Positions 1-64,000 of a stretch of 64,000 nt of DNA are shown here, one piece after another. Under the pieces are notes generated by a model. The model made no database searches and was not told the origin of the DNA. It saw only the letters and a program-made list of their open reading frames with translations. Numbering within the stretch: position 1 is the stretch's first letter; the number at the start of each line of letters is the position of its first letter. The DNA is from Raja brachyura (lineage: Eukaryota), in NCBI GenBank assembly GCA_963514005.1, contig OY740798.1, positions 51,894,001-51,958,000 on the forward strand, given 5' to 3'. The position numbers and the translations under genes were made by a program.

Positions 1-232
1 CCCTTGGCGATTCAGATAAGCTGGCTCAAGAAATCAAAGATTGGAGAACAGAAGATCCTGGACCACATTTGCACAGGATCTCCTGTTAAAAATGCGGATG
101 GAACCTACAATGTGTCGAGCCAAATGAGGCTACGTCCAACACTCCAGGACGATGGTAACACTTACGTGTGCTTAGTGAGACATAGATCACTTTATAAGGA
201 CACAGAGTTGACCACCCATCTGACTGTCAAAG
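1..232 (+). CDS. Exon (5'-truncated by window edge): membrane-proximal extracellular C1-set Ig domain
   Basis: PLAIQISW...DGTYNVSS...YVCLVRH; C-strand Trp, F-strand YxC, NVS sequon; donor AAAG|gtaagt after 232, phase 1. Confidence 0.92.
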
Positions 233-3200
233 GTAAGTTTAATTTTAGTTATAGAAGTAATGTGGAGACAGACCCTTCAGCCCAACTAATCCACACTGAC
301 CATCGATGGGCCAAATATGGGCAGGTTAGTCTGGCGTAGATGGTGCATCTTGGACAGTATGAATAAGTTGGGTTGAAAGGCATTTGTCTCCTACTGATTC
401 TAAAGAAATACTACCTTCCCACCCAAACCACCCACTCCCCTGGTACTTTCCCTTGCAACCGCAGGAAATGCCACACTTGTCATTTTACCTCCCCCGCGAC
501 TCCACCCAAGAGTCTCCACCTAAGCAGTCTTTCCAGGTTCACCTGCACCTCCTCCAACCTCATCTATTGCATCCACTGCTCTAGGTGTCAGCTGCTCTAC
601 ATCTGTGAGACCAAGTGCAGGTTTGGTGATCACTTCGCCCAACACCTCCGCTCGGTTCCTATTAACCAACCTGATCTCCCGGTGGCCCAGCACTTCAACT
701 TCCCCTCCCATTCCGAATCCGACCTTTCTGTCCTGAGCCTCCTCCATGGCCAGTATTTCCTCGTATTTCGCTTGGGCAATTTACTCCCCAGCAGTATGAA
801 CATTGACCTCCAAATTCAGGTAGTCCTTGCTTTCTCTCTCCTTCCCCTCCCCTTCCCAGCTCTCCCACAGCCTACTGTCTCCACATCTTCCTTTCTTCTT
901 CCCGCCGCCCCACCCCCACATCAGTCTGAAGAAGGGTCTCGACCCAAAACGTCACCTATTCCTTCGCTCCATAGATGCTGCCTCACCCACTGTGTTTCTC
1001 CAGCATTTTTGTCTACCTTTGATTTCTCCAGCATCTACAGTTCTTTCTTAAACAACCCTGCACACTAGGGGGCATTCATTTAAGTAAACCAACATCTGCA
1101 GCAAGGAAACGGGCCCTCTTGCCAAACCTCCCTATGCCAATCAAGATGCCCCATCTAAGCTAGTTCCACCTGCCCGTGTTTGGTCCATGTCCCTCTCAAC
1201 CTTTCTTATCCATGTACCTGTCCAAGTGTCTTTTAAATGTAGTTATTGCACCTGCCTCAACTTCCTCTTCTGGCAGCTCGTTCCATGTACGCACCACCTG
1301 TGTGGAAAAAAGTTGTCCCTCGGGTTCCCTTCAAATCTTTCCCTTACTTATGTCCCACGATTGTCTAATCATATGGTATTAACCTGAAATTCAAAGCTCC
1401 TCTACTGGTATACTGGGTCAGGCTACATCTCTTGAAAACATGGATAGGCGACGTTTCAAATCGGGACTCATCAGGTCGTGCATTTTAATGTGAGCAGTTT
1501 GGAGCACAAAATCTAGACGTTTGGAACAAAAACGAATTGTGGCGGGCATTCATTCTCAATAGAGACCAGACACACTAAGTTGTGAAGCAGCGTTACAAAG
1601 CAAATTCATCAAATACATTTGAGAGAGTTGTCTGAAGCAAAATATCCCGAATCCAATAGGGAATACTAGTTTCGCTTAGTCTAGTTCAGTTTAGAGATAC
1701 AGTGTGGAAACCGACCCTTCGGCCAGCTGAGTCCATGTCAACCATGTACATTAGTTCTCTGGTAGACAAAAATACTGGAGAAACTCAGCGGGTGAGGCAG
1801 CATCTATGGAGCGAAGGAAATAGGCAACGTTTCGGGCCGAAACCCTTCTTCAGACTGATGTGGTGGGGGGGGGGGGGGGGGTGCGTGCGGGAAGGGCGGG
1901 AAGAAGAAAGGAAGAGGTGGAGCCAGTGGGCTGAGGGAGAGCTGAGAAGGGGAGGAGACAGCAAGGGCTACCTGAAATGAGAGAGTCAATATTCATACCG
2001 CTGGGGTGCAAACTTTCCAAACAAAATATGAGGTGCTGCTCCTCCAACGTATGGTGGTCCTCACTCTGGCCATGGAGGAGGCCGTTCTCTGTTATCCCAG
2101 TTTTGCATCCTACACACAAGGGGGCATTTACAGAATCCAATTAACTCACAAACCCGCACGACTTTGACGTGTGGGAGGAAACCGAAGCACCCGGAATAAA
2201 CTCACGAGGTCACAGGGACAACCGCACAGTTAGCACCCGGAGTCAGGTTTAGTTCACTTGATTGTCATTTGTACTGAGGTACATTGAAAAGCTTTTCTTT
2301 GTCTCTGGCACTGTGAGGCAACAACTCTACTGCTGTGCTACGGTGCTGCCTATGTAGTTGTTTTGGAAATAGTCTTGTGCAATGAATATACGTATGTTTG
2401 CTAATTGTTATTAAAAACTTTTTTCTTACAGAGCCAGAAATCGTTGTACCAGGGGGAATAATAATATGCTGTGTTATTGGTAGTATACTGCTGTGTTCCT
2501 TGATCATGATCGTTGGATTTTTAATGTATCTAAAGATTTTTAGAAAAGGTAAAGTATCCTTCCCTGAACATTCAAAACCGTTTTGCCTAAGATCGTTTTC
2601 TGTGTTTGATCTGGTATGGTATAGAATGCTTGACATTGCATCAGACACGACATTGAGTATAAGAGGCAGGAAGTCATGTTGCAGCTTTATAGGACTTTAG
2701 TTAGGCCATATTTGGAGTATTGCATGCAGTTATGCTCGCTACTTTACAGGAAGGATGTGGAGGCATGGGGAGAGGTTTACCACAATGCTGCCTGGGTTAG
2801 AAGGTATTAAATATTGGACAAACTTTGATTATTTTCTCTAGAGTGCGGAAAAGGCTAAGGAAAGATCTGATACCAATTGTAAAATTATGCGAAGCATAGA
2901 TAATCAGAACTTTATCCCCAGGGTGTAAATGTCAAAGACCAGAGGGCATAACATAAGATGAGAGGGGCAAAGTTTTATGGAGATATGGACAACAATTTTT
3001 TTTACACAGAAAAAAAGTGTGTTTGGGGTTGCCTGGAACATCCTGCCAGGGGTGGTGGTGGAGGCAGAGCAGATTAGTTTATCTTGGCATCATGTTCGGC
3101 ATGAGCATTGTGGGCCGAAGGGCCTGTTCCTGTGCTGTACTCTGTTCAATGTTCTATATTTCATGTATTTATTCACTACATTACCTCGACTGAATGTGAA

Positions 3201-6200
3201 CTGTCAGATAATTTTAGCTGATCTCCTGGAAAACATTAGTTAGATAGATAGAGTGGACGTGGAGAGAATGTTTCCAGTAGTGGGAGAGTCCAGGACCAGA
3301 GACCAAAGGATGTTCCTTTAGAATGGAGATGAGGAAGAATTTCTTTAACCAGAGGGGGGTGAATCTGTGGAATTAATTGCCACAGGCAGTTGTGGAGGCC
3401 GTATCATTGGGTATTTTTAAAATAAATTGATAGGTTTAATCTGCAATTTGAGAAGAAGAACGTTAAATCGGAAATATCAGTGATGCAGTTGAACAAAGGG
3501 GACTATGAAGGCATGAGAGGGGAGCTGGCCAATGTAGACTGGAAAGGGATCCTAGCAGGAATGACGGTGGAACAGCAATGGCAGGAATTTCTGGGCATAA
3601 GCCGGAAGACGCAGGATCATTTCATTCCAAAAAGGAACAAAGGAACAGTAGGAGGCAACTGTGGCTGACAAGAGAAGTTAGGGATAGAATAAAACTAAGA
3701 GAAAAGATGTATAACACAGCACAGATTAGCGAGAAGTCAGAGAATTGGGAAACTTTCATAGGACAACAGAAGGAAACAAAACGGGCAATACGGGCTGAAA
3801 AGATGAAGTACGAGGGGAAGCTGGCCAGGAATATAAAGAAAGACAGTAAAAGCTTCTTTAGATATGTTAAGGGAAAAAGAGTAGCAATGTCAAATGTGGG
3901 TCCCTTGAAGGCAGACAGGGGTGAAATTATTATGGGCAACAAGGAAATGGCAGAGGTTGAATAGGTACTTCGGATCTGTCTTCACTAAGGAAGACACAAA
4001 CAATCTCGCAAATGTACTGGAGGACAGAGGATCTAAGGAGGTAGAGGAACTGAAAGAAATTTTCATTAGGCGAGAAATAGTATTGGGTAGGCTAATAGGC
4101 TGAAGGAAGATAAATCCCCTGGGCCTGATGGTCTGCATCCCAGGGTCCTCAGTGAGGTGGCTCCAGAAATAGTGGACGCATTGGTGATCATTTTCCAATG
4201 TTCAATAGATTCAGGATCAGTTCCTGTGGATTGGAGGATAGCTTATATTATCCCACTTTTCAAGAAAGAAGCGAGAGAGAAAACGGGGAATTACAGACCA
4301 GTTGGCCTGACTTCGGTGGTGGGAAAGATGCTGGAGTCAATTATTAAAGAGGTAATAATGTGGCATTTGGATAGCAGTAAAAGGATTAGACCAAGTCAAC
4401 ATGGATTTATGAAAAGGAAATCATGCTTGACTAATCTTCTGGAATTTTTTGAGGATGTGACAAGTAAAATGGATGAAGGGGTGCCAGTGAATGTAGTGTA
4501 TCTAGACTTTCAGAAAGCCTTTGATAAGGTCCCGCACGGGAGACTGGTGACTAAAATTAGAGCACATGGTATTGGGGGTAGGGTGTTGAAATGGATAGAA
4601 AATTGGTTGGCAGACCGGAAGCAAAGAGTAGGAGTGAACGGGTCCTTTTCAGAATGGCAGGCAGTGGCGAGTGGAGTGCCGCAAGGCTCGGTGTTGGGGC
4701 CGCTACTGTTTACCATATATATTAATGATTTGGAAGAGGGAATTAGGAGCAACACTAGCAAGTTTGCGGATGACACAAAGCTGGGTGGCAGTGTGAACTG
4801 TGAAGAGGATGTTAGGAGGTTGCAGGGTGACAGGTTGAGTGAGTAGGCAGATGCGTGGCAGATGCAATATAATATAGATAAATGTGAGGTTATCCAGTTG
4901 CGGCAAAAACAAGGGAGCAGATTATTATCACAATGGGGTTAGGTTAGGTAAGGGGGAGGTACAGCGAGACCTGGGTGTCCTCGTACACCAGTCACTGAAA
5001 GTTGGCGTGCAGGTACAGTAGGCAGTGAAGAAAGCTAATGGAATGTTGGCATTCATAACAAGAGGATTTCAGTATAGGAGTAAAGAGGTTCTTCTGCAGT
5101 TGTATAGGGCTCTGGTGAGACCACATCAGGAGTATTGTGTACAGTTTTGGTCTCCTAATTTGAGGAAGGACATCCTTGTGATTGAGGCAGTGCAGAATAG
5201 GTTCACGAGATTGATCCCTGGGATGGTGGGACTATCATATGAGGATAGATTGAAAAGACTAGGCTTGTATTCACTTGAGTCTAGAAGGATGAGGGGCAAT
5301 CTTATAGAAACATATAAAATTATAAAAGGACTGGACAAGCTAGATGCAGGAATAATGTTCCCAATGTTGGGCGAGTCCAGAACCAGCGGCCACAGTCTTA
5401 GAATAAATGGGAGGTCATTTAAGACTGAGGTGAGAAAAAACCTTTTCACCCAGAGAGTTGTGAATTTATGGAATTCCCTGCCACAGCGGGCAGTGGAGGC
5501 CAAATCACTGGATGGTTTTAAGAGAGAGTTAGAGCTCTAGGGGCTAGTGAAGTCAAAGGATATGGGGAGAAGGTAGGCATGGGTTATTGATAGCGGACGA
5601 TCAGCCATGATCACAATGAGTGGCGGCGCTGGCTCGAAGGGCCAAATGGCTTCCTCCTGCACCTATTTTCTATGTTTCTATGTTTTAAAGAATTGATAGG
5701 TTTGTGATTCCTTTCTAAAGGTAGCTACGTCCTTTTATTGTGAGGCTGTTCCCTCTGGTCCTAGACTCTCCCACTTGTGGAAGCATCCGCTCCATATCCA
5801 TTGATTTCTATTAACGTCTAACTTTCATAGGATGACCTTTCTTTGTTCTTGAGTTACACCAGTATTTTTCACCTCTGCATTTCCAGTTCTTTTGTTCTTG
5901 CATCCTGATTTCGATTTATTTTTTCATATCCTTGGCTTTATTTTTGATCTCTGATTCTCATGTTATTTCTAAATGTGGAGATACCTAAAATGTAATGAGA
6001 TATTGAGCCAGGTGTTCTTACATCCATATTTATTACAGTGGATGTTTTATGTAGATGGGTGATGAATTTGTTCTGATACTTTTAAAGTGACATAAACCTC
6101 TTCCAAAAGAAGAATAACATCAACATTTTTTTTCTAGTACCTCCTAAAGTGTCTGAAATCACCAAACCACCACACATGATACATTTGGAAGAAACTGTTC

Positions 6201-9200
6201 TGACTTGTCATATATCAGGATATAAGCCTGCAAACATTTCGCTTTGTTGTTTTCTACAAAGAGAGGGGGAAAATCAAAGTAAGATTTTCCAATGGAGCTC
6301 TGCACCTGGCCACTCGCAAGCACCTGAAGCTATTGAGCAGCAAAGACTTATTTGCAACGGCGACCCTGTGAAGGAGTCTTTCCACATTGAGATGACAACT
6401 GTTACACACGATGGCTGCTCCAGTGCGAAATGCAAAATTATATTCATCCCTGATATTGATAAAGATGACGGAACTGTCCTCTCTCTTCACGTTTCACATA
6501 GCACTCTTGGAGAGCCTATTACTAAATCCATCCAATTGGAAGTTGAAGGAAGTAAGTATACAGTGTGGCACACGGTGCAGCATATAGAGCTGCTGCCTCA
6601 CAGTGGCAGAGGCTTGGAGTTTGACCTCGGGTGCTGTCTGTGTGGAGTTTGCACATTCTCCTTGTGACTGCTGGGTTTTCTCCGGGTGCTCCGGTTTCAT
6701 CCCATATTCCAAAGATGTGCGGGTTTGTAGGTTAATTGGCCTCTGTAAATTGCCCCTAGTGTGTAGGGAGTGGTAGAAAAAGTGGGATAACGTAGAACTA
6801 GTGTGAACAGGTGATTGATAGTTGGTGCGCATTTGTTTGGTTGAAGGGCCTGTTTGCATGCTGTATTTCTAAAGTAGACGAAATCATGTCAAGAAAACAA
6901 TTATCTTTATTTGTTTATAAAAGTGTCTTACCAAATCAATACCTCAGGTAAAATGTAGTTTAGCGTAAAGATACAGCATGGAAACAGGCTCTTCCACTCA
7001 CCAAGTCGGCAGCAACCATCAATCACCTGTTCTACGTTATTCCACTTCCTCACCTATTCCCTACACGCTGAGGGCATTAACCTACAAACCCACGCGCCTT
7101 TAGGATGTGGTGGGAAACCCACGCGGTCATAGGGAAAATGTGCAAACTCCACACAGACAGCACCGGAGGTCAGGATCAAACCTGGTCCGGCTCTATGAGA
7201 CAGCAGCTCTACCAGCTACGCCACTGTGCCACCCAAAATTACTCTGTTTTAACTATATACTTTTAAATTAGCCGTCCTCTCTGTAATTACATCTCACGAA
7301 TAATCCGAAATACTATGCAGTAAATGTTACTAGTGTGTGCGGGGTCTGTTAAAATGGCTGGATTGCAGTTACATCTCAACTGCACAAAATAAAACTCAGC
7401 AAGTTTTATACAATACACTGTAAATTCTAAAACCATTAAATCTTCTCTCCTTTTTCCTTTCTTAAATAAAAACAGTTGCACCAAAGATGACTAATATTCT
7501 AGCTCCGCCTCACATTATTCATGAAGAGGTGATTGCTTTGTCTTGTCCTATTGACGGATTTAAACCAAGACCACTGGCCATCACTTGGTACCAAAAACCC
7601 GACAAAGCAAAAGAAAACATGGGATTGAAAGAAATTGTGAGAACTGTGTATGGAAGCGAAGATGTTATTGTTGGTGGGGAAAAGGATCTGCCTAAATATT
7701 CCCACTCTCTAAATGAGTTGACCAATGAAGACAATACGTATAGTGTCACTAGTTTCCTAAAATTTACACCAACGATTCTCGAAGACCATGAAACGGTGTA
7801 TGTTTGTGAAGTTGAACATCCAGCTACGGCTTCAAAAACACAACATCGGGTCAAACTTGACATAAAAGGTACAGTCAGAATTTCTCTATTCCTATTATGG
7901 ATTGTAAGATACAATGGAAGCAGGCGCTTCCCCTCAGCACGTACTCCTGCAGTCTGGAATGTGCCAGTTGCCAACTTGCCCTGATGGCCATGTGCTGGGA
8001 GAGCACATGGCCATCAAGTTTCGGGCAGACCAAAGAATGTCTTTTACCAAATCTATATGCAGATTAGACCAGGCATCAGGATAATAATCCAGGTGAATGT
8101 GGCTTAATATCAACACGTTTTAATTACCCTTTCAAACTAGGTGGTAGCGTGGACAGTGAAGATGATTATCAAAAATCACATTTGGCTTTTGATCATCTGT
8201 GCAAGTGGGCTGTGCAATAGCTAATGGAGTTTAATGGAGATAAATACAGTTTGCATGTTCTCCTTGTGACTGTATGGGTTTTCTCTGGGTGCTCCAGTCT
8301 CCCACACTTCAAAGACCTACAGATGTGCAGGTTAGTTGGCTTTTGTAAATTGTAAATTGCCCCGTGTGTAGGATCGTGGTAGAGTTTGGGGAGATCGCTC
8401 GTCGGCATGGTGGCTGAAGGGCCTGTTTCCACTCTGGACCTCCAATGTCTGAAGTGCAAGGTGCTGCATATTTGGGAAATCAAACCAAGGCAGAACCTTC
8501 ACAATGAATGGTGGGGCCCTGGGAAATGTTGTAGAACAGGGATCTAGGAGTGCAGGTGGGTTGTTCCCTGAAAGTGGTGTCAAAGGTAGATAGGGTGGTA
8601 AAGAAGGATTTTGGTACATTGGCCTTTATTTGTCATGGTATTGAGGATAGAAGTTGAGATGTTATGTTACAGTTGTACAAGATGTTGGTGAGACAACATT
8701 TAGTGTACCGTGTTCGGTTTTGGTCACCCTGCTATAGGAAGGATGTCATTAAGCTGCTTAGGGTGAAGAGAAGATTTATGTGGATGTTGCTGGGAATTGA
8801 GGGCCTGAGCTATCGGGAGAGTTTGAGCAGGTTAGAAAACTTTTTTGGAGCGCAGGAGGCTGAAGGCTGATCTTATAGAGGCATCTTTTACACAGGAGAG
8901 GGGAATCAACAAACCGGAGGACATAGGTTTAAAGTGAGAGGGGCAAGATTTAGTAGAAATCTGAGAGGAAACGTTTTCGATCAGAAGGTGTTGGGTGTAT
9001 GGAAAGAGTGCCGGAGGAGGTAGTTGAGACAGGTACTATAAAAACATTTCAAAGACTTGAACAGATACATGGATAGGAAAGGTTTAAAGGGATACAAGCC
9101 AAACGTGTATAAATGGGATGAGCTGAGATGGGGCATCTTGGTTGTGGACAAGCTTGGCTGAAGGGCCTATTTCCGTGTTATATGACTCGGAACAAAAATC

Positions 9201-12200
9201 CCTGCAGAATGTCTGAACCTTTCACAGCTTTTTCCTTCCCTTTCTCTTCAGCAATCCCAGAATGTGAAGACATTAAGTTGGCGCCGGAAATCCCAATTGC
9301 AGAAGAATTTGCTGAATCAACCTGCAGGATACATTCCTTCTTCCCAAAGAACATTGAAGTTATTTGGAAAATGGATAACAAACTAATGCAGGAAACTAAA
9401 GCTGAAACTGAACCCACCTTAGGAACTGATGGTCGTTATAGCTTCACAGATCATCTGAAGTTCATCCCTGCGAGAGAAGACCTTGGAAAGATATTAACCT
9501 GCAAATTCCAGCATGAAAGTATCATAGGCACAAAAAGAACTGCCTGTAAATTGGATAAACTGAGTAAGGAAGTGTTTTATTTCTTTTTTATTTTGAAAGA
9601 TTTCATTGTTGAACATTGTTGTCCATTTTTGTTCATTTACCTAGAGTGATAGAGCATGGAAACGGGCCCTTGGGCTCAACTTGCCCACACCAGCCAACAT
9701 ATCCCAGCTACACTAGTGCCCCCTGCTTGCATTTGGTCCATATCCCTCCAAACCTGCCCTAACCATGTACCTGTTTAACTGTTTCTTAAACATTGGGACA
9801 GTCCCAGCCTCAACTACCTCCTCTGGCATCTTGTTCCACACACCCACCACCCTTTGTTGAAAAAGTAACCCCTCAGATTCCTATTAATTCTTTTCCCCTT
9901 CACCTTAAACCTATGTCTTCTGGTCCTCGATTCACTTAATCTGGGCAAGAGACTCTGTGCATCTACCTGATCTATTCCTCTCATGATTTTATACACCTCA
10001 ATAAGATCACACGTCACTGCCCCTGCACTTCAAGGTCCAAGTTATATAAAGGAGGATAGTAAAATAAGAATATAAAGGAGGATAGTAAAAGCTTCTTTAG
10101 GTATGTGAGAGGAAAAAATTAGTTAAGACCAAAGTTGGACCCTTAAAGACTGAAAAGGGTGAATTTATTATGGGGAACAAGGAAATGGCAGATGAGTTGA
10201 ACAGGTACTTTGGATCCGTCTTCACTAAGGAAGACACAAACAATCTTCCGGATATACTAGTGGCCAGAGGATCTGGGATGACGGAGGAACTGAAGGAAAT
10301 CCACATTAGGCAGGAAATGGTGTTGGATACTGATGGGACTGAAGGCTGATAAATCCCCAGGGCCTGATGGTCTGCATCCCAGGGTACTGCAGGAAGTGGC
10401 TCTAGAAATCATGGTTGCATTGGTGATAATTTTCCAATGTTCTATAGATTCAGGATCAGTTCCTGTGGATTGGAGGGTAGCTAATGTTATCCCACTTTTT
10501 AAGAAAGGCGGGAGAGGGAAAACAGGGAATTATAGACCAGTTAGCCTGACATCGGTGGTGGGGAAGATACTGGAGTCAATTATAAAAGATGAAATAGCGG
10601 CACATTTGGATCGCAGTAACAGAATCGGTTCGAGTCAGCATGGATTTACGAAGGGGAAATCATGCTTGACTAATGTTCTGAGGATTTTTTGAGGATGTAA
10701 CTCGGAAAATGGACAAAGGAGAGCCAGTGGATGTAGGGTACCTGGACTTTCAGAAAGCATTTGATAAGGTCCCAGATAGGAGATTAGTAGGTAAAATTAG
10801 GGCACATGGTATTGGGGGTAGAGTGCTGACATGGATAGAAAATTGCTTGGCAGACAGGAAACAAAGAGTAGGGATTAACGGGTCCCTTTCAGAATGGCAG
10901 GGAGTGATTAGTGGGGTGCCGCAACGTTCAGTGCTGGGACCGCAGCTGTTTACAATATACATCAATGATTTAGATGAAGGGATTCAAAGTAACATTAGCA
11001 ATGAGTAGATGACGCAAAGCTGGGTGGCAGTGTGAAGTATGAGTAGGATGCTATGAGAATGCAGGGCGGCTTGGGCAGGTTGGGTGAGAGGGCAAATGCA
11101 TATCAGATGCAGTTTATTGTGGATAAATGTGAGGTTATCCACTTTTATAGCAAAAACAGGAAGGCAGATTACTATCTAAATGGTATCAAGTTGGGAGAAG
11201 GGGAAGTACAACGGGATATGGGGGTCCTTGTTCATCAGTTTATGAAAGTAAGCATGCAGGTACAGCAGGCAGTGAAGAAAGGAAATTGCATGTTGGCCTT
11301 TATAACAAGAGGAATCGACTATAGGAGCAAAGAGGTTCCTTCTGCAGTTGTATAGGGCCCCAGTGCGACCACACCTGGAGTATTGTGTGCAGTTTTGTTC
11401 CCCTAATTTGAGGAAGGACATTCTTGCTATTGAGGGAGCCCAGTGTAGGTCTATAAGGTTAATTCTCGGGATGGCGGTGGACTGTCATATGCTGAGAGAA
11501 TGGAGCAGCTGGGCTTGTACACTCTGGAATTTAGAAGGATGAGAGGGGATCTTATTGAAACATAAGATTATTAAGGGTTTGGACATGCTTAAGGCAGGAA
11601 ACATGTTCCCGATGTTGGGGGAGTCCATACCAGGGGCCACAGTGACGATTAAACACTTTTTCTCACAGAGAGTTGTGAGTGTGTGGAATTCTCTGCCTCA
11701 GAGGGCAGTGGATACTTTGGATAAGTTCTCTGGATACGGGGGATAGGTGCTCGGGATACTTTCAAGAGAGAGCTGGCTAGGGCTCTTATAGATAGCGGAG
11801 TCAGGGGATATGGGGAGAAGGCGGGAACGGGGTACTGATTGGGGATGATCAGTCATGATCACATTAAATGGCGGGTTACACAAAAAGCTGGAGAAACTCA
11901 GCGGGTGCAGCAGCATCTAAGGAGCGAAGGAGATAGGCGACGTTTCGGGTCGAGATCCTTCTTCAGACTTTTCCAAATTTGTAAGCAGTCTGAAGAAGGG
12001 TCTCGACCCGAAACGTCGCCTATCTCCTTCGCTCCTTAGATGCTGCTGCACCCGCTGAGTTTCTCCAGCTTTTTGTGTAACCGTCGATTCTCCAGCATCT
12101 GCAGTTCCTTCTTTAACACATTAAATGGCGGTGCTGGCTCGAAGGGCCGAATGGCCTACTCCTGCACCTATTGTCTATTGTCTGAGTTCCATTCTTAAAT

Positions 12201-15200
12201 TGCAAGAATTAGTGACAGACACAAATTGCTGGAGGAACTCAGTGGGGTGGCCACACCTCTGGAGAAAATTGATAGGTGATGTTTTGGGTCGGGACCCATC
12301 TTCAGACCGTCCCGTAACTCCTCCCCATAACCCCTGACACCCGTACTAATTACCCCCGTCAATCTCCTCCTTAAAAATATCCATTGACTTAGGAATTAAT
12401 TGCCACAGCCTTTTGTGACTGACTAAATAAATGCTTCCTCACTGACCTCACTGACCCACTGACTAAATAAATGCTTCCTCACCTCCTTTGAAAAGATACA
12501 TTGTAGCGTGATGATAATCCCGAAATAAGGCGAGGAGCCAGGTGTTTCGGGAAGTATTTTATTTGCTGTCCTTCTCCTGACCAGATGAGTCTGCAAAAGA
12601 GAGATTGCGCCTAAACCCGTGCCCTTTATCCCTGTAGCTAAAGGCCGCCCCCGGACTCATCCATGCCCGTGCCGAGGGGTTCAATAGTGGAAATGGCCCG
12701 ACCCTTGGGGCCACCACAACGTCATTTTATTCTGAAACTGTGGTCTCTGGTCCGAGACTCTCCCACTAGTAGAAACATCCTCTCTACATTCACTCCATGT
12801 CTATTTTATGGCTCTTTGCTATAAACCAGCATCTGCATTTGCTTTTGTATTACATTCTATCCAAGAGTTAATGTTGTTTTTTTTGCAGTCTCTCCTCCGT
12901 TATTGGACGACATGAAAATTCAACCACAATATCCCAAACCAGGAGATTTGACAACATTCTTGTGCCATGCACGTGGCTTCTATCCAAAGGATGTTATGTT
13001 TATGTGGTTCAAAAATGAGAAGAGGATTGATGATAAAGAGATCACTTCTACTGACCCGGTGATCGATAAAAACACTGGCCTCTTCTGCTGTGAAAGTCGG
13101 TGGAAGTATATGATTTTACCTGATGATCATCAAATCGATTTCAAAGTTGAGGCTCTTCATTTTCAAACTTCTCATCGACCCGCTAAGGTCTTTCACAGCC
13201 TACTCCTTGGAGGTATGAGATATAAAGTCATACAGCCTGGAAACAGGCCCAGTTGCTCAACTTGCCCACACCGACCAACATGTCCCATCTACACTAGTAC
13301 CACCTGCTTACCTTTGGCTCATGTCTCTCTAAATCTGTCCTATCCAAGTACCTACCTAATTGTATACACCCACCACTCTTTGTGTGAGAAAGTTACCCCT
13401 CAGATTCCTATTAAACCTTTCCCCCATTTACCTATGAATCTATGTCCTCTGGTTCTCGATTCCCTTTCTCTGGGCAAGCGACTGTGAGTCTAACTGCTCG
13501 ATTCCTCTCATGATTTTGTCATGCATACATCATCTACTTTGTGGCTTGGACTAGTTCGGTTTGCCTGCTTTTTTCTTCTTCCTGTCTGAAGAAAGGCCCC
13601 AATTGTATATAATATATATATATACAAGGAGACATATATAAGGTCGACAGTCAGAACCTTATTCACCAGGGTGGAAATGCAAAGAATGCAATGAATAGCT
13701 ATGAATCGAGAGGTGGTAACTTTAACGGAGATGTGTGGATCAAGTTTCTTTAGACGGAGTTTGGTGGGTGTCTGAAATTAGCTGCTACGGGTGGTGGTGG
13801 AGGCAGAGACGATAGTGTTGTGTAAATTGCATTTAAATAGGCACATGGATATGCAGGGATTGGAGGGATAAGGTTCAAGTATCGGTAGATGAGATCAGTT
13901 TAGCTCGGCATCATGTTCGGCACAAACGTCGTGGGCCGAAGCTCCCTTTTCCGTGGTGTACTGTTCTATGTAACCTGAAAAATCTTCTGTCCATGTTGTC
14001 CAGAGATGCTGCCTGACCTACTGAGTTGCTCCAGCTCTTTGTGCTTTTACCGCAATAATTTTATCTGATGAGTTATCCTGGGCTTCTACGCAGGGAGGAG
14101 TGTAGATTTACTAGAATGTTGCCTGGGTTCCAGCAACTAAGTTACAGAGAAAGGTTGAACAAGTTAGGTCTTTATTCTTTGGAGCGCAGAAGGTTAAGGG
14201 GGGACTTGATTGAGGTCTTTAAAATGATGAAAGGGATAGACAAAGTTGACGTGGATAAGCTTTTCCCATTGAGGGTAGGGAAGATTCAAACAAGAGGGCA
14301 TGACATGAGAATTAAGGGATAGAAGTTTAGGGGTAACATGAGGGGGAACTTCTTTACTCAGAGAGTGGTGGCTGTGGAATGATCTTCCAGCAGAAGTGGT
14401 GGAGGCAGGATCGATTGTAACATTTAAAAGTAAAGTGGATAGGTATATGGACGGGAAGGGAATTGAGGGGTATGGTCTGAGTGCAGGTAGATGGGACTAG
14501 GGGAAAATAAATGGTCGGCACGGACTGGAAAGGCCGAGAAGGCCTGTTTCCGTGCTGTAATTGTTATATGGTTATATGGTTAATCAGATTATAGAAGGTC
14601 TTGAACACACAACGGACTGCAGATGCAGGTTTACAAAAAAAGACACTAAGTGCTGAAGTAACCCATTATTTCAGGCAGCATCTCTGGAGAGGGTTACACA
14701 AAAAGCTGGAGAAACTCAGCGGGTGCAGCAGCATCTAAGGAGCGAAGGAGTTAGGCGACGTTTCGGGTCGAGACCCTTCTTCATACCTCTGGAGAGCATG
14801 GGTAGGAGACCATTCTTCAGACTGATTGTTGGGGGGGAGAAAGCCAGAAAAAAGGGTGGGGAGGTGACAAAGCCTGGCGAGTGTTAGGTGGATACATGTG
14901 AGGGGAGGGGTTTGATTATCAGATGCAGTGGACAAAGGCTAGGGATGAAAAGGTGACAAAAGGGTGGCAAAAAAAGAGAGACGAGGAGTGAATGTTTTTT
15001 TTCCAATAACTTTATTATTTGAAGGGAAATTTAGTTAGGAAATGTGGCGACTCTTGTGTAGGCCATTCGGCTCATCGTCTAATAATGGCTGATCCCTCTC
15101 TCCATCTTAATCCCATTCTCCTGCCTTCTCCCCTTAACCCCAGGCAACCGTATTAATCAAGAACTAATCAAGTGTAATCTACTATTCTTACACTCTTGTC

Positions 15201-17657
15201 ATTAGGTTTGTTAGTGTTTATATATAGTAAGATTCTATTTGATTGTATGCAAAAGAAGAATTTCACTGTACTTAGCTATGTACTGGAGAGCATGGGATTC
15301 ATAACAAGAGGATTTCAGTACAGGAGTAAAGAGGTTCTTCTGCAGTTGTATAGGGCTCTGTTGAGACGACATCTGGAGTATTGTGTACAGTTTTGGTCTC
15401 CTAATTTGAGGAAGGACATCCTTGTGATTGAGGCAGTGCAGCGTAGGTTCACGAGATTGATCCCTGGGATGGCGGGACTGTCATATGAGGAAAGATTGAA
15501 AAGACTAGGCTTGTATTCACTGGAGTTTAGAAGGATGAGGGGATATCTTATAGAAAAATATAAAATTATAAAAGGACTGGACAAGCTAGATGCAGCAAAA
15601 ATGTTCCCAATGTTGAGCGACTGCAGAACCAGGGGCCACAGTCTTAGAATAAAGGGGAGGTCATTTAAGACTGAGGTGAGAAAAAACTTTTTCACCCAGA
15701 GATTTGTGAATTTATGGAATTCCCTACCACAGAGGGCACTGGAGGCCAGGTCACTGGATGGATTTAAGAGAGAGCTGGATAGAGCTCTAGGGGCTAGTGG
15801 TGTCAAGGGATATGGGGAGAAGGCAGGCACGGGTTATTGATAGGGGACGAATTGCCATGATCACAATGAATGGGTGCTGGCTCGAAGGGCTGAATGGCCT
15901 CCTCCTGCACCTATGTTCTATGTTTCTATGTACTTGTGACAATAAATTACTGGTCCACCATTGTTTTCTCCGGCACCCTTGGTTCCAGAGCCTTGCTGGA
16001 TCATCTGTTTTACTGGACCAACAGAGGTCACGGCCTCTGAGAGGAGTCTAGCGGTACCAGATCGGTCCACTAGGCCGCTGAGTGGCCGAGACACCCGGCT
16101 CGGAAGTTGGCTGTGGGAACAGATCTGCTGGCCACGGGGCAAATTCAACTCGCCGGTCGGCTGCCAGAGGTCCTGATGAGGCTGAGGTCGGTCGTTTCAC
16201 CAAGCCTTGGCTTCACATTTTTGGGGGGACTTCCCAGGGGTGGGTTGGGGGAGAGGGGGGGAGGATAACAAGTTCACTCTCCTAATTGTGTCTCAATTAA
16301 AGGCGTCGTAACACCAGTTGCTCAAAATCAATAAACTAAAATAAACGATAGTTTGAGTGCAATTGTTCTGGGAAAAGGCAGATTTGTTATGTTTTGTTTA
16401 CGGCAACTCCACTATAATAAAATTGAGCAATATCTAAACTGTTGTCTGTTTTATTTTTCCAAATAGGAATTCCAAAGCTTTCTGATATCATTCTTGAGCC
16501 AGAAACTCCATTCTATGGCCAGCCTCTAGTTCTTAAATGCAACGTGACCAATTTTGCTCAGAAAGGAATCTCCACCAATTGGCTAATGGACGATAAACCT
16601 ATTTTGAAAGGAGTCAGGAATACAGACCCCAAGGAGGAACAAGATGGATTTTATCAGTTGTGCTCCTGTCTGGAGCTGATACCCACAGCGTTACATTACA
16701 ACAAGAAACTTGTCTTTGAGGTGAAAAATGAAATTACACCTCAGGCTATTACCAAACACTTATATTTACCACTGCCAGGTAAGTGAAACTGGTAGAAAGC
16801 CTTAATAATTGTTAACAAGGATGGAATTGATCAGTCGGGTACTAAGGTTTTAAAAGAAAATTTTGGGTGGCACAAAGGGGACTTGCAGCACCGGAGACTC
16901 GGATTCGATCTGACCTCGGGTGCTATCTATGCAGAGTTTGCACGTTCTCCCCTTGACCGTGTGGGTTTCCTCCGGGTGCTCTGGTTTCCTCACACATCCC
17001 AAAGACCAGCAGGTTTGTAGGTTAATTGGCTTTGGTAAAATTGTAAATTGTCCCTTGTGTGTAGGTTAGTGCTAGTGAATGGGCTGATCGCTACTCAGTG
17101 GGCCGAAGGCCCTGTTTCCACTATGTATCGCCAAAGTCTAAAGTAAAAGTTAATTGACCTCTGTAAATTGTCCCCTGGTGTATAGGGAGTGGATGAGAAA
17201 ATGGGATAACATAGAACTAGTGTGAACATGTTAGCGATGGTCAGGGTGGATTCTCAGGGCCTAAGAGCGTGTTTCCTTGCTGTATCTCTGAACTAAACTA
17301 TCCACTGTCGAAAGTGAAACCATCTCAATGTGTGCATATTCTACTCTATTTTAAGGTAATTTCCCCACTGTGTCTGAAATCTACTGCAAAGAGGGATGCA
17401 CAGTGGCATCTTTCATGGTTTCGTTGACTGATTATGTACCTCAGGAAATTGAGGTGAAGTGGTTCAAAGGAGAACAACCCTATACAGGATCTGTCCATAA
17501 TGGTCTACCTCAGATTGCCACCACTGGCCTCTTCTCTTCAACAACAGAAATAGAATTTATTCCAGAACCATCTGATCATGACTTGGAAATCAGATGTGAG
17601 ATATTTCATCTGGAGACAAAGAAAAGGATTGAGCAAAAGTGCCGCTTACCATTTTGA
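1..17657 (+). CDS. ncr3lg1: Multi-exon B7-H6 (NCR3LG1)-like IgSF type I membrane protein, 5'-partial: C1 - TM - six C1-like Ig domains - stop. Exons 1-232, 2432-2548, 6138-6551, 7476-7868, 9252-9563, 12889-13212, 16467-16778, 17356-17657
   Basis: Eight exons with canonical splice sites, all phase 1. Internal exon lengths (117, 414, 393, 312, 324, 312 nt) are multiples of 3, so they join into one open frame ending at TGA 17655-17657. Pre-TM domain (DHICTGSPVKNADGTYNVSS..YVCLVRH.SL) resembles, from memory, the B7-H6 C1 domain. The symbol is a family-level assignment, not proven orthology. Confidence 0.8.
410..1050 (+). mobile_element. Penelope-like retroelement 3' fragment (GIY-YIG endonuclease + terminal repeat)
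   Basis: CNRRKCHTC...SSNLIYCIHCSRCQLLYICETK...RF..H..PVAQHF; terminal repeat ctgaagaagggtctcgaccc. Confidence 0.85.
1762..2080 (-). mobile_element. Penelope-like 3' fragment with hammerhead-like motif
   Basis: Same family as 410-1050 (LEEQHLIF..L.SL.PSGMNID); reverse complement reads ctgaagaagggtttcggcccgaaacgtt. Confidence 0.8.
2432..2548 (+). CDS. Exon: transmembrane segment
   Basis: Acceptor ttttcttacag|; encodes EPEIVVPGG-IIICCVIGSILLCSLIMIVGFLMYL-KIFRK; donor G|gtaaag; 117 nt, phase 1-1. Confidence 0.88.
3433..5682 (+). mobile_element. CR1-clade (HER1-like) LINE, 5'-truncated, disrupted ORF2
   Basis: [46 protein letters not shown] motifs; (ttctatgt)n tail. Confidence 0.92.
6138..6551 (+). 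CDS. Exon: post-TM Ig C1-like domain 1 (long C-D insertion)
   Basis: Acceptor tttttctag|; VPPKVSEI...LTCHISGYKP...DDGTVLSLHVSHSTL...LEVEG; donor A|gtaagt; F-strand Cys replaced by Leu, C-strand Trp replaced by Cys. Confidence 0.88.
6563..6875 (+). mobile_element. HE1-type tRNA-derived V-SINE
   Basis: A/B-box-like head, V-domain core ggtgctgtctgtgtggagtttgcac..ctccgggtgctccggtttc, LINE-derived tail gaagggcctgtt. Confidence 0.8.
6955..7233 (-). mobile_element. HE1-type V-SINE
   Basis: Reverse complement of the same head/core/tail. Confidence 0.75.
7476..7868 (+). CDS. Exon: post-TM Ig C1-like domain 2 (long C-D insertion)
   Basis: Pyrimidine tract then aaacag|; IAPKM...LSCPIDGFKPRPLAITW...DNTYSVTS...YVCEVEHPA; donor G|gtacag; both Cys present. 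Confidence 0.9.
8430..9185 (+). mobile_element. Old CR1 LINE 3' fragment
   Basis: Degenerate MLQLYK.LVR.HL.Y..FWSP; tail gaagggcct. Confidence 0.7.
9252..9563 (+). CDS. Exon: post-TM Ig C1-like domain 3
   Basis: Acceptor ttctcttcag|; TCRIHSFFPKNIEVIW...DGRYSFT...LTCKFQHES; donor A|gtaagg; both Cys present. Confidence 0.9.
11875..12116. mobile_element. 242-bp Penelope-derived palindromic element with 15-bp TSD
   Basis: TSD cacattaaatggcgg at 11860-11874 and 12117-12131; 96-bp inverted arms 11874-11969 and 11987-12082 (1 mismatch). Confidence 0.88.
11990..12017 (+). ncRNA. Minimal type I hammerhead ribozyme-like motif
   Basis: CTGAAGA-A-GGGTC-TC-GACCC-GAAA-CG-TC: CUGANGA and GAAA boxes, stem II, short palindromic stem III, UH site; stem I weak. 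Confidence 0.6.
12889..13212 (+). CDS. Exon: post-TM Ig C1-like domain 4
   Basis: Acceptor ttttttgcag|; FLCHARGFYPKDVMFMWFKN...TGLFCCES...FKVEALH; donor G|gtatga; F-strand Cys replaced by Val. Confidence 0.9.
14100..14580 (+). mobile_element. CR1 LINE 3' fragment
   Basis: RFTRMLPG..LSYRERL..LGLYSLERRRLRGDLIE; (gttatatg)n tail; same subfamily as 46700-47216. Confidence 0.85.
14692..14786 (-). mobile_element. 95-bp Penelope-derived unit with 10-bp TSD
   Basis: TSD ctctggagag at 14682-14691 and 14787-14796; sequence equals one arm of the 11875-12116 element. Confidence 0.82.
15292..15930 (+). mobile_element. CR1 LINE 3' fragment
   Basis: Near-copy of 5050-5682; (ttctatgt)n tail. Confidence 0.88.
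16467..16778 (+). CDS. Exon: post-TM Ig C1-like domain 5
   Basis: Acceptor tttttccaaatag|; LKCNVTNFAQKGISTNW...DGFYQLCSCL...LVFEVKN; donor G|gtaagt; F-strand Cys replaced by Phe. Confidence 0.88.
16866..17300 (+). mobile_element. HE1-type V-SINE (compound)
   Basis: B-box ggattcgatc, V core, two tails. Confidence 0.72.
17356..17657 (+). CDS. Exon: post-TM Ig C1-like domain 6, carries the stop codon
   Basis: Acceptor ctattttaag|; FMVSLTDYVPQEIEVKWFK...TGLFSSTT...IRCEIFH...LPF*; B-strand Cys replaced by Val; TGA is followed by G|gtaaat, a phase-1-position donor. Confidence 0.86.
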
Positions 17658-18503
17658 GGTAAATATGACTTAGTGCTTCCAAAGCATTGTTTCGACAAGG
17701 CTAGGTTTTAATATAGCTAGTTTCTTCCCAGCTGTTATCACGCAATTGAACCATCATCTCACCAACTAGATTGCGGCCCTGACCTCCCACCCAACTTTAT
17801 CTTGCACTAAATGTTGTACCCTGTAAATGTATACGTCGTGGGAGCAGAATTAGACCATTCGGCCCATTGAGTCTACTCCGTCATTCAATCATGGCTGTTG
17901 CATCTTTCACTCTCAACCCCATTCTCCTGCCTTTATCTGTTCACTTTGGGCAGTTTGATTTTACCATGTATAGTCTTTCCGCTGACTAGTCTTCTGCTGA
18001 CTGGATAGCATGCAACAAAAAACTTTTCACTGTACCTTGGTACATGTGGCAATAAACTAAACTAATCCATTGGATCATATTGCCCATTCCTGGCAAAATG
18101 TCATGTAATACAATGTGCTGGAGTGACTCAACGGGTCAGGCAGCATCTATGGAGAACGTGACGTTTTTGGTTGGACCCCTCCTTCAGACTGCTTGTGCTG
18201 GGGAATCTCATAAACTCCACTATTGTGTCGGAAGGAACTGAGGCTTATCGATTGTCGGTACCTGTACCTGGTTTACAGGTACCTGTAATACCTGTAAAGT
18301 CCACTATCGTATCTGCCTCCACCACCACCACTGGCAGCTTTCAAGACTCCACCATCCTCTGTATAAAAAAAATCTCACCCCGTACATCTCCTTTAAACTG
18401 GCTACTCGTGCTTTCAAGCTACGGCCTGTTATATTTGATATTTCCACCCTGGGAAAAAAGTTCTGACTACCCTAAATATCCTTCTCATAATTTTATATAC
18501 TTA

Positions 18504-19026
18504 CTAGACTAAGTGGGACCCGTTGGGTGACTTGCTTGGGGCTGGGCTGGGCTGGGCTGCTTGGGGCTGGGCTGCTTGGGGTAGGGCTGGGCTGGTCTGC
18601 TTGCGGCTAGGCTGAGCTGCTTTGGGCTGGGCTGGACTGCTTGGGGCTGGGCTACTTCGGGTCCCTCTGAAAGTCCGGTTGGAAACCTCCGCCGGCCACC
18701 ATCAGCTCCAATAAAGACACAATGGCGCAGGAAGGGGTGGACTGTCCCAGGGAGTGACGGGGAAGAGACTAATCCGCGCGGCGCGGACTGCCAGGTGAAG
18801 AGATCGATCTGCGCACGCACGTTTTTTAAAATTTATAAACCTCGCTAACATTTACGACATTCAACCAATCTGAACGAAACTTGGTGCAATCGCAGCACAG
18901 GAGAACGGTGAGTGAACTGGCGAAAAATCGTAGCGCTATCGTGAACCATTTTTGCGTAAATAGAATAACTGCCAAACCGGAAGATAAAAAGGTCAGAGTT
19001 TTAGGTATGTACAGGTAGATAGAAGA
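18504..19026 (-). mobile_element. Non-autonomous Helitron-like element
   Basis: On the minus strand: A|TC start, subterminal hairpin acccaacgggt, CTAG|T end, no TSD; interrupts a CR1-like sequence; internal (GGGCT)n at ~18535-18660. Confidence 0.65.
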
Positions 19027-19384
19027 TATCAGGTTTCCCCTCAATCTCTGTCGTTCCAGAGAAAACAATTCAAGTTTGTTCAATCTGTCCCTGTACGTAA
19101 TGTGCCTAATTCAGGCTGTTAACCACAATGACCTTGCAGTTTGATGCAAGGCAAGGAGATCAGGAAAATGTAGGTGTGTTAGAGTAACTAACACAGCAGC
19201 GCGAGATGTGAACGTTCTTGAGTTTTGTTAAAGGGACGTTGACTCTGTTTCTCTCTCCACAGATGCTGCCTGGTCTGCTCACTATTTCCAGAGGGATTTT
19301 GTACCAATATGTAAAGTAAACTTTAAATCTCACTACAAGCTGTGAGCCTTGGAGGAGTTGGAGGACCAATCACTGTAGCAGTTT

Positions 19385-20855
19385 CAGGAACTAAGGAGCA
19401 AACTAAAAAAGGAGACCAGAAGGGCAAAATGGGGCTAGGAGAAAGCTCTGGCCGGCAGCATAAAAGACAATCCCAAAAGATTTTATAAATACATAAGGGG
19501 GAAAAGGGTAACTAAAGAGAGTGGGACCTCTCAGGAATAAAAGAGGTCACCTCTGTGTGGAGCCACAGGAGATGGGCAAGGTGCTCAATGAGTATTTCTC
19601 CTCTGTATTAACCAAGGAGAAAGACAGTAGGACAGAAGAAATTGGAGCAGTCACTGGAAGTGTCATGAGAGCAGTCAGGGTTATCGTCGAGGAAGTACTG
19701 AAAGTACTGCCGTATTTGAAGGTAGACAAATCTCCGGGGCCTGGTCAGATATATCCGAGGACATTGCGGGAGCCCTGGTTTGAAATTTATGTATTGTCTT
19801 TAAATACAGTTGAGGTGCTTGAAGATTCGAGGGTGGCAAATGGTGTGCCTCTTCAAGAAGGGCTGCAGGGAAAATGCTGGGAACTGTAGCTCAACATCTG
19901 CAGTTGGTACGTTACTGGACGGTATTCTGAAGGATAGGATATACAGGCATTCGGATGGGCAAGGGCTGATTTGGGATAGTCAGCATGGTTTTGTACGTGG
20001 GAGGTAGTGTCTCACAAATCTGATTAATTTTTTTGAAGATGTGAGCGATAAGATTGATATGTGCACATGGACTTCAGTATGGACTGAAGTTGCCACATGA
20101 TAGGCTGCCACATGATAGGCTGCTCCAGAAGGTTAGATCGCATGGGATCCAAGGAGAGATAGCTGAATGGATAGCAAATTGGCTCCATGGAAGGAAGCAG
20201 AGGGTGACGGTGGAAGGTTGCTTCTGAGATTGGAGGCCTGTGACTAGTGGTGTGCCACAGGGTTCGGTGCTGGGCCCGTTACTGTTTGTCATCTATATCA
20301 ATGATATGGATGAGAACATACAGGGCAAGATTAGCATGTTTGCTAATGATATAAAAGTGAGTGGTTTTGCAGATAGTGAAGATGGTTGTGAACAATTGCA
20401 ACAGGATCTGGAACGATTGGCCAGGTGGGCGGAGGGATGGTTGTTGAAATTTAATACAGAGAAGTGTGAGGTGAGGTGTCGAACAAGGGAAGGCCTCTGG
20501 GTTGTGTTGCAGAGCAGAGGGATCTAGGAGCACAAGTGCATGGTTCCTTGAAGGTCGAGTCGCAGGTAGATAAGGTGGTCAAAAAGGCTTTTGGCAATTT
20601 GGCCTTCATCAGTTGTATAAGACGTTGGTGAGGCCGCATATTGAACATTTTTTTTAGTTCTGGGCAAAATGTTATATGTTGTCAAGCTGGAAATGATACA
20701 GAAAAGATTTATGAGAATGTTGCCAGGACTAGATGATGTGAGCTATAGGGAGAGGTTGAGTAGGCTGTTGCCTCTATTCCATGGAGCATAGGAAAATGAG
20801 GGGTGATCTTATAGAGGTGTACAAAATCATGAGAGGAATAGATCGGGAAGATGCG
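19385..20855 (+). mobile_element. Degenerate CR1 LINE ORF2 fragment
   Basis: KSPGPGQIYPR, SQHGF, SGVPQGSVLGPLLF motifs with deletions. Confidence 0.85.
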
Positions 20856-21934
20856 CATGATATATACATCTGTTGCATCCAATTACTGCCAATTCACAGC
20901 AATTTGATATTGGCAAGTTGGGCAAGATCATGACTCATCTTTGAGATTTACAGGAGCGTTTAGGAGATTCCTATGGAATATCTAACCCATAGCATATAAT
21001 GTAGATAGAACAGAGTACAGCATGGGTACAGGCCCCACGGCCCACAAAGTCTGTGCCAAACATGATGCGAAGACTTAACTAATCTCTGCCTGCATGTGCT
21101 CCATATCCTTCCGTTCCCAGTATATCTATGTGCCGATCTAAAAGCCTCTTAAACGCCACTCTGGTATCTGCCTCCACTGCCACTCCTGGCAGCGTATTCC
21201 AGGCACCCACCTCATTCTGTGCAGAAAAACTTGCCCTATGCCTCCTTTAAACTATTACGCTTCTAACCTTAAAGCTATGCCCTCTAATATTTTATATAAT
21301 GTTGGATATACATTTACTGATGATAACTATAAGGTGGAGATACTCCACTCTATAAAATGAAGGCCACAAAAGACCAGACATTTCATGTACAATTCTCCCT
21401 CATCTCACTGTCACAATTCTTCCCATTCCATTTCTTTAACATTATGTTCAAATGCCATTGACAAAAAAAGTCAACTTTTTTTACCAGGGTAGGGGAATCT
21501 AGAACCAGCGGAAACAGGTTTAAGGTGATAGGGGAAAGATTTAAAAGGTGATTGAGGGGCAGCTGTAGCACACAGAGGGTGGTGGGTGTATGGAACGAGC
21601 TGCCGGACGAGCTAGTTGAGACAGATACATTAACAACATTTAAAAGACATTTGGATAGGAAAAGTTTAGAAGGATATGGGCCGAATGTGAACTTCTTGCT
21701 CAGCATGGGCATGTTTGGCTGAAGGGCCTGTTTATGTGCTGGATGAATCTAATATATCAGGTAATCAGAATTACTGATCTGAAGAAGGATCGCAACCAGA
21801 AACGTCATCTCTCCATTCCCTCCACAGATGCTGCCTGAACTGCTGAGTTCCTCCAGCACTCTGTGTTTTGTTATCATCCCGAGTATTAACCTGTAAATGC
21901 TTAAAAGTTGAAATACATTTTTAAAACATTTCAG

Positions 21935-22120
21935 ATGCAATCTCAATATATCTTCATAATCATTGTTTTATCCCAGTCTTCCCAAAAGATTTTCTTAATG
22001 TTTCAATTATACTAAAATATTTGAGGATTTAAATGTTTCTGTTGTGTAGATGATTTTGAATGGTTTCTGTAAAGATAATTTTTTTCATTAAAATATTTGC
22101 TATTAAATAACTGCATTCCT
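21935..22120 (+). other. Candidate non-coding 3'-UTR terminal exon of the IgSF gene
   Basis: Acceptor-like catttcag| at 21934; unique AT-rich sequence; ATTAAA at 22087 and 22102. Confidence 0.35.
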
Positions 22121-22644
22121 AGAGTATTATTTTAGTTCCTTTCTTGCGTATATTGACCTAAATGATTTTAAAGCTATTTATGTTGTGCATAATGATTAGC
22201 TAACTATGATGGGCAATATTGGACATCAAATGTGTCTTATTTGACCACACAAGGAACTGCAGACACTATAATCTTGAGCAAAACACAAAATGCTGGATGA
22301 ACTCATTGGGTCTGGCAGCATTTGTGGAGGGAATGGCGTTTCAGGTCAGGACCCTTGTTCAGACTCATGAAACATCATGTGTCCATTTCCTCCATGGATG
22401 CTGCCTGACCTGCTAAGTTCCGCCAGCACTTTGTGATTTACTCGTGACTTATTTGACATGATGTAGTAACAGTGGGACAGGCAGCATCTCCGGAGCGAAG
22501 GAATGGGTGACATTTCGGGTCGAGACCCTTCTCCAGTCTGAAGTAAGGTTTTCGACCCGAAATGTCATCCATTCCTTCTCTACAGAGATGCTGCCGGTCC
22601 CACTGAGTTACTGCAGCTTTTTGTGTCTATAAGAAGGTTGCAAA

Positions 22645-25600
22645 AATGATTTGCTCATCTCGGTCCTAAAAGACTTCCCCCTTATCCTTAAACTGTGACC
22701 CCTTGTTCTGGGGTTCCCCAGCATCGGGAACAATCTTCCTGCATCTAGCCTGTCCAACCCCTTAAGAATTTTGTAAGTCTCTATAAGATCCCCCCTCAAT
22801 CTCCCAAATTCCAGCAAGTACAAGCCGAGTCTATCCAGTCTTTCCTCATATGGAAGTCCTGCCATCCCAGGAATCAGTCTTCTCTGTACTCCCTCTATGG
22901 CAAGAATGTCTTTCCTCAGATTAGGAGACCAAAACTGTACGCAATACTCCAGGTGTGACCTCACCAAAACCCTGTACAACTGCAGTAGAACCTCCCTGCT
23001 CTTGTACTCAAAAATCCTTTTGCTATGAATGCTAACATACCATTCGCTTTCTTCACAGCCTGCTGCACCTGCATGCCTACTTTCAATGACTGGTGTACCA
23101 TGACATCCAGGTCTCGTTGCATCTCCCCTTTTCCTAATCGGCCACCATTCAGATAATAGTCTGCCCTCCTGCATTTGCCCACTCACCCAACCTATCCAAG
23201 TCACCTTGCAGCCTCCTAGCATCCTCCTCACAGCTAACACTGCCCCCCCAGCTTTGTGTCATCCGCAAACTTGGAGATGTTGCATTCAATTTCCTCATCC
23301 AGATCATCAATATATATTGTAAATAGCTGGGGTCCCAGCACTGAGCCTTGCGATACCCCACTAGTCACTGCCTGCCATTCTGAAAATGACCCATTTACTC
23401 CTACTCTTTGCTTCCTGTCTGCCAGCCAGTTCTCTATCCACATCAATACTGAACCCCCAATACCATGTGCTTTAAGTTTGTATGCTAATCTCTTATGTGG
23501 GACCTTGTCGAAAGCCTTCTGAAAGTCCAGATATAACACATCCACAGGTTGTCCCTTATCCACTCTACTCGTTGCATCCTTAAAAAATTCTATGATTCAT
23601 CAGACATGATTTACCTTTCATAAATCCATGCTGACTTTGTCCAATGATTTCACCGCTTTCCAAATGTGCTGCTATCCCATCTTTAATAACTGACTCTAGC
23701 ATTTTCCCCGATGATTGACTAATTGGTGTGTAATTCCCCGTTTTCTCTCTCCCTCCCTTTTTAGAAAGTGGGGTTACATTAGCTACCCTCCAATCTTCAG
23801 GAACTACTCCAGAATCTAAAGAGTTTTGAAAAATTATCACTAATGCAACCACTATTTCTGGGGCTATTTCCTTAAGTACTCTGGGATGCAGCCTATCTGG
23901 CCCTGGGGATGGCCTTTAATCCTGGAATGGTCTTTAATCCATTCAATTTACCTAACACCACTTCCCGGCTAACCTGGATTTCACTCAGTACCTCCATCTC
24001 ATTTGACCCTCCGGTCCCCTGCTATTTCCAGCAGATTATTTATGTCTTCCTTAGTGAAGACAGAACCAAAGTAGTTATTCAAATGGTCTGCCATGTCCTT
24101 GTTCCCCATGATCAATTCACCTGTTTCTGACTGCAAGGGACCTACGTTTATTTTAACTAACCTTTTTCTTTTCACATATCTATAAAAACCTTTACAGTCC
24201 GTTTTTATGTTCCGTGCCAGTTTTCTTTCACAACCTATTTTCCCTTTCCTAATTAAGCACTTTGTCCTCCTCTGCTGGACTCTGAATTTCTCCCAATCCT
24301 CTGGTAGGCTGCTTTTTCTGGCTAATTTGTATGCTTCATCTTTAATTTTGATACTATCCCTGATTTCCCTTGTTATCCACGGATGCACTACCTTCCCTGA
24401 TTTATTACATAGAAACATAGAAATTAGGTGCAGGAGTAGGCCCTTCGGCCCTTCGAGCCTGCACCGCCATTCAATACGATCATGGCTGATCATCCAACTC
24501 AGTATCCCGTACCTGCCTTCTCTCCATACCCTCTGATCCCCTTAGCCACAAGGGCCACATCTAACTCCCTCTTAAATATTCTTTTGCCAAACTAGGATGA
24601 ACAATTGTTGTAGTTCATCCATGGAGCTCCCGCAACACAGCTTCTCCAGCCCATGTCGCGGGGTTGGAATGACCCGGAGTGGGGCCATACATCGCCCCGT
24701 GCGGTTTTAATGGCCGCGGGACATTTCAGCGCCCGCCGGGGGCTCCAACTGTGACCTTTGGGCCTAGAGCGGGGCCGTACATCGCCCCGCGTGGCTTCAA
24801 TGGCCGTGGGACTTAACACCGCCCGCCTGGGGCTTCAACCTCAGGAGAGAAATGGTGCGGGGGAGAGAGAAGACTTTGCCTTCCGTCACAGTGAGGAGGA
24901 GATTCACTGTGATGAATGTTTTGTGTGAATTGAATTGTCTGTGTATTTTTTTATGAATTGTTCTGTTGTATGGCTCGTAGAAACGGAGTTTCATTTGAGC
25001 CTCTCTGAGGTTCGAATGACAAGTAATAAAATCAAATAAAACCAAACTTAAATACCTTCCTTTTCATGTCCACCGTCAACGTTTTAAGAATCACTTGCCA
25101 GTCTATCTTGGCCAATTCACGTCTCATACCCTCAAAGTTACCTTTCTGTAAATTCAGAACCCTTGTTTTTGAATTAACAATGAATTAACAAACCATCCTA
25201 ATGAAGAACTCAACCATATTATGGTCACTCTTGCCCAAGGGGCCACCCACAAGAAGACTGCTAACTAACCCTTCCTCATTACTCAGTACCCAGTCTAGAA
25301 TAGCCTGCTCTCTCGTTGGTTCCTCTACATGTTGGTTTAGAAAACTATCCTGCATACATTCCAAGAAATCCTCTTCCTCAGCACCCCTGCCAATTTGATT
25401 CACCCAATCTATATGTAGATTGAAGTCGCCCATTATAACTGTTTTACCCTCGTTGCACGCATTTCTAATTTCCTGTTTGATGCCATCCCCAACTCCACTA
25501 CTACTGTTAGGTGGCCTGTACACAACTCCCACTAATGTTTTCTGCCCCTTAGTGTTTCGCAGCTCTACCCATATCAATTCCACATCCTCCAAGCTAATGT

Positions 25601-25950
25601 CCTTCCTTTCTATTGCGTTAATCTCCTCTCTAACCAGCAATTCTACCCCACCTCCTTTTCCTTTCTGTCTATCCCTCCTGAATATTGAATATCCCTGGAT
25701 GTTCAGCTCCCAGCCTTGGTCACCCTGGAGCCATGTCTCCATGATCCCAACTATATCCTATTCATTAATAACTATCTGCATATTCAACTCATCTACCTTA
25801 TTACGAATACTCCTTGCATTGAGACACAAAGCCTTCAGGCTTGTTTTTACAACACTCTTACCCCTTATACAATTAGGGTGAAAAGTGGCCCTTTTTGATT
25901 TTTGCCCTGGTTTTGTCTGCCTGCCATTTTTACTTTTCACCTTGCTACCT
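22645..25950 (-). mobile_element. CR1 LINE ORF2 (AP endonuclease + RT), disrupted and with nested inserts
   Basis: LNARSIRNK, ETWL, GVVYRPP, IMGDFN, SDHNMV endonuclease motifs; [18 protein letters not shown] motifs. Confidence 0.9.
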
Positions 25951-26304
25951 GTTCCGTGTATTAACAGTGTGTGTCGGAAGCTGCCATGTCCTCCACATGG
26001 ATTGAGCTGCTCCGTGCATCACGCCCTTTGACCCGATGCAACCCCCCTATAGACAATAGGTGCAGGAGTAGGCCATTCGGCCCTTCGTGCCAGCACCGCT
26101 CGGTTTTAGCTTAAATCAGCATCTGCGGTTCCATCCTACACCAGCTTGGTTCTTGGCTCTTAGTTCTTGGTTACTTGGTCCTCCAAAATATTCCAACTGG
26201 AATTTAAACTGAAGGTGGTGAAGGGAGGGGTTAAGCCGGAGAGGGTTATTGGGAAGATAGTGCCACTTTAAATTTAGTTGCATCTGGCTGGGCAACCATG
26301 GCTG

Positions 26305-27100
26305 GAAACCACCGTACAGCCATACATTAAAAAATAAAGAACACAACATGGAGTAGAAATTCAACATAAAACATCCCCTCACAGCAGGATCAAAGTTCCC
26401 CGCTGTGAGGGAAGGCACCAAAGTCAGTCTCTTCCCCTGATGTTCCCCACTGTTTACCCGTGGGCGGGGCCCCCCCATGAGCCCTCCGCAGTCGCCACTA
26501 CGGGCAGCCCGATGTTCAGGCCCGCTCGGCGGGGTGATGCAAGTCCGACGTCGGGACGTCCTCAGCGGCCTGGACCTCGAGTCGGCCACCTCCTCCCGGA
26601 GTCCGCGGCTCCCAAAGTCCGCAGGGCGCACTGGGTGGAGACACAACGCTGGAGGCCCTCGGCAAAGGGCCCCAGGACTTTATGGAGTTCAGCGCCGCCC
26701 GCGTTGGAAGCTCTCCAAACCAGAGCTCCACGATGTTGGAGCAGCGGCCCAATGCTCCGGAGCTCCAACGGCGACCCAGGTAAGTATCGCCCGCTCCGCG
26801 GTGACTCCAGCGCCACTGCCACTGTTGCAGCTGTGATCCGGTTCCCGGTCCCCGGCAGGAAAGGTCGCTCAGATTCAGGAGGTAGGCCGCGAGGTGGGGG
26901 GAGAGGACCGACTCGGAGAAATAGTCACGTCCCCGCCAGGAAGCGACTGGGAGTTAGTTTCCCCCTTACCCTGCCCCCCTCCCCCACATATAAAAGTTAA
27001 AGTTTCTCCCCAAGACAGACTTTTAACGGACAAAAAATTAAAAAAAGATGTAAAAACAAACGGGCTGCAGACAGAGGCTGCTGTCAGTGCAGCGCCCCCT
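26305..27100 (-). repeat. GC-rich non-autonomous retroposon-like repeat (related to 37590-38268 and 24600-25045)
   Basis: Shared segment gactttggtgccttccctcacagcggg..gatcctgctgtg..gatgtt..tatggctgta among the copies. Confidence 0.55.
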
Positions 27101-27496
27101 AGCTTTCTACATTATGCCCCCTTTATAAAACCTTTTAAAATGTCAGTTCCCACTTTGAACCACAAAGTAGCCCACAGATGTCAGGCCGGCACAGTGCACA
27201 ACAGCGTCAGAGGCCCGGGTCCGGTCCGGTCCGCTCTGGACTAGCTCTGGGCCTGTTTCTGTGCTGCATCTCCTAATCAATTGACAAACTAGTTGACAGA
27301 TGTTCAGTTATCATCACAACAATTCAATCGCCAGTTCAACATTCTCTACATTATCTCTGTTATTAGGTGTATAAACACTCGATGTAATTTGAGTTTGCAG
27401 AGATTCTCCCAGTCTGCTACCAAGTGCTCTCCCCAATGTCGGCTTCTGTTGACAACAGACTCTCATTTGTCATCTCTCTGTCCGACTGCTCTCTCT

Positions 27497-27790
27497 GGCA
27501 CGGTGGCGCAGCGGTAGAGTTGCTGCCTTCCAGCGCCACAGACCCGGGTTCCATCCTGACTACGGTTGCAGTCCGCATGGAGTTTGTACATTCTCCCTGT
27601 GACCATGTGGGTTTCATCAGGGATCTCCGGTTTCCCCCCAAGCTCAAAAGACTTACAGGTTTGTAGGTTACTTGGCTTTGGTTAATAAAAATGTAAGTTG
27701 TCCCTACTGTTAGTGTGCGGGGATTGCCCAAATGGGCTCTGCGGGCCGAAGGGCCTGTTTCTGCACCCTATCTCTGAACTAAACTAACCT
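27497..27790 (+). mobile_element. HE1-type V-SINE
   Basis: ggcacggtggcgcagcggtagag A-box head, ggttccatcc B-box, V core, (aacta)n tail. Confidence 0.82.
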
Positions 27791-27989
27791 AAAATCCTTA
27801 CCTAAAATACTAACCTTTCTCTCTGCAATCTCTGTAGTCTGTATATCTGGGATCCAGACACAAAATGCTGGAGTAATTCAGTGGGACAGGCAGCATCTCT
27901 GGATACGACGAATGAGTGACGTTTTGGGTCGACACCTTTCACAGACATCTGGAATCTATATGTCCTCACACTCTGAAATCTGTCTTTTA

Positions 27990-28450
27990 CCTCTCTGTCT
28001 GTGATCTCTGTGTGATCTCTGTCTGTGATGTCTCTTCTGTCTGTTACCTCTGTGTTTTCTCTGTGATCTCTCTGTCTCTGGAGTCTCTGTTCTTTGTGAT
28101 CTCTGTGTTCTGTTGGTGATCTGTGTGTGTGTGTGTGTGTGATCTCTGTCTGCAATCTCTAGGATCTGAGATTTCTGTCTGTCTCTGTGATCTCTGTCCC
28201 TTCTTTGTGATCTCTGTTCTCTGTCTATGATCTGTCTGGGATCTCTGCCTGATCTCTCTTTGCCTGGGATCTTTGCCTATGGATATAGATTCTCTATCTC
28301 ACTGCCTGAGATTTCTCCCTCTGTCTGGGATCTCCCTCTGTCTAGGGAAAGAGGTCCTTGTTCACACTCTGGAGAGACTCTGATCTGGCTGAGGTCTCTG
28401 TTTGGGGAAAGAGACCCGCTTTTTGTCTCCGATCTCTCCCTGCCTGGGAT
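27990..28450. repeat. Low-complexity (GATCTCT/GT)-rich tandem-like tract
   Basis: Recurring gtgatctctgt-like units plus (GT)n. Confidence 0.7.
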
Positions 28451-29988
28451 ATGGGTGTTCTTTCTCTCTCTCCCTCTCTCCTCTCCCCGGGCAGACTGCG
28501 CTCTGTGAGACACAGCCTCTCCCCGCCCACCTGTGGCGGAGGTGAAACCAGCGGAGAGTGAGGGGAGCGGGGAGAGAGAGGAGGGGAGAGAGAACAGAGA
28601 GGGGGGGTGGAGAGAGGGGAAAGGGACGAGAGAGGGGAGCAGGGAGAGAGCGGTGAAGGGCCTGTTTCTCTGCTGTACTGTTCTATGTATAATGGTCAGC
28701 ACCTGGATTACAGGCCGAAGGGCCTGATCCTGTGCTGTTCTATACGTTATGGGCTGCACGGATATTGTGGGCCAAAGGGTCTGACACTGTACTGCACTAT
28801 TTTAGATTCTTGGGGGTTCCTGACAGCATAGCAGTTGCGATGATTTCGCTGGTGGGAAAGTCGTGATCAAGTGGAAATAGCTACAAAGTAAGGAGTCAAT
28901 CATAGAACCGTACAGCACAGAAACAAGCCCTTTAGCCCAGCTTGTCCATGCCAAGACCCACATCGAAGCTAGTCCCTTTTGCCTGCGTTTGGTCCATATC
29001 CGTCAAAACACGTCCTATCCATATACTTATCTTTTAAATGTTGTTATAGTACCTGTCTCAACTAACTCCTCTGGCAGCTTGTTCCATATATTCACCATCC
29101 TATGTGTGAAAGCGTTGCCCTTCAGCTTCTTACCCCTCACCTTAAATGGAACAACATGCGCAGTACGCCAATCTTCCGGCACTATTCCTGTTTCTAATGA
29201 CATTTGAAATATTTCTGCCATAGCTCCTGCTATTTCTACACTAACTTCCCTCAATGTCCTAGGGAATATCCTGTCAAGACCTGGAGACTTATCCACTTTT
29301 ATATTTTTCAAAAGTGTCAGTACTTCCTCCTCTTTACCATGTCCCTTGGAAAAAATACGAGGTACGTGGCCTGTGGCTGGAGTTTGCAAACAAATGAATG
29401 GGTTGTCACAATTTGTTCATTTATGTGGGGAAGGCATCTGAGCAGAATCTGAGAATCAAGCGGTGTCCCAGAGAATAATGCAGCAACATCTAAGAGACAC
29501 GGAGAAGCTGATCATCAGGGCAGTTCTGTCCGTGGTCATGGGAGGCTTTTTATAGTGAAAAAAAAAACTGCATGACATCATTTTTATCCATATGATGATT
29601 TTTCCACACGTCGGTAGTCGTTGTTGGCTCGGGAGAGAAACTTGGTAACTCAGGAGAGGAACTTGGTACATCGCAGAAATGAGAAGTAAACGGCAAACTT
29701 AGACATACACGTGGGAACTCGTTGAAACTCGTGAACATAAACTTGGAATCTCGCAGAAAACCACATGTTTGATTTTTCCTTTCACTCGGGATCACTCGTG
29801 GGTGGACTCGCACCGTGAGCCAGGGCTATAAGTTACACAGCACAGAAAAAAACCCTCAGCCCAACTTGTCCATGCTGTCCAAGATACCCCATCTATGCCA
29901 GACTAACCTGCCCATATTTGGCCCATCGATGATCGGTGTGGGTTCGGTGAGCCGAAGGGCCTGTTTCCACACTATCTCTATAACTAAA

Positions 29989-32900
29989 ATTTTACTGTGG
30001 AGTCACGTGAGTGACTACGTGAAGAAGTCCCGCCAGAGCGCATGCTTGTCATTATGTCAGTGCATTGGCAAGCACCGGACTGGCGGGGCAATGCTCCTGC
30101 CGGCGGTAAGTTTCAACCTAGAAGGTAAGTGTTTTATTTACCAGCATTGTGTATTCGAGCAGGAGCCTCTCTTTTCAGAGGTTTCCTGCCGGATTTATCG
30201 GGGGTCCGATGCCTAAGCCGGCTATGGGCTGCCGGGGAACCCCGGTCCGACCGCTGAAACGGATAGCTGGCAAAGATCTGGTTTCCTGATAACAGCCGCT
30301 GACAAAGCAGTTGGTGGTTTCCAGCCTGCGGGGTTGTGGTTTAAATAACGCTAGAGTCGCTGACAGTCGGTCAATGACTCACAGACACGTTGTCCCAGGC
30401 ATGGAGTAAAATTGGAGGGAGAGAGAACTTGTGCATCCCTATTAGAACTCGGGTGAGTCGGGCTGCAAGGGTTCTTCTTTGATAATAAGGGCATTTTCAC
30501 CCTTTACAAATTCACACTCCACTATAATAGCGCGGGCCTATGGGACAGGCCGCACCAGCAGCGCCTAGGATAGGGCTGCTTCATGTAAAAAGCGCCGGCC
30601 TCTACGAGAGGCGGCGCCAGCAGCGCCTAGGAGAGGGTTGCTCAAGGTCTCCCTGCTGGAGGGGGAGAGCAGGACGGGTCAGTGCGCTACTGACGCCAAA
30701 TCTATCACAGTGTTGGCCTACGGGAGAGCCGTGCCAGCAGCGCCTGGGACAGGGCTGCTCAAGGTCTCCCTGTGGCAAAGGGCAGACCAGTTTGGGTCAA
30801 TGGGTTGCTGACACCGAACCTTTCACAGCGCAGGCCTACGGGAGAGCCACGCCACAAACACCTGTTGACAGGGCTATGTGTATGACCTCCTGTAAGCAGG
30901 AGCAGGGCAGTATAAATCTGACCCTGAAGTGGTGACCTCCCGTGAGCATCAGCCGGGAGAGACAGGGCAGTAGAATGCTGACCCTGAAGTTGGTGTCACT
31001 GCTTATGTGCATCCACCAAAGCACAAGAGCCATGCTCCAGGTGTGCCAGATGTGGTGAGCAATTTACCATACCGGTGAGGTCAGGGATGACAATCTGGCC
31101 AGCAAATTAATGGACCTCACCAGTTCCAGGACTTCATGATGGAAACAAAAATTCAAAATTCAAATATCAAACACCTGTTTACTGTGCATCGCTCTAAAGG
31201 AGCGTATCATGAGGGTGCATGAATTACGGCTGCAAAAGTCCTAAGAATTAAAAAAAATAAAAATAAAAATAAATAAAAATAAAAAATAATAATAATAATA
31301 ATTTAAAAATAAATAAATAAATAAAAACTGGTTGAAGCAGGAATGATGGCGTTTGGACAAATGGCAAGACCACTATCTAAACACAGCAGGATAAGGACCC
31401 TGCTGTGTAATGTCCATTTGATGTTTAATATTTACGAATAAATGTCCAGCCTACACTCAACCCACGGTTCACAACCTTGCGCAAATCCTCTAGTACCCAG
31501 GGGAACACCTGGATGATGAGACAAAAACTGAGGCCAGGATGCCACCTCAAAAACCATATCCTTTCAGATTAAGAAACAGTAAGTGAATATTGGACGGTAT
31601 CCGGGGATCTCCAATAGGTATCTCGGAAGTACATCCACCCGTACAAAATACACATAGTTGGGTATTGGGGTTCAATACCACCAACTCTACAGGTGAATGG
31701 TGCATATCAGCCTTAACAATTGTGTCCAATTCCCCAGCCTAAAGGATGATGGTGGGTGTCGAGGCATTCTGGGCCGAAACATACTTAACCCTTAAGTGCC
31801 AGTATAAAAGATTTAAATAAAAATGTCAGTATTGTAACTGGGATAAAAAAGGGTGTTATATTGGCAACCATAGATCTGAAAGATAAATATTCAGCTACCA
31901 CACAACTGTTGAGAGGTTAGGTCCTCGCCCATCTAATTAAACTTAGATTAGTACCATTTAGAATGACTGGCTATTTGAGGTCATCATTGGTTAGTTAACA
32001 TGGCAGTACTTTGCCTACGGCCAAAATTGTAACTAATGTCTCGCGATGTACTAGAGACATTCTGACTCAATAACCTTTAGTTTACAAACTAATGTGAGCT
32101 TCAGGATGAGGAGCCACTGATATCAAGTCTGGCTGGGGCGACAGATAAAATGTGAAAGAAGCATTAACCCTGCAGAGGCTGGGGTAAACTGCGTAGAATT
32201 GCTGGGTGCATTTTATGGCCTAAAGAATTCTGCTCAATAACGCATGATTGCATGTGCAGCTTCAGATTGATAATACCACAGCTGGTACCCATAACAATCA
32301 CATGGGTAGAATGAGGTCATTATTCTGTAACTGGCCGCATCTGGCACTGGTGCATTACAAGGAACATCTGGGTCTCAGATATCTACTTATCAGGTAAAGA
32401 TAATGCGAAAGTTGCAGACACCAGGTCATGTAAATTCCATAACAAACAAAAAATGAATTAAGAATCCAAAAGTTTCAAAATCATTGTTAGCCGGTATGGA
32501 TTGCCAGACATCGATCTGTTGCATCTGGGTTAAATTACCAGTACCTGTATTCGGCATGGGAACCAAATCTAGGGGCAGTAGCGGAGGATACATTCTCGCT
32601 ACATTGGGGATGTACGTTCTTACGCTTTCCCCATTTCTTCCTCATTCAATCAAGGTCTCACCAAAATAGAGTATGACTACATTTAGGTGTTTAGTGGGTT
32701 CTAAACTGGTCCACACAGCATGGTCCCATTGGGTTGAGATGGATCATCCCAATTACAGTAACTTGTTGGTTCACACTGGGACAGGAGGAAAGTTCCCCTT
32801 TACATGAGCATATTAATCTATTGATTTGTATCTTCTGACCAGACTGTTCCAGGGACTCAGACTATTGAGTAGAACCGTCGATGTGATTATGATGGTCTGG

Positions 32901-34314
32901 AGAGATAGTACTAAAAATTTAATTTAAAAAAAAAAAGTATCTCATATTAAGAAATGGGACATATTCTGTTTACAGTTAAATATATCTTATCATAAGTTGC
33001 AGGCATACCGGATGTATTGGAGTTCCTGGCTACATTGCATTTTGACGAGCAGTTAAGATATAGTGCCATTTATAGTACTAGAAGTACTTTGTCCTCCTAC
33101 TTAGGGCAAGGGTCCGGACAACACTCTGTCGGATCTCATCTACTGTTGGCTGATTCATAGGAGGTATTTTAACAAAACCCTCCCAGACGTACATATTCAG
33201 AAATCTGGGATGTGACCATAGTTCTCACACTGCTTTGGCAATGGGCTCCAATTACATCTATGCCTTTCCGGAAGTTAACGCTCAAAGTGATCATGTTCAT
33301 GGTGCTAGTGGCAGCATTATGGGTCCAAATATTGCAAAAGTTATGACTGGACAGCATGCATTCTTCTGTAGATGATATTGTGCTTTATGCATATGATCTA
33401 ATCAAACAGAGCAGGTCAGGGATGGCTGGAACCAAAATAATCTTAAAATATACCCATTGATCTAAGACTATATGTAATTACACATCTGAGCTAATAATAT
33501 CATCAAGAGTCTCAGAGGCTCTGAAACAGCGATGGTCATCGGCCACATAAAACCTCATGCAAAGGTGTCAGTGTCAGTATTGCTAGATGACCGAAATAGG
33601 TTTGCATTTTGCTGGAGTAGACACTGATGTGTTTAAATCACTCCACCAGGACGGCATCAACGTACGCAGCAAAGGCGCAGGACGTGCCATTGGACCAAAT
33701 CTTCACCGCAGGATAGTCCAGTTAAGGAACCTTTTAGGGTTTATGACAAACCTGACCTCGCAATGCAAAGATTGGACAAGTTGTTTTTGGTTCTGTTTGA
33801 GTTCTCCTTTGTAATTTCCCCTGCGAAAGAGGGGTTATTACTGTTGTGAACATTTTTATTGTTTAAGACATTTATTGTATAAATTAAACAATGTTTGATA
33901 CATTATTTGGTTATCCTGTGTCAACCAAGGCAGTGTGTCGTAAGGAACTGCATCTACGGCATGAAATCACAGAGCTTTGAAATCATCACAGTCACTCACG
34001 TGACTCTGAAGTAAAATAGTAAGATTAAATGAGAACTTACTAGTTCAAAGTTTGATCCTTATTTTATGAGGAGTTACGGTGAGGGATTACGTGTCCTCTG
34101 CTCCCACCCTCATAATCTAAAGAATCATCTGGTAGTTCTAGTCTTCTAAAAGCCTTACTATGTTACTTCGGCTATTGGGTTTCTGTGTTTTCACACTTTG
34201 AAGTGTGACAAGCATGCGCTCTGGCGGGACTTCTTCACGTAATCCCTCATCGTAACTCCTCATAAAATAAGGATCAAACTTTGAACTGGTAAGTTCTCAT
34301 TTAATCTTACTATT
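29989..34314 (+). mobile_element. DIRS1-type tyrosine-recombinase retrotransposon: both termini present, decayed ORFs
   Basis: Perfect 36-bp ITR 30016-30051 / 34206-34241; ICR ~33990-34093 complementary to both termini; ATT core at both junctions; degenerate RT/RNaseH, methyltransferase-like and YR remnants homologous to the second DIRS. Confidence 0.9.
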
Positions 34315-34333
34315 AAAACTAAATTAAACTTAC

Positions 34334-34654
34334 CTTTGACAGTCAGATGGGTGGTCAACTCTGTGTCCTTATCAAGTGATCTATGTCTCACTAAGCAGAC
34401 GAAAGTGTTACCATCGTCCTGGAGTGTTGGACGTAGCCTCATATGGCTCGACACATTGTAGGTTCCATCCGCATTTTTAACAGGAGATCCTGTGCAAATG
34501 TGGTCTGGGATCTTCTGTTCTCCAATCTTTGATTTCTTGAGCCAGCTTATCTGGATCGCCAAGGGGTAAAACACTGTACTGTCACATTTCACCGATTTTT
34601 CCGTCCCATTCTCAATGGTGATAGCAGTTGTGGATAAACTCATTTGCGGTTCAG
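34334..34654 (-). CDS. Inverted paralogous C1-set Ig exon (copy of the exon at 1-232); may be an orphan/pseudo-exon
   Basis: Acceptor atctttacag|, open frame EPQMSLSTT...VKCDSTVFYPLAIQISW...FVCLVRH...LTVK, donor G|gtaagt; 7 differences in 232 nt versus the + copy; no companion exons found in the window. Confidence 0.82.
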
Positions 34655-34821
34655 CTGTAAAGATAATAATTAATGTTAGTCATACAGTGTGGAAACAGGC
34701 CCTTCGGCCCAATCTGCCACACGAGCCAGCATGTCCCATAGTCACATTGTCATTTAATATTAGTGAACATTTTAATTTTTTTTAAAAATCCGAATCAAGT
34801 AAGTGCACACATTGAAAAGTT

Positions 34822-35105
34822 TTGTTTAGAGATACAGCGTGGAAACAGATCCTTTGGCCATCGAGTCTGTGCCGACCATCAGCCACCTGTACACTGGTTC
34901 TATCTTACACATTAGGGACAATTTACAGAAGCCAATTAACATACAAACCTGCACTTTGTTGGGACGAAGGAGGAAACCAGAGCACCCGGACAAAACTCAG
35001 AGGGAGAACGTGCAAACTCCATACAGACAGCATCTGTAGTCAGGATCGGACCTAGGTCTCTGGCACTGTGAGGCAGCAACTCTACCCCCGCGCCACTGTG
35101 CCACC
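34822..35105 (-). mobile_element. HE1-type V-SINE
   Basis: Reverse complement of SINE head/core/tail. Confidence 0.78.
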
Positions 35106-36930
35106 CACCGCCAAAAACAGCCTTTCCCCACAGTCAGCAAGAATGCTGATATAAAGAACTGCAGGTGCTGGTTTACAAAAAAAGACACAAATTGTCAGGG
35201 TAGCTCAGTGGGTCAGGCAACATCTCTGGAGAACGTGGACAGGTGATGTTTTGAGTAGGGACACTTGGGTTTCTCCAGCATTTTGTGTCCTTTTCCGGGT
35301 AGAACGTTGCATGGATAAAGTGGTATTAGCTACAAGGAAAAGTTGGACAGAGGTGTATTTCTCTGGAATGTCGGAGGATGCAGAGAGGCCTAGTGGAGGT
35401 ATCTAAAATTATGAGGCACAATAGCTAGAATCTTCTTCCCAGGGTAGAAATGTCAAAGACTACCCCGGGAAGATAAGAGGGTGAATTTTTTAAGGAAATG
35501 TGTGGGGCATTAAAATAAAGTATAGGTATTGCTACACTGCATGCAAATACATATATAAAGATTGAGTGAATAATTGTTTGTCATCTGTTTCAAAGAGTAG
35601 ACTGTCATAACCTTTTACCACTCGGTGAAAATGTTAAAGACTAGAAAGCCTTGATTTAAGATGAGAGGGGCAAAGCTTAAAGGAATTGTGCAGGGCCAGT
35701 TTTTTGCATGCAGAGAGTGGTTGGTGTCTGGAACATGCTGCTAGAGTCAGATATGACAGGTTTTTAGATAGGCACATGGATGTGCAGTGACTGGGTGGGT
35801 GTGGATCACGTGCAGGCCGAGGAGATAAGTTGAATTGTTCATTACATTAAATTCATTAGACGTTAGAGATACAGTGTGGAAACAGACCCTTCGGCCCACA
35901 ATGTCTGTGCTGAGCACCGATACCCACACACAGGCACTATCCTACACACTAGAGACAATTTACATATGGAGTTGGCCCGTTCTCCCTGTGAGTGCATGAG
36001 TTTCCTCCCACGCCCAAAAACAACATGTGGGTTTCAGGTTAATCGGCACTGAATTGCCAAACTAGTTCTGTCAAACCACTCAACTCCTCCCCCTTCGATC
36101 GTGGGGTAAACTGAGAATGATTATCTTTGCACATCCACTAAGCCTTTCCACTCGTCGCTTTAATTTCATGTTTCATGTATTTCGTGTTTTTCTGACTTGG
36201 AAGGTCAATTTCCCTGCGGGGATAAATAAGCTTCTATTGTATCGTGTAGGATGCAAAAGTGGCATAACATAGAACTAGTGCCAACCGTTCATGGTTAGCG
36301 TGGACTTGGTGGGTTGAAGGGCCAGTTTCCATGCTGTATATTTAGTTTAGTTTAGAGACATAGTGCGGAAACAAGCCCTTCGTCTGCACCGACGAACGAT
36401 CCCCACACACTAACACCAGCCTACCAATAGGGACAACTTTACATTTACACCAAGCCAATTACCCTACAAACCTGTACGTCTTTAGAGTGTGTGAGGGAAC
36501 CGAAGATCTTGGAGAACACCCACGCGGCCACGGGGAGGTCACTGAGGTACGAACTTGATGGAGGCAGCGCCTGTAGTCAGGAACAAACATAGAAACATAG
36601 AAATTAGGTGCTGGAGTAGGCCATTCGGCCCTTCGAGCCTGCACCGCCCTTCAATATGATCATGGCTGATCATCCAACTCAGTATCCCGTACCTGCCTTC
36701 TCTCCATACCCTCTGATCCCCTTAGCCACAAGGGACACATCTAACTCCCTCTTAAATATAGCCAATGAGGTAAAATATAGCAAACTCAGGCCTCTGGCAC
36801 TGCAAAGCAGTAGCTCTACCGTTAATCCTCCATGCCGCCCATGCCTGAGTCTTTCAATCAATGTGATCAATCGAAAGGCTATTTTTTTTCTCAAGTAGAC
36901 ATTAATTAATTATACATTTAGACAGGGAAA

Positions 36931-37551
36931 TGTTGTAGGGAATTTTGAGTATTGTAAGGGAGATGAGTAGGTTATAGGTGGTTAAACCTGGAGTTCACAT
37001 ACTGGGAAGAATGATGGGAAAATGACCAAGATAGAATATAGTTAAAGTAGTTAATACTGAAGCATTCTGCTGTGAAGCAGGCTTCTTTATCAGTGGGGGA
37101 GGATAGTCCTTCACAGTTGTGTCTAGCTTCTTATCTATTGCAATCTTGCATTACAGCTGCTCTTGGTCACTATGTTTGGCAGGCAAGTCTCCCAAAGTTT
37201 AACAAATGACCTCTTTTGCCAAGGGATTCACTTTGGCGGGGGAATCTGGACATTTATGGTATCTACATGTGGGATATGTGGGTGGGAGATTTCTAAACAA
37301 CAAGAAATGCAAAATGTAAGTTAATTTTGGGGAGACATTGATTAATGATTGTTTATTTCAACTCCACACATAAACATTGTGTCATGAGGGTATAAAAATA
37401 TTTCAGTTACTGTAGGATTTTGAAGGAGTTTCAGCTTGCTCACACTGCTTCCCGATCACCACTGATCTATGAGTTGTTTTATTTTGTGTCTGAGCGTATC
37501 TGAGTAAAGTCAGATATAGGGTACCGATAAAGTACAAAATTCCCTCTAACA
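36931..37551 (+). mobile_element. 5' LTR of an endogenous retrovirus
   Basis: TG...CA ends with 16-bp imperfect inverted repeat (tgttgtagggaatttt / aaaattccctctaaca); TATAAAA at ~37391; followed directly by a PBS. Confidence 0.8.
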
Positions 37552-37553
37552 AT

Positions 37554-37571
37554 TGGCGTAGTCGACAGGAT
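37554..37571 (+). promoter_or_regulatory. Primer binding site, tRNA-Ser
   Basis: tggcgtagtcgacaggat is 17/18 complementary to the tRNA-Ser 3' end (ATCCTGCCGACTACGCCA). Confidence 0.85.
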
Positions 37572-37589
37572 ACTACACAGGATGACAGT

Positions 37590-38268
37590 GGCGCCATCAA
37601 GTGTGGCACCCTTGCCAGCAGCTGTTCATCCTTTCACCCTTTTTTGGTATTTTTAGTATGTCAAAAAATACGTTTTAAAGGTTTTTTTGTCTTTTTTATG
37701 TGGGGGGTGGGGGTGGGGGGGGGGGGTGGAATAGGGGGAACCGCTTCACAGTCACTTACTTGGACAGAGATGCGTCTTTTCTCAGAGTCGCATCTTCGCG
37801 CTCCCCTTGCGGCCTACCAACTGGATTGGCACGGCCTTTCCTAACAGAGACCGGCTACTCGGCCAGAGCTTCATCAGCAGCAGCACAGCAATTAATTCCA
37901 TCGCGGACCGGGACGATGCCTTGCCGGGGATGGCCTGTTGAAGTTCTGAAGTGTTGGGCCTGCTGATTAACACCGTGGAGCTGTGGTTTGTGGTGCTTCC
38001 AGCCGCGGGCGGCGCTGACTTTAACATTGCGGAGTCCTGGGATCTTTTGCCAAGGGTCGCTAGGCCCCGACGATGGGTGAACAAAGAGGAAGATGACTGA
38101 ACTTTATTTCCTTCCCTCATGGTGGGAAAGGTTGATTCCGCTGTGTGGCGATGTTCATGCTAAATTCTATTGTGTGTTATGTTCTTTTTACTTGTATGGC
38201 TGTATGGTAACTCAAATCTCACTCTACCAATTGGTGCATGTGACAATAAATGTAACTTGAACTTGAAC
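37590..38268 (+). repeat. Non-autonomous retroposon-like repeat inserted in the ERV leader
   Basis: 3' gtgacaataaa + (acttga)n tail; similar to 26305-27100. Confidence 0.6.
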
Positions 38269-39789
38269 AATGTTGCTCTTAATCAGGTGAGTAGGTTTAA
38301 TTTTACCAACTATAGTTTGATTGTTGTCCGCCAATGTAAGTTGTGGTATCAAAAGAACAAAATGGAGGAAAACACAAAGGGAAAGTGTGGTGACTTTACT
38401 GAACAAGATCGGTGAAGGTACTAACATGGGGGTTATACTGTAAGATATTAGATACTGTCACAAAGGTAGCGTGAGACGACAGGTACTACCACTGCAAGTT
38501 GCAGGAGATAGCATCCTCTTTTGCCTGAGACATCAGCCTCTGGTGCTGGTAGACATCAGCTTTGGTGCGGTGAGGCAGGTATGAGGGCAGCTTGCATTGG
38601 TGGAAATAGTGGTTTAAAACAGTATAAAGTACCTGTAGGGCATTCGATGTGTTGACAATAGATATGGATAAGAAAAGTGCTGACATCAAATGGGACCTGA
38701 GCGATCCATAGTACAAACTATAGTCGACTAATAAAGAGTAATTGGGAAAATGATAGAGAAAGATTATGATCTGGAAGCACCCCTTGCTGAGAAAATGGGT
38801 GGTGGCAGGGACAAGAAAAGCATAAATATTAAAATGGAGTAACTATATTCACAGCCATGGCAAAGAACCAACAACAAAAGGTAAACATAACAGCATTAGA
38901 TTGGACACAGGAGGAAGAACACAATAAACATTTGCGGTAGAATTGTGGCGTTGTGTCACCTACCTCCCACCCCCCCCCCCCCCCCCCCCAGCCCCCCCCA
39001 ACCCCCCACGCCGCCATTGGACGGAGACAACATTGACTGGGCAAGTTTAGACAATGAGATGTATCAAGAAGGGTATGATGGGGATTATGGACTGTCCCCA
39101 CCCTAGATGTTAAGAAATGAGTTGCAGTCCCAGTAGCTCTGATTCAGACAGTAGTCAGTACGAGAGGGTGATGAATTGCCAGCATGATAACCGGGATGTT
39201 GTAAGTGTGTGAATGTCTGTGAGAGCCAGCGGAGAGTTGCATGTGCTGTGCAACTCGCTTGTTCATTTTGATTTGTATGAAAGGAAGTGAGAAAAAGCAT
39301 GAAGTCAGAGAGTGCAAAGACTGTTAAATTGTTTGTTCCTTTGTTCTCAGAGATTGTTGTATTAACCCTATGGTCTAGGATGTGACTGAATGATTATGTG
39401 AAATATATTTGTAGTGCCTCTTGTGTTTTAAGAGGTAGTGTCCCATTAAGAAGTTGTGTGAGGGGACCTCTCAAACCCATTCATCTTTTATGCTTTGGAC
39501 ATTTGTTAGAAGCTTTCAATGTGGAATGTTTGAATGAAGGAGATGTGCAAAGATGCAGTTTTGTTTAGTTTTATGTGTTTTGTCTGTTTGTTCTCTTCAT
39601 AATTCTTTCATTTTTAATGGATTTGAGAGACTGGCCATGTGGAATCCAAGTTAAAGTGTTTGAAATGTGAGTGTCTCTATTCCGGATATGAGATGCCAAC
39701 ATTTCAGAAAGAAATCAGCATTTGGGGAAATTGTGATTAGTATCTAGTATCTATTTGGACTATGAATTTGAAATTGTTATTTTGGGAGA

Positions 39790-40365
39790 TAGATTAGACA
39801 ATAGACAATAGGAGCAGGAGAAGGCCATTCGGCCCTTCAAGCCAGCACTGCCATTCAATTCTCCCAATATCCCCTGACTCCGCTATCTTCAAGAACCCTA
39901 TCTAGCTCTCTCTCGAAAGTATCCAGAGAACCGGCCTCCACCGCCCACTGTGGCAGAGAATTCCACACTCACAACTCTCTGTGTGAAAAAGTTTCCTCAC
40001 CTCTGTTCTAAATGGCTTACCCCTTATTCTTAAACTGTGGCCCCTGGTATTGGACTCCTCCAACATCGGGAACATGTTTCCTGCCGCTAGCGTGTCCAAA
40101 CCCTTAATAATCTTATATGTTTCAATAAGAACCCCTCTCATCCTTCTAAATTCCAGAGTGTACAAGCCCAGCTGTTCCACTCTCTCAGCATATGACAGTC
40201 CCGCCAACCCGGGAATTAACCTATGCTGCACTCCCTCAATAGTAAGAATGTCCTTCCTCAAACTTGGAGACCAAAACTGCACATAATACTCCAGGTGTGG
40301 TCTTACTAGGGCCCTGTACAACTGCAGAAGGACCTCTTTGCTTGTATACTCAACTCTTCTTGTTA
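39790..40365 (-). mobile_element. CR1 LINE 3' fragment nested in the ERV
   Basis: YRALVRPHLEY..FWSP; (ctattgt)n tail. Confidence 0.85.
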
Positions 40366-40684
40366 TGGTTATTGGTTAATTGGAACAATTGGGGAATAAT
40401 CTTAAACATTGCTTTTCTTACTAACAATGTACTTCTGCATTTTTAAAATATTGCTCAAGAGTTACAGATTGCTGATTATGAGTTTATAAATTATTTTGTA
40501 AATGCTTGTATTGATGCAAGTGCTGGAAGTTCAGCAAGTGTTTAGTAAAATGCAAATGAGGGTCCATGTAGTGCTCTGCTGGTCAATTATGTCAGACCCT
40601 ATCTTACAGGAAGGAGATTTAAGGAAAATCCCTCGGGAAGGCAAACGGTTGAGAGAGCGAAAGTAAATTGTGGGGAGAAATAAA

Positions 40685-41088
40685 TTTGAGCATTTGCAAA
40701 AATCAAGCAACCCCTGATCTCCTCCCGAGCATTGGGACTCCAAGATTTAACGAAACCCTTCCATCTGCACTGTGATAATGGAAGAGGATACTACACAGCT
40801 GTAGTCACACATAAACATGGGGATAGAATGAGGCCAGTAGCATAGTATCCAAGATGTGCTCAAGCACTTGACAGTGCAACATGGATAGTTGAAATCTTAG
40901 AGCACATTACTTTGATGGAAAATATAATTTTACATTCACCTCATAGTGTGGTGCAACTTTTCGAGGCAGGGAAGTTAAAGGCAGTATCAGATAATCAACA
41001 AGTGAAATGGGAGAGCATATTATTACCAGCGGACAAGCACGTACTGATAGTCAAAGACAGTGTGGTCAATCCAGCCACAATGATGGTG
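40685..41088 (+). pseudogene. Class I (gamma/epsilon-like) ERV pol remnant, RT connection domain
   Basis: ALGLQDLTKPFHLHC...RPVA*Y...LHSPHSV...WESILL...VVNPATMM parallels MLV-type ALGLPDLTKPF...RPVAY...APHAV...LNPATLL; in-frame stop at 40843. Confidence 0.8.
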
Positions 41089-42994
41089 AAGGACTATCCC
41101 ACCCTCTCCCCCCACAGGTAAGGAAGCCTGTTTCACAGCAGATTTTTTCGGCATCATTGACTGACGTATCAGGGTCGCCGAAAGATTTAGAACATTTCAA
41201 AATCCAGCGGCAACAAAAGAAATGTTGCGGCATTTGAGGAAACACTGTGCATCAATACGTCATCACGCCGCGTCACGCCGCATCATGCCACATCTTTTTC
41301 GGTGAGCTGATATGTCAGTCAATGATGCTGGCAGTCGCCGAAACAATTGCCAAGTGGGACAGGCCCTTTAGCTACTTTAACCACTTTCCCATCATGCTTC
41401 CCAGTATGTAAATTCCAGGGTTAACCAAACTATAACCTACTCATCTTCCTTACAATACTCAACATTTCCTACATCCCATTTTCATTATGAAAGTGCAGAC
41501 ACTTCTGCTTTTCACAATAGTCTGACATAATGAAGGGCAGGGGAATTTGCTTCCTCTGCTGGCATGTATTGATGACTAATGTGAGTTTACAAAACTGCAA
41601 AACCTAACAAGACATCTATTGTAACCAATACTGAGGTCGAAAGCAAGACATTTTGAATTGAGCAAGACGCCCCATCTAAGTACAGGCAACAGTTTTATAA
41701 AGCAGCGTGTAAATCAAAAGGCATGTAAATACCATATACTGTATGCCAGGCACCATATGCAACTCAGCTTCCATGCGGTACCAGGCATAAATTTGAGGTA
41801 GTTATTCTGTAAATAACACATAAATCAAGCTAGCGTAAAAACAAGGTCCCATTTGTCTGTGTTTGGCCTAGATCCGTCTAAGCCTTTCCTAAACATGCAC
41901 CTATTTTAAATGTTGTTGTAGTACCCACTTCAACTGCATCTTCCACCGATTTTCCGTTAACTGGTGGACTGGACCTCCCTTAAATCCAGATAAACTTTCC
42001 CCCACCTGAAGTTCCCCCACAAATGTGGCGCCAAGGCCGGGTGAGGCGGCCAATCTCAACCTCATCGGGACTGCCACGCCTATCGGCGGGTCGAATCTGC
42101 CACCTAACACTAATGAAACTCTGGCCTGGCTGGAGTCGACAGATCCGTTCCCATAACCGACTTCCGAGGCTGACTTTGCGGGCCGGTGTCTCAGCCCCTC
42201 GGTGGAACGTTCCAGTACCATTGGACTCCTCGCAGGGCCATGACCTCTGTTGGTCTGGCAAAATGGATATTCCAGAAAGGCTCTTGAACCAAGGGTGCTG
42301 GAAAATTGGTGGTGGACCTGTACCTGCTCTGGCAGCTCATTCCACAAACTCACCACCTTCAGCGTCAAAACAAAATATTTTCACTATACCTCAGTACACG
42401 TCAGATCAAGTTTGACTTCATTGGACACCGTATCAATGTAAACCGCCAAGAAACATGTTGAGGAAGAGACAAGAGATTATTAAATTGAATGAAGAGGCAC
42501 AGAAAGCATGATGTGTAGGCCATTGACTGGATGCAAGACATGGTTTACCGGAATGATCAATGGATTATGGGGTATTGTCTACAGGGAGAGGTTGGACAGA
42601 CTTGGATTATAGATGATAGACAATATACAATAAACAATGGACATAGACAATAAGTGCAGGAGTAGGCCATTCGGCCCTTCGAGCCAGCACCACCATTCAC
42701 TGCGATCATGGCTGATCATTATAGAAGAGGCTCTCACTAGAGTCTACTCGATATCCCGTAGCTCCGCTATTGCTCCCTCTCCCCCATTCGCAACGAGGAC
42801 AGAGTCCCCCTTGTCCTCACATTCCACCCCATCAGCAATCACATTCAACATATTTTCTCTGGAACACTGGAGATTGCGGGGAGGCCTGAGAGAAGTATAT
42901 ACATTCATAAGAGGTTTAGTTTAGTTCAGTTTAGTTAAGAGATACAGCATGGAAACAGAGCTTTCGGCCCATCGAGTCTGCGCTGAATAGATAG

Positions 42995-43490
42995 AAATAG
43001 ATGACTGAATGGATAGAAAATTGGCTCCATGGAAGGAAGCAGAGGGTGATGGTGGAAGGTTGCTGGAGGCCTGTGACTAGTGGTGTGCTTTTGGGTTTGG
43101 TGCTGGGCCCGTTACTGTTTGTCATCTACATCAATGATTTGGATGAGAACATACAGGGCAAGATTAGCAAGTTTGCTGATGATACAAAAGTGGGTGGTTT
43201 TGCAGATACTGAAGATGGTTGTGAAAAATTGCAGCAATTAATCGATTGGCCAGGAGGGCTGAGGAAGTGCTGATGGAATTTAATACAGAGAAATGTGAGG
43301 TGATGCATTTTGGGAAGTCCAACATCGGCAGGACCTACACAGTGAATGGTTGGGCTCTGGGGAGTGTTGTAGAGCAGAGGGATCTAGAAGTGCAGGTGCA
43401 TGGTTCCTTCAAGGTGGAGTCGCAGGTAGATAGGGTGGTTAAAAAGTATTTTTGCACATTGGCCTTCATCAGTCAGGCTAGTGAGTATAG
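42995..43490 (+). mobile_element. CR1 LINE RT fragment
   Basis: WIENWL..RKQRV, VLGPLLFVIYINDLD, KFADDTK. Confidence 0.85.
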
Positions 43491-44799
43491 AATGTGTTGG
43501 AAAGAACTGCAGATGCTGGTTTAAATTGAAGGTAGACACAAAATGCAGGAGCAACTCAATGGGACAGGCAGCATCTCTGGAGAGAAGGAATGGGTGATGA
43601 AGAACGTGTGAGCTGTCTTGGACATAGGTAGGGAGGGACCGGACCGTGGGGATAGGATGGAGTCGAGGTATGAGCAAATTAATTCAGTGGGATGTAAACA
43701 AGCACCCATGCAGATCACACTGACCTCATCTACACCCTTGCAGAACTCAGTGACTTCACTGCACCCATGCAGAACTCACTGACTTCATCAATTTCATGAC
43801 TAATGTAGATCTGCTGTACCTAATACTAGCACACATATGTTATATGGTACCCAGACGTGGCGTCGAAGGACAAGAAGCCAAAGTAAATATGTGGAAGCCA
43901 AGATACCGAAAGGAAATGGCGCAGAAAAGCCAAATAACCTAACGGACACGACGCCGAAAAGCCAAATAACGGACATGACATCTCAGGGGATCTGTCTATC
44001 TGTCTCTCTGTCTCTCTTTCTCTCTTTCTCTCTATCTCTCTATCTCTATATCTATCTATCTCTCACTCTCTCGGCAATCCCTGAATAATTTGGCGTTTCG
44101 ATCCGAAATGTCACCCATTCTTCTCTCCGGGAATGCTGCCTGTCCTGGCTGAGTTACTCCAGCATTTTGTGTCTATTTCTTAGAACAGCCCGGCGACCTG
44201 GAACTCTAGTTGAAGTGCTGGAGAATGTCTTTTAGGAGGAGCGAAGGCTGAGAGGAGATAATAGACAATAAACAATGTGTGCAGGAGTAGACCATTTGGC
44301 CCTTCGAGGCGTACCAATTAGTACCCCGTTCCTGCCTTCTCTCCATGTCCTTTAATTCCACTATCCCTAAGAGCTCTATCTAACTCTCTCTTGAAAGCAT
44401 ACAGAGAGCTGGCCACCACTGCCTTCTGAGAATTCCACACACTCACAACTCTCTGTATGAAAAAGTTTTTCATCATCTCCGTTCTAAATGGCTTACCAGT
44501 TATTCTTAAACTATGGCCCCTGGCTCTGGACTCCCCCAACATTGGGAACATATTTCCTGCTTCTATTGTGTCCAAACGCTTAATAATCTTATATGTTTCA
44601 ATAAGATTCCCTCTCATCCTTCTAAATTCCAGAGTGTACAAGCCCAGCTGCTCCAATCTATCACCATCCAGATCATCGTGGGCAGAGGGATTAATGTGGA
44701 ACGGGTTGCACCGGACTTTGGGCTGTTTGATCTCATGTTTTCATTTCATTGCACAGTGTTTTTCTTTTCACTGTCTTGCACAATTTATGTATAATGTAT

Positions 44800-46305
44800 C
44801 ATAGAATCATAGAAAATAGGTGCAGGAGGAAGCCATTTGGCCCTTCGAGCCAGCACCGCCATTCAATATGATCATGGCTGATCATCCAACTGATCATCCT
44901 GTACCTGCCTTCTCTCCATACCCCCTGATCCCTTTAGCCACAAGGGCCACATCTAGCTCCCTCTTAAATATAGCCAATGAACTGGCCTCAACTACCTTCT
45001 GTGGCAGAGAATTCCACAGACTCACCACTCTCTGTGTGAAAAAAGATCTTCTCATCTCGGTCCTAAAAGACTTCCCCCTTATCCTTAAACTGTGACCCCT
45101 TGTTCTGGAGTTTCCCAACATCGGGAACAATCTTCCTGCATCTAGCCTGTCCAACCCCTTAAGAATTTTGTAAGCCTCAATAAGATTCACCCTCAATCTC
45201 CTAAATTCCAGCGAGTACAAGCCCAGTCTATCCAGTCTTTCTTCATATGGAAGTCCTGCCATCCCAGGAATCAGTCTGGTGAACCTTCTCTGTACTCCCT
45301 CTATGGCAAGAATGTCTTTCCTCAGATTAGGAGACCAAAACTGTACGCAATACTCCAGGTGTGGCCTCACCAAGACCCTGTACAACTGCAGTAGAACCTC
45401 CCTGCTCTTGTACTCAAATCCTTTTGCTATAAATGCCAACATACCATTCGCTTTCTTCACAGCCTGCTAGACCTGCATGCCTACTTTCAATGACTGGTGT
45501 ACCATGACACCCAGGTCTCGTTGCATCTCCCCTTTTCCTAATCGGCCACCATTCAGATAATAATCTACCCTCCTGTTTTTGCCGCCAAAGTGGATAACCT
45601 CACATTTATCCACATTATACTGCATCTGCCAAACATTTGCCCACTCACCCAACCTATCCAAGTCACCTTGCAGCCTCCTAGCATCCTCCTCAGAGCTAAC
45701 ACTGCCCCCCAGCTTCGTGTCATCCGCAAACTTGGAGATGTTGCATGTAATTCCCTCGTCCAGATCATTAATATATATTGTAAATAGCTGGGGTCCCAGC
45801 AGTGAGCCTTGCGGTACCCCACTAGTCACTGGCTGCCATTCTGAAAATGACCCGTTTACTCCTACTCTTTGCTTCCTGTCTGCCAGTTCTCTATCCACAT
45901 CAATACTGAACCCCCAATACCATGTGCTTTAAGTTTGTATGCTAATCTCTTATGTGGGACCTTGTCGAAAGCCTTCTGAAAGTCCAGATATAACACATCC
46001 ACTGGTTCTCCCTTATCCACTCTACTCGTTACATCCTTAAAAAATTCTATAAGATTCGTCAGACATGATTTACCTTTCATAAATCCATGCTGACTTTGTC
46101 CAATGATTTCACCGCTTTCCAAATGTGGTGCTATCCCATCTTTAATAACTGACTCTAGCATTTTCCCCACTACCGATGTTAGACTAATTGGTGTGTAATT
46201 CCCCGTTTTCTCTCTCCCTCCCTTTCTAAAAAGTGGGGTTACATTAGCTACCCTCCAATCCTCAGGAACTACTCCAGAATCTAAAGAGTTTTGAAAAATT
46301 ATCAC
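44800..46305 (-). mobile_element. CR1 LINE, 5'-truncated, nested in Gypsy (a further CR1 3' piece lies at ~44260-44660)
   Basis: RT motifs [26 protein letters not shown]; near-identical to 22645-23850. Confidence 0.9.
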
Positions 46306-46699
46306 TTCTAAACAGTATTTTACAATCGTTTAAGAAGCCCGACCCCGTAGTTTTTGATGCTGATCTCAGCGAGCGTTGGTGGATTTTTGAGAGGTATTTT
46401 AATGTCTACATTCGAGCTGCCCATTGTGGAGTGCTTCCAGACCAGATAGCTGCTGTACTTATTAAATTTGCGGATTCTGAAGCTATCCAACGAGCCGAGT
46501 GGTTCCATTATGCCCGACTGTGATGGGTGACAACAATGTGGCGATCACGCCTGCAGTGACTATAGATGACCCAGTCTGTTTAATGAACAAGTTCAGACAC
46601 CTGTGTGAACTTCGGAGCAACATGGTTATGGAACGCAATAAATTCTATCAAAGAAACCAGCTCCCTGGCGAGCCTCTTGAGGCATACATCAGTACCATA

Positions 46700-47216
46700 T
46701 AACCATATAACCATATAACAATTACAGCACGGAAACAGGCCATCTCGGCCCTTCAAGTCCGTGCCGAACAACTTTTTTCCCTTAGTCCCACCTGCCTGCA
46801 CTCATACCATAACCCTCCATACCCTTCTCATCCATATGCCTATCCAATTTATTTTTAAATGATACCAACGAACCTGCCGCCACCACTTCCACTGGAAGCT
46901 CATTCCACACCGCTACCACTCTCTGAGTAAAGAAGTTCCCCCTCATGTTACCCCTAAACCTCTGTCCCTTAATTCTAAAGTCATGTCCTCGTGTTTGAAT
47001 CTTCCCTATTCTCAAAGGGAAAAGCTTGTCCACATCAACTCTGTCTATCCCTCTCATCATTTTAAAGACCTCTATCAAGTCACCCCTTAACCTTCTGCGC
47101 TCCAGAGAATAAAGACCTAACTTATTTAACCTATCTCTGTAACTTAGCTGTTGAAACCCAGGCAACATTCTAGTAAATCTCCTCTGTACCCTCTCTATTT
47201 TGTTGACATCCTTCCT
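46700..47216 (-). mobile_element. CR1 3' fragment inserted into Gypsy gag
   Basis: TSD agtaccata at 46691-46699 and 47217-47225; gag reading resumes on the far side. Confidence 0.88.
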
Positions 47217-47617
47217 AGTACCATAAAACACATTGCAAGCCGGTGTTGTTTCCGTGATGAGCTTGTCCACGGCAGGCTAGTGAGTGGCATCCTGAATAAA
47301 AACGTGAAAAGTGAACTACTATGGGATGCTGATCTAACTTTCATCGGAGCAGAGAATATTTGTCGCATTGCCGAAGTCACGGACCCCCATACCCACCTCG
47401 CAGGGCAGGGTCCGCACTCATCGTATCAAGTGAGTGTTGCCAACCCATTCTACCGTGCTCAATGCCCATCACCTGAAGACAGACAGACGGGCAGACCTCC
47501 TGCTCAATGTAATAATTGTGGTGGGTCAGCCTTAAGGAAAATTTGCCACTACTGTAAAATAAACCACTTTATTTGCTGCTGTCGTACCTGCAGAAATCTA
47601 CCGCAGACAGCAGGTAA

Positions 47618-48221
47618 AGGGCCTGTCTGTCCCACCAGCATGCAACTCTATGTGATGAGCGCGACCTAGCGTGTTTGCTTGAGCCGTCCGGCATCGCGGG
47701 GCCGGTCCCACTTCGATCGCCGGAGCCGTGCGGAATTGGGCGGAATTCGTCCCGACATCGCACGGGGCTCCGATAAACTGACCATGTTCAAAAATTCCGT
47801 GCGGCAACGGCTTGTCGGCTCGCAGTCGCCTCGACGCATTACACACCGCCCCGACATCGTGCCTCCGTGACCCTATCTGTAGGTGCCTCCGTGACCCTCT
47901 CTGTAGGTGCCTCTGTGACCCTCTATGTGTGTGGCTCCGTGGCCCTCTCTGTGTGTGCATCTGTGCCCCTCTCTGTGTACCCCTCTCTGTCCTGGCGAAC
48001 TTACCTTTAAGACCGCTCCAAGTTCGCCGCACTTTGCGCCGCGTTGCGCCACTCACCCGGCCTCCGCGCGGCCCTCGATGCCGGTTTGGTCACGCTTGCC
48101 GCATGCAGGCACATGCTGGTGGGACCAGCCCTGTACAGGGATCACCCGACCTCCGTGCGGCCCCCGCTTCTAGTTTGATCGCGCTCATCGCATGGAGTCA
48201 GATGCTGGTAGGACAGGCCCT
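47618..48221. mobile_element. PIF/Harbinger-type MITE
   Basis: TIR agggcctgtc.. / ..gacaggccct; TAA TSD; internal 24-bp tandem repeat at ~47860-47980; related elements near 41125-41368 and possibly 29555-29825. Confidence 0.78.
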
Positions 48222-48338
48222 TAAATCTGCTCCAGCAAGATGGTTCCCACAGCCTGTCCGATCCAGCTCAAGCTGTGCCGTCTCTTCGTGAGAATTTGTT
48301 GGAAACGGACATTTCCAGCCTAAACATACATTCTCTAT

Positions 48339-50836
48339 TGAGTTTTTGACAATAAAATGCAGACCCTTCTATATGCCCAGGGAATTCACCATTATAACCA
48401 TCACAGCCGTGTACATCCCACCCAGTGCAAACACTAAGGAGGCCCTGAATGCTCTTTATTGTTCCATTAGTGACCTACAATCTACACATCCAGATGGCGT
48501 CTTCATTGTTGCTGGGGATTTTAACCAGGCCAACATGAAGACTGTTCTCCCACATTACTACCAGCATGTAGACTTTGCAACCAGGGGAATCAATACACTG
48601 GACCTAGCCTACACTAACATCCAGAAGGCATTCAAGGCAGTCCTCCGCCCCCACCTTGGCTCCTCAGACCATATCTCTGTGATGCTAATTCCTGCATACA
48701 GGCCCCTGCTTACCCGAGAAAAACCTACTGTGAAGCAGGTTAGGGTCTGGCCAGAGGGAGCTATGGCAACACTACAGAACTGTTTTGAATGCATGGACTG
48801 GGACATGTTCAAGAAGGCTGCAACTGTCAGCCAACACATCAACCTGGAGGAGTATGCTGCGTCCGTGTCTGCTTACATGGAGAAGTGCATTGAGGATGTC
48901 TGTGTCACCAAGACCATCACTGTACGGGCCAACCAGAAACCCTGGATGACCACAGAGGTACGTGGAATGCTGAGAGCACGTAATGCCGCGTTTAAATCCG
49001 GCGACGTGGTGGCACTCAGATCCGCAAGAGCCAACCTGAACCGAGTCGTCAGGCTGGCCAAGCGTGCCCATGGTCAGAAAATCCAGAGCTTCTTCCATGA
49101 CCCCAAGAACACCAGGCGCATGTGGCAGGGAATCAAATCAATCACGGACTATAAGACTGCTTCACCACCCTGTGATGACAACATTGAGTTCCTCAATGAA
49201 CTCAACAACTATTTTGGTCGGTTCGAGGCATTAAATAACACACCTGCAAGCAAAGGTATTCCTCATTGTGAGGAAAAGGCACTCAGTCTTGACATAGTGG
49301 ATGTTCGGAGGACCTTAAAAGGAGTGAACGCACGAAAGGCGGCAGGCCCTGATAACATACCAGGGCGGGTGCTCAGGGAATCTGCTGATCAGCTGGCACA
49401 TGTCCTTACGGACTTATTTAACACCTCACTGAACCAGGCTGTCGTCCCATTATGTTTCAAGACTGCCACCATCATACCAGTGCCAAAAAAATCCAACATA
49501 CAATGTCTCAATGACTACCGCACTGTAGCACTCACCCCCATAATGATGAAGTGCTTCGAGAGGATGGTCAGGGACCACATTACCTCCAGACTCCTCTCCA
49601 CACTCGACCCATACCAGTTTGCTTACAGGCCAAACCGCTCCACAGAGGACGCTATATCCTCCGTACTCCATCTGAGCCTGGAACATTTAGAGGAGAAAAA
49701 CACCTATGTGTGAATGCTGTTCGTGGATTTCAGTTCAGCATTCAACACCATTATCCCCCAGCACCTGATAAGCAAACTGGTTCCATTGGACCTCGGCACC
49801 CCCATGTGTAACTGGCTACTGGACTTCCTCACTGACAGACCCCAGTCTGTGAGGGTTGGAAATAACACCTCCAACACCATCTCTCTGAGCACCGGCTCCC
49901 TCAGGGCTGTGTCCTGAGTCCACTGCTGTTCACCCTGATGACTCACGACTGTTGTGCCAGGTTTAGTACAAACCACATCATGAAGTACGCAGATGACACA
50001 ACAGTGGTGGGCCTCATCAGGGACGACAATGAGCTGGCTTACAGGGAGGAGGTGAAACAACTGGTGGACTGGTGCAATACGAACAACCTGATCCTGAATG
50101 TCGAAAAAACAAAGGAGGTTATCGTCGACTTCAGGAAAACCCGGCACAGTCCCACACCACTTCACATCAATGACAGCGATGTGGAGGTGGTCAGTAGCAC
50201 AAAGTTCCTGGGGGTGCAGATCACTAACAGTCTGACCTGGTCAAATAACATCTCATCAACAGTTAAGAGAGCGCAGCAGCGGTTGCACTTTCTGCGCCGG
50301 ATGAGAAGAGCTCACCTCCCCCATCCCATCCTCACTACTTTCTACAGGGGCACCATAGAGAGTATTCTGACCAGCTGTATCTCTGTCTGGTTTGGGGACT
50401 GTAGAGCCTCCGACTGGAAGTCTGTGCAGAGAGTGGTGAGGACAGCGGAAAAAATCATCGGGACCTCTCTCCCCTCAATCGGTGATATTGCGACCAAACG
50501 CTGCGTGTCTAAGGCCAGCAGTATTATAAAAGACCCCACACATCTCCATCATGGACTGTTCACTCTGCTACCCTCGGGAAACAGATATCGCAGCATAAGG
50601 AGCAGAACATCAAGGTTCTGCAACAGCTTCTTCCCACGAGCCATCAGACTCCTGAATGCCATGTAATGGGCTGCCACCGTTGTCTATTTATTCTTTTATC
50701 CTTTTCATCCATGCCTATCCTTCTGTTAATTTATTGTGTTGCACAGGGAGCCAAATGCAATGTAATTTCGTTTGGAACTGCATATATCAATGTATTTCTA
50801 AATGACAATAAAGTTTGTTTGACTTTGACTTTTTGA
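48339..50836 (+). mobile_element. Rex1/Babar LINE, 5'-truncated, nearly intact ORF (one stop, one frameshift)
   Basis: CRPFYMPREF, AVYIPP, AGDFN, SDH endonuclease; [22 protein letters not shown]; tail gacaataaa + (tttgac)n; possible TSD ctctat. Confidence 0.88.
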
Positions 50837-53666
50837 CTCTATCCAAGATTACAGGTAAACTACGCTATCCAGAAGTTACATTCCAAATCAAATACACCAC
50901 AGCTGTGGCAAAGATCGACACTGGGGCTCATTGTAATGTTATGTCTCTGGCTGTGTTTGCCAGGGTCAAGAACACTGAAACTGTTGAAACACGAACACTT
51001 CATTAATTCCCCTTGGGGGAGGTGAGGTTCGCCCAGCTGGCTGGGTTGACCTGCAGTGCCACCTAGTGACACGTGTGCACAAGCTGTACTTGTTTATTGT
51101 CCCCGGCAAAGTAACGACTCTACTTGGTATTGATGCCTGCCAGGATCTGAGAGTGATAAGCTTTGCAGAAGAGGTGCATCAACATTTTGACAACAAGCTT
51201 GGAAAGCTACCACTCAAATACTCTATTGTAACCTACCCTGACCTATTGCCTGGTAGACAAAAATGCTGGCGAAACTCAGTGGGTGAGGCCGCATCTGTGG
51301 AGCAAAGGAAAAAGGCCAATTTAAAGGAAGTACTGGATTGGGCGAAGGACATCAACCTTAAGCTTAACCCCCTAAAATGCAGGTTTCGTGTCGGAGAAGT
51401 AAAGTACGTAGGACACGTTTTTACTAGTGATGGACTCAAACCAGATCCTTCCAAGACTGGTTCCCAGGGACGTAACCAACTTACAAAGATTCCATGGCAT
51501 GGTGAATTACCTGGGTAAGTTAATTCTGAACTTCAGCGAACTGTCTGCACCACTGCGGCAGCTGACACACAAAGACGCAACCTGGTCCTGGGCCTGGGAC
51601 TGGTACACACACCAGGGAGCATTTGTCTAAAACAGCAGTTGTCCTGTGCCCCGACCCTGGCTTACTTTGATAAAACTGCCGTTAACGCTAACCTGTGATG
51701 CCTCCCAGTACGGACTGGGCACTGCCTGCCGTCAGAACACCAGTGACGGTGACAACGAAACTGTGGCATTAGCCTCTCGCACGATGTCTGAGACCGAGCT
51801 ATGCAATGCTCAAATCAAAAAGGAACTACTGGCATGGACTTTGCCTACGTAAAATTCAAAGACGTTATTTTTGGAAAGACTGTAACTATTGAAACAGACC
51901 ACCAGCCCTTGTGCAGCATTCTAAACAAGCCAATCCACGCTGCTTCTGCCCGGCTGCAGCGGATGATGATGCAGCTTCAAAGATACGATATCAACCTGGT
52001 TTACACGGCAGGCAGAGACATGCACCGAGCCGACACTCTATCCAGAGCTCCACGTAATACCTGCGAGCAACAAACAACAGTCAACAACATGTACTTTGTG
52101 ATGATGGAGTCACACCTTTCCACAGAGTGCCTGGACGACTTGGCTGCCCAGACAGCAGCCGATTACACCCTACAGTCCCTGCCGTCGACCATCCGGCATA
52201 GCTGGCCAGATAAACAGCACAAGGTACCTGTTGGCATTTGCCCGTTCTTCCCGGTCCTTGATGAGCTCGTGCTCCAGGATGGTGTGATTGTCAAAGGACA
52301 CAAGGCGGTCATTCCAACTGCTGTACGAGACAAATATTTCAACTCGGACCACGGGGGACATCCCGGCACTGAGGCAACCGTTCTTCGAGCCAAGAGCTGT
52401 TTTTCTTGCCCGGAATGACCGAGTTTATACGAGAGAAAGTGGAAGCCTGCGCGATCTGCAACAGCCGGGCACCCCATCTACCCAAGCATCCGCTTCTCAC
52501 TCACCCAGTCCCTGCCCTACCCTGGTCCGCACTGGCAACAGACATTTTCGAATGGCATGATAAACAATACCTGTTTCTAGTCGACTCGAACTCGGGGTGG
52601 TTTGGGATTGACTTGCTTCCAAGCCCCACCACAGCAGTGGTGGTTCAGAAACTAGCGCAACACTTTTCAAGTTATGGGGCGCCCGTAAACTCCTGACTGA
52701 CAACGGTAGCCAGTTCACCAGCCAGTGCTTCAAGAATTTTGCCCAACGATGAGACTTTCATCACATTACCAGCAGTTCCGAATACTCTCAATCGAACAGG
52801 CTGGCCGAGAGGGCAGTCCGGAGTGCCAAACAGCAGATGGAAAGATCTAATTTGGTAAAGTCCGATGTTTACCTGGACTTGCTCAACTTGAGAAACATTG
52901 CCCGTGATAAGCAGGCCACACTAGTCGCTGGCAAGGGGTCAAGTTGTAATGCTTCAAACTGACAAGGGTCACGGACGCCTTGGTACAATCCACGACCCGG
53001 CACCAGAACCACGCTAGTACATGGTCGACTGATGGAGGGACTTACCGGCGAAACCATCAACATCTTCTAGCAGTGAAGGAACCGCAACCTGTAATCCCGT
53101 ATCCAGATGTTCCTGGACTGTGTCACTGTATGACTAATACTCTTCCTCCCCTGACTCCATTGTCTGCATCCAGCATGTATCCTGTCTTTTCGCCACCGCC
53201 ATTGGTGTCCCTCTCTCCGGTCTCGCCATACCCACCTTACGGGGCTCCAATGCACCACCAGCCCCCCCGATCTCGCAATTCTCGCCAGTGAAGGTTGGAG
53301 GTGCGAGCTTGTATCATATGCGCGCGGGTCACATTTGCAAACCACCCCTTAGATACAGGAACTATGCTTAACCTGCGCCAGTGCTGATTTTATCAGACGC
53401 CTCAGATATGTATTTGTAGTCACGTTATTTTCTCAAGAAGAAAGATGTAGATCTCCTCTACCTAATACTAACTCACATGTTACACACCACTCAGATCCAG
53501 AATCCAGTCCGGGTCTTACCTTACAATCCCCATATGTTACTAATGTTTTCAGATACTAGTCATTAATCGGGATGTAGTCACGGTGGAACCTACTTTCAGT
53601 ATAACTTTACTGTACGCTAATAAACTTGTTGGACCGTTACTTGGTGTGTCCTTTATTAGCTCTACA

Positions 53667-54670
53667 ACTAATTTCCATCCTGCACTCAAATTCACTTGGA
53701 CCATCTCTGACGTCTCCCTACTGTTTCTGGAACTCACTATCTCCATCACAGGAGACAGACTATTGACTGACATCTACCACAAACCTACTGACTGCCATAG
53801 CAATCTTGACTACACTTCTTCTCACCCCGCTTCCTGTAAAGACTCTATCCCCATCTCCCAACTTCTCCGTCTGCACCGCATCAACGCCCAGGATGAGGTT
53901 TTCCATACCAGGGCATCGGAGATGTCCTAATTCTTTAGGAAACAGGGTTCCCCTCTTCCATTATAGATGAGGCTCTCACTAAGGCGTCCTCGACATCCCG
54001 CAGCTCCGCTCTTGCTTCCCCTCCCTCCATTCGCAACAAGGACAGAGTCCCCCTTGTCCTCACCTTCCACCCCATCAGCCGTCGCATACAGCATATAATT
54101 CTCCAATACTTTTGCAACCTCCAACGGGATCCCACTACTGGCCACATCTTTCCATCTCCACCCCTTTCTTCTTTCTGCGTTCCCTCTGAAACTCCCTGAT
54201 CAACTCGTCCCTTCCCACCCAAACAACCCCCTCCCTAGGTACTTTCCCCTGCAACCGCAGGAGATGCAATACCTGTCCATTTGCCTCCCCCTCGACTCCA
54301 TCCAAGGACCCATTCAGTCTTTCCAGGTGAGACAGAGATTCACTTGCACCTTCTCCAATCTCATCTATTGTATCCGCTGATCTCCCAATGGCTCAGCACT
54401 CCCCCTTCCATTCCCAATCTGACCTTTCCATCCTGGGCCTCCTCCATTGTCAGAGTGAGGCCCAGCACAAATTGAAGGAACAGCGCGTTATATGTTGCTT
54501 GGGAAGTTTACACCCCAGTGGTATGAACATTGACCTCTAACTTCAAATAACCCTTACTTTCCCTCCCTGTCCATCCCTCCCCCTTCCCAGTTCTCCCACC
54601 AGTCTTACTGTCTCCGACTACATTCTTTCTTTCCCCTGACATCAGTCTGAAGAAGGGTCTCGGCCCGAAA
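53667..54670 (+). mobile_element. Penelope-like element 3' half (its upstream part is at ~43705-43803, split by the Gypsy)
   Basis: ...ELTDFINFM | TNFHPALKFTWTIS..FLEL..TDIYHKPTD..LDYTSSHP..KDSIP; terminal repeat with ctgaagaagggtctcggcccgaaac. Confidence 0.85.
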
Positions 54671-54699
54671 CAGATTATAAAAAAGGGAGGTTCCACGGG

Positions 54700-55335
54700 A
54701 TCTGGGTGTCTTTGTACATCAGTCATCAGTCACTGAAAGTAAACATGCAGGTACAGCAGGCAGTGAAGATACCTAATGGCATGTTGGCCTTCATAACGAG
54801 AGGATTTGAATATAGGAGTAAAGAGGCCCTTCTGCAGTTGTATAGGGCTCTGGTGAGACCATATCTGGAGTATTATATGCAGTTTCGTTCTCCTAATTTG
54901 AGGAAGGACATCCTTGCTATTGAGGGAGTGCAGCATTGGTTCACTAGGTTAATCCCCAGGATGGCGGGACTGCCATATGAGGAAAAATTGGATAGACTGG
55001 GTTTGTATTCACTGGAATTTAGAAGGATGAGAGGACACGTTATAGAAACACATAAAATTATAAAAGGACTGGACAAGCTAGATGCAGGAAAAATGTTCCC
55101 AATGTTGGAGGAGTCAGGGGACCACAGTCTAAGAATATAGGGGAGTTGTGAATTTGTGCAATTCTCTGCCACAGAAGGCCAATTCACTGGATGGAATCAA
55201 GTGATATGGGGAGAAAGCAGGGACGGGTTACTGACTGTAGATGAGCAGCCATGTTCACAATGAATGGTGGTGCTGGCTCGAAGGGCCGAATGGCCTCCGC
55301 CTGCACCTATTTTATATGTGTATATGTTTCTATGA
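54700..55335 (+). mobile_element. CR1 LINE 3' fragment
   Basis: QVQQAVK..NGMLAFITRG...LVRPYLEY. Confidence 0.85.
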
Positions 55336-55743
55336 AACATTACCCATTCCTTCTCTCCAGAGATGCTGCCTGTCCTGCTGAGTTACTCCAGCATTTTATG
55401 TCAATGTATTGAGTATAGAAGTTAGGAGGTCATGTTGCTTTTGTATAAGATGTTGGTGAGGCTGCATTTTGAGAATTTTGTTCAGTTATGGGCACCATGT
55501 CATAGGAAAAATGTTGTCAAGCTGGAAAGGGTACAGAGAAGTTTTACGAGGGTGTTGCCAGGACTAGAGGGTCTGTTAGCTATTGGGAGAGGTTGAATAG
55601 ACTGGAACTCTATTCGTTGGAGCAAAGAAGTATGAGGGGTGATCTTATAGAGGTCTATAAAACCATGAGAGGAATAGATTGGGTAGATGCACAGATTCAA
55701 ATGGTCAGCATGGACAAGTTGGGCCTTAGGGCCTGTTTCCATG

Positions 55744-55884
55744 NNNNNNNNNNNNNNNNNNNNNNNNNNNNNNNNNNNNNNNNNNNNNNNNNNNNNNNNN
55801 NNNNNNNNNNNNNNNNNNNNNNNNNNNNNNNNNNNNNNNNNNNNNNNNNNNNNNNNNNNNNNNNNNNNNNNNNNNNNNNNNNNN
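55744..55884. other. Assembly gap (141 N), followed by (TATCA)n microsatellite to ~55975
   Basis: Run of N. Confidence 0.99.
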
Positions 55885-56840
55885 CTATCTATATATTTAT
55901 CATATCATCATATATCATATCATATCATAACATATCTATCATGTATCATATCATATATCATATCATATAATATATAATAGTAAGATTAAATGAGAACTTA
56001 CCAGTTTGAAGTTTGATCTTTATTTTATGAGGAGTTACGATGAGGGATTACGTGAAGACCCCGCCAGCACGCATGCGCGACATTCTTCAAAGCAGTGGTG
56101 TGAAATCACAGATACCAAAGTAGACTAATATAGTAAGATAAGAGAGAACTTTCATACCAGTTGAACTTTATAATAGAGGGTTTTGGGAGCGGAGGGCACG
56201 TAATCCCTCATCGTAACTCATAAAATAAAGATCAAACTTCAAACTGGTAAGTTCTCTTTTATTCTTACTATTTTACTTCGGAGTCACGTGAGTAACTACG
56301 TGAAGATTTCAAAGCTTTGTGATTTCATGCCCTGGAAACGAGTCCATGCTCACACACAGCCATGCTGGGAAAAAGGAGGATGAACGTATTTCAGACATGA
56401 CACTGTGCTGAAAAACAAAGAAGGTATTTATTCATACCAAAATAATATATCCCCACATTGGGTAATTTATTTTGCAGAACTCAAAATTTTCCCTGCAAAT
56501 GTGTCAGGAGCGGCCACGGATTTATTATAGAAGCGTTGGAAAGTCTTTTCATTGCTCCAAACCACTGTGGCCAGGATGTGGTCCATAGGAACTTCCATCA
56601 TCCTAGCCGCCGATGTAGATGCAGCCCTGGTGGAGTGAGATTTGAAAACATTAGTATCCACCCCCGCTGCATCTAACACCACCCTTAACCATCTTGATAT
56701 GGTTTGCACCGTGACTTTGTGGTGAGGCCATTAATGGCTTATAAGTAAAGCTCTCTCCGTGCCCCTTAGAGTCTTAGTGACTTCTATATATTGCAAGATA
56801 AGTGTGACGATGCAGAGTCGAGTATCTGCAGGATAGGCCT

Positions 56841-59800
56841 TGTAGATGGTTTTGCATGCAACCAATAACATAGTTACCTCAGTACCATTAACCCCGCCTA
56901 GTTAACATCAATCATAACGCCTTCCCCTTCCTGGATACGGTTCACTAGAAGAACGTAGCCAGTATTTGAGGATGTATTTAATACCTTGTGCTATCATTAA
57001 AATGTGTTGAACACTTTTAGAGTTTGTAAATTGCTTATTTACATGGTGTCGGAGCTGGAAGATACTTGCGCCCACCTGTCCATCGGGTTTTATTTATTTT
57101 ATTTGATTTGTGCCTTTTGTGCTTTATCTCTCTGACCATGGCATCCTCGTGCAGAAAGCCCGCGCAGCTTGTCTTTGATGCTGATATTTCTGAGCGCTGG
57201 GCTACGTTTGAAATTGATTTCACCCACTTTGTCAACGTCGCTCACCGCAATGATCCTGACTCCCTCAAAGCCTCCCTCCTACTCAACCTTGTCGGACCTG
57301 ATGCCATGAAGAGAGCCAGAACTTTCGTCTATGCTCCAGCGGTCCTGGACGACAACAACGTGGTGGTTACCCCTGCAGAATCTGCCAGTGACCCTGCTTG
57401 CCTGCTACGTAAGTTCAGGGAGATTTGTGACCTGCCCTCGAACCGCATTCTAGAGAGGGCACGGTTCTTTACAAGGAGACAGCTGCCGGAGGAACCTGTT
57501 GAATGTTTTATTGCCGATTTGCGTTATCTCGCCCAGCGGTGCCGTTTCGGTGACATGACAGACCAGCTCACTAGAGACATTTTAGTAACTGGCATGCGTG
57601 ACCAGAAGCTGCGATGTGAGCTTCTTAGGGATCCGGATCTAACGTTAGAAAAAGCCATGCATGCCTGCAGATTGTCTGAGGTCGTTGTATTGCCAGATGA
57701 TCACCAGGACTTGGGAGATAAGTCTGTTCACCAGGCTGGATTTAGTAGAGCCCTGCCTCAGAGGGGAAACAATGCTTTTCTGCCGCGTGCCAACCCTGGT
57801 CCTGATGATGTGCCCCCAAAAAGGTGCCCTAACTGTAACTACATGCACCACAGACGGTCGACGTGCCCTGCCAATGGCAAGGCTTGTAATTTTTGTAACA
57901 AACTGAATCATTTCGTTTCTGCCTGCCGCTTATTCCGTTCTCGTGGGAGACAGGTACAGATTTCCAGACCCATTCTAAACATGCTTAAACAATCTGATAG
58001 CTGTTCCAACCCACAGCCCGATGTTGCTGAATCCTATGATGCAGATCCAATTAATTCTCCCGAGGATTCGAATGTGTTTACCCTCCTCCAGGCACCTGGC
58101 CAACGTCTTGATCCCTCCGTGTCTGTGACTGTCAACAATGTAACCTTCCTTGCGAAGTTAGATACTGGGGCAAAGGTCAATGTTTTGTCAATAAATCTTT
58201 TCAACAAGATAAGGACTAATGAGGCCTTGGTCGCTGACAATGCTACTCTACACGCCTATGGTGGAGAAATTCTCAGGCCTGTGGGGAGGGCCACTTTAAC
58301 TTGCAGGCTACAGAAGGCCACGAGAAACTTGATTTTTTATGTTTTGAACTCTGACTGTGTTACCCTGCTGGGAAACCGTGCGTGCCAAGATCTTGGCCTG
58401 GTGTCCTTCGACCACACGGTCCACAAAGTGCAACTGTCATTTAACCCGATTGCAGAATACCAGGACCTGTTCAACGATGACCTGGGAAAGTTACCACTGA
58501 CATACCATATTTCCATTGACCCAAATGTACAACCCGTGGTCCGCGCACCTCACAGGGTGTCCCACGCCATGAAAGACAGGGTCGAGGCGATGCTTAACAA
58601 CATGGTCGACAAGGGGGTGCTAGAAGCGGTCAGCGAGCCCACCGATTGGGTCTCCACCATGGTTGCCACGATAAAGAAAGACAAGAATGAAATACGTGTG
58701 TGTATCAACCCCAAGGACTTAAACCTTGCCATCAGGCGACCACACTACCCCATGCGGTCTGTTGAGGACGTGGTGGCTCAGGTCGGGCAAGCCACCGTCT
58801 TTTCGGTCCTAGACGCTAAGAACTCGTTCTGGCAGATCCCGTTGGACAAAGCATCTTCCGACCTGACAACCTTCGCCACACCATTCGGCAGATTCAAATT
58901 CCTGCGAATGCCATTCGGCATCAATTCCGCTAGTGAGGTGTTCCAGCGAACGATGGAGCAGATATTCTCGGGCCTGCCATGTGCCATCATCGTGGATGAC
59001 ATCTTAGTCTATGGGAAGGACATTGCCGAACATGACCAGAGCCTCCGCCGCGTCCTGGATCGGGCGCGAAAGGCCAACCTGAAGCTGAACCCAAAGAAGT
59101 GCCGGTTTCGTGTCTCAGAAGTCACGTATGTTGGACACGTTTTCACCTCTAACGGACTAAAACCCGACCCTTTGAAGGCAGCGGCCATCTCTGAGATGGC
59201 AGCCCCCACCGACGTGCCAGGTCTACAACGTTTCTTGGGCATGGTGAACTACCTTGGGAAGTTTGTACCAAATCTCAGTGAGCTGAGTGCTCCCCTGCGG
59301 CAGCTGACAAAAAAGGATATCGCCTGGGTCTGGCTCCCACAGCACCAGCAGGCGTTTGACTGTCTCAAGTCGAAACTGATTAACACTCCGACGTTGCGAT
59401 TTTTTGATGCGAGTCGCCCCATCACCGTCACATGTGACGCTTCTAAGTTCGGCCTGGGCAAGGCATGCCTCCAATCTGTCGATGGATCGTTACATCCTGT
59501 CTCCTATGCCTCCCGCACCATGACGGACACCGAGCAGCGGTACGCTCAGATCGAGAAGGAGCTGCTTGCGGTGGTGTTTGCCTGCTCCAAGTTCAGAGAC
59601 TTCCTGTTTGGCAGCAGATTTACAGTCGAAACCGACCACCAGCCACTGGTGACAATCCTGAACAAGCCGATTCATGCTGCCCCTGCCAGGCTGCAGCGTA
59701 TGATGCTGCAGCTCCAGCGCTTTGATTTCGACATAGTCTACAAGAAAGGCACCGAGATGCACATCGCGGACACGTTATCGCGCGCCCCGCGGGCCTCCTG

Positions 59801-61554
59801 TGCTCGCCACCCCTACGAAACAGAGGACTTGCTCGTACTGGGCGTCAATTTTATTCCCACCAAGCAGCTGCAGCTTTTGGCCGAGCACACCGCTGCCGAT
59901 CCAGTTTTGCAACGGCTTGCGTCTGTGATTAAATCAGGGTGGCCAACAAAGCGCTCCGCTGCACCGCCTGAAACACAGCCCTTCTTCCTGGTCCGTGACG
60001 AACTGGTGCTCCAGAATGGCGTTATCGTTAAGGGACATAAAGTGGTGGTCCCGTCCTCCCTGTTCGATTCTTACTACTGCGCAGCCCACAGCGGACACCC
60101 CGGGGTCGATGCAACACTCGCCCACGCTCAGTACCAATTCTACTGGCCTGGAATGGCCAAATATATTCGAGACCGTGTTTCTGCCTGCTCCACGTGCAAC
60201 AGTCTTGCTCCACATCAGCAGCGACAGCCCCTGCTGCAACAGCCCGCTCCTGCCTTGGCCTGGTCCTCGCTGGCTGCCGACATCTTCGAGTGGCGCGGTA
60301 ACCACTACCTTGTCCTGGTCGACTCGTACTCAAACTGGTTCGAGGTGGATTTGCTGACATCCCTCACGTCGGAGATGGTGATCCGGAAGCTGCGGAAACA
60401 CTTCTCCACGTTTGGGTCCCCTGTCAGGCTGCAGACTGACAATGGCAGGCAGTTTACCAGCCGTGAGTTCAAAAGTTTTGCTGACAAATGGAATTTTGTG
60501 CATTTCACCAGCAGCCCGGAGTACCCACAGAGCAACGGCCTTGCTGAACGGGCCGTCCGCAGCGCCAAGCTTCTGATGGAACAAGCGAGACTGTCTAACT
60601 CTGATTTGTATTTGGATCTCCTGAACCTCAGGAATGTTTCCAGAGATCCGGCCATGGGGTCCCCTGCTCAGCGTCTGATGTCCAGAACAACCAGATCTAC
60701 CATCCCGATTGCCCAGCGCCAGCTGAAACCTCGGGTGCTGGAGCCTGCCTCTGTGCAGAGGCGCATTCAAGAGAAACATGACAGCCAGCGGCGTTCCCAC
60801 GATCGGTCGTGCAGACCACTCGATCCTCTGTTGCCTGGACAGGTTGTTCGATTGCAAACCGCCAGTGGTCACTCCCGTCTGGCTACTGTGGTTGGGGTGG
60901 CCGACTCACCTCGTTCGTATCTGGTCGACTATGAGGGAACCATCTACCGTAGAAGCCGACAACACCTGCTTGCGGTTAATGAGCCGAAGCCGCAGGCCCC
61001 GGGCCCCTATGCCCCGCCGCTCTCATACCAGCAGCCGGCTCCTGTCCCAGCCAGCGTTCCCTGCATGCCTCGGTCCCCATATCGAGCGCCCGGTTCCCCT
61101 CTGTGCGGGTCACCTGTTGGCGGTCGCGGTTCTCCCTCTCCTGTTCCTCCAACCCCACCGCCCTTCCCTGGTTCCCCTGCTGTCTCGGGTCCCCCTGTTT
61201 TTTCTGCTCCTCCGGGGGAAGGGGGAGGCATCCGTACGCGCTCGGGCCGGATCAGCAAGCCACCTGTTCGTTATGGCGATTCTGTTTAATTCTGTTTAAT
61301 TCTGTTGTAGTGACAACGGTCTGTTTCTTTTAAATTTTCTAAGGGGAAGGATGTAGATGGTTTTGCATGCAACCAATAACATAGTTACCTCAGTACCATT
61401 AACCCCGCCTAGTTAACATCAATCATAACGCCTTCCCCTTCCTGGATACGGTTCACTAGAAGAACGTAGCCAGTATTTGAGGATGTATGTAGTACCTTGT
61501 GCTATCATTAAAATGTGTTGAACACTTTTAGAGTTTGTAAATTGCTTATTTACA
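56841..61554 (+). mobile_element. Intact Mag-type Ty3/Gypsy LTR retrotransposon
   Basis: 203-bp LTRs 56841-57043 and 61352-61554 (2 mismatches), TG..CA; TSD ggcct; PBS tggtgtcggag (tRNA-Leu-like); PPT aaggggaagga. Confidence 0.97.
57138..61289 (+). CDS. Gypsy Gag-Pol polyprotein (1383 aa from first ATG)
   Basis: Two Cys-His knuckles, protease LDTGA, RT VLDA..IIVDD, RNaseH TCDAS, integrase HHCC + D,D,E (ADIF, TDNG, GLAER); no stops. Confidence 0.95.
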   Translation: MASSCRKPAQLVFDADISERWATFEIDFTHFVNVAHRNDPDSLKASLLLNLVGPDAMKRARTFVYAPAVLDDNNVVVTPAESASDPACLLRKFREICDLPSNRILERARFFTRRQLPEEPVECFIADLRYLAQRCRFGDMTDQLTRDILVTGMRDQKLRCELLRDPDLTLEKAMHACRLSEVVVLPDDHQDLGDKSVHQAGFSRALPQRGNNAFLPRANPGPDDVPPKRCPNCNYMHHRRSTCPANGKACNFCNKLNHFVSACRLFRSRGRQVQISRPILNMLKQSDSCSNPQPDVAESYDADPINSPEDSNVFTLLQAPGQRLDPSVSVTVNNVTFLAKLDTGAKVNVLSINLFNKIRTNEALVADNATLHAYGGEILRPVGRATLTCRLQKATRNLIFYVLNSDCVTLLGNRACQDLGLVSFDHTVHKVQLSFNPIAEYQDLFNDDLGKLPLTYHISIDPNVQPVVRAPHRVSHAMKDRVEAMLNNMVDKGVLEAVSEPTDWVSTMVATIKKDKNEIRVCINPKDLNLAIRRPHYPMRSVEDVVAQVGQATVFSVLDAKNSFWQIPLDKASSDLTTFATPFGRFKFLRMPFGINSASEVFQRTMEQIFSGLPCAIIVDDILVYGKDIAEHDQSLRRVLDRARKANLKLNPKKCRFRVSEVTYVGHVFTSNGLKPDPLKAAAISEMAAPTDVPGLQRFLGMVNYLGKFVPNLSELSAPLRQLTKKDIAWVWLPQHQQAFDCLKSKLINTPTLRFFDASRPITVTCDASKFGLGKACLQSVDGSLHPVSYASRTMTDTEQRYAQIEKELLAVVFACSKFRDFLFGSRFTVETDHQPLVTILNKPIHAAPARLQRMMLQLQRFDFDIVYKKGTEMHIADTLSRAPRASCARHPYETEDLLVLGVNFIPTKQLQLLAEHTAADPVLQRLASVIKSGWPTKRSAAPPETQPFFLVRDELVLQNGVIVKGHKVVVPSSLFDSYYCAAHSGHPGVDATLAHAQYQFYWPGMAKYIRDRVSACSTCNSLAPHQQRQPLLQQPAPALAWSSLAADIFEWRGNHYLVLVDSYSNWFEVDLLTSLTSEMVIRKLRKHFSTFGSPVRLQTDNGRQFTSREFKSFADKWNFVHFTSSPEYPQSNGLAERAVRSAKLLMEQARLSNSDLYLDLLNLRNVSRDPAMGSPAQRLMSRTTRSTIPIAQRQLKPRVLEPASVQRRIQEKHDSQRRSHDRSCRPLDPLLPGQVVRLQTASGHSRLATVVGVADSPRSYLVDYEGTIYRRSRQHLLAVNEPKPQAPGPYAPPLSYQQPAPVPASVPCMPRSPYRAPGSPLCGSPVGGRGSPSPVPPTPPPFPGSPAVSGPPVFSAPPGEGGGIRTRSGRISKPPVRYGDSV

Positions 61555-63635
61555 GGCCTGAAATTCTAATTTTTGGCCAGATGAACCGGGTCGGTCTTGT
61601 TTTAATAACCCCTGTATGAGAAAGGTGTCTTGCTATTGGTAATACTCATGGCGTCCATACTTAATTTGTGTAAGGACTGGACCTGTTGTGCTGTTACAAG
61701 TGCCATTATCATTACCATCTTATATGTGAGTTTGTCCAAGGTGAGCCCCGTATGGGTGTCCATCCTCGTAACATAGTCAAGACTATGCTTATGTCCCACG
61801 TATGGTTATATCTGGGCCTAGGGGGATTAGAGTTAAATATTCCCCTCATAAGCTTAGACACTAGTGGGTGTGATCCTATTGCCAGATGATCACTCCCTCT
61901 GCCCAGATAATTTGATAGAGCACTCCTTACACAATTAATAGCACTGTAACTTAATCCTTCATCGAAATGAAGGGTAGCCAGAAACTCCAGCACTTCCGTG
62001 ATGGTGGCTGAGTCATATGTAGTGTTCGTCCTGGTGCAGAACACTTCCCATTTCCTGACATACGTCAGGTACTGTCTTCTGGTGGATGCATCTGCACGAT
62101 GCTGAGATGGCATTGATCATCCTGTCGGAGAGTCCGTATCCCAGAAATGGCCTTTTCAGAATATGCAAATTAATAAATCCATGCGGTCATGACACGGATG
62201 ACTATCCCCTGTAACGGAATGTACCAACAAACTCGGTCGTTTGTTTATCCGGATGCAGGGTTTTGTGGCCATCTTCTGTACTGCTGGGAACCATGGTTGG
62301 GTAGTCCAGTCGGGAACAACCAAAATACCCGTTGCGGAGTCTTGATTGATTTTCTGCAAGACCCAACTGATGAGACAGAAGGGGGGAAATGCATAGCAAA
62401 ACAAATCCCCCCAATGTAGCGAGAAAGCGTCCATCACTACTGCCCCAGGTCTGGTTCCCAAGCAACATATGTTGGAAGTTGGTGATTTAGCCTGGATGCA
62501 AAAAGGTTGATATCTGGTGTCCCATAACGTTCTATAATATCTGTAAACACTTTCCGATCCAACATTCATTCTATGTTGTCGTTGAATTTACGTGACCTGG
62601 TGTCTGCCACTGTACTTAGCTTACCTGGAAGGTAGTGGCTGAGATCCAAATCTCTCTTTCCAGACACCAGTGCCAGATATTATTAGCCAATTCATCACAT
62701 GATATCGACTTTATTCCACCCATATGATTAATATAGGCCACCACTGTGGTATTATCAATTTGTAATCTTACATGCAACTGGTGCATATCTGAACAGTAGG
62801 CCCTGAGTCCATGAAATGCTCGCAGCATTTCTAAATAATTAATCCCTAGTGTTTTGAATAGGGTTAATTCTTGTGCACTCCATCTGCCACCGCAACTTGT
62901 GGTGGTATTAGTTGCTCCCCAACCTTTAGCACTGGCATCAGTCTGTAATGTAACCGAGGGATTCATGATAGTGATGGGGTTAGAACAAAGCTGAGCATTT
63001 TCTATCCACCAATTTTATTCTGATTTTACCTTTCCTGGTAGTTCCATAGGCCTATCAAAATGGCCTGCATGATTTTTGAGAGCTAAGATTTTTGCTCTTT
63101 GAAGGTTTTGATAATGGAGTGGTCCAAATTGTGCTGCTGGGAATGCAGCCACTAATTTCCCAATCACTCTGGCTACTTGCCGTATGGAAGGATCCCTGAT
63201 GCCAGTGAGGTTTCTGCATGCTTCTATCAAGTCCACCACTTTGTTAGGTGGCAAGGTGATAGACATTAGCACAGAGTCAATAGTGAACCCCAAATAATCC
63301 ATGGTAGTGGAGGGATCCAATTCTGATTTATCTGGATGTATGATAAATCTTAGCTTTTGAAAAATATGTTTTGTGGCTGAAACTGCCAATGTAGCCATCT
63401 CCAATTTCTTACCTATAATGAGGATATCATCGAGGTAGGCCATAACAATATGGTTATGTTCCCTTAAATAAGCTAAAGCTGGTTTTAATATTTTTGTAAA
63501 CAGTCTGGGTGCTGATGACAACCCATTGGGTAAGGCTTTGTACTGCCATAACTGTCCCATCCAGATAAATTTTAGGTATTTCCGATGATCCTTGTGTATA
63601 GGTACTGAATAGTACGCATCATTAAGATCAATTTT

Positions 63636-64000
63636 AAGATAAAAAGGTTGACTCTATAGTCACTAATTTTGTTTGGGACTATAAAAGCCATAGAATAAAT
63701 AAAAAATATTTATGTAAATCGAAAATTAATGGAGGTTTAACATTACCTAATTTTATATATTATTACTGGTCAGTTAGTATTAAGAATATGAACTTTTGGT
63801 GGGTTGAACTGGATGAAAATCCAAACTGGTTACTTATGGAAAAGGAAGACTGCTTACCGTATGAAATCAGTTCCATATTATTTTCTAAAATTAAAATATT
63901 TAAGAAAATTTATCGTGAAAACCCAATAATTAATAGTGAAATTAATATTTGGAGACAGTTAAAAAGAACGTTAAAACTAGAAGATATCCCATTAGTTCTT
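63636..64000 (+). mobile_element. L1-clade LINE ORF2 C-terminal fragment
   Basis: FVWDYKSHRINKKYLCKSKINGGLTLPNFIYYYW matches the L1-type post-RT motif FIW..K..RI...L......GGL.LP.F..YY. Confidence 0.72.

What the first reader, a model, noticed from the sequence alone, without database searches (positions are those of the whole stretch)
1..17657. B7-H6-like receptor whose predicted cytoplasmic tail is a chain of six Ig C1-like domains
Seen: an intact phase-1 exon chain, C1 -> TM -> 6 Ig domains (~685 aa) -> stop. No second TM, signal peptide or leader exon was found after the TM. The TM has acidic residues before it (EPE) and basic residues after it (KIFRK). Established: the positive-inside rule gives N-out/C-in topology; C1-set domains are normally extracellular or luminal (Ig, TCR, MHC, tapasin, B7); B7-family tails are short or non-Ig (e.g. 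B30.2 in butyrophilins). Inference: an immune ligand/receptor with an intracellular C1-like Ig array, possibly acting as a scaffold, decoy or pathogen-sensing module. I cannot confirm from the sequence whether this architecture has already been reported in non-mammalian B7-H6-like genes.
Basis: partly seen in the sequence, partly recalled or inferred. Interest (0 to 1): 0.92.

Follow-up and report, generated by a model that had tools for sequence, protein, structure and literature searches.

The report
B7-H6-like gene with Ig-domain tail
This skate-like locus encodes a relative of the NK-cell ligand B7-H6 whose membrane anchor is followed, in the same messenger RNA, by six more antibody-type (C1) domains that should lie inside the cell, a layout kept from chimaeras to frogs that I found in no paper.

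Summary
The window holds a partial C1 exon, a transmembrane (TM) exon and six Ig exons. All are phase 1 with canonical AG/GT sites, and the chain ends at a TGA at 17655-17657. One correction: Ig3 ends at 9563, not 9545.

- **One gene, not two.** In close relatives, intronless RNA-derived contigs (99% identical to Leucoraja erinacea XP_055505932; 83-91% to the window's exons) and an elephant-shark protein record read straight from the TM into the first tail domain.
- **Identity.** The ectodomain of the orthologues is B7-H6 (PDB E 7.5e-31; Foldseek TM-score 0.90).
- **Topology.** A single TM is present, and the side after it is the more positive in 26 of 27 family members. The tail is therefore predicted to be cytosolic.
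- **Consistent with a cytosolic tail.** Four of six tail domains lack the canonical disulfide, against none in the ectodomain. Stray cysteines are about 3 times denser in the tail. N-glycosylation sites occur there only at chance level.
- **Caveats.** Ig2 and Ig3 keep invariant cysteine pairs. TM-skipping isoform models exist in two sharks, and these would secrete the whole chain. No topology experiment exists, and I obtained no RNA reads for this genome.

This scan had already reached the same reading on a paralogue 311 kb upstream (s1-880671). I found no paper describing the layout.

The parts
1..232 (+). 3' part of the membrane-proximal ectodomain C1 exon (cut by the window start); donor AAAG|gtaagt
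   Evidence: Pfam C1-set 1.2e-07, above cut-off. 91% identical to residues 158-234 of P0172 and 75% to P0001. Splice site.
2432..2548 (+). Transmembrane exon (EPE - about 30 hydrophobic residues - KIFRK), phase 1-1
   Evidence: Kyte-Doolittle maximum 3.09. Canonical acceptor and donor. 70-74% identical to the TM exon of skate orthologues. The side after the TM is the more positive in 26 of 27 family members.
6138..6551 (+). Tail Ig1 exon (137 aa with a long loop insertion; B-strand Cys kept, F-strand Cys replaced by Leu)
   Evidence: Pfam is weak (C1-set 0.11, V-set 0.035). 83% identical to P0172 268-411. The equivalent domain in the AlphaFold2 model of P0172 is a confident beta-sandwich apart from loop 332-351. 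Cysteine table.
7476..7868 (+). Tail Ig2 exon (C1-set, canonical Cys pair and Trp kept; conserved KYxH loop motif)
   Evidence: Pfam C1-set 8.9e-10. HMMER search: 107 cluster representatives at E<1e-10. Cys pair present in 27/27 and 26/27.
9252..9563 (+). Tail Ig3 exon (C1-set, canonical Cys pair kept); the donor is at 9563, not 9545
   Evidence: Pfam C1-set 4.5e-12. Donor CTGA|gtaagg and junction codon ATC = Ile, as in Rhinoraja. 90% identical to P0172.
12889..13212 (+). Tail Ig4 exon (C1-set; the F-strand Cys position is never Cys in 27 of 27 family members)
   Evidence: Pfam C1-set 6e-07. Cysteine table. 86% identical to P0172.
16467..16778 (+). Tail Ig5 exon (C1-set; the F-strand Cys position is Phe)
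   Evidence: Pfam C1-set 4e-11..
17356..17657 (+). Tail Ig6 exon with the stop codon (TGA 17655-17657); B-strand Cys position is Val, F-strand Cys kept
   Evidence: Pfam C1-set 1.5e-05. The C-terminus ...KRIEQKCRLPF* matches ...KRIEQRCHLTF (Pristis) and ...KRIEQKCRLTF (Rhinoraja).
18051..18056 (+). Candidate polyadenylation signal AATAAA, about 395 nt after the stop
   Evidence: Pattern scan. Fits the roughly 0.3-0.7 kb of untranslated sequence in the skate transcript contigs. Not otherwise tested.

Best explanation
This is one gene: a skate paralogue or orthologue of an ancestral-type B7-H6 (NCR3LG1) family. Its main mRNA encodes signal peptide - IgV - IgC1 - one transmembrane helix - six C1-like Ig domains - stop. 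Shown here: the exon chain is intact, and in close relatives the same chain is present in spliced transcripts. Predicted: after the signal peptide is cleaved, the TM acts as a stop-transfer anchor. The V-C1 head is then displayed on the cell surface, by homology as a ligand for NKp30-type receptors. The 685-residue Ig array stays in the cytosol, where it folds as disulfide-independent beta-sandwiches. Inferred, not shown: the array works as a rigid cytosolic docking or sensing platform. It would couple the state of the cell interior to the display, clustering or turnover of the surface ligand, much as the B30.2 tail does in the related butyrophilins. A minor TM-skipping isoform may release the whole chain as a soluble form.
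For: - **Exons and splice sites:**
- **One transcript in relatives:** five Logan-assembled ORFs of 944-958 aa lie on contigs of only 3.1-3.6 kb, so they are intronless. They are 99% identical to Leucoraja erinacea XP_055505932 and 83-91% identical to the window's exons. All read ...LTVREPE-TM-KILKK-VPPKVSEI....
- **Elephant shark:** UniProt V9K7L7 has the same layout and differs at several residues from the genome-based model.
- **Spread of the layout:** it recurs in gene models from chimaera, sharks, rays, coelacanth, lungfish, reedfish, frogs, salamanders and a caecilian.
- **Ectodomain is B7-H6:** PDB 6yjp E 7.5e-31, against 5e-18 for B7-H3. Foldseek gives TM-score 0.90 and rmsd 2.1-2.4 A to B7-H6 crystal structures.
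- **Topology:** nearly all full-length members have one internal hydrophobic helix and none after it. Net charge is about -0.7 before and +2.5 after the TM, and the C-side is the more positive in 26 of 27.
- **Tail is under constraint:** mean pairwise identity among 11 chondrichthyan orthologues is 52-62% for the tail domains, against 63-67% for V and C1. AlphaFold2 folds all eight domains with mean pLDDT 86.8.
- **Signs of a reducing compartment:** the canonical Cys pair is invariant in V and C1 but missing one partner in Ig1, Ig4, Ig5 and Ig6 in most species. Non-canonical cysteines run at 1.76 per 100 aa in the tail against 0.53 in the ectodomain, and 33-62% of tail domains hold an odd number of Cys.
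- **Glycosylation sites:** N-x-S/T sites are at chance level in the tail (observed/expected 1.02, none conserved). The ectodomain has 1.30 and one conserved site.
Against: - Splicing of this particular copy is therefore inferred from relatives.
- Ig2 and Ig3 keep both canonical cysteines in essentially all 27 aligned members. That is what one expects if they form disulfides in an oxidising compartment.
- NCBI isoform X2 models of Carcharodon and Cetorhinus skip the TM exon in frame (...LTVK-VPPKVSDI...). Those would put the whole chain in the secretory pathway.
- To my knowledge, C1-set domains have otherwise only been reported outside the cytosol.
- The amino-acid composition of tail versus ectodomain differs only mildly.
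- The V and leader exons of this copy lie outside the window, so I cannot show the gene is complete.
- The proposed cytosolic function is analogy only.
Confidence: 0.62

Rival explanations
1. The TM exon is a cassette exon, and the Ig array does its work outside the cell. The biologically relevant product is then a secreted V-C1-(Ig)6 chain, for example a soluble NKp30-type ligand or decoy. The TM-containing mRNA would give a membrane ligand whose cytosolic tail is a by-product.
For: All exons are phase 1, so skipping 2432-2548 keeps the frame. NCBI isoform X2 models in Carcharodon carcharias and Cetorhinus maximus have a signal peptide, no TM, and C1 joined directly to Ig1. Ig2 and Ig3 keep invariant canonical Cys pairs over more than 400 million years. 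C1-set domains are otherwise extracellular or luminal (own knowledge).
Against: Every transcript-derived sequence I could see keeps the TM exon: five skate contigs and the elephant-shark record. So do almost all gene models. The TM exon is itself conserved at 61% among chondrichthyan orthologues. Four of six tail domains have lost the canonical disulfide, stray and odd-numbered cysteines are about 3 times denser than in the ectodomain, and no glycosylation site is conserved in the tail. These are unusual for secreted Ig domains.
Confidence: 0.22
2. This copy in the window is a decaying or non-functional paralogue of the family. Its exons merely still look intact.
For: The genome holds several copies: notes s1-880671, s1-881295 and s1-880792, and an orphan inverted C1 exon at 34335-34658. 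The V and leader exons are outside the window. Ig6 is about 3-5 residues shorter near its start than in the Leucoraja and Rhinoraja orthologues. No expression data could be obtained for this genome.
Against: Eight of eight exons are open with canonical splice sites, and no junction codon is a stop. The stop position and C-terminal motif are conserved. Exon identity to the Leucoraja protein is 75-91% with no frameshift.
Confidence: 0.08
3. There are two separate genes: a short B7-H6-like gene ending soon after the TM exon, and an independent six-Ig gene. The long proteins would be gene-prediction artefacts.
For: Phase 1-1 Ig and TM exons always join in frame, so an open chain alone proves nothing. 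The 3.6 kb intron after the TM exon holds a retroelement and could hide small exons.
Against: Intronless transcript contigs of skates carry the full 958-aa ORF across the TM-Ig1 junction. So does the elephant-shark record. No leader or signal-peptide exon precedes Ig1, and the six-Ig chain has no start of its own. The junction motif K(Y/I)(F/L)(R/K)K-VPPKVS is conserved across the family.
Confidence: 0.03

Closest known systems
Human B7-H6 / NCR3LG1 (ligand of the NK receptor NKp30)
   Same: Signal peptide, IgV + IgC1 ectodomain and a single TM. The orthologues' ectodomain is the best PDB match by sequence (E 7.5e-31) and by fold (TM-score 0.90, 28-30% identity). Some frog members are already named NCR3LG1(-like) by NCBI.
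   Different: By my own knowledge, human B7-H6 has a cytoplasmic tail of about 170 residues, described as Gag-like with signalling motifs and containing no Ig domain. Here the tail is six C1-like Ig domains (685 aa). Binding to NKp30 is untested.
Butyrophilins (BTN/BTNL; B7-related V-C ectodomain with a cytosolic B30.2 domain)
   Same: A B7-type V-C head, one TM and a large folded domain in the cytosol. In BTN3A1 that domain senses an intracellular ligand and signals inside-out (own knowledge). This is the closest functional analogy for a folded cytosolic module on a B7-type ligand.
   Different: No B30.2/SPRY domain is present; Pfam finds only Ig families. The cytosolic module is an Ig array, and no ligand is known.
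UrIg / UrIg2 of elasmobranchs (non-rearranging VJ + multiple C1 domains; PMC12227049)
   Same: Cartilaginous-fish genes with a V domain followed by many C1-set domains encoded by phase-1 exons. The number of domains varies between species.
   Different: In UrIg2 all C1 domains come before the TM and are extracellular. Here the TM sits after the first C1, and six C1-like domains follow it. The V domain here is B7-H6-like, not VJ-type. UrIg2 is only a weak PDB hit (8.6e-09).
Cytosolic Ig-domain proteins of muscle (titin, obscurin, MyBP-C; I-set)
   Same: Chains of Ig-fold domains that fold without disulfides in the cytosol. Titin I65-I70 is the top Foldseek hit for the whole multi-domain model, which is a generic bead-chain match.
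   Different: Those are I-set domains in soluble proteins with no signal peptide and no TM. Here the domains score as C1-set and hang from a type I membrane protein.

Membership tests
B7-H6 / NCR3LG1 | IgV + IgC1 ectodomain more similar to B7-H6 than to any other IgSF protein | tested here: met
   Tested on orthologue P0001: PDB 6yjp, 4zso and 3pv6 at E 7.5e-31 to 2e-30, with the next hit (B7-H3) at 5e-18. The P0172 model superposes on B7-H6 at TM-score 0.90. The window holds only the last 77 aa of C1, which are 91% identical to P0172. The V exon is outside the window.
B7-H6 / NCR3LG1 | Type I single-pass membrane protein | tested here: met
   One hydrophobic helix. Signal-peptide-like N-terminus in full-length orthologues. 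Positive-inside charge in 26 of 27. This is a prediction only.
B7-H6 / NCR3LG1 | Binds NKp30 (NCR3) | not testable with these tools
   Needs a binding assay. No NKp30 gene was looked for in this genome.
B7-H6 / NCR3LG1 | Cytoplasmic tail of the mammalian type (about 170 aa, Gag-like, no Ig domain) | tested here: not met
   The tail is six C1-like Ig exons. This separates the ancestral-type members from the mammalian protein. It is not a reason to exclude them from the family, because the ectodomain match is specific.
Immunoglobulin C1-set domain (Pfam PF07654) | Score above Pfam's gathering cut-off (21 bits) | tested here: met
   C1 exon 32.4, Ig2 39.2, Ig3 46.6, Ig4 30.2, Ig5 43.5 and Ig6 25.7 bits. 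Ig1 scores only 13.3 bits and fails. The orthologue's Ig1 still folds as a beta-sandwich.
Immunoglobulin C1-set domain (Pfam PF07654) | Canonical B-F disulfide cysteines and C-strand tryptophan | tested here: not met
   Trp is kept in Ig2-Ig6. The Cys pair is complete only in Ig2 and Ig3. Ig1, Ig4 and Ig5 lack the F-strand Cys and Ig6 lacks the B-strand Cys, in the window and in most of the 27 relatives.
Butyrophilin-type B7 relatives | Cytosolic B30.2 (PRY-SPRY) domain | tested here: not met
   No SPRY or PRY hit in the exon-by-exon Pfam scan or in the precomputed Pfam lists of the orthologues.
UrIg / UrIg2 | VJ-type V domain, all C1 domains extracellular, TM at the C-terminal end | tested here: not met
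   Here the TM lies between the first and second C-type domains, and nothing hydrophobic follows. UrIg2 architecture is taken from PMC12227049.

The most novel reading that the evidence does not exclude
The ancestral form of the NK-cell ligand B7-H6 carries a cytosolic array of C1-type Ig domains. This array would act as an intracellular recognition module, for example a docking surface for cytosolic B30.2/TRIM-type or viral proteins. It would give inside-out control of an innate immune ligand, and mammals later replaced it with a Gag-like tail. This would be the first C1-set Ig domains shown to work in the cytosol.
Probability: 0.3. Interest if true: 0.9.

Novelty: new variant of a known kind. 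Interest (0 to 1): 0.72.

Why it matters
C1-set Ig domains define the extracellular recognition molecules of adaptive immunity: antibodies, T-cell receptors, MHC, tapasin and some B7 proteins. A conserved array of them on the cytosolic side of a B7-H6-type ligand would break that rule.

The array is kept under purifying selection in cartilaginous fish, lobe-finned fish, reedfish and amphibians. It would imply an unrecognised intracellular function for this NK-cell ligand family.

It would also recast the mammalian Gag-like tail as a late replacement.

The question is directly testable with tagged constructs of sequences that are already public.

Tried and rejected
- **Read laying:** There are therefore no reads for this genome.
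- **The look-up of encoding contigs:** I could not fetch the transcript contigs or orthologous DNA, so there is no dN/dS and no direct look at the cDNA junctions. The intronless nature of the contigs is inferred from ORF length against contig length.
- **The search for homologous proteins with the Ig1 exon alone:** nothing found. The length filter excludes the full-length relatives.
- **Amino-acid composition of tail versus ectodomain:** only mild differences, so inconclusive.
- **Covariation of variable cysteines:** dominated by truncated sequences, so uninformative.
- **Rfam scan of 6700-64000:** no RNA family.
- **Literature:** no description of Ig domains in a B7-H6 tail. The two most relevant papers, Flajnik et al. 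2012 (PMC3709836) and Ohta & Flajnik 2015 (PMC4594805), are not held, so prior mention there cannot be excluded.
- **IgW/IgNAR-type heavy-chain constant region:** considered and rejected. There is no rearranging V, the TM lies in the middle, and the ectodomain is B7-H6.
- **The donor straight after the stop codon as a sign of a read-through exon:** rejected, because the stop position is shared by the orthologues.
Full report
**What is in the sequence.** The window looks like a cartilaginous-fish genome rich in LINE and retroelement debris. On the + strand between 1 and 17657 there are eight open exons.
- C1 exon, cut by the window start: ..232.
- A 117-nt transmembrane (TM) exon: 2432-2548.
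- Six Ig exons: 6138-6551, 7476-7868, 9252-9563, 12889-13212, 16467-16778 and 17356-17657.

Each has a polypyrimidine tract plus AG, and a GT donor. Each is phase 1-1, and the split codons read E, V, I, A, I, G and G. Comparison with orthologues moved the Ig3 donor from my first choice, 9545, to 9563. The chain ends at TGA 17655-17657. A strong donor follows the stop at once, but the stop lies at the same place in the orthologues, and an AATAAA lies about 395 nt downstream.

Pfam places the C1 exon and Ig2-Ig6 in the C1-set above the curated cut-off. Ig1 is weak. Only the TM exon is hydrophobic. The six tail domains share just 20-31% identity with one another, so they are old, individually conserved domains and not recent copies.

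**Constraints on how I worked.** The window was searched exon by exon by reference, and natural full-length orthologues served as proxies.

**Is it one gene?** A HMMER search with the Ig2 exon found 107 cluster representatives at E<1e-10. In most of them Ig2 sits at about residue 430-560 of a protein of roughly 1000 aa. The best hit, Pristis pectinata XP_051885227 (977 aa), has signal peptide - V - C1 - TM - six Ig domains and ends ...KRIEQRCHLTF, like the window. All eight window exons map onto it in order at 54-75% identity.

The closest relatives form one 90%-identity cluster. It contains:
- Leucoraja erinacea XP_055505932;
- Amblyraja radiata XP_032894418;
- five ORFs from Logan assemblies, 944-958 aa long, on contigs of only 3.1-3.6 kb.

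An ORF of 2.9 kb on a 3.5 kb contig cannot contain the more than 15 kb of introns seen here, so these are spliced transcripts. They differ from each other at 0.3-1.2% of residues. All read ...THLTVREPE-[TM]-KILKK-VPPKVSEIAKPPHIIHLEE.... The window's exons are 83-91% identical to them, apart from the TM exon at 70% and Ig6 at 75%.

The elephant-shark entry V9K7L7 has the same layout and differs at several residues from the genome-based model. To my knowledge it comes from the species' cDNA project. The two-gene reading is therefore refuted for the relatives and very unlikely here.

**What family is it?** The ectodomain of the orthologue matches human B7-H6 (NCR3LG1) far better than anything else in the PDB. 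The E-values are 7.5e-31 for B7-H6, 5e-18 for B7-H3 and 9e-14 for TAPBPR. The AlphaFold2 model of the skate protein superposes on B7-H6 crystal structures at TM-score 0.90 and rmsd 2.1-2.4 A.

Family members carrying the Ig tail occur in chimaera, many sharks and rays, coelacanth, lungfish, reedfish, frogs, salamanders and a caecilian. Nearly all are labelled 'uncharacterized'; three frog entries are named NCR3LG1 or NCR3LG1-like. The number of tail domains varies: four in several galeomorph shark models, six in batoids and orectolobiform sharks, and more in lobe-finned fish and frogs.

**Is the tail cytosolic?**

Evidence for:
- Full-length members have an N-terminal signal-like segment, one internal TM and no later hydrophobic segment.
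- The 12 residues before the TM carry a net charge of about -0.7, and the 12 after it about +2.5. The C-side is the more positive in 26 of 27.
- In 27 aligned members the canonical cysteines and tryptophan of V and C1 are invariant. In the tail, the F-strand position of Ig4 is never Cys, that of Ig1 and Ig5 rarely is, and the B-strand position of Ig6 usually is not.
- Non-canonical cysteines run at 1.76 per 100 residues in the tail against 0.53 in the ectodomain. A third to two thirds of tail domains hold an odd number of cysteines.
- N-x-S/T sites are at chance level in the tail (observed/expected 1.02, none conserved). The ectodomain has 1.30 and one conserved site.
- The tail is not decaying. 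Its domains are 52-62% identical among 11 chondrichthyan orthologues, against 63-67% for V and C1. All fold confidently in the model, which has mean pLDDT 86.8 and a helix at the TM.

Evidence against:
- Ig2 and Ig3 keep both canonical cysteines in essentially every member.
- NCBI isoform X2 models of Carcharodon and Cetorhinus skip the TM exon in frame, giving a fully secreted chain.
- Amino-acid composition is uninformative.
- Nothing here measures topology.

**Most likely mechanism.** The gene encodes a type I surface ligand of the B7-H6 kind. Its head faces NKp30-type receptors, and its six-domain Ig array lies in the cytosol.

By analogy with the B30.2 tail of butyrophilins, I infer that the array is a docking or sensing platform. 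It would link intracellular events to the display or clustering of the ligand. This last step is inference only.

The main rival is that the Ig array matters chiefly in a secreted, TM-less isoform.

**Novelty.** Ten searches or look-ups in the paper library found no description of Ig domains in a B7-H6 tail, nor of cytosolic C1-set domains. The key 2012 and 2015 papers from the Flajnik laboratory are not held.

UrIg2, the nearest multi-C1 elasmobranch gene in the literature, has its TM after all the C domains.

The same scan already followed up a paralogue 311 kb upstream and reached the same reading (s1-880671). Further copies are noted 14 kb upstream and 26.5 Mb away. I could not test that report's claim that the layout reaches alligators.

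I file this as a new variant of a known kind: a B7-H6 family member with an unprecedented tail that is present but unremarked in public gene models.

Noticed in passing
window 34335-34658 (- strand): A complete C1 exon in inverted orientation, about 95% identical in protein and 95.8% in DNA to the window's own C1 exon at 1-232. Its flanking intron is only 86% identical and is displaced by about 4.3 kb (241-376 matches 29991-29856). No V, TM or tail exons of the family were found around it on that strand, so it looks like an orphan duplicated exon or a gene-conversion tract.
   Followed up: partly
window 3426-5537, 10100-11540, 15178-15837 (+) and many places in 19-64 kb: The introns after the TM exon, Ig3 and Ig4 hold fragments of the same reverse-transcriptase-bearing LINE-like element. 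The downstream half of the window is mostly retroelements, including a 1419-codon open frame at 57030-61286 that was not characterised.
   Followed up: no
window 17655-17665: The stop codon of the last exon is followed at once by a strong phase-1 splice donor (TGA G|GTAAAT). It looks as if the exon was once internal, or is still spliced to a 3'-UTR exon. Longer family members in chimaera, coelacanth, lungfish and frogs do carry further Ig domains after this point.
   Followed up: partly
Ig2 exon, window 7476-7868; alignment A1: Ig2 carries a long loop insertion with a motif, KYxH...E....D.TYS, that stays recognisable from chimaera to frogs. It is one of the best-conserved stretches of the tail and a candidate functional site.
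   Followed up: no
P0009 (Amblyraja radiata XP_032894416, neighbouring locus LOC116984368): A paralogue whose gene model has the V-C1 unit duplicated in tandem before the TM, and an acidic repeat (DVNEDADED...) inside the tail. This shows the family is structurally plastic on both sides of the membrane.
   Followed up: no
window 55744-55884: An assembly gap or masked stretch of 141 N. It was left as it is.
   Followed up: no

What the first reader, a model, noticed from the sequence alone, without database searches (positions are those of the whole stretch)
6138..17657. Canonical disulfide cysteines lost only in post-TM domains
Seen: the pre-TM domain keeps both Cys (visible in full in the paralog: VKCD / FVCL). 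Post-TM domains 1, 4 and 5 replace the F-strand Cys with L, V and F, and domain 6 replaces the B-strand Cys with V. Domains 2 and 3 keep both. All frames and splice sites are intact, so this is not general decay. Inference: hydrophobic substitution is what is expected once an Ig fold works in the reducing cytosol, which supports the topology independently. Caveat: N-x-S/T sequons (NIS, NQS, NVT) still occur post-TM.
Basis: partly seen in the sequence, partly recalled or inferred. Interest (0 to 1): 0.75.

Follow-up and report, generated by a model that had tools for sequence, protein, structure and literature searches.

The report
Antibody-type domains inside the cell
A cartilaginous-fish gene of the B7-H6 immune-ligand family carries six antibody-like domains after its membrane anchor, and the way they have lost their disulfide cysteines, shared with relatives from chimaeras to amphibians, fits domains that work inside the cell.

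Summary
On the + strand lie a C1-like Ig exon (to 232), a 117-nt TM exon (2432-2548) and six phase-1 Ig exons (6138-17657). d1, d4 and d5 have L, V and F at the F-strand Cys. d6 has V at the B-strand Cys. d2 and d3 keep both.

The gene is a B7-H6 (NCR3LG1)-family member whose whole post-TM part is a chain of C1-set domains. The same layout occurs in named proteins of sawfish, sharks, chimaera, bichir, coelacanth, lungfish, amphibians, a snake and alligators.

The Cys losses are old and domain-specific. F-Cys is kept in 0 of 28 d1-type and 1 of 15 d4-type domains, and B-Cys in 3 of 18 d6-type domains. The pre-TM domain keeps them in 40-41 of 41. Both Cys are present in 191 of 361 post-TM domains, against 318 of 323 in multi-C1 control proteins with a C-terminal TM.

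N-glycosylation sequons occur at the chance rate after the TM (257 observed, 234.9 expected). They are enriched before it (196 against 113.6).

This supports a cytosolic location but does not prove it. The scan had already found this architecture at another locus of this genome (s1-881295).

The parts
1..232 (+). Pre-TM C1-like Ig exon of the B7-H6-like gene, cut by the window start. It keeps the F-strand Cys (YVC). Donor AAG|GTAAGT.
   Evidence: It is 75% identical to residues 176-252 of P0001.
2432..2548 (+). TM exon, 117 nt, phase 1-1. A hydrophobic segment is followed by the basic stretch KIFRK.
   Evidence: It is 62% identical to residues 251-302 of P0001.
6138..6551 (+). d1, membrane-proximal Ig domain. 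B-Cys is kept, F-Cys is L and the C-strand Trp is C. It has a long insertion between strands, and sequons NIS and NQS.
   Evidence: Pfam gave no hit for the ORF. The AF2 model has pLDDT 86.6 and pTM 0.79, with residues 63-77 disordered. Foldseek best matches include MHC class II beta chains, beta-2-microglobulin and SIRP-alpha.
7476..7868 (+). d2, C1-set domain. Both canonical Cys and the Trp are kept. This is the most conserved tail domain.
   Evidence: Pfam C1-set 38 bits..
9252..9563 (+). d3, C1-set domain. Both canonical Cys and the Trp are kept.
   Evidence: Pfam C1-set 44.6 bits..
12889..13212 (+). d4, C1-set domain. F-Cys is replaced by V.
   Evidence: Pfam C1-set 28.5 bits..
16467..16778 (+). 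d5, C1-set domain. F-Cys is replaced by F. Sequon NVT.
   Evidence: Pfam C1-set 43.1 bits..
17356..17657 (+). d6, C1-set domain. B-Cys is replaced by V. It ends at stop TGA 17655-17657, which is directly followed by GGTAAA.
   Evidence: Pfam C1-set 25.8 bits..
34335..34658 (-). Inverted paralogous copy of the pre-TM C1-like exon. It shows both canonical Cys (VKC, FVC) and sequons NGT and NVS.

Best explanation
The six exons are the tail of a B7-H6 (NCR3LG1)-family type I membrane protein. The layout is signal peptide and IgV (outside the window), an IgC1-like domain, one TM helix, then six C1-set Ig domains up to the stop.

In the TM-containing form the tail domains lie in the cytosol. There the B-F disulfide cannot be maintained and N-glycosylation does not occur.

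Over more than 400 million years four of the six domain types replaced one canonical Cys by a hydrophobic core residue, d1 also lost the Trp, free extra cysteines accumulated, and sequons drifted to the chance level. The folds stayed under purifying selection.

Shown: the exon structure, the Cys and sequon pattern, its conservation in orthologues, and the contrast with control ectodomains. Inferred: the cytosolic location, from topology rules and these signatures. Also inferred: the function. I take the chain to be an intracellular scaffold or dimerisation and sensing module that couples the cell interior to the displayed NK-cell ligand, as the B30.2 domain does for butyrophilins. That analogy is from recalled knowledge.
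For: Architecture. phmmer of d3 against 1.84 billion representatives gave 437 hits. In the top ones d3 sits at about residue 520-660, after V, C, TM, d1 and d2. 67 of the best 150 have a TM followed by at least 2 C1 domains. Named members include Pristis, Heterodontus, Callorhinchus, Latimeria, Protopterus, Erpetoichthys, Bombina, Lissotriton, Microcaecilia, Pantherophis and Alligator, several of them named NCR3LG1. The ectodomain of P0001 best matches solved B7-H6 (6yjp_C, E 8e-32), then CD276 (7e-20).

The window's exons are collinear with P0001 at 54-76% identity, and all junction codons agree.

A Callorhinchus entry (P0159, UniRef V9K7L7) differs from the genome model by 8 substitutions and no indel. 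It contains the TM and all tail domains in one frame.

Topology. Mean net charge is +2.5 in the 15 aa after the TM and -0.28 before it. No second hydrophobic segment was found in P0001 and most other members.

Cysteines. Both canonical Cys are present in 191 of 361 post-TM domains, 75 of 87 pre-TM C1 domains and 318 of 323 control domains. With controls of at least 7 domains the figure is 291 of 293. Lost Cys are replaced by hydrophobic or aromatic residues in 228 of 238 cases. Non-canonical Cys per domain are 1.92 post-TM, 0.66 pre-TM and 0.43 in controls.

Sequons. Observed over expected is 1.09 post-TM, 1.73 pre-TM and 1.57 in controls. The pre-TM ratio exceeds the post-TM ratio in 46 of 61 proteins. 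No conserved sequon column exists after the TM.

Fold. AF2 of P0001 gives pLDDT of about 85-93 in all six tail domains. Window d1 gives pLDDT 86.6.
Against: d2 and d3 keep both canonical Cys (35 and 34 of 36; 31 and 32 of 33). The surviving partner Cys is also kept: d4 B 15 of 15, d5 B 21 of 23, d6 F 16 of 18. A purely disulfide-free life does not obviously require this.

The TM exon is symmetric (117 nt), so skipping it stays in frame. Isoforms lacking exactly the TM segment are annotated in Bombina, Rana and Microcaecilia. In those isoforms the chain would pass through the secretory pathway.

All counts use representatives that share ancestry, so the p-values overstate independence. The Cys-parity test could not discriminate: 120 of 234 post-TM domains have an even Cys count, against 189 of 336 in controls.

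I know of no precedent for C1-set domains in the cytosol (recalled knowledge).
Confidence: 0.65

Rival explanations
1. The tail domains do their work outside the cytosol. A TM-skipped splice form gives a secreted V-C-d1...d6 chain, the TM form is a separate membrane isoform, and the Cys losses are simply tolerated by stable Ig folds.
For: The TM exon is 117 nt in phase 1-1. TM-less isoforms that differ by exactly the 34-37 aa TM segment are annotated in Bombina, Rana and Microcaecilia. A partial Scyliorhinus model (P0025) also joins C directly to d1. d2 and d3 keep both Cys in about 95% of representatives.
Against: Sequons after the TM are at chance and none is positionally conserved, unlike the pre-TM part and control ectodomains. 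47% of tail domains lack the pair, against 1.5% of control ectodomain C1 domains. Tail domains carry four times more non-canonical Cys than controls. The TM is present in 46 core representatives and absent in 3. The TM exon itself is conserved as a hydrophobic segment with a basic C-flank.
Confidence: 0.2
2. The canonical B-F disulfide was replaced by other disulfides (for example B strand to E strand in d1). The domains would then still be oxidised, and the pattern would say nothing about topology.
For: In d1-type domains, Cys is frequent at profile column 24 (20 of 28) and at E-strand column 66 (19 of 28). The window's d1, d4 and d5 each carry Cys in the E strand.
Against: Columns 24 and 66 show no association: 13 both, 7 and 6 single, 2 neither, where independence predicts about 13.6 both. 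The d4 E-strand Cys of the window is absent from Pristis and Heterodontus. The other extra Cys columns do not co-occur either (d4 columns 9 and 34: 3/3/3/6; d6 columns 79 and 98: 1/5/5/7).
Confidence: 0.07
3. The six exons are decaying remnants, or belong to a separate gene that gene models have fused to the B7-H6-like gene.
For: The introns are full of retroelement ORFs. Pfam does not recognise d1. The stop codon abuts a donor-like GT.
Against: No frame is broken and all splice sites are present. The order and junction residues match the sawfish protein. Tail domains are as conserved as the ectodomain across 24 family members. One independent Callorhinchus sequence has everything in a single frame. 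AF2 models are confident.
Confidence: 0.03

Closest known systems
B7-H6 / NCR3LG1 (human, solved ectodomains 3pv6, 4zso, 6yjp)
   Same: An IgV-IgC ectodomain followed by one TM. The sawfish orthologue's ectodomain matches these chains best (E 8e-32 to 2e-31). Several non-mammalian members carry this name in NCBI.
   Different: The post-TM part here is a chain of six C1-set Ig domains (up to eight in the core-family proteins read). The human tail is described as gag-like, without Ig domains (recalled, not checked here).
Butyrophilins (BTN3A1 and relatives)
   Same: A B7-related V-C ectodomain, one TM, and a folded intracellular domain that senses the cell interior (recalled knowledge). This is the functional analogy I propose.
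   Different: Their intracellular domain is B30.2/SPRY, not Ig. No sequence relation of the tails was tested or expected.
UrIg2 and other multi-C1 chains with a C-terminal TM (PDB 9dmx; Sci Adv 2025, PMC12227049, passages read)
   Same: Long chains of C1-set domains encoded by phase-1 exons in cartilaginous fish. They appear among the hits of d3.
   Different: All their C1 domains lie before the TM. The paper states that each domain has the canonical disulfide and Trp. My controls of this class keep both Cys in 318 of 323 domains.
Intracellular Ig domains of titin, obscurin and similar muscle proteins
   Same: An Ig fold that works in the cytosol without the B-F disulfide (recalled knowledge).
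   Different: Those are I-set domains of soluble cytoskeletal proteins. Here Pfam's best family is C1-set, and the chain hangs on a membrane ligand.

Membership tests
B7-H6 / NCR3LG1 (B7 family) | IgV plus IgC ectodomain, most similar to B7-H6 among solved proteins | tested here: met
   The P0001 ectodomain matches NCR3LG1 chains at E 8e-32 and next CD276 at 7e-20. The window holds only part of the C exon, which is 75% identical to P0001. The V exon is not in the window.
B7-H6 / NCR3LG1 (B7 family) | Type I single-pass membrane protein | tested here: met
   There is one hydrophobic exon with a basic C-flank. The signal peptide was seen only as N-terminal hydrophobic segments of orthologues.
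B7-H6 / NCR3LG1 (B7 family) | Binds an NKp30-type receptor | not testable with these tools
   This needs a binding assay.
Pfam C1-set (PF07654) | Score above the gathering threshold (21 bits) | tested here: met
   d2 to d6 score 38, 44.6, 28.5, 43.1 and 25.8 bits. The d1 ORF gave no Pfam hit (not met). Its AF2 model matches C1-type domains, namely MHC class II beta chains, beta-2-microglobulin and SIRP-alpha.
Pfam C1-set (PF07654) | Canonical B-F cysteine pair packed on the C-strand Trp | tested here: not met
   Met in d2 and d3 only. d1 lacks the F-Cys and the Trp, d4 and d5 lack the F-Cys, and d6 lacks the B-Cys.
UrIg2-like multi-C1 chains | All C1 domains lie before a C-terminal TM | tested here: not met
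   Here the TM exon precedes the six domains, and no hydrophobic exon follows d6 up to 22000.
Cytosolic I-set Ig chains (titin type) | I-set profile is the best match, and the protein has no signal peptide or TM | tested here: not met
   C1-set is the best Pfam family for P0001 and P0159. A TM is present.

The most novel reading that the evidence does not exclude
C1-set (antibody constant-type) domains, so far known only outside the cell, form a conserved cytosolic module of B7-H6-family ligands from chimaeras to reptiles. The chain would couple the state of the cell interior to the display or clustering of an NK-cell ligand. The two domains that keep both cysteines (d2 and d3) may act as redox-sensitive elements.
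Probability: 0.5. Interest if true: 0.85.

Novelty: new variant of a known kind. Interest (0 to 1): 0.7.

Why it matters
If the tail is cytosolic, the antibody constant-domain fold has a second, intracellular life. That life would have been kept for the whole history of jawed vertebrates and then lost in mammals. It would change how the origin of B7-H6 and its odd mammalian tail is read. It would give a natural set of disulfide-free C1 domains, of interest for intrabody design. It would also suggest an inside-out signalling route for an NK-cell ligand. The Cys and sequon signatures make the topology question directly testable with one tagged cDNA.

Tried and rejected
Alternative B-E disulfide in d1. 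Rejected, because the two Cys columns are not associated.

Cys-count parity as a test for disulfide pairing. Uninformative, because the controls are only 56% even.

More exons after d6. tblastn with Callorhinchus, Latimeria and Narcine proteins found no remnant downstream. A hydropathy scan found no second TM.

Copies of d1-d6 or of the TM exon near the inverted paralog exon. None found.

Literature. Seven full-text searches found no description of Ig domains in a B7-H6 tail. The two most relevant papers are not held (Flajnik et al. 2012, PMC3709836; Ohta and Flajnik 2015, PMC4594805). 'Not in print' therefore rests on those searches only. Supplements were not opened.

dN/dS. Not computed, because it needs orthologue DNA.
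Full report
WHAT IS THERE

The window is a repeat-rich vertebrate locus. On the + strand it holds the following:
- the 3' part of a C1-like Ig exon (1-232)
- a 117-nt exon encoding a hydrophobic segment followed by KIFRK (2432-2548)
- six Ig exons: d1 6138-6551, d2 7476-7868, d3 9252-9563, d4 12889-13212, d5 16467-16778, d6 17356-17657

Every exon has an AG acceptor. Every exon except the last has a GT donor. All are in phase 1 and none has an internal stop.

Pfam calls d2 to d6 C1-set above threshold (38, 44.6, 28.5, 43.1 and 25.8 bits against a cut-off of 21). It does not recognise d1.

An AF2 model of the d1 exon, made with an alignment of relatives, is confident (pLDDT 86.6, pTM 0.79). Only an insertion at residues 63-77 is disordered. 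Foldseek matches it to Ig domains, mostly of C1 type: MHC class II beta chains, beta-2-microglobulin and SIRP-alpha.

Exons were handled apart.

THE OBSERVATION

| Domain | B-strand position | F-strand position |
|---|---|---|
| paralog pre-TM exon | C | C |
| d1 | C | L |
| d2 | C | C |
| d3 | C | C |
| d4 | C | V |
| d5 | C | F |
| d6 | V | C |

d1 also has C instead of the C-strand Trp. The sequons NIS, NQS and NVT are there.

The pre-TM exon of the gene itself is cut by the window start and shows only its F-strand Cys. The complete copy is the inverted paralog exon at 34335-34658 on the minus strand.

WHAT THE GENE IS

phmmer with d3 alone against 1.84 billion representatives gave 437 hits at E up to 0.001. 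The best are long proteins in which d3 sits at about residue 520-660.

Reading twelve of them shows one layout: signal peptide, IgV, IgC, TM, then six to eight Ig domains. The junction after the TM is conserved (basic residues, then VPPK).

The sawfish protein P0001 (XP_051885227.1, 977 aa) has exactly the six tail domains of the window and ends at the same residue. The window's exons are collinear with it:

| Exon | Identity to P0001 |
|---|---|
| C | 75% |
| TM | 62% |
| d1 | 62% |
| d2 | 63% |
| d3 | 66% |
| d4 | about 54% (aligned stretch runs past the exon end) |
| d5 | 69% |
| d6 | 67% |

The seven split codons at the window's junctions give the residues found in P0001.

Named members come from Heterodontus, Callorhinchus, Narcine, Pristiophorus, Scyliorhinus, Erpetoichthys, Latimeria, Protopterus, several frogs, salamanders, a caecilian, a snake and alligators. 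Several are named 'natural cytotoxicity triggering receptor 3 ligand 1' by NCBI.

The ectodomain of P0001 matches solved B7-H6 best (E 8e-32). CD276 follows (7e-20), then tapasin-related protein (2e-14). d2 and d3 match Ig constant domains and SIRP C1 domains.

So this is a B7-H6-family gene with a tail made of C1-set domains.

IS THE CYS PATTERN MORE THAN A LOCAL ODDITY?

I classed the best 150 representatives by a simple hydropathy rule:
- 67 have one TM followed by at least two C1 domains and more than 200 residues.
- 33 have their TM within the last 80 residues, after all their C1 domains. These are the controls.
- 50 fit neither class.

Leaving out domains with a gap at either position, both canonical Cys are present as follows:

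| Set | Both Cys present |
|---|---|
| post-TM domains | 191 of 361 |
| pre-TM C1 domains of the same proteins | 75 of 87 |
| control domains | 318 of 323 |
| controls with at least seven domains | 291 of 293 |

The lost Cys are replaced by L, V, I, F, M, A, Y or W in 228 of 238 cases.

I assigned domains of the 46 core members to the window's domain types. This required a local alignment score of at least 60 and a margin of at least 15, so part of the domains were dropped; the counts say how many. The result is domain-specific:

| Domain type | n used of n assigned | B-Cys | F-Cys | Trp |
|---|---|---|---|---|
| pre-TM C | 41 of 46 | 40 | 41 | 41 |
| d1 | 28 of 35 | 20 | 0 | 4 |
| d2 | 36 of 46 | 35 | 34 | 36 |
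| d3 | 33 of 47 | 31 | 32 | 33 |
| d4 | 15 of 27 | 15 | 1 | 15 |
| d5 | 23 of 37 | 21 | 5 | 23 |
| d6 | 18 of 31 | 3 | 16 | 18 |

The losses are old and are shared by cartilaginous and bony vertebrates. They are not private to this genome.

SEQUONS

The table compares sequon counts with a composition-based expectation. The mid-TM rows use the 61 of 67 mid-TM proteins whose TM starts after residue 150.

| Region | Observed | Expected | Ratio |
|---|---|---|---|
| before the TM | 196 | 113.6 | 1.73 |
| after the TM | 257 | 234.9 | 1.09 |
| core subfamily, after the TM | 150 | 149.5 | 1.00 |
| core subfamily, before the TM | 132 | 78.3 | 1.69 |
| control ectodomains | 483 | 307.5 | 1.57 |

The pre-TM ratio exceeds the post-TM ratio in 46 of 61 proteins.

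In the alignment of 24 full-length members, two pre-TM columns carry a sequon in 11 and 13 sequences. No post-TM column does so in more than 3 (same result on the profile).

OTHER SIGNATURES

Mean net charge is +2.5 in the 15 residues after the TM and -0.28 before it. This is the positive-inside pattern of a stop-transfer anchor.

Tail domains carry 1.92 non-canonical Cys per domain, against 0.66 in pre-TM domains and 0.43 in controls. These extra Cys are at unconserved positions.

Across 24 members the tail domains are as conserved as the ectodomain. Mean pairwise identity is 0.27 to 0.35 for d1-d6, against 0.32 for V and 0.37 for C.

AF2 of P0001 gives pLDDT of about 85-93 in all six tail domains, with or without the Cys pair.

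This is purifying selection on folded domains, not decay.

WHAT SPEAKS AGAINST, OR STAYS OPEN

1. d2 and d3 keep both Cys almost everywhere, and the surviving partner Cys of d4, d5 and d6 is kept too. I have no tested explanation for this. Core packing against the Trp is my guess.

2. The TM exon can be skipped in frame. Isoforms lacking exactly the TM segment are annotated in Bombina (34 aa), Rana (37 aa) and Microcaecilia (37 aa). A partial Scyliorhinus model also lacks it. That such NCBI isoforms rest on transcript evidence is my recollection, not a call.

3. The only transcript-like evidence for TM plus tail in one molecule is the Callorhinchus entry V9K7L7 (P0159). It differs from the genome model by 8 substitutions and no indel. 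That it derives from cDNA is recalled, not shown by a call.

4. For this species I have no RNA evidence. I left these places out of all later searches and did not chase the gene in read or contig collections. For that reason dN/dS was not computed either.

5. All counts are over related sequences, so the Fisher and sign-test p-values are not phylogeny-corrected.

MECHANISM

Shown: the exon structure, family membership of the ectodomain, the order TM then six C1 domains, the Cys and sequon signatures, and their conservation.

Inferred with about 0.65 confidence: in the TM-containing form the chain is cytosolic.

Inferred with low confidence: it serves as an intracellular scaffold or dimerising and sensing module for an NK-cell ligand, by analogy with the butyrophilin B30.2 domain (recalled).

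A nearly invariant extra Cys in the pre-TM C domain (38 of 41) hints at a covalent dimer. That would place two tail chains side by side.

NOVELTY

Seven full-text searches found no description.

I read passages of PMC12227049, which describes UrIg2: a chain of nine to eleven C1 domains before a C-terminal TM, each with the canonical disulfide. I also read passages of PMC10751288, and in PMC11599192 a reference-list entry only. None mentions Ig domains behind a TM.

Flajnik et al. 2012 and Ohta and Flajnik 2015 are not held, and supplements are closed. An earlier mention there cannot be excluded.

The scan itself had found the same architecture at another locus of this genome. Its follow-up also found no description (s1-881295).

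VERDICT

Noticed in passing
window 17655-17665: The stop codon TGA of d6 is followed at once by GGTAAA, a donor-like site in the phase of all other exons. The sawfish protein ends at the same residue, while chimaera, coelacanth, lungfish and amphibian members go on with one to three more domains. No remnant of these lies downstream in the window. This looks like a lineage-specific truncation of the tail.
   Followed up: partly
window 34307-34565 (minus strand) against 1-260: An inverted copy of the pre-TM C exon, 95.8% identical in DNA over 260 nt. The similarity ends right after the exon. No V, TM or tail exon copies were found near it, so it seems a lone exon copy or a converted one.
   Followed up: partly
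pre-TM C domain, profile column 50 (ICTG motif; window about 61-72 and paralog exon): A third Cys in the pre-TM C domain is present in 38 of 41 core members. An unpaired extracellular Cys kept this well suggests an interchain disulfide, that is, a covalent dimer.
   Followed up: no
P0005, P0014, P0057, P0061, P0065, P0074 (frog proteins, not in the window): A second subfamily, in frogs, has V plus two C1 domains before the TM and up to 14 domains after it. Domains lacking both Cys (L...V) recur between domains that keep the pair. Some models of this type show no TM.
   Followed up: partly
window 6138-6551 (d1), residues 63-77 of the domain: d1 carries a long insertion between strands, predicted as disordered (pLDDT under 50). 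It varies in length among members, and in the sawfish model it is residues 347-370.
   Followed up: partly
window 17356-17480 (d6, N-terminal part): The A-B region of d6 is four residues shorter than in the sawfish protein and holds two extra Cys.
   Followed up: no
window 3480-5540, 10170-11750, 15196-15840 and others: The introns hold several non-LTR retroelement fragments with reverse-transcriptase-like ORFs, repeated elsewhere in the window at 70-89% identity.
   Followed up: no
window 55744-55884: A run of 141 N (gap or masked stretch). Left untouched.
   Followed up: no
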